Assembly (NCBI GenBank): GCA_039199865.1
Contig: JBCCSR010000001.1
Coordinates: 1 to 43,510, forward strand
DNA from: Bacteroidota bacterium
Lineage (GTDB): Bacteria > Bacteroidota > Bacteroidia > Chitinophagales > Saprospiraceae
DNA: 43,510 nucleotides
Reading direction: 5' to 3'
The translations under genes and the position numbers were made by a program. Below are positions 1 to 43,510 of the stretch, piece after piece. The notes under the pieces were generated by a model, which was not told the origin of the DNA, made no database searches, and saw only the letters and a list, made by a program, of their open reading frames with translations. Every line of letters starts with the position of its first letter. The stretch's first letter is position 1.

Positions 1-164
1 TGCACCTTTTGCATCAAGATGATCTGACCAACCTAGAACAAAAAATCGCCAGCTTAGAAAAGCAATTGGCCGACCAAGCCGTTCACCTGGAAAAGCGAAT
101 TTTGAAAGAATGCTTTTCCGAAGTCAAAGCACTATTTAAGGAAAGGGATCGACAACTCCGATAG
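1..164 (+). CDS. 3' end of an upstream ORF truncated by the window edge. It has a coiled-coil-like tail and unknown function, and sits in the slot immediately before the tube-initiator gene (afp6/pvc6-like position).
   Basis: The frame starting at nt 3 is open from the window edge to TAG at 162-164 (..LTNLEQKIASLEKQLADQAVHLEKRILKECFSEVKALFKERDRQLR*). The stop lies 3 nt before the ATG of the next gene (168), so the arrangement is operonic. Confidence 0.4.
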   Translation, partial: HLLHQDDLTNLEQKIASLEKQLADQAVHLEKRILKECFSEVKALFKERDRQLR

Positions 165-167
165 CTT

Positions 168-842
168 ATGAAACTGGAAAAACTAAGCATTACCGCTTTT
201 GAGGACGATCAGTTTACGACCAAAGTAAAGACCCTGAAGCCTCTGGAAGTTTTGATCAATCCGGAGAAATACAAGCGGAGTTACAACATGTTGACGAGCG
301 AGGAAGTCAGCCGAGTCACCAATGCCAATCAGGAAGTAATCGAGCGGAAAATCATCGAACCCCAAGGAGAATCGTTTACCCTCGAATTGTGGTTTGACAA
401 CACGGGAGCCATTCCCAAAAGCAAGGATGTATTTTCCCAAATTGAAAAGCTCAAGGACATTGCCCTTCGCTACAATGGAAAAATTCATTCCATCAACTTT
501 GTCGTCATCAACTGGGGCACCCTGGTGTTCAAAGGGCAAATGACGGGCCTGGATGTTGAGTACCAGCTTTTTCAACCCGATGGCACCCCCTTGAGAGCCA
601 AGGCGACCGCCAAGTTCAAACAAATTATTGATGCCCAAACGAAGGAGGAAATGAAACTCCGTTCTTCTCCTGATCTGACTCATGTCAGGATTGTCAAGGA
701 TGGAGATACCCTTCCACTGATGTGCTATCGGATCTATAAAAATAGCAAATATTACCTCCAGGTGGCCTTGGCCAACGGATTGCCCAATTTTACGGATCTC
801 CAACCTGGACAAAAGATTGTTTTTCCTCCTTTAGAACGGTAG
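168..842 (+). CDS. CIS tube-fold protein with a C-terminal LysM domain (Afp7/Pvc7-like baseplate tube initiator)
   Basis: 224-aa ORF with an ATG start. The N-terminal two-thirds has the phage/CIS tube-protein pattern (LSITAF..VLINPEKYKRSY..FTLELWFDNTG..INWGTLVFKGQMTGLDVEYQLFQPDGTPLRAKATAKF). The C-terminus is a LysM motif (VKDGDTLPLMCYRIYKNSKYYLQVALANGL..LQPGQKIVFPP). Confidence 0.8.
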   Translation: MKLEKLSITAFEDDQFTTKVKTLKPLEVLINPEKYKRSYNMLTSEEVSRVTNANQEVIERKIIEPQGESFTLELWFDNTGAIPKSKDVFSQIEKLKDIALRYNGKIHSINFVVINWGTLVFKGQMTGLDVEYQLFQPDGTPLRAKATAKFKQIIDAQTKEEMKLRSSPDLTHVRIVKDGDTLPLMCYRIYKNSKYYLQVALANGLPNFTDLQPGQKIVFPPLER

Positions 843-971
843 AAAATTGAACCCTAAAAGGGCTTTTTCCCGTTAAAACGAATTCGGTAAGCAATCATTT
901 ATTAATGATTGATTCCAAGAGCAGTGATGATTTCGCGCGGAGATTGTCTATCACCATGAAAAAAAAGAAAA

Positions 972-2765
972 ATGCCAACGTCCCCTATCAACCGCGAAAT
1001 GGAAATTTTGGCCATTGAGGTCAGCTCCGATGGTAAAGTACTCGATAGTACCCTTTCCATTTTATCCATTTCCATCAATCGAGAAGTCAATAAGGTTGGA
1101 ACGGCCCAGATTTGCTTTTTCCTTGAAAATGAGGAAGAGGACAATACTTTTGGCCTTTCGGCACAAAGTGATTTTAATCCAGGAAAAGTCATCGAAATCA
1201 AGTTGGGCTACGATAGTGATTCTGCCTCAGTTTTCAAAGGGGTGATCCTCAATCATTCCATCGTCGCCAAACCCCGCAAGGGACTGACCATGGAAATCAA
1301 TTGTTCGGAAAACTCGGTAAAGATGACCTTGGGTCGGCAAAATAAGTATTTCAAGGACCAACAAGACAGTGCCATCATCTCCAGTATTATCAGCGATAGC
1401 GGCTTGTCGGCATCAGTGGATAGTACGACTTATACGCATCAGCAACTCATTCAATATCACGCTACGAATTGGGATTTTATCTTGACCAGGGCCGAGCAGA
1501 ACGGCTTGCTCGTTTATATGGCCGATGACAAAGTTTGTGTGAAAAAACCGGAAGTCAGCGCCTCGCCGACCTTGGAGTTGACCTATGGTCTAGATGTGAT
1601 CAGTTTTAGTGGGGCGGTAGACGCGCGCGATCAATTGCCCAGTGCAACTTGTCAATCTTGGGATATGGACAATTTGGCCTTGCTTGAAGCCACATCCGCC
1701 GAGCCGAGCGTCAACAGTCAAGGGAATTTGACGGGAAAGAAAATGTCTGAGATAATGGGCTTGTCCGAATTTGGGATGCAGACGGGAGGATTGGTGGAAA
1801 AAGATTGTATGAAAAACTGGGCCGATGCACGACTATTGATTTCGCGTTTGTCGAGGATTCGAGGCACGGTCACTTTTATGGGTAATGAAACGGTGCAGCT
1901 CAACAGTTTGATTGGTCTAAAAAATTTTGGCGATCGCTTTAATGGGAAAGCTTTGATCACGGGCATTCAACACGAGGTGGTCGAAGGGCTTTGGACCACT
2001 ACCGTTATTTTTGGTTTGTCTCCCAATCTCTTTTACAGCGACCGTGAAGTTGACAGCCCCAATGCCGCCGGAATGTTACCCGCCATTCAAGGTTTACAAA
2101 ATGGAACAGTCAAACAAATTGATAGCGATCCCGATGGGAAGTCTCGCATTTTGGTGGACGTTCCCATGATTGCCGCCTCTGGTGATGGCATCTGGGCGCG
2201 CTTGTCCAATTTTTACGCCAGTGCAGAGGTTGGTGCGTTTTTTATGCCAGAAGTCGGAGATGAGGTTGTACTGGGTTTCCTCAATAATGATCCCCGCTAT
2301 GCCGTCATTTTGGGCATGTTGTACGGGGGTAAAAAGAGTCCGCCTTACACCGCAGATAGCGAAAACAAGATCAAAGCCTTGGTCACGAAGAGTAAGATGA
2401 AAATCGAATTTGATGATGATCAAAAAATATTGACTTTAGAAACACCGGGGGGGCATCAAGCCATTTTTTCCGACAAGGATCAAAAAGTCACCCTCAAAGA
2501 TTCCAATGGCAATACCTTGGAGATGAGCAGCAATGGGATTGACATTAACAGTGCCGCTGCCATCAACATTAAAGCATCTAGTAGTTGTAAAATAACGGCC
2601 AGTCAAGCGATAAATGTAGAAAGTTCGGGTGGCGATGTGTCCATCAAGGGACTCAACGTCAATGCAAAAGGCCAAATGGCTTTTTCTGCCCAGGGAAGTG
2701 CCTCCGCAGAATTGAAAGCCAGTGGCAATACCACGATCAAAGGCGCAATGGTCATGATTAATTAA
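972..2765 (+). CDS. VgrG-like central spike (gpD-like N-domain, gp5 OB-fold and beta-helix); Afp8/Pvc8 equivalent
   Basis: 597 aa. It contains the gp5/VgrG OB-fold signature (GTVKQIDSDPDGKSRILVDVPM..GIWARLSNFYAS..GAFFMPEVGDEVVLGFLNNDPRYAVILGMLY). This is followed by a repetitive beta-helix tail (TLETPGGHQAIFSDKDQKVTLKDSNGNTLEMSSNGIDINSAAAINIKASS..). There is no C-terminal effector extension. Confidence 0.9.
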   Translation: MPTSPINREMEILAIEVSSDGKVLDSTLSILSISINREVNKVGTAQICFFLENEEEDNTFGLSAQSDFNPGKVIEIKLGYDSDSASVFKGVILNHSIVAKPRKGLTMEINCSENSVKMTLGRQNKYFKDQQDSAIISSIISDSGLSASVDSTTYTHQQLIQYHATNWDFILTRAEQNGLLVYMADDKVCVKKPEVSASPTLELTYGLDVISFSGAVDARDQLPSATCQSWDMDNLALLEATSAEPSVNSQGNLTGKKMSEIMGLSEFGMQTGGLVEKDCMKNWADARLLISRLSRIRGTVTFMGNETVQLNSLIGLKNFGDRFNGKALITGIQHEVVEGLWTTTVIFGLSPNLFYSDREVDSPNAAGMLPAIQGLQNGTVKQIDSDPDGKSRILVDVPMIAASGDGIWARLSNFYASAEVGAFFMPEVGDEVVLGFLNNDPRYAVILGMLYGGKKSPPYTADSENKIKALVTKSKMKIEFDDDQKILTLETPGGHQAIFSDKDQKVTLKDSNGNTLEMSSNGIDINSAAAINIKASSSCKITASQAINVESSGGDVSIKGLNVNAKGQMAFSAQGSASAELKASGNTTIKGAMVMIN

Positions 2766-2784
2766 TTACTAAAACCAAAGTATT

Positions 2785-3084
2785 ATGCCTCCTGCTGCCA
2801 GAATCACAGACATGCATACTTGTCCTATGCAAACGCCAGCCGTTCCTCCCATTCCCCACGTTGGTGGCCCGATCATTGGTCCTGGCGTGCCCAACGTGTT
2901 AATTGGTGGTATGCCCGCTGCCGTAATGGGAGATAGTTGCGTTTGCGTTGGTCCTCCAGATTCTATTGTCAAAGGCTCTGCTACTGTGATGATTGGTGGC
3001 AAACCTGCTGCCAGAATGGGCGATACCACTGCTCATGGCGGTACCATTGTACTGGGATTGCCTACCGTAATGATTGGGGGTTAA
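2785..3084 (+). CDS. PAAR-domain spike-tip protein (Afp10/Pvc10 equivalent), minimal form
   Basis: 99 aa with three PAAR-like repeats (PPAARITDMHTCP, GGMPAAVMGDSCVC, GGKPAARMGDTTAHGG). It starts 20 nt after the VgrG stop. Confidence 0.95.
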   Translation: MPPAARITDMHTCPMQTPAVPPIPHVGGPIIGPGVPNVLIGGMPAAVMGDSCVCVGPPDSIVKGSATVMIGGKPAARMGDTTAHGGTIVLGLPTVMIGG

Positions 3085-3115
3085 ATGAGTGCATCTAAGT
3101 TTAAAGCAAAATCAA

Positions 3116-3562
3116 ATGTCAGCGAAAATCAATAAAACTTTTTTGGGTACGGGTTGGAGTTTTCCTCCTTCCTTTGATCACTTTTCCAGCTCACTGGAAA
3201 TGGTATCGGAAGAGGCAGACATTCGACAGAGTTTGTTTATCCTTCTGTCGACTACTCCCGGAGAGCGACTGATGAAGCCCAAATATGGTTGTGATCTACA
3301 GAGCGCGGTTTTTGATGTCATCAATAATACGATGCGGCATCATTTGATCGATTTAATTACGGTGGCCGTCATTCGCTTTGAACCCAGAGTGACCGTCGAC
3401 GAGGTGAAAATTAGCCTGGATCGCAAGGACGAAGGATTGGTAGATATCGATTTGTATTACACAGTTCGCAAAACCAATATCCGAAGCAACATTGTTTACC
3501 CATTTTATTATCGAGAAGGAACCAACCTTCGAGATGCACAGCTGAAAGAGGTCGGCACCTAG
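3116..3562 (+). CDS. GPW/gp25-family baseplate wedge protein (Afp9/Pvc9 equivalent)
   Basis: The sequence has a gp25-lysozyme-like pattern (FLGTGWSFPPSFD..IRQSLFILLSTTPGERLMKPKYGCDL..VFD..). I prefer the ATG at 3116 (MSAKINK..) over the GTG at 3089 given in the ORF track. Confidence 0.85.
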   Translation: MSAKINKTFLGTGWSFPPSFDHFSSSLEMVSEEADIRQSLFILLSTTPGERLMKPKYGCDLQSAVFDVINNTMRHHLIDLITVAVIRFEPRVTVDEVKISLDRKDEGLVDIDLYYTVRKTNIRSNIVYPFYYREGTNLRDAQLKEVGT

Positions 3563-3575
3563 GTGCCTTTAGGAG

Positions 3576-6500
3576 ATGGCAGCTTCAAGCAAAAATAAAA
3601 CCTTTGCCCTTCGGGGAACTGCTCGTTTTGAACGATTGCAGCGAGCCCTCCTGCCAGATTATGCTTTGATAGATGAACGTCGATTGAGTGATCTGCTCTC
3701 CTTTGCCGCAGATTATGCCCAGGTCATTAATTTCTATGACACAAATAACAAAGTGGTGGGCGACTGGTCAGCATTTTTTAAAAAAGATGTAAGCGTATTT
3801 TTGGCCGATATCATCACCTTGGACTTAGATGAGCTGCGCAATAATATTCAGGAAACCATTAACCGAATTTATCAATCTCCCGAGGGAGATTCTAACCAAA
3901 AATACCTCTTGTTCCGTAGTTTTTTTTATCAAGTTTTGGAATGGGCAAGATTGGTGAACGATCTATATATTCGTTCTTTTCAATTGCGAAAAATAGCCGA
4001 AGAAACCCCCATTGAACGAGAATTGGAGATGTCGATTCAACGTAATCTGCGGGATGCGCTCAAAGCCTTGAAGTCCTATGATTTGGGCACCGCTTTGGAA
4101 GAAAAATTTAGTATGCCCTTGGGGGGGAATTACGAGGAGTTTCATCCCATTTGGGATTTGAGTCGAGTAGAAGCCTTCAATGTTTTTATTGGCAAAGACT
4201 TAGATGAAAAGGTAGAGCATGCAACGAAATCCCTACAATTGATTTTTCGGAAATTTGATTTTGGTCTGACCAATGTCATCAAGAATGCTCCCGAATTATT
4301 GCGCCAATCCCTTCGACATAAAAATGACCACCAACCGGATATTGCCCTGTTTATTGCCTTTCTCCAATTGTATCGTTTCAACCAGAATCACCTCAATAGT
4401 TTTACCGAAAAGCATTTGGATTATTACTACCGAACGGTTCTACAACAAAAAGAATGTAAACGAAGTCCTGATCACGCCCATGTGGTCGTCGAGTTGGGTG
4501 AACACCTGGATCGCTACACCCTTGAAAAGGGTACTCGGCTCCTGGCAGAGGTCAATGCCAATGGTTTAGAATCGCATTATCAAACGGATGCGGCGCTGGA
4601 AATCAGTAAAGCAAAGATCGAATCTTTAAAAACGGTATTTGTGAGCAAACCCGTCTTTGCTGGCGTTGCCTCCTCTTATCGTTTGGTCGGCAATATCTAT
4701 GCAGCTCCGGTGGCCAACTCAAAAGACGGTATGGGGACTCCCTTCGATGCTGAGGATTTTACTTGGCCTACCTTCGGTGAGGAACAATCCATCCAAGCTA
4801 AAACGGATAAAAAAATGATGCCGGCAGATATTGGGATGATGATTGCTTCTCCAGTTTTGATGATGGCCGAGGGACAAAGAGAAATTAGACTTCAGTTTCA
4901 GTTTAAAATGGAAACCCTCAACACTTTACGGATTCTCTTAGACAATGCCAGTGAGCGAGAAAAACTTTCCGTTGATCACGTTTTTTTAAAAGTTTTTCGG
5001 GAGGCCCTGGATATTCAATTGAGTGGCGCCACTGCTTGGGTTGCAGTGGATAAGTATGAATTCAATGTACCAAGTGCTTGGCAGAATGGTTGTTTAGAAC
5101 TCAAATTGAGCCTTGCCCACTCACAACCCGCCATTGTGCCTTATGATGCAACAGTATTGGGAAAAAATATTGATACTCAGTGGCCGATCTTAAAAATACG
5201 GCTGAAAAATGAAGGCAATGTGTACGCTTATTCTTTTCTCAAGAAATTGGAGCTAGAAAAAATAGATATCGAAGTGGCCGTTAAAGGAATGAAGGACGTC
5301 GCCATTTACAATAACCTGGGCTTGATTGACAACTCGGCTCCCTTCCAACCCTTTGGTCTGACTCCCACTAAGAATGCTTATTTCCTCATTGGTTCGCCAG
5401 AGTTGTTCAACAAGGAATTAACGGATTTTTCGGTAAAAATAGATTGGGACAATTTGCCGGAGGAGGGCTTTGCAAAATATTACGAGGCTTATCACTCCGG
5501 TATCGACGATCAATCTTTTAAAGTCCAGTTGAGTGCCTTATCCAACTATGAATTTTATCCTCTGGAAGAAGAGATTCGTCAAGGCTTTGATTTGTTTCAA
5601 TCCGAAGGATCCGAAGGAACGTTGTCTGAGCAGACCCAATTGGACGCTGTCGATTTGGAAAAACTAAAAATTGCTCCAGATTATGAATTACTTGAGATTC
5701 CCGAATTTACCAATCGATCGAGGATAGGATTTTTTAAGATCCAGTTGAAGACTCCTACCATGGGCTTTGGCTTTAAGGCCTATCCCATCTTATTTGCCAA
5801 GGCATTGGCTGAAAATGCTAAGGCGGAGAACTTTCGCTTTTTTCAATTGAAGAAAAAACCACCTGCACTCGTCCCACGAGAACCTTTTGTTCCGGTGATC
5901 AATAAATTGACCATTGATTACAAAGCAAAAAGTAGTCTGGACATTGCCAATACCCAACAGGGAGGTAGGGGTAAGCATGCCAAGGAAAAACTCTTTCACA
6001 TTCATCCCTTTGAAATCGAAACCATCTTTGAAAATGGTTTTGCCAGAAGCGCTCATTTATTGCCACAGTACGATGAAGAGGGCTATCTCTACATTGGATT
6101 GAGCAACCTAAGACCTCTAGAAAAACTTTCCCTTCTTTTCCGATTGGAAACCAGTAAAGAAACCTACAACAAAAAGCCAGTGGAGATTACCTGGATGTAT
6201 CTCGCTAAAGATATTTGGAAAGCAATCGAGGAAGAAAATATTTTGTTTAACACTACCGAGAACTTTACCAAAACGGGAATCGTCAATTTGAATATTCCCG
6301 TGGATATCACCAAGGGCAATCAGCAGTTGGATGACCATTTGTACTGGCTGCGCGTGAGTGTAAAAGGCAATAAAGATGTTTTGGGGAGGGCCAAAAACAT
6401 CCTTGCGCATGCGGTGCGGGTAACTTGGGTGGATAATGGAGATACCGATCACTTTAAGGCATTAGAACAACTGCCCCGGATTAAAGAATTGGTGCAATCT

Positions 6501-7379
6501 CTTAGTGCAATTAAAAAGGTGGAGCAACCCGATGCTTTTTTTGGAGGTCGACCCAAAGAAGAGAAAGCGGACTTTTACTTGAGGGTGAGTGAACGCTTGC
6601 GCCACAAAAATCGAGGCATCAACCGATGGGATATTGAAAGATTGGTTCTAGAGCGGTTTCCTTACATTCATCAGGTCAAATGCTTTGGCAATGCGGGCAA
6701 TGAGGCCTATGTTGAACCTGGAATCATTAAGGTGGTCGTAGTGCCTAAGGTCAATGAAAAATGGCTAATGCCTAAGGTTGGTTTTGATCGTTTGATCGAA
6801 ATTAAAAAGTATCTGACGCCGATTGTTGCTCCAATTGCAGAGATCGACGTCATCAATCCAGTGTACGAGAAAATTGTCATCAACTGCGACATTAAATTTG
6901 ATGAAAATTTAAAAGGAAAAGGTTTGACCTTTTACCAATTGCACGAAGAGATCAAACATCGGATTTGTCCCTGGCTGCAAGGAAAATCTTTGGCGATGGG
7001 GGGAAGTTTATTGCAAAATGAATTGTTGAATTTTATCAAAGATCGGCCTTACGTAAAATTTGTGACGGCTTTTTCGATTTTACACATTACGGAAAAGGAA
7101 GGATACTTTACCTTAACTGACTCTGCACGAAGTCAACAAAACAGCTCGACCATCCAGGCAAGCATGCCTTGGAGTGTCCTCGTACCTGTGGAAAAACACC
7201 AGATCAATTTAATTTCTAAAGAAGTTTTTAAATCCTCAGAAATTACCCTGATCAACAAAATGCGATTGGGGACTGAATTTATCATTTCTGCCAATGGAAA
7301 AGAGCCCTTGGAGATGGAATGGTTGGTCGAACAACCCGAAGAGGAGGAGGATCAAAGTTTTTGGATTGTCAATATTTAA
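3576..7379 (+). CDS. Baseplate J/gp6-like wedge protein (Afp11/Pvc11 equivalent), unusually large at 1267 aa
   Basis: The C-terminal third carries the baseplate-J signature (HLYWLRVSVKGN..FFGGRPKEEKADFYLRVSERLRHKNRGINRWDIERLVLERFPYIHQVKCF..PGIIKVVVVPK). The ATG is preceded by aggag. Confidence 0.85.
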   Translation: MAASSKNKTFALRGTARFERLQRALLPDYALIDERRLSDLLSFAADYAQVINFYDTNNKVVGDWSAFFKKDVSVFLADIITLDLDELRNNIQETINRIYQSPEGDSNQKYLLFRSFFYQVLEWARLVNDLYIRSFQLRKIAEETPIERELEMSIQRNLRDALKALKSYDLGTALEEKFSMPLGGNYEEFHPIWDLSRVEAFNVFIGKDLDEKVEHATKSLQLIFRKFDFGLTNVIKNAPELLRQSLRHKNDHQPDIALFIAFLQLYRFNQNHLNSFTEKHLDYYYRTVLQQKECKRSPDHAHVVVELGEHLDRYTLEKGTRLLAEVNANGLESHYQTDAALEISKAKIESLKTVFVSKPVFAGVASSYRLVGNIYAAPVANSKDGMGTPFDAEDFTWPTFGEEQSIQAKTDKKMMPADIGMMIASPVLMMAEGQREIRLQFQFKMETLNTLRILLDNASEREKLSVDHVFLKVFREALDIQLSGATAWVAVDKYEFNVPSAWQNGCLELKLSLAHSQPAIVPYDATVLGKNIDTQWPILKIRLKNEGNVYAYSFLKKLELEKIDIEVAVKGMKDVAIYNNLGLIDNSAPFQPFGLTPTKNAYFLIGSPELFNKELTDFSVKIDWDNLPEEGFAKYYEAYHSGIDDQSFKVQLSALSNYEFYPLEEEIRQGFDLFQSEGSEGTLSEQTQLDAVDLEKLKIAPDYELLEIPEFTNRSRIGFFKIQLKTPTMGFGFKAYPILFAKALAENAKAENFRFFQLKKKPPALVPREPFVPVINKLTIDYKAKSSLDIANTQQGGRGKHAKEKLFHIHPFEIETIFENGFARSAHLLPQYDEEGYLYIGLSNLRPLEKLSLLFRLETSKETYNKKPVEITWMYLAKDIWKAIEEENILFNTTENFTKTGIVNLNIPVDITKGNQQLDDHLYWLRVSVKGNKDVLGRAKNILAHAVRVTWVDNGDTDHFKALEQLPRIKELVQSLSAIKKVEQPDAFFGGRPKEEKADFYLRVSERLRHKNRGINRWDIERLVLERFPYIHQVKCFGNAGNEAYVEPGIIKVVVVPKVNEKWLMPKVGFDRLIEIKKYLTPIVAPIAEIDVINPVYEKIVINCDIKFDENLKGKGLTFYQLHEEIKHRICPWLQGKSLAMGGSLLQNELLNFIKDRPYVKFVTAFSILHITEKEGYFTLTDSARSQQNSSTIQASMPWSVLVPVEKHQINLISKEVFKSSEITLINKMRLGTEFIISANGKEPLEMEWLVEQPEEEEDQSFWIVNI

Positions 7380-7457
7380 GTCAATGATAGACAGCAAAAG
7401 ACGAATGGAGATTTGCCATTTGCTGTTCACCCTATTTCACTCATAAATAATCTTGCT

Positions 7458-8240
7458 ATGGCACTGTTAAATCGAGAGACATTGAAAAGTTTTTTTAGCA
7501 AAGGAACTTCTCCATCAGAGGAACACTTTGCGGAGTTGATCGACTCTTCTGTCAACAAAATTGATGATGGCTTTGCAAAATCGATTGAAGAAGGATTGCA
7601 ATTGGCGCCACAGGGGCAATCTGCAAAAGTGATGAGCTTGTATTACAATCAGGTCGATGAACAGGCAGACTGGCAAATCAGTCTTCCAAATAAGGATGGG
7701 GAGAAGGGCTTTAAAATTCAAAATCGAGAAGGCCAATCGGCTCTCTTTGTCAACAATAAAGCGCAGGTAGGCATTCAAACCATTCAGCCTCATCATGCTT
7801 TGGAGGTCAATGGTTTTACAGGGACGAGGGGACGAGTTGGTACTTTTTTTAAAGGAAAAGTTCCTGGAGATGGTAAGTGGCGCAATCTACTTGTTCGACT
7901 TGATCAACCTCAGATCTACGAAGTAGTGGCCCGCATTGATGGAGCGCCTAAAAGTGGCAAATACGCTATTGCCCATGCCATTGCCGCTTGTACCTACGGA
8001 GGAGGGCGCAATAAAATCCGAATGACCCAATCACATTACAGTTGGTTTTTTGACAAACTACAAATGCGATGGAAAGAAGAGGGGAATGGCCTTAGGCTAC
8101 AAATTCGTACGCGTGGACATTACGGCGAAGATGCCAACGAAAAACCCTATTTCATCAAATTTCACATTACCCAATTGTGGGACGAAAGTCAAGAATTCGA
8201 AGAAATTGATGAAACGCTTGCTCAGCACGAAAAAAAATAA
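7458..8240 (+). CDS. Hypothetical 261-aa protein and candidate baseplate-attached fibre/adaptor; function not established
   Basis: This is the only long ORF in the interval, on the same strand as the operon, and it ends 4 nt before the next ATG. Its N-terminus (LLNRETLKSFFSKGTSPSEEHFAELIDSSVNKIDDG) resembles a motif I associate with N-termini of tail-fibre-like proteins. ATG 7458 is preferred over TTG 7413. Confidence 0.5.
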   Translation: MALLNRETLKSFFSKGTSPSEEHFAELIDSSVNKIDDGFAKSIEEGLQLAPQGQSAKVMSLYYNQVDEQADWQISLPNKDGEKGFKIQNREGQSALFVNNKAQVGIQTIQPHHALEVNGFTGTRGRVGTFFKGKVPGDGKWRNLLVRLDQPQIYEVVARIDGAPKSGKYAIAHAIAACTYGGGRNKIRMTQSHYSWFFDKLQMRWKEEGNGLRLQIRTRGHYGEDANEKPYFIKFHITQLWDESQEFEEIDETLAQHEKK

Positions 8241-8244
8241 AATC

Positions 8245-11200
8245 ATGACCGTCCGCGAAAATTATCCTTTAGATCCCATCCAAAATCCAACCTCTGAATT
8301 TGCTTCTCCCTATGAGGAGCATCAGACCATTTCAGCCAAAGGACCGGTGCATGAGAGCATGGATTACGATTTTTTACGGAGAAAGGGTATTGAATACGTT
8401 CAAAGGCTTTCCGGAAAAATCTGGACCGACTATAACGAACACGATCCAGGGGTGACGATTTTGGAACAACTATGTTTTGCACTAACCGACTTGGGTTATC
8501 GAAGCAATTTTTCGGTAGAGGACATTTTATTTTCTAAACGTCATCCATTGGAGGCGAGACCCAATAACGCCTTCTTTTCTCCTCAAGCTATTTTTCCTAG
8601 TGCACCGCTGTCATTGAATGATTATCGAAAGTTATTGATTGATCAAGTACTTTACGTAAAGAATGCTTGGTTGGAAATCGACGAGACCAATTTGCATGGT
8701 TACAAGGGCTTGTACAATGTACGGTTGCAGCTTTGGGACAACCTTAGTCCTGAAAAAGAGAAAGCAACAATTGAGGAAGTATATGAACTGTTAAATGCGC
8801 ATCGCAATCTTTGTACGGATATCGTAGAGATTAGTGTATTGGCTACAGATAAAATTGGAGTTGCTGCTGATATCTCCATCAATACCAATGCCATTGGCGA
8901 AGTTGTTTTTGCCGAAATCATTCACCAACTCGAAAAATTCCTCAATCCAGTTGTTCAGTTATACAGTCTCGAAGAACTGCTCAAAGAAGGGAAAACAATT
9001 GACGAAATACTGGAAGGACCATTGCCGGCGCACGGATTTATCAAAACCGAAGAATTGGCAGCGTTACATTCTGAAATTTACATTTCTAGTTTCATCGAGA
9101 TCATATCAAAAGTAGAGGGCGTAGAGGAAGTACAGAATTTGGTCGTCACTTTTGAGGGACAAAGCGTAGATGAAAATGTCATTGTTTTTGCGGAAGGACG
9201 TCATCCGGTTTTGGATGAAAATATGTATAGAGCCAAAGAAGACCAATCGAGCTTGCGCATGTATCGAGGAGATGTAAAAATTGATGTTGATTCCAGTCGA
9301 GTCCAGCAGTTGCTCAATCTTTCTTCGGCGAAGGATCGTAAAAATTTTAAGCTGTCGCTCAACCTCGATCCGCAGCAAACATTGGTTCGCAAACCTTTGG
9401 GACAGATTGAACAATACGTTTCCCTACAGAATTATTTTCCACAAGTTTACGGAATTGGGCATTATGGTTTGCCTTATGGGGCCGATGCACATCGTGCCGG
9501 ACAGGCAAAGCAACTGAAGGGGTATTTGAGTATATTCGAACAAATATTGGCCAATTATCTTAGCCAATTGGCCAACATTCGCCATCTCTTCTCCATTGAA
9601 GACGAAACCAATGCGACCTACTTTAGTCAGCTCCCCCGAGCCATTCCTCAATTGAAAAAATTATTGGCCAAAAAAACCATGATGCGCACGGAGAAATGGT
9701 TGGAGCAAAGAACTCGTCAAACCGATCCCTACTTTGACCGACGCAATCGCTTCCTAGATCATCTTCTGGCCCGCTTTGGTGAGCAATTTAACGTGGATCA
9801 CTTATTGAAGATGTCGGGAAAGGCCAACGGAGAGAACGCCAACGGAGAGGTACAAAACGGCTTGATTCGAGCCAAAGCAAAAATGCTGAGAGATTTTCCA
9901 AGGCTGAGTGCGGATCGAGGGAAAGGATTCAACTACCAACTCCCGGCGTGGAGCACCGACAATGTGGCCGAACTCAAGAAAAAAATTGCCCAGCTTTTAA
10001 ATATCGAAGATGCTCAAAATCGTAGGTTGACCAAGTTGGCAGCCTTTGAGGGATTGAAAATGACCGAGCCCAAGGAGCGTACCAATCAATTCGGCTATGG
10101 TTTTTTAAACCTGAAATTGAGTCTCAGGGAAATGCTTTCTCTTGGAGTTCAAGAATATCGCTACCGGATAGAATACGACGTAAACACCCGTAATCATTGG
10201 GTCTATTTCAAAACGCGAAAGGGAAAACCGCTGGCGGTTTACAAAGAAAAAACGTTGAGCAAATGTGAACAAGCCATCAGCAAAATGATTGAGCGGTTTC
10301 AAAAAATCAATCGCGAAAGTGAGGGCTTTTTCTTAATAGAAAATATATTGTTAAGATCTCGGTCAAAGGCACAATGGAATTTGACTTTGCTCGACATGGA
10401 TGGTAGTCCAATTCTGACGACCATAAAGAGTGGCAGTTATCAAGATCAAGAGGAAATCGCCTTTAATATTTTATTGCTGGGAACGCATAGAGATAATTAT
10501 GAGATACAAAAAAACGGAGCGGCTTGCCTACTGATTTTGCGCAACTACCGAAAGGAAGCCATTATGGTATCGGTTGAAAATTATCGAGAAGAGGAGGTTG
10601 AGGCCAAAATCAATACTATGGTGGAGATGCTCAATGCCATTCGCCAGAATGATCCAGTGCAGGTAAGCAATTTATTGCGGTTTGAAGAGGTAGATCGGGG
10701 AGCCCTAGAACATTCGCGCGCCTTTTATTCCAATCGTTTGAGTGTAATCATTCCCGCTTGGCCAGGCCGATTTCAGAACAAAGATTTCCGCAGTAACTTC
10801 GAACACCTTTTACGAATCAATGCTCCGGTTCATCTGGCGATTAACTTTTTCTGGTTGAGTTTTCAGCAAATGCAAAACTTTGAAAAAAACCATCAGCTCT
10901 GGATAGAAGAATTGACCCGTAAAGATTCTATTCCCCAAAAGCTCGATGATTTTTCTTTTCATTTGGCGAGTCTGCTCAACAGTTATAAAACCAGCTCCCT
11001 GGAAAAGGCCAGAGAGGATGCAAGGCCTCAGCAGGTGGATCGCAATCGGGCCATCCTCGGCCATTTTCATGTTTTCCAAAATGAAAATTTACAGATCATT
11101 GAAGGGATAGGACCGGAGATAGAGCAATGGCTCAAAAAGCAAAAAATCCACAATTGGCAAGCCTTGGCGCATTCTAGTATTGAAGATCTAAAATCTATCG

Positions 11201-11670
11201 TGGAGGCGATTCAACCCGGAGCGCCATTCCAGCAGTATGCCAATTGGTCTGATCAGGCCTGGTTAGCTCAAGAAGGCAAGTGGAATCAATTGATTGCTTA
11301 TCAGCGATTGCTCAGTAGTCGAAAGCGCCAGCATCCAGACGAAAATTTACCATCAAAAATCGAAAAGATGATTATCGAAATCTTTGGACCAGAGATCAAG
11401 AGTAACGATCTGAAAATCATTTACGGCATTACGCCCAAGGTGGAAAAAATACTAAAAGAAGCAAATGTCAACAGTTTGGCTACATTGGCAGGAATAGAAC
11501 TGAATACCATCAATAACATTTTAGCATCAGCGGGCATTCAACAGCATTTCATCAATCCAGAAAGCTGGAATAAACAGGCTCAACTGGCGTTAAATAAAGA
11601 ATACGATGATCTGTGGAGCTACCAAAAGTCGCTTCACGCAACAAGAGATATGCTAGACGAACAGCCTTGA
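8245..11670 (+). CDS. Afp12/Pvc12-like baseplate wedge protein (gp7/gpI-like) with a C-terminal tandem HhH-like add-on
   Basis: 1141 aa from ATG 8245; the ORF-track start at 8050 would overlap the previous gene by 190 nt. The N-terminal motif (YDFLRRKGIEYVQRLSGKIWTDYNEHDPGVTILEQLCFALTDLGYRSNF) matches the conserved start of eCIS Afp12-type proteins as I recall them. Confidence 0.75.
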   Translation: MTVRENYPLDPIQNPTSEFASPYEEHQTISAKGPVHESMDYDFLRRKGIEYVQRLSGKIWTDYNEHDPGVTILEQLCFALTDLGYRSNFSVEDILFSKRHPLEARPNNAFFSPQAIFPSAPLSLNDYRKLLIDQVLYVKNAWLEIDETNLHGYKGLYNVRLQLWDNLSPEKEKATIEEVYELLNAHRNLCTDIVEISVLATDKIGVAADISINTNAIGEVVFAEIIHQLEKFLNPVVQLYSLEELLKEGKTIDEILEGPLPAHGFIKTEELAALHSEIYISSFIEIISKVEGVEEVQNLVVTFEGQSVDENVIVFAEGRHPVLDENMYRAKEDQSSLRMYRGDVKIDVDSSRVQQLLNLSSAKDRKNFKLSLNLDPQQTLVRKPLGQIEQYVSLQNYFPQVYGIGHYGLPYGADAHRAGQAKQLKGYLSIFEQILANYLSQLANIRHLFSIEDETNATYFSQLPRAIPQLKKLLAKKTMMRTEKWLEQRTRQTDPYFDRRNRFLDHLLARFGEQFNVDHLLKMSGKANGENANGEVQNGLIRAKAKMLRDFPRLSADRGKGFNYQLPAWSTDNVAELKKKIAQLLNIEDAQNRRLTKLAAFEGLKMTEPKERTNQFGYGFLNLKLSLREMLSLGVQEYRYRIEYDVNTRNHWVYFKTRKGKPLAVYKEKTLSKCEQAISKMIERFQKINRESEGFFLIENILLRSRSKAQWNLTLLDMDGSPILTTIKSGSYQDQEEIAFNILLLGTHRDNYEIQKNGAACLLILRNYRKEAIMVSVENYREEEVEAKINTMVEMLNAIRQNDPVQVSNLLRFEEVDRGALEHSRAFYSNRLSVIIPAWPGRFQNKDFRSNFEHLLRINAPVHLAINFFWLSFQQMQNFEKNHQLWIEELTRKDSIPQKLDDFSFHLASLLNSYKTSSLEKAREDARPQQVDRNRAILGHFHVFQNENLQIIEGIGPEIEQWLKKQKIHNWQALAHSSIEDLKSIVEAIQPGAPFQQYANWSDQAWLAQEGKWNQLIAYQRLLSSRKRQHPDENLPSKIEKMIIEIFGPEIKSNDLKIIYGITPKVEKILKEANVNSLATLAGIELNTINNILASAGIQQHFINPESWNKQAQLALNKEYDDLWSYQKSLHATRDMLDEQP
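11086..11633 (+). repeat. Two tandem copies of a ~75-aa helix-hairpin-helix-like module inside the Afp12-like CDS
   Basis: Copy 1 is NLQIIEGIGPEIEQWLKKQKIHNWQALAHSSIEDLKSIVEAIQPGAPFQQYANWSDQAWLAQEGKWNQLIAYQ. Copy 2 is DLKIIYGITPKVEKILKEANVNSLATLAGIELNTINNILASAGIQQHFINPESWNKQAQLALNKEYDDLWSYQ. They align without gaps. Confidence 0.7.
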
Positions 11671-11686
11671 GTCAATTGCAGATTGG

Positions 11687-14600
11687 ATGGATGAAAATCG
11701 ACATATCATCAAGCGGCAAATCTTTAACGTAGAGGTTGGCGCCGAAAAAGAAGCTCCCAAAATACAGGAGGAGGTAAGTCGTATTTATCACGCCAAGTTG
11801 GCCCCCTTGATTGAAAAACATTTGGCTCGGTACGATCAACAATTGGGTACGATTCGACTTGAGCAATTGGTACTCAACTGCGAATACCTTCATGCTGATC
11901 ATTTGGAGGAACGCTTGATTGCAGCCTTAGAAGAACAGTTGCCACTCCTTCTGGCAAGCCAAATCCAGCGCGCTCCCACTGCTCCATCTAAAAATATTGC
12001 TCCAGCGGCCCCAGGAGTGGATAGCCAGCAGAAATTATTGCAATATTTCTTGAGAACTGGCCATTTTCCTTGGTGGGCCAGTACAACGGCCATTGAATTC
12101 AATTCATTGCTAAAAAGTGTATTGGATCGGCAGGCGGAATGGTTGTTTGACTTTTTGCGAAAAACCGTGGGACAAACATCAGTTTTACGACGTCTTTGTT
12201 GCCAAACCCATCCTCAGGTATTGGAAAAAATAGAGCGGCAATTACTCAGAGATAGATTGGTAAGGATCCAAAAACACCATCAAAAACTCCTCCGCTATTT
12301 TCAAAGAGGACTAAAGAAAAGCATTCCATTACAACCACTGGCTTTGCTCCTTCGGCAAGGACATTTGCATTACGCCTTACAATACGGACAACAGTCTTTT
12401 GACGAGACGCTTTATTTTCGTTGTACTTTGGAAAGTATCCGTAAGGAGCAGAATACAAGTCTGTATCGGTCCGTAGAGCAAATGCTTCAGCGAAAAAAAG
12501 ACAAGGGTCGATACCAGCGTTTCAATGACCACTTGGCAAAGGAGTGGTCGAATTTGATGGTACGAGAGAAGCAACGGGAAAAACACCTAACACGGAATTG
12601 GCGACCAAGAGCTGCTTTGTTCTTTTTTATCCAAAAAGGATTTTTTCCGGAAGGTCAGGTCTTATCAATGGAGGAGTTGAACGAAGTTGTCGTCAATATT
12701 TTTGAAAAGGAAAAGGGAAGTGCTTACGAGCAGTTGACTCAGCTTCTAGTAGAAGAAGGATTCCGGCTGCGTTTGATGCATCACCTGTCTGCCAGGACGC
12801 TTGCTTATTGCGTCAGTAAATTGCTCCGGCTCCAAAAAATGGGAACCACTTCACTTCGTGAAGATTGTATTCAGCTGTTTGAAAAAGTATTTCGTCGAAA
12901 ATATACTACTCAGCAGTTGGCTGCGAAAATAGATCAAACGATTTTTTACTGTGCTTTTCAGCAAGAACTTCAGCCCTTTCAGTTGATACACCTATTGCAG
13001 GCGCTACTGCAAAAATTCAGTAGAGAGCAGCGGCAGAGTTATCTTCAACTGATTCACCAAATGGTGGTCAATTCAAAGCAGATGCATTTGCCCAACAAAG
13101 ATCTTTTGTTGTCGACATGGTTTAGACTCTATGAGCAAAGCCTGGAGGGGGAGGCGAATCAGGGCCATCGTTCTGTTGAACAACAATTGTTTCATTATTT
13201 GTCGGATGGTTCCTGGGAAGAAGGAGAACTGGTCATCTCTCCCGCTGATTTGGAAAAGAGCTGGCAGACTTTATTAAAGGAAAATCGACCTCATTTTAAA
13301 AAACAATTGCTTCATCAACTTCATAAGGAGAAATTTAGAAAACGCTTGCTTCAACAATTTTCGGAGACCACCTTACAAATGGTTTTTGTCTTGTTATTGG
13401 GGGATTGGGCCACCAAGATTCCCCTCTACAAAAAAGATTTGTTGACTTTATTTCGACAGATGTATCCCCGACGATACGATCGGCAAAAATTTGCAAAACA
13501 GTTGGACCAACTCCTTTTGGCTTATGTGGTGAATCGCAATCATTGGCCCTTTCAAGCGACTTTTTTTCTGGAAAAAATGCTCACAGATATGCAAGCATTA
13601 ACGGGGCAAACGCTGGAGTCTGCATTGGTTTTAGTGAACGCATCATTTCCTGAACTTATTCGTCAAAAGCTATTGAAAAGTCAGTTATTGCATGCCGCTA
13701 TCCCTCTTGCTGAGCAGGAAGAGTATTTTGATAACAAAACAGTAACGAATCATGAGAGTGACTTTATTGCCAATCTGCAGCACTATTTAAACCGGGAGGG
13801 ACAACACCCTTATTCCACTCGAAAATCTGAAAGGGATTGGCGCCAGGACTTATCCAAGCGGCTGTTGGAAAAAGATCCAGCTTTGCTCGAATTTCTCCAA
13901 CAACATTTGCGCAATACGACTGCTGTGGAACAGCTGTTTGATCGGTTTAGTCCCGAAGTTTGTTTGATGGTGAGCAATGCCTTGTTCGGGAGAAGAAGTG
14001 AACTCATGGAGAAGTACTTCAAGGATTTGCGCTACATCAGTGAATTGGCTTTGGTAGGCCCTTTTTCTAAAAGTCAGGTCAACCACTTCTTGGAGCTTGG
14101 GGTATTTCTTTACTTGTCGCAGGGAGAGCAAAGCGTTTTTGACCCTTCTTCTTTCTTGAAAAAGATTTGTCAGTATCTGTCTCAGGCTTTACCGTTTCCA
14201 CTAGAAAAACTACTGTTGAGGATTGAGGAAAAGGCTCGCCTCCTAGACCAGCGTCAACGTTTTGCCAGTCCATTACCAGATTTATTGAGACAAATTTTTC
14301 CACAACAAGATCAGCAGGAGGGCCCTTTGCAACAACAAAAAGATGCTGCTTCTATTCAATGGTTGCACTATTTTTTGGAGAAGGGGAAACTGCCACAACA
14401 TTCGCCCTTTGAGAGCTTGGCAGAATTGGAAGACTACTTTTTAACGGTCTTGTCGACCAATGCGGGAGAGGCAAAACGATTGTTGAAAACTTATTTGCCC
14501 AAAAATCGATCGCTCCACTATTTGCTCCATCATTTTTCGGCCAAGACTATTGCCCACATCAGTCAGACGATGGCCGCCAGCGAATGGGAAACTGCCCAAA

Positions 14601-17600
14601 AGTATTTGACTGATTTTCGGAAGATCATGGCGGCGATGTACGTTGGCGTACATTCTAAGAAATTATTAAACCGGCAAATTGATGCTGCCTTTCTGACTTA
14701 TTGCACTAGTGGTCAGCGGGGAGTGTTCAAACCACTGGTCTTTATCAATGCCATACTAGATTACCTGGCCAAAGCCTTCAATACGACTTTAGGAGAATTA
14801 TCTGAGCTGGCTAAAACAAAGGCTCAAAGGATGGAGCAGGAAGTTCGATTTGCCAGTCCCCTTTCGGATTTGCTACAACAGCTAGAGCAGGAAGAAGAGG
14901 CGAAGCATTTCCAGCATTCCATCAATTCTCCCAAAGCGTCAACTGACCATTTACTCTACTTTTTACAAAAGGGGACTTTTGCTCCAGACGCAGTGATGCC
15001 AACAATGAGTCAGTTGGAAAATCAATTTTTACAAGCATTAAAAACCGCTCATCCGGTCTTTCTCACCAAAGTATTAGAAGTATTGCGCGAAGCTACTGCC
15101 TTCCAGCATTTGACCAGACAATTCTCTGAAGTTCTCCGACATGACTTACTTCAGGTATTGAATCATCAAAGTACCATTTGGAAAAGTGCTTATCATATGC
15201 AATTAGGAGAATTGTTGCATCAAGTAGCAATGATTCGTTATCCGATGTATTTGATTCAGCGAGAACTGGATTTTGCCGTCATCAAAGGGCATGTGGTGCA
15301 TCAAAAAAAGGAAGTGGCCTTGACGGCTTTTGTCGATACCCTTGTCATGCATCTGTCCGACTCTTTTGCGATTGGGGCTACGGATTTGTCGAGGTCTTTA
15401 GAAGAAATAGTACAAACAATGCGTCGTTCCGGAAGCGTTGTCGAGCCATTGCTACAAGTCCTCAGTGAAAGGCAAGTTACTTTGCTGGAAAAGAGAGGAA
15501 ACAAGGCAAGTACAGAGGCAATTGAAGCCGCTATTTTTGCCTTTGTAAAAACGGGGCGCTTCAAGCGGCAAGCAGTTTTGGGACAAAGAGAAGCGTTAGA
15601 GCAACAATTGATTTTGCTACTGGAAAAAGGTGCAACTACTTTTATGCGTCAAATGCGAGCAAGTTTAAAAGCTACCTCAGTTCTTCCAAAGGTCATTGAT
15701 TTGATGACATTGCCATTGCTCGAAAGATGGACAGAGCTACTGTGGGATGACGTACCTCTGATTGCCAGATACCGGCAAGACTTTCGCCAACTATTTGCCG
15801 CTGTTCCAGATAAATTGGAGCCCAGACAAGGCCTACCGAATGAACTAGAGAAAGTGTTATTGCTAGAGGGAGCAGCTCGAAGCCGTCCAAATTTTCAAGC
15901 TCCCCATTTTGTATTACAAATCATTCGTCGATTGGCGATGAGCTATGGACTTAATGTGTCGACCTTATTGAAAAAAAGCGTAGAGACCGCCCGGCAGATA
16001 TACTTGAAAAAGGGATTTCAAACACCTCTTCCCAATTTGTTGTGGCAGATACGAGAGCAACCACCAATAGCAGTGAGGGCGGTAAACACCCAATCGGTAC
16101 TAGAAGTAGTTCGGTATTTCTTGACGAAAGGTCAATTGCCTGCTGCTTCTCCCCAGTTTGAGACGGTCTTGGATTTGGAACTTCAGTTGCTAAAAGTTGT
16201 CAAGCAAAAAGATGTTCCTTTTCTACGGAATTTGAAAGACATTCTAACGAAAAGTAAAAAGAGTCAGCAATACATTCAGCAATTGGCCCTTGAGACTCAA
16301 GCCACCTTGGGACAAGTTTTGGGAAATGTTTTTTTACCGAATCTACGAGAGATAAGTGAGGACTTACAATTGCTTTTGAGCAAAATGGAAGCCCTCAGGA
16401 TGACTCCCCAAAAATGCAAATCCATTTTGAACCTGACAGCTCTGGAAATACTCACGCAAAATTATTCTGCTGCGTCCCAAGAGAATCACTATTTTGAAAG
16501 GGTATTGTTGAATTCAGTAGAGCAGCAAGTGCTCCCCAATCGCGTTTATTTTGAAAAAGTGAAGCAAACCCTTCAGGTCCTTACTGAGCAGAAAATACTG
16601 AAGCGCATTACGAAAACGAAATTGCAAAATTGGTCTTTTCAAGAAGCAGACTTAAAAAGCAGTCTACAAGTGGGAACGGATGTTCGCCAAAAAGCAAATG
16701 CTTCCAGGACGGAACAACAAGTAATTTCCGTGTTACTTCAGCTCTTAGGAACCTTTCTGCTGACTGGACATTTTGAGTCCCGAAAAAGCGTTTCAACGTT
16801 CCTGGATTTTGAGTGGCAGTTGACGGCTTTGTGTAAAAAGGGAGGGAAAAAATTCCTCCATCAACTTCGGCAAACTTGGCAAAAAGGCGACAAGCATCAG
16901 AAAAGAATAAAAGCATTTGCCCCTCAAAGTCTAAGGAGTATTTGTCAGGCGATCAACAAACAGTTTTCGAAAGGGATGGAAGACTTGATGAGTGATTTAA
17001 AACAGGTTCTCCATGGATTGGAACAATTGGGTAGTCGAACAGAAAATATCCAGCTGCTCGTAGATGAGAGTCGGTTGACCACTTGGACCAAAGCACCCAA
17101 TGGGACAACTACCGAGTCTGAACTTGTTCGTCACGTCTTGCATCAGTTGACGCAAGTTCGACGAATGCCTTTGGAAGTACTTGGCCCAAAGGTGCTCCAA
17201 GAAACGAAAAAATTACGGAAGGGAGGGCGACTGAAAAGCCAATTGTGGAAGCATTTGCAATCAATTGATTTCCACGAAAAAGAGGCAGCGATTTACGAAG
17301 AAAGGGAGGATGCCCTAGAAGAGATGGACCCAGAGCGTCTCCCATTGAGCGAAGAGCAACCATTGCATCGCCCAACACTTGAGCAGCCCATTTTATCGGG
17401 TAACTATTTGTTGGATCTCCTCCAGTATTGGCTAACTTTTGGTGAGACGCCCTGGTGGAGTAAGAACGAGGAACCACTCGATGAAGTACTTCTTCGGCTG
17501 GGAGAGGAAGATCCAAAACGATTGTTGGATACGCTGCGCTATGCTCTTGAACGGCCACAACAAATACAAGATTTTTTGAATCAGTTGTCAGAGGAATCAC

Positions 17601-23267: not shown

Positions 23268-26195
23268 TTATTTAAGTACACTTTTCAAATATTGGATGAT
23301 GTCTTCATGTCCTGCCTCCTTGGCTACATCCAACACACTCATTCCCTTTTCCGTACTGTGGCGAGGATCTGCTCCTCGATTGACCAGCAAAGTAACCAAA
23401 TGTAGGTTACCCGTTGTCACGGCTTCCATGAGTGGAGACCAAGATTGGTGGCGAATCACCTGATCTTCCATCAAATTGTTGATCTTTTTTTCTATACCCT
23501 GATTGATGTTGGCACCGTTGTCTAGCAGGATTTCAACGATTTCCTCTTCCTCTTCATCAATGGCCTCAAACAAGGAGGTCCAACCTTTTAGGATGTATAC
23601 AATTGCTTTTTCACCATATACAGTGGTTTGATTTCTATTGGCTTGACTATTGACATTTGCTCCTCTATCGATCAGGAGTTGAGTCAATTCTTGAATGCCC
23701 TCGGAACTGGCCTCCATTAAAGCAGTCCAACCATTTTCCGTTTTGGCATTTACCTCCGCGCCATTGTCTAACAGATATCTTACGATATGTATATTCCCTT
23801 CTTCTACCGCCTCCATCAAAGCCGTTGTTCCGTAATCATTGGTGACATTGATATCGGCGCCATTGCTAACGATCAATTGAACAATTTCCAAATGTCCTTC
23901 ATCGACGGCCTCCATCAAAGCAGAGCGATGTTTTCCATCATGCGAAACCTTTGCTCCCTTTTCTATCAGTTTTTCTACAATGGGGAGATGCCCTTCGTCC
24001 ACGGCTTCTGTGAGTGCTGTTCTTCCCGTATCGGTAAGTACATTTATTTTTGCACCCTTGCTCAGCAGTAGTTCGACCAATTCTAAATGTCCTTCATCCA
24101 CAGCTTCCATCAATGGTGTCCATCCTTCTGCTGTGACTGCATTGACATCCATTCCATTATCCAGTAATTTTTCCACAACTTGGATATTTCCTTCATCCGT
24201 TGCATGAAAAAGGGCATTCCAGCCATGTTGGTCTTTTGCTTGGGTATCGGCACCGTTGTCCAATAATAGTTGTACCATTTCTGGGTGTCCTTCATCCGCA
24301 GCTTCCATCAATGCTGTCCATCCTCCTGCTGTTGCTGCGTTGACATCGGCTCCCCTTTTCAATAGTATTTTGGCAATGCGAAGGTGACCTTCTTCTGCCG
24401 CTTCGATCAAAGGAGAAATTTGGTTTTTGTGATAGGTCTGATTGATTTCCGCTCCATTGTCAAGTAATACTTCCATGACCGCGAGATGGTCCTCGCTTAC
24501 CGCTACCATAAAAGCCGTTCTTCCGTGCTTATCTTTGAGTTGAATATCTGCTCCGGCTTTGATCAGTAAGCGGGTAATGTCTGCGCTACCTTCGTCTGCT
24601 GCCTCGTGTAAGGGAGTCCATTTGGCCTTAGTTCCCAAGTTGGGCTTTGCTCCTTTTTCCAACAACAATTGGACGATGTTGGCATCTCCTTCGTCTACAG
24701 CCTCCAAAAGTGGGGTCCAACCTCTTTTGGTTTGTCCATTGACGTTCACTCCTTTTTCCAGTACAAAACGAACGATATCAATATCTCCGTCGTCTATGGC
24801 TCGGAGTAAAACCGTGAGATCATCTGTTGCTTTGGAAAGTTCAGTATTGGATGGTTTTGCTACAGTGCCTCCAGCGACCATCTGTGTATTGTCTCTAATG
24901 ACGACGTCCTCTTTATCCTCTTGCATCTCCTCTGACGGAGTGCTTTCATCTGAAGGAGTAGGCGGTTGTGTGGTATTGCTATCCTCGCTTCCTTCCGAAG
25001 CGGCTAAAGTATTTGGATCGGTATCTTTTGTATTTTCCAATGAGAGAGGGGGAGCAAGGGTTTTCTCGATTTCAATAGTGCTAAGCGGTTCAATGTCGTT
25101 GCCGAAAACTTTAGCTGAACTAAAACTTAGCGCCAAGATGCCCGCGATTAGAATAAGGGCAGTTACAAAGCCTTCTTTGAAATCGGCAAAGCGCGTTGGT
25201 TGATTGAAGAGGCGTTTGACTCGGTTACTAAAGCTATGTCTTACTCCAGTGAAAGCAACAGCGGGAATGCCTGCTTGCAATTGCTGCTCTTGCAAAAGAA
25301 TGAGCGTCTTAGCATACTCCGTTGTCTCTCCGGTTAATGAAATGGCCAAGTCGTCGCAGCAATTTTCTCTTTCATTGCGGATAGCAGAAGAGATCCACCA
25401 AACACCCGGATGAAAGAAAAATAAAATTTCCATGAGTGATTGAATGAGGTTTACCGAATAGTCATGCCTTTTGATATGTGCCAATTCGTGGATGAGGATG
25501 GCTTCAATTTGTTGGGTCGACAAACCACTAAGTATTTTGGCGGGAAGCAAAACGACGGGCTTGATAAAACCAATGGCCATTGGCGTCGGAGCGATGGGAG
25601 AATACAAGTAGCGAATACTTTGACGAATGCCCAATTTTTCTTCAAAAATTTGCGCTTTCTCCTGCCAGGATGCTGGAAGTGGAGTTGTTTTGTAATGTTT
25701 GAGTCTTTGAACATAACCCAAACCTCCCAAAAAGCGCAAGAGTAAAATGAGGACTCCGAAGAGCCATAGGGTCACTAAAAGCGGAATGTGTTGGGCAAAG
25801 TAGTTTTGTAGGTTGTCCAAAAATCCTACTTCATGACCAGTTGCTGTCGTTTCGTTCTCAAGGAGTACCACTGGATGATCTGTAGTATTTTTTTCTTTCG
25901 CAGTTCCTTCAAGTGCTTTTGTTGAACCTTTGGGCAAAGTGAAAGTTTGTTCGGTGGCCAGGGTGGTGGCTTGTGGAGATTGGTTCAGTACAAAGCTAAG
26001 CACAGTACTACAAAACAGGAGTAGGAGTACCAAAAAGGAAACGATGTAACGGGTGGTTGAGGAATACCGCCGCATTAATATCAATAAAGTCGCTAAAATG
26101 ATGGCGGCCAAAGCACCTTGCCAAAGCGAGTGAATCAAGGTCCAACCCAAGGCTTGGACCACACTGTCGGATAGAAAGGATTGAATGGTATTCAT
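23268..26195 (-). CDS. M56-family (BlaR1/MecR1-like) membrane metalloprotease fused to 15 C-terminal ankyrin repeats
   Basis: The N-terminus is typical of BlaR1 (ALGWTLIHSLWQGALAAIIL). A zinc motif (IHELAHIKRHD) follows the third hydrophobic segment, and a fourth TM (FVTALILIAGILALSF) comes next. An acidic S/T/P/E-rich linker then leads into 33-aa repeats (GWTPLLEAVDEGDANIVQLLLEKGAKPN etc.). Confidence 0.9.
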   Translation of the reverse strand: MNTIQSFLSDSVVQALGWTLIHSLWQGALAAIILATLLILMRRYSSTTRYIVSFLVLLLLFCSTVLSFVLNQSPQATTLATEQTFTLPKGSTKALEGTAKEKNTTDHPVVLLENETTATGHEVGFLDNLQNYFAQHIPLLVTLWLFGVLILLLRFLGGLGYVQRLKHYKTTPLPASWQEKAQIFEEKLGIRQSIRYLYSPIAPTPMAIGFIKPVVLLPAKILSGLSTQQIEAILIHELAHIKRHDYSVNLIQSLMEILFFFHPGVWWISSAIRNERENCCDDLAISLTGETTEYAKTLILLQEQQLQAGIPAVAFTGVRHSFSNRVKRLFNQPTRFADFKEGFVTALILIAGILALSFSSAKVFGNDIEPLSTIEIEKTLAPPLSLENTKDTDPNTLAASEGSEDSNTTQPPTPSDESTPSEEMQEDKEDVVIRDNTQMVAGGTVAKPSNTELSKATDDLTVLLRAIDDGDIDIVRFVLEKGVNVNGQTKRGWTPLLEAVDEGDANIVQLLLEKGAKPNLGTKAKWTPLHEAADEGSADITRLLIKAGADIQLKDKHGRTAFMVAVSEDHLAVMEVLLDNGAEINQTYHKNQISPLIEAAEEGHLRIAKILLKRGADVNAATAGGWTALMEAADEGHPEMVQLLLDNGADTQAKDQHGWNALFHATDEGNIQVVEKLLDNGMDVNAVTAEGWTPLMEAVDEGHLELVELLLSKGAKINVLTDTGRTALTEAVDEGHLPIVEKLIEKGAKVSHDGKHRSALMEAVDEGHLEIVQLIVSNGADINVTNDYGTTALMEAVEEGNIHIVRYLLDNGAEVNAKTENGWTALMEASSEGIQELTQLLIDRGANVNSQANRNQTTVYGEKAIVYILKGWTSLFEAIDEEEEEIVEILLDNGANINQGIEKKINNLMEDQVIRHQSWSPLMEAVTTGNLHLVTLLVNRGADPRHSTEKGMSVLDVAKEAGHEDIIQYLKSVLK
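23271..24824 (-). repeat. Array of ~15 near-consensus ankyrin repeats (protein level) within the M56 gene
   Basis: The unit G-W/R-T-x-L-M/L-E-A-x-D-E-G-H-x-x-I/V-V-x-L-L-L-x-x-G-A-x-V/I-N recurs from aa 458 to the C-terminus. Two repeats carry insertions. Confidence 0.85.
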
Positions 26196-26584
26196 TGGTC
26201 TTTACTTTTTTCGATTGACTTAATGTATTTTTTGAGGGCTTTAATTTCTTCGGCTGAGGTTTTGTAATTGCCAAGTGCTTTCATGACCATACGCAAAGCA
26301 GAACCACCAAAAGTTTTGTGGAGGAATTTATCTAACAAAACACTTTGGGTTTCATCTTCTTGTACAATGGCTTGGTAAATGTGTTTCCTGCCCGCAGCTT
26401 CACGGGTGAGCATGCCTTTTTCCCACATGACTTGCATTGTCTTTAGGGTAGTAGTATAAACGACCTCTTTCTCTTCTGCCAATTTTTCGTGAACCATCTT
26501 TACCGCGTTTGGACCATTCTCCCAAAGAATTTGGAGGATGGCCAGTTCTGATGGTGTGGGGTTGAGTTTTTCTTGATTTCCCAT
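26192..26584 (-). CDS. BlaI/MecI/CopY-family winged-helix transcriptional repressor
   Basis: 130 aa with the penicillinase-repressor pattern (ELAILQILWENGPNAVKMVHEKL..VVYTTTLKTMQVMWEKGMLTREAAGRKHIYQA). Its stop overlaps the M56 start as ATGA (26192-26195), the classic blaI-blaR1 arrangement. Confidence 0.9.
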   Translation of the reverse strand: MGNQEKLNPTPSELAILQILWENGPNAVKMVHEKLAEEKEVVYTTTLKTMQVMWEKGMLTREAAGRKHIYQAIVQEDETQSVLLDKFLHKTFGGSALRMVMKALGNYKTSAEEIKALKKYIKSIEKSKDQ

Positions 26585-26609
26585 CGAATTTCTTTTTGAA
26601 ATGAGTAAC

Positions 26610-26681
26610 TACGATTTTTATCGTATTACAAAAGTACGATCTTTCTCGTAATAAGCAAATTTTATTACGATTTTTTTCGTA
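26610..26681. promoter_or_regulatory. Three 16-bp dyads TACGA-N6-TCGTA (candidate BlaI operators) in the divergent blaI / M20 intergenic region
   Basis: The dyads are TACGATTTTTATCGTA (26610-26625), TACGATCTTTCTCGTA (26635-26650) and TACGATTTTTTTCGTA (26666-26681). All have perfect 5-bp arms, an identical spacer length and T-rich spacers. Confidence 0.6.
26629..26659 (-). promoter_or_regulatory. Candidate Bacteroidetes-type promoter for blaI (-33 TTTG / -7 TAnnTTTG)
   Basis: On the - strand, TTTG lies at 26659-26656 and TACTTTTG at 26636-26629, separated by 19 nt. The -7 box abuts dyad 2, and the predicted start would fall in dyad 1. Confidence 0.4.
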
Positions 26682-26746
26682 GTAAATGTTGACCATCGCC
26701 TCTTTAGTTGTTTTTTCGCCCCTAGTCACTTATCTTAGTTCCAAAG

Positions 26747-28291
26747 ATGAACACCATGAAAATTCGATTTTTTATTTCCAGTCTAGCCATTCTGTTGGCC
26801 CAGGGTCTTCTCGCCCAATCGGTAGATGGAGCGATTGATACAGGCCACGAAACCTATGCTTATGCCAAGACTTCCTTAAATCAGTTTAAAACTTTATTGG
26901 CCATTCCCAACGATGCCAATTTTCCCGATGACATTGAAAAAAACGTCACTTGGTGTGTGGATCAATTGGTGCGTTATGGTTTTCGGAGCAAGCGCTTGGA
27001 GACGCCTTCGGTTCCTTTGCTTTTGGCAGAGCAGGAAGAAATACTCCCCAATCAACCAACGATCCTCTACTATTTTCATATCGATGGCCAACCTGTTGAT
27101 CCTAGCTTTTGGCATCAAGACAGTCCCTATCAGGCGACTTTAAAAGAGGAGCGAGAGGGAGAAGGCTGGGTTCCCATTGATTGGACAAAATTGCAGGAGA
27201 AAGACTTAAATCCAGACTGGCGTATTTTTGCTCGTTCGGCCTCTGACGATAAATCGCCCTTTGTCATGTTTCTAGCGGCCTTGGAAACGATGATGACAAA
27301 GGGGAAGTCCATTCCTTATAATCTGAAAGTTGTCTTGGATTTCGAAGAAGAAAAAGGATCACCCAACTTGGCCAGTGCCGTCAAGGAGTACAAGCAAGAT
27401 CTCTTCGCAGATATGCTTTTGATTTACGATGGTCCCAAGCATTTGAGTAATGAACCGACCATTACTTTTGGCGCCCGAGGGATTGCCAAATTTACCCTCA
27501 AAACCTTCGGACCCACCTTTCCGCAACACAGCGGGCATTATGGCAACTACGCTCCCAATCCCGCTTTGCGCTTGTCTCAATTATTGGCGAGCATGAAAGA
27601 TGAGAGAGGTCGGGTAAGGATTCCTGGTTTTTATGATGGCATTCATTTGGACGAAAAAACCAAGGCCATTTTGGCGGCCGTTCCAGATGATGAAAAAACG
27701 ATTCGAGTCAAGCTAGGTGTGGGAGAGGTCGACTTAGTGGGCGCCAATTATCAAGAGGCATTGCAATATCCATCTTTGAATATTCGTGGTCTTTCTTCTG
27801 CTTGGGTAGGGAAGGAGGCTCGAACCATTGTGCCAGCATCGGCGGTGGCAGAAGTTGATATTCGGCTGGTGGTCGAATCTGATCCTTATCGTTTGCTAGA
27901 CTTGGTGAAAAAACATATTGAACAGGCAGGATATTTTGTCATTGATCGAAAACCCAATTCAAGAGAGCGCTTCATGCATCCGAAGATTGCACAGTTCAAC
28001 AGCGCGGTTTCCTATCGGGCTTTTCGGACGGAGTTCGATTCGGATTTGGGACTTTGGGTCTATGCCGCCCTCAAAGAAATGTACGGCAAAGATCCCATTC
28101 GGCAACGTACTTCGGGAGGTAGCTTGCCCACCACTCCTTTCATCAACACCCTCGATATTCCCGCCGTGATCGTTCCGCTGGTGAATAAGGACAACAATCA
28201 GCACAGCCCCAACGAAAACCTTCGCTTGGGCAATTATTTTGATGGTGTCAAAACGATTTACGCCTTACTGAATCGGCCCTTTCCTGGGTAG
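26747..28291 (+). CDS. Secreted M20/M25/M40-family metallopeptidase (dipeptidase/carboxypeptidase-like)
   Basis: A signal peptide is present (MKIRFFISSLAILLAQGLLAQ). M20 metal and catalytic motifs are seen: YYFHIDGQPVD, ARSASDDKSP, DFEEEKGSP and NNQHSPNE. Confidence 0.85.
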   Translation: MNTMKIRFFISSLAILLAQGLLAQSVDGAIDTGHETYAYAKTSLNQFKTLLAIPNDANFPDDIEKNVTWCVDQLVRYGFRSKRLETPSVPLLLAEQEEILPNQPTILYYFHIDGQPVDPSFWHQDSPYQATLKEEREGEGWVPIDWTKLQEKDLNPDWRIFARSASDDKSPFVMFLAALETMMTKGKSIPYNLKVVLDFEEEKGSPNLASAVKEYKQDLFADMLLIYDGPKHLSNEPTITFGARGIAKFTLKTFGPTFPQHSGHYGNYAPNPALRLSQLLASMKDERGRVRIPGFYDGIHLDEKTKAILAAVPDDEKTIRVKLGVGEVDLVGANYQEALQYPSLNIRGLSSAWVGKEARTIVPASAVAEVDIRLVVESDPYRLLDLVKKHIEQAGYFVIDRKPNSRERFMHPKIAQFNSAVSYRAFRTEFDSDLGLWVYAALKEMYGKDPIRQRTSGGSLPTTPFINTLDIPAVIVPLVNKDNNQHSPNENLRLGNYFDGVKTIYALLNRPFPG

Positions 28292-28440
28292 TGAAGTACT
28301 CTCGAAAAACGCAATTTTTTGTGGGAGATCAAAGATCAATGGATAAAGAAGCAATTGTTGAGCTAATCTGTACTACCTTAAGTGATTTACCGGCCTCTTG
28401 TAAAGAGGAACTCATTTCAAGGTCTGATTTGGTATTTACT

Positions 28441-28483
28441 AAAAAGAAAAAAATCCCGAACCTTCTCGCAAAAGATTCGGGAT
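28441..28483 (-). terminator. Intrinsic terminator for the - strand CotH-family gene
   Basis: atcccgaa (28453-28460) pairs with ttcgggat (28476-28483). Read on the - strand, the hairpin is followed by TTTTTTCTTTTT (complement of 28441-28452). It starts 30 nt after the stop at 28513. Confidence 0.7.
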
Positions 28484-28512
28484 CCCCCTATTTGGGATTT
28501 TTTATCAAGGAT

Positions 28513-31500
28513 TTATTGCACCGTAAATTTTAAGGTAAATCGTTCGCCATTTTCATTGATGAGGCGTAGTAGGTACATTCCTCTTGAATAGTCGTTGAGT
28601 TGATGTCTGATGATTGGTTGGCCCAAATTCACGTTTTGCACAAATAGACGTTGTCCAGCCATATTGAAAATCTCAAGCTGACGAATGGCAATATCTGAGT
28701 CAAGAGATTCAATCATCAAATGATCTCTGGCAGGGTTTGGATAAACGTGGAAACCTTGATGGCTTACCTTGTTTGCAATAGTTTTGTTTGCAACATCCCC
28801 GGAATGCTCGGATCTTTGTACAACATCACTGCTAATGACAGAGATCGTATAATCTTCTACTTCTCCAAATTCAAACAATTCACAAGCAGCGGCGTAATTC
28901 CCCCGACTCATGGAAACCCTCATACGGGTATTTCCAGCCAGTGCATCTACGGGAATACTCACATTGTCCGTAAGTGGCAATACGTCGGACCCACCTTGCT
29001 GGGCTGGACGAATGTAGGCATAGACCAGCTCGTTGGGATCGTTGAAATCAAAATCTTGGTTAAAGTCGATCCACACCTGAAAATAGGTATCGTACTGGGT
29101 CCAACTAAACTCAGGTTGGATGCTCATGGGGTAAGTTGACCCCGCTTCTACCAGAGCACTAAGGTCCGTAAAATCGGCATAGCCCTCTTTTCCAGAGCTT
29201 TGGTTGAGGTTGCCAAAACTAAAATTACCAATGTACTCCTCCCAGGGTTTGTCCCCTTCTGATGCACAATAATCGCCATTGCTGACTTCGGGTAAAACGG
29301 TAAGGGCAAAAGAACAGCTGACCAAGTTAGCACAAGCATCGGTAGCCTCATAAGAAATCGTGTAATTGCCAACGGGGAAGAAACTACCCAGTGGAGCTCC
29401 TTGCGTTTGGTTCACTTCAATTGCTCCTAAACAATTGTCATTACTGGCCTGAGGCAAATTCCAAAAAACTTCGGTACCCGTTGCTCCGGAAGGAGCGAAT
29501 ACCGTGATATCGTCTGGACAAGTGATGGCTAAATTTTGCGGATTTCCCTCTACGGTGATGTCGAAGCTACACTGAGTAAAGCCACCGCAATTGTCGCTGG
29601 CCTCATAGCTAACTGTATACGTTCCTGCGGTCAATGCCGCACCATTAGCGGGGCCACTACTTTGCTGAATTTGTAAACCACTTTCATCCGCACAATCCAA
29701 CTCCAATAGATAATATTTAAAAACGGCATTGCTGTACCAATTCCAGCGAGCATTCCAAGGTTGGAAATAAGCGAAGTTGTTGCTTGCATTGTTGTCGTTG
29801 GTTGGCTCAATATTGCTGTAAGTCACGGCATCTCCATTGACCCACTCCGGATTGCCTTCACTATTGAAATCGCTAAGTCCAATGTATACTTTGACGGCAA
29901 CATTATTGGCGATGAAAGCATTCTCCTCCGCATCATTGATAACGGCGAGATGGCCTCCTAAAGCAAGGCAATTGGCTTGAGCAGTCGTCCAACGCACTTT
30001 TTGTTCGGAAAGATAATATTCATGCCCTTCGTAAGTTCCGACGAAAGTGAAACCCGCTAAATTGGTACCGCAGTTGGGATTGACTAGCCCTCCTTCTTCG
30101 CAATTGGTACTAGCGACGGGGCCATCCCAATTGACCGCAACGGATTCGGCACCCAGCGGCAAAACCAAACTGATATCCTCCGGACAACTTAAATCAATAC
30201 CACTATTTCCGTCGATAATCTCCACCTGAAAATTGCATTCCATCTGATTGCCGCAATCATCGCTGATGCGGTAAGTCACTGCGTAAGTACCAATGGCCAG
30301 ATCAGTTCCACTGGCGGGCCCATCAATTTGTGCGACACTAACTGTCCCAATTCCACAAGTACTGTTGGCACTTGGGGCCGACCAATTGGCCATAGCCGAG
30401 TTGGCTCCTTGCGCAGTCGTCACTGCTAAATTATCTGGACATTCTACGGTTAAGGTACCAGTATCCACGATTACCTTCACTTCGAATGAACAGGCACTGG
30501 TGTTGCCACATTCGTCACTTACTTCGTAGCTTACGGTAGTGGTTCCGATTGGAAAAAACTGCCCACTATTTGGTCCTGCGGTTTGGATCAGATTGGTTAC
30601 GCCACTAGCACAAACGGTGATGGCAGGATCCAGCGTCCAAGTCACTAATTCTCCCGTAGCACCTGGAAGTACGAATATTTCAATGTCTGTAGGACAGAAA
30701 AGGGCCAATCCTCCTTGATTGATGGCACCAGGAGTTGCTGGAAAACCCGCCCAAGAAGCTGCTAATGCATTGTCCAAATTGGCTTGGATGAGTTGGAGGG
30801 TAGGTCCTTCCCCATCTGCGGCGGTAGGCCATGGACTTTTGTCATCGTACTCCACTTCATCGATCAGTAAACCGGCGGCATTTTTTAGGGTAATGCGTTC
30901 TCCTTTTCCACTCAGACCAAAAGCATTGGGACCTTCTCCAAAGCTACCGAATACCTGGTCCACCTCGGGATAAATACTGTTGAAAGCCAGCGCATCTTCA
31001 GCTAAGACAAAATAGGCTCCGGCTTCCATAATGGTATTGGCGGGAAAACCATAAAACTCGCCACTTTCATCCTCCAAGTACCAAGCAGAGATGTCTACGG
31101 CAAAATTGTTGGGGTTGTAGAGCTCGATCCAATCGGCGGGGTCTGGGGTATCGGGAGAGTTGTAATTGATTTCGTTGATGACAATGGCGTCCGTACTGGT
31201 AGAACCTAGTGTAAAATTAGCGGTAAGGTTTTCCGTACTAGCATTGATGGGAACGGAAACGGCTAGGGTATTGCCATTGGCTGCTCCGGACCAGCTGTCA
31301 AAAAGATAGCCTCTTGCGGGTTGAGCCGTAGCCGGTACATTGTTTCCACGGAAGTAAATGCCTTGCCAGGGAAAAAGCGCAGGACCCACGTTTAGCGTAC
31401 TCCACTGAATGCTTCCTCCCTCTGCTGGATTTGCATTGAGGGTCACAGTTGCTTGTCCATTGATTTCACCGAAGTTGTCCGCAAAATGTTCGCGTACTTC

Positions 31501-33417
31501 GGCGGTTCGACCTTCAGCAAAAGTTCGGAGGACGTCGACATTTGCCGCATGGCCATTCCAGCCACTTTGCCATTTGTCAAAATGTTGTTGCATCTCGGGG
31601 ATGAACGTATTTTCTAGGTCATCAATGCGTTGGAGCATCCGTTCTCGGGTAAAGACCGTATTGAGCAAATCGGCTCCTCGATTGATGAAGTAATTTTTGG
31701 CTTGTTCATTTTCCATGATTCTTCTGAGGAGGAGCGTTGCCGGAGGACGATTGTAGTATTCATCGCTATCTTCGGCCAAACAAATTTCGATCATGTCGGT
31801 GGTAAAGTCACCGCTGTTCCAAACGCTATTGATGGGGCGTAGTCCGAAGCCAAAATCAAAATCTTTGGACAACCAACGCCATTTTCCTTCGGGACTTCGT
31901 TCTCGCCAGTGGCGATTGTTGTTGCCTGGCCAGTCATTATTGTCACAAATGATGCCGTGCAACATGTAGTCGATGAAATGATCGACGTCAGCTCTTTCTT
32001 TGAGCAATTCAAAATTGGCGTCCGTGCTAAAATTATTTTCTTCTAGGAACTGATTGAAAGCATCCCACTCCACTAGATCTCCCGTTTTGAGTTCATCTAT
32101 ATCTTCGACCACGTCTACTTCCTCTTTTCCAATTCCGTAGTGGGTATCGATGTAGCGCCAATTCATTTGCTCCCGAACATTCTGAATGCCCCAGTATTCT
32201 CCATTGATATAAAGAATGGCGGGACGAAAAGATTGAAGATCAAGATCGGGTTGTTGGATCAGGCCATTGAGATCTGAAACGTCTTGCATTAAACCTTGTT
32301 CGAGTGCATCGCGAAACATGGTCTTGTTCCAGTCTTGTCCGGACTGTCGCATTACAAAGCTGCGGTATTGCTCAAATTCGAGTTGTGGAAAGATGGAATG
32401 TTCGAAGAATTCATTGCCCAAGCTCGCCTTGGCTTTCATCTTCAAGGATTTTTGCGGAAGCGAGAGGCTGCCTTTTCCGTGTAATTCAATTTCAATATTT
32501 TGCGAAAAGGCTAAAGTACCGTCTGGTTCAAAAAATTGGATGTGAGCCGGTTTTTCCAATTCTTCTTCATAATTGGTAAAGAGTCCATCGCTCGAATCGT
32601 ACAAATTATCGGGATCAGTCGTCATGGTGACAACGATAAAGTCATGCTCTACGTCGATGAGATACGTCTGAGTCATCACGGGACTGGGGTCAGCATTTGG
32701 AGCGTAGGCAATCGCTCTGACAGCGGTGGTTTCATCTATTTGAATGGGACCTTGATAGGAGCTGTCGCCTTCATCGGGAAGGGTCCCATCGAGGGTGTAA
32801 TAGATGCTTGCTCCCGGAGTAGCAGAGCTGAGACTAATGGTGGTCGTCCCGTTGTAAAAACCACCTTCTTGACTGGCAATGGGAATTTCTGCAACGCCCG
32901 TTCCGACGGGAGTATCATTGCTACCATTTGGCGTCGGTGTACTGAAAAAGTTCCAGTCGGGCCCTCCGTCGGGACGGCGACCTTCCGACACATCGGCGAG
33001 CTGGGCGCCAAAAGTGTAGGCATCAATTTCCGTAACGCCATCACTGGCAAATAGGCCAATGGCTTCTCCGCTGGCACCAAGTTTGGCATCTACGTGTAAA
33101 ATGCCTTGGTCGGTATCTTTGTCGAAATAGAAGACCAAAAAGGCACCGGGTGCAATCGTCGTTGCGGCGGGATCACTGGCCGGAATTTGCCAGACGGTAG
33201 GCTCGGACAAATCATCCGTAAAATACATGCCCGCCATGTTGACCGCAGTCGTTCCGGCATTGTAAATCTCTACCCAATCTTCAAATTCTCCGGCTTCATC
33301 CGTCAAACCAGTATCGTTGGAAGCGAGAAATTCATTGATTAAGAGTTGAGGATTTTGGGCCTGTAAAACATAGAAAAACAGGCATTGGCTCAGAATGAGG
33401 AGTGTCGTCTTCTTCAT
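28513..33417 (-). CDS. Large secreted multidomain surface protein. Domain order: LTD, Fn3-associated/CHB_HEX_C-like, CotH, LTD, HYR repeats with a nested C-type lectin, GEVED, T9SS C-terminal sorting domain.
   Basis: Motifs seen: signal peptide (MKKTTLLILSQCLFFYVLQAQ); lamin-tail-like (LLINEFLASND..DWVEIYNAG and IVINEINYNSP..DWIELYNPN); CotH-like core (FEHSIFPQL..RSFVMRQSGQDW..MFRDAL). Also HYR-like units (CP.D..V....G...A.V.W..P......VSYE.SD.CGN...CSF.V), C-type lectin (WTTAQANCLALGGHLAVINDAEENAFI..YIGLSD..WVNGD), GEVEDYTISV, and the tail (FHVYPNPARDHLMIES..GMYLLRLINENGERFTLKFTVQ). Confidence 0.85.
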   Translation of the reverse strand: MKKTTLLILSQCLFFYVLQAQNPQLLINEFLASNDTGLTDEAGEFEDWVEIYNAGTTAVNMAGMYFTDDLSEPTVWQIPASDPAATTIAPGAFLVFYFDKDTDQGILHVDAKLGASGEAIGLFASDGVTEIDAYTFGAQLADVSEGRRPDGGPDWNFFSTPTPNGSNDTPVGTGVAEIPIASQEGGFYNGTTTISLSSATPGASIYYTLDGTLPDEGDSSYQGPIQIDETTAVRAIAYAPNADPSPVMTQTYLIDVEHDFIVVTMTTDPDNLYDSSDGLFTNYEEELEKPAHIQFFEPDGTLAFSQNIEIELHGKGSLSLPQKSLKMKAKASLGNEFFEHSIFPQLEFEQYRSFVMRQSGQDWNKTMFRDALEQGLMQDVSDLNGLIQQPDLDLQSFRPAILYINGEYWGIQNVREQMNWRYIDTHYGIGKEEVDVVEDIDELKTGDLVEWDAFNQFLEENNFSTDANFELLKERADVDHFIDYMLHGIICDNNDWPGNNNRHWRERSPEGKWRWLSKDFDFGFGLRPINSVWNSGDFTTDMIEICLAEDSDEYYNRPPATLLLRRIMENEQAKNYFINRGADLLNTVFTRERMLQRIDDLENTFIPEMQQHFDKWQSGWNGHAANVDVLRTFAEGRTAEVREHFADNFGEINGQATVTLNANPAEGGSIQWSTLNVGPALFPWQGIYFRGNNVPATAQPARGYLFDSWSGAANGNTLAVSVPINASTENLTANFTLGSTSTDAIVINEINYNSPDTPDPADWIELYNPNNFAVDISAWYLEDESGEFYGFPANTIMEAGAYFVLAEDALAFNSIYPEVDQVFGSFGEGPNAFGLSGKGERITLKNAAGLLIDEVEYDDKSPWPTAADGEGPTLQLIQANLDNALAASWAGFPATPGAINQGGLALFCPTDIEIFVLPGATGELVTWTLDPAITVCASGVTNLIQTAGPNSGQFFPIGTTTVSYEVSDECGNTSACSFEVKVIVDTGTLTVECPDNLAVTTAQGANSAMANWSAPSANSTCGIGTVSVAQIDGPASGTDLAIGTYAVTYRISDDCGNQMECNFQVEIIDGNSGIDLSCPEDISLVLPLGAESVAVNWDGPVASTNCEEGGLVNPNCGTNLAGFTFVGTYEGHEYYLSEQKVRWTTAQANCLALGGHLAVINDAEENAFIANNVAVKVYIGLSDFNSEGNPEWVNGDAVTYSNIEPTNDNNASNNFAYFQPWNARWNWYSNAVFKYYLLELDCADESGLQIQQSSGPANGAALTAGTYTVSYEASDNCGGFTQCSFDITVEGNPQNLAITCPDDITVFAPSGATGTEVFWNLPQASNDNCLGAIEVNQTQGAPLGSFFPVGNYTISYEATDACANLVSCSFALTVLPEVSNGDYCASEGDKPWEEYIGNFSFGNLNQSSGKEGYADFTDLSALVEAGSTYPMSIQPEFSWTQYDTYFQVWIDFNQDFDFNDPNELVYAYIRPAQQGGSDVLPLTDNVSIPVDALAGNTRMRVSMSRGNYAAACELFEFGEVEDYTISVISSDVVQRSEHSGDVANKTIANKVSHQGFHVYPNPARDHLMIESLDSDIAIRQLEIFNMAGQRLFVQNVNLGQPIIRHQLNDYSRGMYLLRLINENGERFTLKFTVQ

Positions 33418-33828
33418 GGGGTAAAAATTAACTGGGTGTAAAGTAATTAGCTTTTAATTTAATATCATTTATTGTTAGGCATCCCAAACGGAGTTGGCGT
33501 CTATCGAAACCATTGTCAATAGAAGGGGCCATTACACGGATGGACTGCAAATGCTTTCCTTGGGGACGGAATTAAATCGGCAAGTAGTCTTATTATTATC
33601 TATAAATGCAGACACTAAAATACACAAATAATTAGCTTCACAAGGAAATTAAGCAACAAAGTTTTAGACTTTTATCACGATGGATACAACTCATTGGCTA
33701 AACGATTGGCTGGAAACCGTTCGTCGCCCAACGCTTTAGAAGCAATAGCATAGTTTGGAAGGCCTGCACTTTAGGTCGTTTGTGCAGCGCTAAAGGAGGG
33801 GCTTTTTCCATGTTATTTTATCCCGGTT

Positions 33829-36552
33829 TTATTCTCGGACAAACAATAGCGCTTCGCCATTTTTTTCTTCCAAATTGGGAAAAGCCCAAATGGGTTTGGT
33901 ATTGGATTCCAGAGATTTGAATGAATAAACGGCATAGGTGAGGTGGCCTTCATTTTTGACCTGCGGGGTTTTGTATTGGACATCTTCCCCCTTCCCCCGA
34001 CCCACGGTGACCTCACAATCCGAGCAGTCCTTAAAGACGACAACATAGAGGTATTCTTTGTCTCGATCAAAGAACGCATTGATGGCCAGGGCTGCATACT
34101 TATTGATATTGGTGCCTTTGGTATGTCGCGCCAATTCGTAGCCTCGATCTTTGGCTACTGATTTGAAATTGAGAATGAATTGCTCTACCTCTTCTTCTGG
34201 ACTGAGTGCTGGTGTTGCTTCCTCCCGGGTTGAAGCGCCATCCTCTTGAGGCTCATTTTGCTTGTCACTAGCAGTTGACTGATGGTCTATTGGAAGGGGT
34301 TCTCGCTGTGGTGCGGTGGCATTGGCGGCCGTGGTTTCGGTGGTTAGCGGGGGGGGAGTATTGCATTCAATGGGTTTTTTGATGATGCGACTCCTTTCTA
34401 ATTTATCTGTGGTGTATTGTTGACTTGCTTTTTGACCATCCGCAAATTGCATGGTAAATGAGCCTTCCTTTTGATCATTGCTCCAGGTTCCACTCAAAAT
34501 ATTTCCGTTGTAAAAAACGAATCGACCATTCCCTTCTTTTATGCCCTGGTTTAGGGGACCATCATAATAGCCCTCTTTTCCAAAGATTTTTACTTGGCCC
34601 GTATGTACGAGTATTCCTTTTTTGTAGTTCAAACTTTGTACATCTCCACTGGGACCGACCAAGGTAAATGCTCCCTCTCTTTTTCCTGCTTTATAGCTGC
34701 CATCTTCAACTACCTCATTGTCGTAAAAAATAATACCTGGGCCATTCTTGACACCTGCCTTAAAATCGCCTTCAAAAAAACCATTGTCTAGTTTTATTTT
34801 GAGATGACCACTGCTGAGGAGTTGATTGCTTTTGTATTCCAACTCTTGTACTGCACCGTCGGGATAGGTACAAGTAACGACTCCATCTAGCTTGCCATAT
34901 TTGTAATTGCGTTGTTCGACCGTGCCGTCGTGATAAGTGATGGTGGCTGGGCCATGCCGCAATCCCTTGATGTAGTCGCAATCCACTGCGCCGTAACTTT
35001 CGATGAGGCGAACCCGTCCACTGCTAATCAATCGGCCTCGTTCATAGGTGCATTGCTGGCTTGTCCCATCCGGCGCTTTTACCGTAAAACGGCCTTCTTT
35101 GGTGCCGCGATTGAAATGGCCTTGCAAGGTGGTCCCGTCGGGATAAAACCAAGTGCCGGTTCCGTGGATGCGATTGTCGATATAAGTACCTTCAAAGCGT
35201 CGGCCAGATTTGGCGATGGTGTATTTGGCTTTACCATCTCTTTGATCATTTTTCCAATCGCCTTCAAAAAGGTTACCACTGTTGCGCCAGCGATAGGTTC
35301 CGTAACCATGTCTTTGATAATTGCGTATCTCCCCCTCGTAAACATCTCCCGTATTTTTTCGGAGGATCACCGTACCTTGTAAGACATCATTTTCCCATTC
35401 CCCTTCCCACACTGTTCCATCCTTGGCAACAAAGGTGCCCTGTCCATGCCTTTTTCCGTTTTTAATCGTACCCGTGTAGCAGCCGGTTTGTCCTCCTTTT
35501 CCTGGAAAGGAAAAGGTACCGGATTCAAGTGGTGGAGGGCTTGCTTCTATGGGGGCGGTGCTTGGTAGCTCGAGTGGTTCTTCTTGAAATATTTCATCGT
35601 TTTGACTTGCTTCTTCTTCCTTGGCGAGGTCTGTGTTTGCTTGAACGGGGACTTCATCGGTAGCATCTGAGATTGGTGCTGTTGGCGCCTCGACCGTGTT
35701 GCTTCGATCTTTGGAGATGGAGAGTAAAGTTTGCGAACCGCTCCGGCGTAGCTCGACCAGGTAGTCTTGTCTGTTTTTGCTCAGATAAATTTTGTAAGTC
35801 TCATCCTCCACACCACGATCCACAATTTGGAAATCATTGCCAAAACGGCTGATCCGTTCCAAATGGCTTTGTAAGGCGACAAAAGGGAAGGTCACATATC
35901 TTCCTAAAATTTGATAAATCTGTCCCGTAAAAACATCGACGAAATAACTTTCACTGGCCGCATAAAAAGATAAATTGCATTTGAAGCGTTCGATGCCTTC
36001 ACTGCTTTCTTTGATAAAACTGCCTTTGAGACCAGCAAAATCATTGCCTCCACTTTGAAGAATAAGCTCAAGGTTACTCTGAAAATCGCTTTGATTTAGA
36101 GCGGAAAAGGCCAATAGCGTTGACTGCCCTTTTGCTGTCTTGAATTGTAAAAAGCCAATTGTTTTTCTTCCTTTGCGGACTTTGAAAATTTCTGCTCCTG
36201 CTGTTCTACTCACTTGATGAATGCTATGGCTTCCTTCATAACTTTGAAGATCATCCAACAGAGAAAGTCGATCTGACTCGCTATCAAACAAACTTTGGTG
36301 ATAGCGAATTCCCGAATCTTCAATGATCAGATAGGCGAGATTTCCATCGATAGAAAGTCCTGTTTCATAAATGTTGGCCTTACTTTTTGCCAGTCCGGAG
36401 TCCGTACTTTTTTCTCCTTTGACATCATTCAATTGATTCTCCAGACTATTGAAGAGGCTACTGAGGTCTTCGTTTAGGATGCCTTTGGCAGCAAAAAGAG
36501 GGGCATGGATCAACAAGCAAGTGATCAGTAGAATTGGAAAGTAAGGTCTCAT
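33829..36552 (-). CDS. Secreted MORN-repeat protein (907 aa from the preferred start)
   Basis: The preferred start MRPYFPILLITCLLIHAPLFAAKG (ATG at 36552) gives a signal peptide. The ORF-track start at 36720 adds 56 aa with no signal. More than 15 MORN-like units are present (YTGTIKNGKRHGQGTF, YEGEIRNYQRHGYGTY, FEGDWKNDQRDGKAKY, FEGTYIDNRIHGTGTW, LSGTWSNDQKEGSFTM ...). Confidence 0.8.
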   Translation of the reverse strand: MRPYFPILLITCLLIHAPLFAAKGILNEDLSSLFNSLENQLNDVKGEKSTDSGLAKSKANIYETGLSIDGNLAYLIIEDSGIRYHQSLFDSESDRLSLLDDLQSYEGSHSIHQVSRTAGAEIFKVRKGRKTIGFLQFKTAKGQSTLLAFSALNQSDFQSNLELILQSGGNDFAGLKGSFIKESSEGIERFKCNLSFYAASESYFVDVFTGQIYQILGRYVTFPFVALQSHLERISRFGNDFQIVDRGVEDETYKIYLSKNRQDYLVELRRSGSQTLLSISKDRSNTVEAPTAPISDATDEVPVQANTDLAKEEEASQNDEIFQEEPLELPSTAPIEASPPPLESGTFSFPGKGGQTGCYTGTIKNGKRHGQGTFVAKDGTVWEGEWENDVLQGTVILRKNTGDVYEGEIRNYQRHGYGTYRWRNSGNLFEGDWKNDQRDGKAKYTIAKSGRRFEGTYIDNRIHGTGTWFYPDGTTLQGHFNRGTKEGRFTVKAPDGTSQQCTYERGRLISSGRVRLIESYGAVDCDYIKGLRHGPATITYHDGTVEQRNYKYGKLDGVVTCTYPDGAVQELEYKSNQLLSSGHLKIKLDNGFFEGDFKAGVKNGPGIIFYDNEVVEDGSYKAGKREGAFTLVGPSGDVQSLNYKKGILVHTGQVKIFGKEGYYDGPLNQGIKEGNGRFVFYNGNILSGTWSNDQKEGSFTMQFADGQKASQQYTTDKLERSRIIKKPIECNTPPPLTTETTAANATAPQREPLPIDHQSTASDKQNEPQEDGASTREEATPALSPEEEVEQFILNFKSVAKDRGYELARHTKGTNINKYAALAINAFFDRDKEYLYVVVFKDCSDCEVTVGRGKGEDVQYKTPQVKNEGHLTYAVYSFKSLESNTKPIWAFPNLEEKNGEALLFVRE
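34440..35481 (-). repeat. MORN repeat array (protein level); boundaries approximate
   Basis: The unit Y/F-x-G-x-W/Y/F-x-x-x-x-x-x-G-x-G recurs every ~23 aa across this span. Confidence 0.7.
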
Positions 36553-36762
36553 TTTTTTGCATTTAGTGTAGGAGACTTGAAATTGGATGGTAGGAACGAG
36601 GGACTGTCCATTTTCAAAGTGAAGGTAAGAAAAGATCAGGCCATGGTTACTATTTCCGATGCGACAAAAGTCTCTTGTCAAAGGTAAAGAATTTCCAGAA
36701 AATGCTTTTTTCATCAGCAAAACGATATTACATTTAGCTTTATTTTCTCAATCTACTTCCCA

Positions 36763-37872
36763 ATGAGCCACTTATTAAAAGACCTTTACTCTCCTGACTT
36801 TTACCAAAATTTTCTGAATGCTTTTCAAAAGGTCTCGCCTAAGGTAGATCGAGAGGCCTTCTTATCGAGTATTTTTGATGAGCAGTGGGAGCAAAGGGAG
36901 CTCAAAGATCGCATGCGCCATACTACCAAAACCATGCACCAGTGGATGCCTACCCATTTTAAAAAGGCAGTGGCGCTGATGAAAAAATTGCTGAAGGTTT
37001 TGGAGAATGAGGGCATCCAAGAAACCAGCGTAGAGTATATGTTTTTGCCCGACTATCTGGAATTGTACGGTTTGGAACATTGTAAGACTTCGCTCGCCGC
37101 AATGGAATGGTTGACACCCTTCACTAGTTGTGAATTTGCCATTCGACCATTTATTGTTCGTTATCCCGAAATACTGATTCCACAAATATTGGCCTGGACA
37201 ACACACTCGGATCTTCACCTTCGACGTTTGGCCAGCGAAGGTTGCCGTCCGCGCTTGCCTTGGGCGATGGCTTTACCGGAATTGAAGAAAGATCCAAGTC
37301 CCATTTTACCCATATTGGCCCAACTTAAAAATGACCCCAGCGAATATGTTCGCAAGAGTGTCGCCAATAATCTCAATGATATTTCCAAAGATCATCCAGA
37401 ACTGGTTTTACGGATCGGCCGGGAATGGAAAGGGCGGAGTAAAGCAACGGATTGGATCATCAAACACGCATGCCGTACGCTACTCAAAGCGGGCAATAAA
37501 ACTGCCATGCAACTTTTTGGCTACAGCCCAACCGACCAACTCCAAGTTCACCAATTTGATCTACAAGCCAAAGAGGTGCGTATAGGCGAAACGTTGAATT
37601 TCTCCTTTCAAATGACCAATAGCGCTCCGCAAGAAGCATTGCTTCGCATCGAATACGGGATCGATTATTTGCGGGCCAATGGTAGTCTATCGCGGAAGGT
37701 GTTCAAAATTACGGAGCGCAAGCTAGCAGCTGGGGCAAGGCTCAAAATGGAGCGCAAACAATCGTTTCGCATCATCACAACGAAAACCTTTTATCCGGGG
37801 AGGCATCAACTGGCTTTGATTGTCAATGGGGAGGAAATGGGTTGTTTGAGTTTCGAACTTTTGCCCAAGTAA
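36763..37872 (+). CDS. DNA alkylation repair protein (HEAT-like repeat, AlkC/AlkD/YhaZ-type family)
   Basis: 369 aa with the motif block W..HSDLHLRRLASEGCRPRLPWAMALPELKKDPSPILPILAQLKNDPSEYVRKSVANNLNDISKDHPE, which is characteristic of the DNA_alkylation family as I recall it. Confidence 0.75.
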   Translation: MSHLLKDLYSPDFYQNFLNAFQKVSPKVDREAFLSSIFDEQWEQRELKDRMRHTTKTMHQWMPTHFKKAVALMKKLLKVLENEGIQETSVEYMFLPDYLELYGLEHCKTSLAAMEWLTPFTSCEFAIRPFIVRYPEILIPQILAWTTHSDLHLRRLASEGCRPRLPWAMALPELKKDPSPILPILAQLKNDPSEYVRKSVANNLNDISKDHPELVLRIGREWKGRSKATDWIIKHACRTLLKAGNKTAMQLFGYSPTDQLQVHQFDLQAKEVRIGETLNFSFQMTNSAPQEALLRIEYGIDYLRANGSLSRKVFKITERKLAAGARLKMERKQSFRIITTKTFYPGRHQLALIVNGEEMGCLSFELLPK

Positions 37873-37875
37873 CAG

Positions 37876-37900
37876 ACTGCATTTTTTTTGCAGTTTTATT
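37876..37900 (+). terminator. Weak intrinsic terminator after the alkylation-repair gene
   Basis: actgca (37876-37881) pairs with tgcagt (37889-37894) around a T-only loop, followed by tttatttt. The stem is only 6 bp. Confidence 0.4.
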
Positions 37901-38286
37901 TTGTTGAAAAGGGCTATTTCTTTCTGTTAAATTCATTTTTCGTGAAACTTTTTCTGAGTTCCTACGCTATTATTTATGTACGTTCTCAAATAAGTAAATT
38001 GCAAAACGCCCGTCTATCATTATTTGCAATGATTGAATTTGTCAAATAAAATTTTACTGTTGCGTTTTGTAAAATCGATCTAGAGCAAAAGCTAGATGGA
38101 GGGTACGAATATTGCGAAAAGGCCCAGCATTTTCGTCTTGATAAAAAAATCATAACCACTTTTAATCGCTGAGTATTGACTGTTATCAGTCCTTGGGAGA
38201 CCTGTTGTCGTCCCGCTAAACTGATGCTAAGCCCATTGATTGGACCTTGGCTAAGGAACTATTTTGTATGTTTTAAAAATTGAACA

Positions 38287-41200
38287 ATGATTCGAGCAAT
38301 GAAAACTAGGGGAGGCATCCTGCAAACTTTTGTTTTGCGAACTGCGATGATGTTTTGCTTTTTGGGTTTGACGCTTGCCGCTCATGCCCAAGCAATTAAC
38401 AATGAAGTGGGCGATGTGGTGATGCCTGCTCCCAATGCGGCAAGTCTGGGCAAATATGGGGATATTCCCGTGGGTTATTATACGGGCGTTCCATCAGTGG
38501 GTGTCCCCATTCACACGGTTCAAGAGGGACCGCTTTCTCTGGACATTTCACTTAGCTATCATGCCTCCGGACTCAAAGTTGGAGAGATGGCCAGTTGGGT
38601 GGGGCAAGGATGGAGTTTGAATGCGGGAGGAAGCATCAGCCGAACGGTACAAGGATTGCGAGACGAAGGGCCTGGGGGCTATTACTATTTTGGTCATGAA
38701 ATTCCGGATCATCAACAAGATTATTGTGGGTTTTATGATTATTTACGCCAAGTCAATGACAATGTTCGAGACAATGAACCCGATATCTTTTCCTTTAACA
38801 TTGGCGGTTACAGTGGTAAATTTTATCTAGACAATCAGGTGAGTTTGTCTGCGGAAGAGAGAGTGGTATTGATTCCACAACAGGATCTGAAAGTAGTTCC
38901 CATTTTTAAAGGAGCTCCAAATGATGCCGTTCATTTGTGTGGTTTTGAAATCGTTGCACCGGATGGAACCATTTATCAGTTTGGCGATGCTACGGGGACC
39001 GATGGGATCAACAAAGGGATCGAGATGACAACCAATTCTTTTCAATCTCCGGTGGCTCCCTCAAGTTGGCATCTGACCAAAATTTTATCTTTTGACGATC
39101 GACATACTATTTATTTCAATTATGAAGGGGAAAGTTATGCCTATCCATTCTTAGCTTCAGAATACAATACCTGTGGAGGACAGCATGATATTACGAACAC
39201 AGGGAACAACAATGTTGATTTTGGACATTCGTGGATGAATGGTTGGCGATTAAAAGAAATCAGTACCAGTAAAGAATTCATTGAATTCATTGCAGGAGGG
39301 GATCGACAGGATTTGGAAGAAAATTTTCACTTTAATAATAATCAACCCCGAGCAAAAGAGTTGGATAAAATCGTCGTTACTTCCGGTGCCTTTTGCCAGG
39401 AGTTTGTATTGAATACCGATTATTTTATTGACGATACCGAACATGCCATTACCGCAACTTCAACGGGTATTTCTGCCAATAAGCGCTTGCGTTTATTGAG
39501 TGTTCAGGAAAAGCCATGCGAAGGAAGTGATGGAAGCACCGCGGCCAAGCCTCCGTATGTTTTTGAATACTACGGCAATGGCAATTTCTTACCCAATCGT
39601 TTGTCCTGGGCGATTGACCACTGGGGTTTTTACAATGGTGTAGATGATAACAATAACCACAAAGGCAATCGGCTTAACATTCCCAAAACCCTGGGTTATT
39701 TTTACACTCCCAATCTTCAGGCCACTCAATATATTGAATACGATGGTCGATCAGACCGCTCTACTCACGAAGAGCCAATGAAGTGGGGAACCTTAAGTAA
39801 AATTACTTATCCCACCGGAGGATTTACCACTTTTGAATACGAGGCCAATGAATACTATGGGGATTTTGTGGAAACGGAGATGATCCTAAATCATACCACA
39901 GCGTGCAATATTCCTACGACGAGCTATTCTACCACTTTTCAATTTGGCAGCCAAAATGAAATAGATGGTGCTACTTACATTGCAGTGCTTGAGGATACAG
40001 ATGTCACCTGTGTTGATCACCAAGGTTGTGATCCAACGAGTGCAAGTGGTTATCAGAATATGTTGGTTACGCTGTATGAAAACCCCTTCACAACTGTCCC
40101 TCTTCAAACCGTCAGTTTGCCTCCCAATCCAATGGAGGGCAATTTGGTCGACTTGTTCACTGCTTTGGAGGTAGGGGTAACGTACAGGATTGCTGTCACC
40201 CCTTGTTATGCCAGGGCTAATTTTAAAATTCTTTCTAATGTACAAACGCAAGGCAACATCAAGGTAGGTGGCTTGCGCATCAAGAAAATAACTTCCGATA
40301 ATGCTATTGTGGAAAATGGTCCACCGATCGTTAAAACTTACGAATACCTAAATGCGAATGGAGACAATCGCTCTAGTGGAAACCTTTATCAAAAGCCCAA
40401 GTATTGGCGGGATTGGTGGATTGAAACGGATACGTCTGTTGTCAACACTACCAGTTGTCCTTACTACACGAATTTAATTTACATCCCCGATGACGACAAC
40501 TATCTTTCCATGAGGGGAGGAGGGGTCTTTTTTATGAACAATAGCATTGTTCCTTTGTCCGGTTTCGAGGGCGCTCACATCAACTATTCCCACGTTACCG
40601 AACATCTCAATGGCTTGGGCAAAAATACCTATACTTATTTTAAAGAAGATGCTATTGAATACGAAGGCTATCCCTTTGCCCCCCGCTTGGCCCGCATCCA
40701 ACAGGGCAATCAGTCGAATTCGGAAAAACGCTTGGTGTCTGGCGTACCGGTCGCTTATGACAGCAACACCCCTTATCCAGATGAATATGTTTACAGTGAT
40801 GCCCACTTATTTAAGGCGCAATGGGTGAGTACAGGTTGTGGCCTCACCCCGGGCTTCCTCAATTTTTATGAAATTCGGACCCGCCCTTATCGCCTTGCTG
40901 CAACCAGTTCAACCATCGATGGAATCACCACGACGACTTCCTACGAATACGCCGAACATGGTCTTCACCTCATGCCGATTGCCACGGAGATGGAGAATAG
41001 TGATGGGAAAGTTCATCGAACGGAAACTTTGTATGCTCCAGACCTCACTGTAAACGATACAGATCTAATTGGCATGCAAAACGATCTGGAAAGCAGGTAT
41101 ATGATTGCTCTGCCCTTGCAGGTCAAGAAATACGTAGCGGGAAATCTGGTTGGGGGACAAAAAAGCATTTATGCCAATCTCAGTGGTGCACCACGACTGA

Positions 41201-43510: not shown

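What the first reader, a model, noticed from the sequence alone, without database searches (positions are those of the whole stretch)
11687..19144. Giant 2485-aa tape-measure-like protein built from eleven ~195-aa modules
This is one uninterrupted 7458-nt ORF in the tape-measure slot. Between Afp14-like termini I can align 11 copies of a module, anchored on these motifs:
- LLQYFLRTGHFPWW (G125)
- LFFFIQKGFFPEG (G318)
- LFHYLSDGSWEEG (G508)
- LQHYLNREGQHPY (G705)
- LHYFLEKGKLPQH (G900)
- LLYFLQKGTFAPD (G1096)
- IFAFVKTGRFKRQ (G1290)
- VRYFLTKGQLPAA (G1482)
- GTFLLTGHFES (G1694)
- LQYWLTFGETPWW (G1919)
- EYYFVHGSFRDT (G2133)
The spacings between anchors are 193, 190, 197, 195, 196, 194, 192, 212, 225 and 214 aa. 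Each anchor is followed ~55-60 aa later by a second motif (HHLSARTLAYCV, LQQFSETTLQMV, FDRFSPEVCLMV, LHHFSAKTIAHI, TRQFSEVLRHDL, LNQLSEESQDSI). Several anchors are preceded by RFASPLPDLLRQI, RFASPLSDLLQQL or FQTPLPNLLWQI. I saw no long nucleotide-level repeats, so the duplications look old and maintained rather than recent slippage.
In tailed phages, and experimentally for Afp14, tail length scales with tape-measure length. By the rough siphophage rule of ~1.5 angstrom per residue, 2485 aa would template a tube of roughly 0.37 micrometre. That is several times the ~100-nm particles I recall for Afp/PVC, and each module would add ~29 nm. Very long tail-like rods (rhapidosomes) have been described in some filamentous Bacteroidota, and a locus like this would be a natural genetic basis, though this is speculative. 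Alternatively the modules could be lumen-packed cargo or cargo-docking units rather than a ruler.
Basis: partly seen in the sequence, partly recalled or inferred. Interest (0 to 1): 0.85.

Follow-up and report, generated by a model that had tools for sequence, protein, structure and literature searches.

The report
Eleven-module giant injection-system tape measure
This 2485-residue gene is a real but unusually long tape-measure protein of a phage-tail-like bacterial injection machine. Eleven old copies of a ~195-residue helical unit sit between the two end domains it shares with the known ruler Afp14, so it probably specifies a needle about half a micrometre long.

Summary
Window 11687-19144 is one uninterrupted 2485-aa ORF. 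It contains exactly eleven in-register copies of a ~195-aa module, shown by leave-one-out profiles and by an anchor-free autocorrelation. There is no nucleotide-level repetition.

The protein is a member of the contractile-injection-system tape-measure family (Pfam PF19268, 459 bits). Both of its terminal domains are homologous to Afp14 of Serratia plasmid pADAP. It sits between the baseplate genes and the AAA+ ATPase of an AlgoCIS/tCIS-type cluster, probably from a Saprospiraceae bacterium.

The module is not peculiar to this gene. A profile of it finds 1410 protein clusters. Among 139 complete relatives the detected module number runs from 2 to 14 and tracks protein length (r = 0.84). Only two relatives are longer (2812 and 3184 aa).

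The nearest orthologue keeps the array residue-for-residue in length at only 47% identity.

Saprospiraceae 'rhapidosomes' have already been equated with 420-nm tape-measured T6SSiv structures, so this is a long new member of a known kind. The repeat architecture itself I did not find described. An unresolved tension is that AlphaFold2 predicts each module as a compact domain, not an extended rod.

The parts
11687..19144 (+). Complete tape-measure gene (Cis14/Afp14 family), 2485 aa plus a TGA stop
   Evidence: Searches show the ORF. One search gives PF19268 CIS_TMP at E = 3.5e-137, 458.9 bits against a cut-off of 27.8, in 8 stretches.
11687..12004 (+). N-terminal domain (aa 1-106), shared with Afp14
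   Evidence: A jackhmmer profile finds this domain in 157 of 162 family members. It matches Afp14 residues 16-82 at E = 1.7e-10.
12005..12586 (+). Module 1 (aa 107-300)
   Evidence: Leave-one-out score 53.8 bits. Its best match elsewhere is the first module of P0134, P0136 and P0164.
12587..13156 (+). Module 2 (aa 301-490)
   Evidence: Leave-one-out score 53.8 bits. Its best match is module 3 of the same protein.
13157..13744 (+). Module 3 (aa 491-686)
   Evidence: Leave-one-out score 72.8 bits.
13745..14332 (+). Module 4 (aa 687-882)
   Evidence: Leave-one-out score 71.7 bits. It is 59% identical to L001 module 1.
14333..14920 (+). Module 5 (aa 883-1078); this is the module that was modelled
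   Evidence: Leave-one-out score 106.3 bits. AlphaFold2 gives pLDDT 91.0 and pTM 0.86, with nine helices.
14921..15502 (+). Module 6 (aa 1079-1272)
   Evidence: Leave-one-out score 44.2 bits.
15503..16078 (+). Module 7 (aa 1273-1464)
   Evidence: Leave-one-out score 58.5 bits.
16079..16717 (+). Module 8 plus a 17-aa linker (aa 1465-1677)
   Evidence: Leave-one-out score 52.0 bits.
16718..17389 (+). Module 9 plus a 32-aa linker (aa 1678-1901)
   Evidence: Leave-one-out score 60.7 bits.
17390..18034 (+). Module 10 plus a 26-aa linker (aa 1902-2116)
   Evidence: Leave-one-out score 40.8 bits.
18035..18634 (+). Module 11 (aa 2117-2316); corresponds to the single module in the Pfam model
   Evidence: Leave-one-out score 26.0 bits. 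The best Pfam stretch, 2114-2484, maps to profile positions 102-463.
18635..19141 (+). C-terminal alpha/beta domain (aa 2317-2485), shared with Afp14
   Evidence: 29.8% identity to Afp14 residues 361-528, E = 4e-20. AlphaFold2 gives pLDDT 93.6 and pTM 0.89. It is 71% identical in L001.
168..842 (+). LysM-tube initiator (Cis7/Alg7-like)
   Evidence: PF19266 CIS_tube at E = 2.7e-42. PDB 7aeb_M, named LysM domain-containing protein, at E = 1.2e-54.
972..2765 (+). VgrG-like spike
   Evidence: Phage_base_V at E = 7.8e-20.
2785..3084 (+). PAAR spike tip
   Evidence: PAAR_motif at E = 4.2e-26.
3089..3562 (+). gp25-like baseplate wedge protein
   Evidence: GPW_gp25 at E = 1.8e-22.
3576..7379 (+). Cis11-type baseplate J protein
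   Evidence: PDB 7aeb_G (AlgoCIS) at E = 7e-112, 7b5h_AH (tCIS) at 1e-108, Pvc11 at 4e-29 and Afp11 at 8e-19.
8050..11670 (+). Cis12-position large baseplate gene. No family was assigned, and the true start may lie downstream of the overlapping 275-aa ORF at 7413-8240.
   Evidence: ORF list. The same gene order is seen in L008-L012.
19141..20502 (+). Cis15-type AAA+ ATPase. Its ATG overlaps the tape-measure TGA (ATGA).
   Evidence: AAA domain at E = 3.8e-29. The called product is 453 aa (P0014). The sequence at 19140-19144 was read.

Best explanation
The gene encodes the length-determining tape-measure protein (Cis14/Afp14 family) of an AlgoCIS/tCIS/T6SSiv-type contractile injection system, in a bacterium that is probably a member of Saprospiraceae.

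**Architecture (shown).** The conserved N-terminal domain (aa 1-106) and C-terminal alpha/beta domain (aa 2317-2485) are the family's invariant ends. Between them the family's helical spacer has grown to eleven ~195-aa modules.

**How it grew (inferred from module similarities).** Growth was by tandem duplication of internal modules. The first and last modules keep orthologues in other lineages.

**How it works (inferred by analogy).** The C-terminal domain probably docks in the spike/baseplate hub. Tube and sheath polymerise along the protein until its N-terminal end is reached. The ruler role itself was shown by mutagenesis for Afp14 and Alg14, not for this protein.

**Predicted size.** With the family-specific coefficient of 0.216-0.229 nm per residue, the machine would be about 0.54-0.57 µm long. 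Each module would contribute about 43-46 nm, roughly ten to eleven tube rings if the rise per ring is about 4 nm. The ring spacing is from my own background knowledge and was not checked here.
For: **Family membership.**
- PF19268 at 458.9 bits against a cut-off of 27.8.
- Both termini are homologous to Afp14 on pADAP.
- The gene lies between the baseplate genes and the AAA+ ATPase, with an ATGA start/stop overlap.
- The same order recurs in five related loci: a Cis11-position gene of ~1260-1300 aa, a ~260-290-aa gene, a Cis12-position gene, the tape measure, then the ATPase.
- The baseplate proteins are closest to AlgoCIS 7AEB and tCIS 7B5H.

**Repeat architecture.**
- Eleven modules are verified.
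- Module number tracks protein length across 139 complete relatives: r = 0.84, range 2-14.
- Related loci (orthologous clusters and one Saprospiraceae MAG) carry tape measures of 1137 to 1640 aa.

**Constraint on length.**
- Window residues 751-2226 align to the nearest orthologue (L001) over 1472 positions at 47.4% identity. There are only four indels, of 1-3 aa, and the net length change is zero.
- For comparison, the neighbouring ATPase is 83% identical and the C-terminal domain 71%.

**Structure prediction.** The module is all-alpha.

**Literature.**
- Internal duplications and a deletion in Alg14 change AlgoCIS length as predicted by 0.229 nm per residue.
- Aureispira T6SSiv has a uniform 420 +/- 8 nm length, attributed to Cis14.
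Against: - No particle has been seen, and the sheath and tube genes lie outside the window.
- AlphaFold2 predicts the module as a compact nine-helix domain (pTM 0.86). Eleven such domains in a row would span far less than 0.5 µm, so the protein would have to be extended or remodelled inside the tube.
- The coefficient of 0.229 nm per residue exceeds the 0.15 nm rise of an alpha-helix, so the physical basis of the ruler in this family is unclear.
- Extrapolation from 526 aa to 2485 aa is untested.
- Afp14, whose length-setting role has been tested experimentally, has no detectable module. I did not obtain the Alg14 sequence to test it. The ruler role of this specific module is therefore inferred.
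- The low indel rate could reflect fold constraints rather than selection on length.
Confidence: 0.8

Rival explanations
1. The termini perform the tape-measure and assembly-initiation role. The eleven modules are folded lumen-resident units that dock or space cargo, or are themselves delivered. Under this reading module number sets payload capacity, not length.
For: - Each module is predicted to be an autonomously folded compact domain (pLDDT 91, pTM 0.86), unlike an extended ruler.
- Longer AlgoCIS tubes carry more cargo.
- The gene is translationally coupled to the cargo-loading ATPase.
- Proteins consisting only of the C-terminal domain exist, so the ends can function as separate units.
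Against: - In AlgoCIS, changing the internal helical region changes particle length proportionally.
- Module number scales smoothly with total length across the family.
- The modules show no similarity to any toxin, enzyme or known cargo-binding domain in Pfam, NCBIfam, the PDB or BFVD.
- Length is conserved more strongly than sequence.
Confidence: 0.12
2. The long ORF is an assembly or annotation artefact. Either a repeat array was inflated by misassembly, or several genes were fused by sequencing errors.
For: - The contig is a metagenomic singleton; the cluster has one member, and its longest contig (43,510 bases) is the same length as the window.
- The nearest orthologue, L001, is split into two ORFs by a frame change.
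Against: - The modules share at most 31 nt of 71%-identical DNA, so there is nothing for an assembler to collapse or expand.
- L001 is colinear over 1476 residues plus the C-terminal domain.
- Independent contigs carry intact 2812-aa and 3184-aa relatives.
- There are no internal stops.
Confidence: 0.03
3. It is the tape measure of a prophage or tailocin tail, not of a bacterial injection system.
For: Tape-measure proteins and gp25, VgrG and tube-like genes also occur in myophage tails.
Against: - No capsid, portal, terminase or lysis genes appear among the 19 larger ORFs of the window that I scanned with Pfam.
- The cluster has a Cis15-type AAA+ ATPase and PAAR.
- Its closest solved relatives are AlgoCIS and tCIS baseplates.
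- The module has no structural neighbour among predicted viral proteins.
Confidence: 0.03

Closest known systems
Afp14, tape-measure protein of the Serratia entomophila anti-feeding prophage (pADAP NC_002523.5, 89619-91226, 535 aa)
   Same: - It has homologous N-terminal and C-terminal domains.
- RefSeq gives it the product name 'contractile injection system tape measure protein'.
- It occupies the same slot, immediately upstream of the AAA+ ATPase.
- Its length-determining role was shown experimentally (Rybakova et al. 2015, as cited).
   Different: - It is 4.6 times shorter.
- Its ~280-aa middle region does not match the module profile.
- Identity is only 30% in the best-conserved domain.
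Alg14 of the Algoriphagus machipongonensis eCIS (AlgoCIS), 526 aa, 120.6-nm particle
   Same: The baseplate clade is the same: the window's Cis11-type and Cis7-type proteins hit 7AEB at E = 7e-112 and 1e-54. Alg14 has an alpha-helical middle between mixed alpha/beta ends, and duplicating or deleting the helical part lengthens or shortens the particle at about 0.229 nm per residue.
   Different: I could not obtain the Alg14 sequence for comparison, and no Alg14 chain was found in the PDB by sequence. Alg14 is about one fifth the length. No repeat architecture is described for it.
Cis14 of the Aureispira sp. CCB-QB1 T6SSiv ('rhapidosomes'), 420 +/- 8 nm
   Same: It comes from the same probable bacterial family (Saprospiraceae). 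The structure is very long and uniform, and its length is attributed to a tape measure. IS insertions in cis14 abolish assembly.
   Different: I could not retrieve its sequence, length or module count. Whether the window's system is membrane-anchored like T6SSiv or released like an eCIS cannot be told from this window.
Long CIS tape-measure proteins already in databases: Marivirga aurantiaca WP_201430807.1 (2147 aa), a Saprospiraceae MAG protein (3184 aa, JBGTQJ010000033.1) and a Logan-assembly protein (2812 aa)
   Same: They share the family and the module type, with 10, 14 and 12 detected modules respectively. The Marivirga protein is already named a CIS tape-measure protein by NCBI.
   Different: The expansions look largely independent. 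Only the first and last modules pair one-to-one with the window's; the internal ones do not.
Tailed-phage tape-measure proteins (lambda gpH, T4 gp29, TP901-1 TMP)
   Same: They work on the same principle, with length proportional to the ruler protein. Chen et al. 2019 list T4 gp29 as the phage counterpart of Afp14.
   Different: There is no detectable sequence or fold similarity to the module. From background knowledge, phage rulers are thought to be extended helical bundles at about 0.15 nm per residue, whereas this family calibrates at about 0.22 nm per residue.

Membership tests
CIS tape-measure protein (Pfam PF19268; Cis14/Afp14/Alg14) | Scores above the curated Pfam gathering threshold | tested here: met
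   458.9 bits against a cut-off of 27.8, E = 3.5e-137. The best stretch, 2114-2484, covers profile positions 102-463 of 463.
CIS tape-measure protein (Pfam PF19268; Cis14/Afp14/Alg14) | C-terminal domain homologous to that of Afp14 | tested here: met
   tblastn hit on pADAP at E = 6e-10. BLASTP of Afp14 residues 361-528 against window residues 2317-2484 gives 29.8% identity, E = 4e-20.
CIS tape-measure protein (Pfam PF19268; Cis14/Afp14/Alg14) | N-terminal domain homologous to that of Afp14 | tested here: met
   A family profile seeded with window residues 1-106 matches Afp14 residues 16-82 at 34.6 bits, E = 1.7e-10, in a small local database.
CIS tape-measure protein (Pfam PF19268; Cis14/Afp14/Alg14) | Encoded in a CIS cluster, after the baseplate genes and immediately before the AAA+ ATPase | tested here: met
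   for the window. The same order is seen in L008-L012 and in pADAP.
CIS tape-measure protein (Pfam PF19268; Cis14/Afp14/Alg14) | Predominantly alpha-helical middle region | tested here: met
   An AlphaFold2 model of module 5, built with the eleven-module alignment, has nine helices and pLDDT 91. The other modules align to it in register.
CIS tape-measure protein (Pfam PF19268; Cis14/Afp14/Alg14) | Protein length sets the tube/sheath length | not testable with these tools
   Only indirect evidence is available: length is conserved against L001, and published mutagenesis covers Alg14 and Afp14.
CIS tape-measure protein (NCBIfam naming model) | Hit to an NCBIfam model | tested here: not met
   No NCBIfam family at E <= 0.001. 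The RefSeq name seen on relatives must come from another rule, so this does not count against membership.
T6SS subtype iv (cell-anchored CIS of Amoebophilus/Aureispira; 'rhapidosomes') | Sheath (Cis2) groups with T6SSiv sheaths; the structure is anchored to the inner membrane; it is not released | not testable with these tools
   The sheath gene lies outside the window. Only taxonomy points this way: the ATPase and C-terminal domain are closest to Saprospiraceae MAGs.
Tailed-phage or tailocin tape measure | Lies in a tail module with head, packaging or lysis genes and without a Cis15 ATPase | tested here: not met
   No such genes appear among the 19 larger ORFs scanned with Pfam, and a Cis15-type AAA+ ATPase is adjacent.

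The most novel reading that the evidence does not exclude
The ~195-aa module is an autonomously folding nine-helix domain with no solved or predicted-viral structural relative. Under this reading it acts as a quantal length unit. Each module would template a fixed block of roughly ten tube rings, perhaps by unfolding or by binding tube subunits stoichiometrically rather than by simply spanning the distance. Lineages would then tune machine length in steps of about 45 nm by duplicating internal modules. This window would encode one of the longest fixed-length contractile machines known, at about 0.55 µm.
Probability: 0.25. Interest if true: 0.7.

Novelty: new member of a known kind. Interest (0 to 1): 0.45.

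Why it matters
- Contractile injection systems are being engineered as protein-delivery devices, and the length of their tape measure sets tube length and cargo capacity.
- This gene, and the family survey it prompted, show that nature varies that length about five-fold. It does so by changing the copy number of one definable ~195-aa module.
- That gives a natural parts list for building longer or shorter particles. It also gives a concrete test of whether length is quantised.
- The work exposes a mechanistic puzzle: compactly folded modules against an apparent 0.22 nm per residue.
- It extends the link between very long tail-like rods and Saprospiraceae beyond Aureispira.

Tried and rejected
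- **Whole-protein self-BLAST.** It found no off-diagonal hits because the modules are only about 20-30% identical. Module-wise and profile methods were needed.
- **Non-independent profile.** A profile built from all eleven modules scores them trivially, so I replaced it with the leave-one-out test.
- **Word-index search with the full protein.** It found only 13 distant proteins, matching mainly the C-terminus.
- **GTDB genome scans.** The full protein found no relative. An eight-sequence C-terminal alignment was too diverse to search with. A four-sequence alignment returned only four loci, none from Aureispira or Saprospira. I therefore could not obtain the Aureispira Cis14 length, and the preprint's supplement does not give it either.
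- **PDB sequence searches.** The full protein and a C-terminal profile gave no hits.
- **Fold searches.** The module against the PDB and BFVD, and the C-terminal domain against the PDB, gave nothing with E <= 0.001, and no TM-score exceeded 0.45.
- **NCBIfam.** No model matched.
- **Two-module structure model.** MAFFT staggered the overlapping module pairs into 1097 columns, so I dropped this and modelled the C-terminal domain instead.
- **Sub-periodicity within the module.** This was rejected: the best offset below 150 aa has z of only about 4, against 8.3 at 196 aa.
- **Rfam and tRNA scans of the window.** Both were empty.
Full report

Yes. Window 11687..19144 (+) is a single ATG-initiated ORF of 2485 codons with no internal stop.

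A plain self-BLAST shows nothing. When the protein is cut at the anchors, the pieces align with each other in register at 19-30% identity, with E-values down to 1e-17.

The decisive test is leave-one-out. A profile built from ten modules finds the eleventh, in register, at 26-106 bits. Two hundred shuffles of the left-out module never exceed 10.7 bits.

An anchor-free BLOSUM62 autocorrelation of residues 107-1660 peaks at 196, 392, 583, 779, 972 and 1165 aa. The z-score reaches 8.3, against 3.1 for a shuffled control, and there is no comparable sub-period.

The domain map is as follows.

| Segment | Residues |
|---|---|
| N-terminal domain | 1-106 |
| Eleven modules, with linkers of 17, 32 and 26 aa after modules 8, 9 and 10 | 107-2316 |
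| C-terminal domain | 2317-2485 |

At the DNA level there is nothing repetitive. The longest direct repeat is 31 nt at 71% identity, and the only one at the module spacing (588 nt) is 26 nt at 77%. The duplications are therefore old, and assembly error is implausible.

**2. What is it?**

Pfam places it in PF19268, the contractile injection system tape-measure family. The score is 458.9 bits against a cut-off of 27.8, in eight stretches. The best stretch maps residues 2114-2484 onto profile positions 102-463. The Pfam model therefore corresponds to one N-terminal domain, one module and the C-terminal domain.

I tested the claim of 'Afp14-like termini' directly. A tblastn of the last 165 residues against plasmids finds the afp cluster of Serratia entomophila pADAP. 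The gene there is 535 aa, lies just upstream of the AAA ATPase, and is named a CIS tape-measure protein.
- Afp14 residues 361-528 match window residues 2317-2484 at 29.8% identity, E = 4e-20.
- A family profile of the window's N-terminal domain matches Afp14 residues 16-82, E = 1.7e-10.
- Afp14's middle region does not match the module profile.

The surrounding genes form a CIS cluster, in this order:
1. LysM-tube protein
2. VgrG-like spike
3. PAAR
4. gp25-like wedge protein
5. A 1267-aa Cis11-type protein
6. A 275-aa ORF
7. A 1206-aa gene in the Cis12 position
8. The tape measure
9. An AAA+ ATPase, whose ATG overlaps the tape-measure stop codon (ATGA)

The Cis11-type and LysM-tube proteins are closest to AlgoCIS (7AEB, E = 7e-112 and 1e-54) and to the cyanobacterial tCIS (7B5H). 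They are much further from PVC and Afp. No phage head or packaging genes are among the ORFs I scanned with Pfam. The sheath, tube and cap genes must lie upstream of the window.

The host is probably a member of Saprospiraceae (Bacteroidota):
- After an 83%-identical ATPase on a marine JGI contig, the best named ATPase hits are a Saprospiraceae MAG and Flavilitoribacter, at 61-62% identity.
- The two best genome matches to the C-terminal domain are Saprospiraceae MAGs.
- The window also encodes a protein with a type IX secretion sorting domain.

**3. The module is a family trait**

A profile of the eleven modules (alignment A1) was searched against 1.84 billion cluster representatives. It finds 1410 proteins at E <= 0.001 and 467 at E <= 1e-10. 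Most are 1100-1700 aa with 3-6 matched stretches.

I kept the 139 listed proteins that have both terminal domains and re-counted modules with an iterated profile. Module number runs from 2 to 14 and correlates with protein length (r = 0.84; L is about 159n + 576). The slope is an underestimate because divergent modules are missed.

The window protein is the third longest. The two longer ones are:
- a 3184-aa protein with 14 modules, which is an intact ORF in a Saprospiraceae MAG;
- a 2812-aa protein with 12 modules.

A 2147-aa protein with 10 detected modules from Marivirga aurantiaca is already named a CIS tape-measure protein in RefSeq.

Loci with the same gene order carry tape measures of 1137, 1517, 1524, 1538 and 1640 aa. 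A further Saprospiraceae MAG contig pairs a 1157-aa tape measure with an ATPase. Length therefore varies nearly three-fold within one clade by module number alone.

**4. History and constraint**

The nearest relative is L001, whose ATPase is 83% identical. Its contig starts inside the gene, but what is present is colinear with the window.
- Window residues 751-2226 align to it over 1472 positions at 47.4% identity. There are only four indels, of 2, 1, 3 and 2 residues, and the net length difference is zero.
- The C-terminal domain is 71% identical.
- Modules 4-11 have one-to-one orthologues there at 40-61% identity.

Against the 12-module and 14-module proteins, only the first and last modules pair positionally. 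Modules 2/3 and 4/5 are each other's best matches.

The simplest reading has three parts. The terminal modules are fixed. The array grew by tandem duplication of internal modules, independently in different lineages. It has since been held at constant length while the sequence drifted. That is the pattern expected of a ruler, although fold constraints alone could also suppress indels.

**5. How it most likely works**

The following are shown here: family membership, end-domain homology, the repeat architecture and the length conservation.

The ruler role is inferred from published experiments. Afp14 mutants change Afp length (Rybakova et al. 2015, as cited). In AlgoCIS, a member of the same baseplate clade, two internal duplications and one deletion in Alg14 gave particles of about 138, 161 and 89 nm. 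The predictions from 120.6 nm / 526 aa = 0.229 nm per residue were 132.5, 152 and 85 nm. A fit across several systems has a slope of 0.2156 nm per residue (preprint 10.64898/2026.05.27.728243).

Applied to 2485 aa, the estimates are as follows.

| Rule | Whole protein | Per module with linker (~201 aa) |
|---|---|---|
| 0.2156 nm per residue (cross-system fit) | 536 nm | ~43 nm |
| 0.229 nm per residue (AlgoCIS) | 569 nm | ~46 nm |

A structure this long has precedent in the same bacterial family. Aureispira T6SSiv machines are 420 +/- 8 nm, a uniformity the authors attribute to Cis14, and they equate them with the classical rhapidosomes (10.1101/2024.01.29.577165).

**6. What does not fit**

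AlphaFold2, given only the eleven paralogous modules as its alignment, predicts module 5 as a confident compact nine-helix domain (pLDDT 91.0, pTM 0.86). It has no structural neighbour in the PDB or BFVD. The C-terminal domain is a confident alpha/beta fold (pLDDT 93.6, pTM 0.89), also without a solved neighbour.

A string of eleven compact domains would be an order of magnitude shorter than 0.5 µm. In addition, 0.22 nm per residue exceeds the rise of an alpha-helix. Either the modules are remodelled inside the tube, or the ruler counts rather than spans. This keeps alive the rival that the modules are lumen-resident docking or cargo units, to which I give about 0.12.

**7. Novelty**

The kind is known: a Cis14/Afp14-type tape measure. 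Very long members already sit in databases, and half-micrometre tail-like machines in Saprospiraceae are published.

Three points add something:
- This is a previously unseen sequence. Its best full-length database hit is 33% identical over 15% of its length.
- It is among the three longest module-bearing members detectable.
- The family's spacer is a countable ~195-aa repeat whose copy number explains length.

In the papers I searched, the middle region is described only as alpha-helices of varying length and number. The word 'repeat' does not occur in the AlgoCIS engineering preprint, and the two other papers I searched for the tape-measure terms say nothing about repeats in the passages retrieved. 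I rate this a new member of a known kind and of moderate interest.

Noticed in passing
L006 6319-6846; L007 10001-10519 (also P0285-P0403): Hundreds of short proteins (~165-290 aa) consist only of the tape-measure C-terminal domain. In two Saprospiraceae/Lewinella genomes they close mini-clusters of sheath, tube (L007 only), VgrG, PAAR and the C-terminal-domain-only gene, with no baseplate or ATPase genes nearby. This suggests the domain is a self-standing unit that travels with a particular spike.
   Followed up: partly
L001 4456-4502: In the nearest relative the tape-measure gene is split into two ORFs (1499+ and 240 aa). The cause is a frame change in an A-rich stretch, together with a segment about 10 aa shorter than in the window. 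It may be a sequencing error or a genuine disruption.
   Followed up: partly
window 19141-19144: The tape-measure stop codon (TGA) and the ATPase start codon (ATG) overlap as ATGA, which suggests translational coupling. In related loci the two genes overlap by 10-19 nt.
   Followed up: yes
window 21442-22269 (-) and 22565-23098 (+); L001 13292-13999 and 14369-14902: An OmpA-family gene and a 177-aa gene lie downstream of the ATPase in both the window and L001 (same sizes and order; sequences not compared). L001 has a 2005-aa gene with a weak AAA_16 match between the ATPase and these genes. The window has only a 124-aa ORF and a 132-aa coiled-coil-like ORF there.
   Followed up: no
window 23268-26584 (-): A 975-aa protein fuses a BlaR1-type M56 peptidase sensor to about twelve ankyrin repeats. 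A BlaI-type repressor gene lies immediately upstream of it.
   Followed up: no
window 28513-33417 (-): A 1634-aa type IX secretion substrate combines CotH kinase, lamin-tail, HYR, C-type lectin and GEVED domains.
   Followed up: no
window 37873-39885: About 2 kb has no ORF of 80 aa or more on either strand, and no Rfam family, tRNA or tandem repeat was found.
   Followed up: partly
L003 899-10501 and 10513-11742: The 3184-aa tape-measure gene of a Saprospiraceae MAG is followed by a 409-aa ORF on the opposite strand. No same-strand ORF of 250 aa or more lies in the next ~10 kb, so the usual ATPase is missing there.
   Followed up: no
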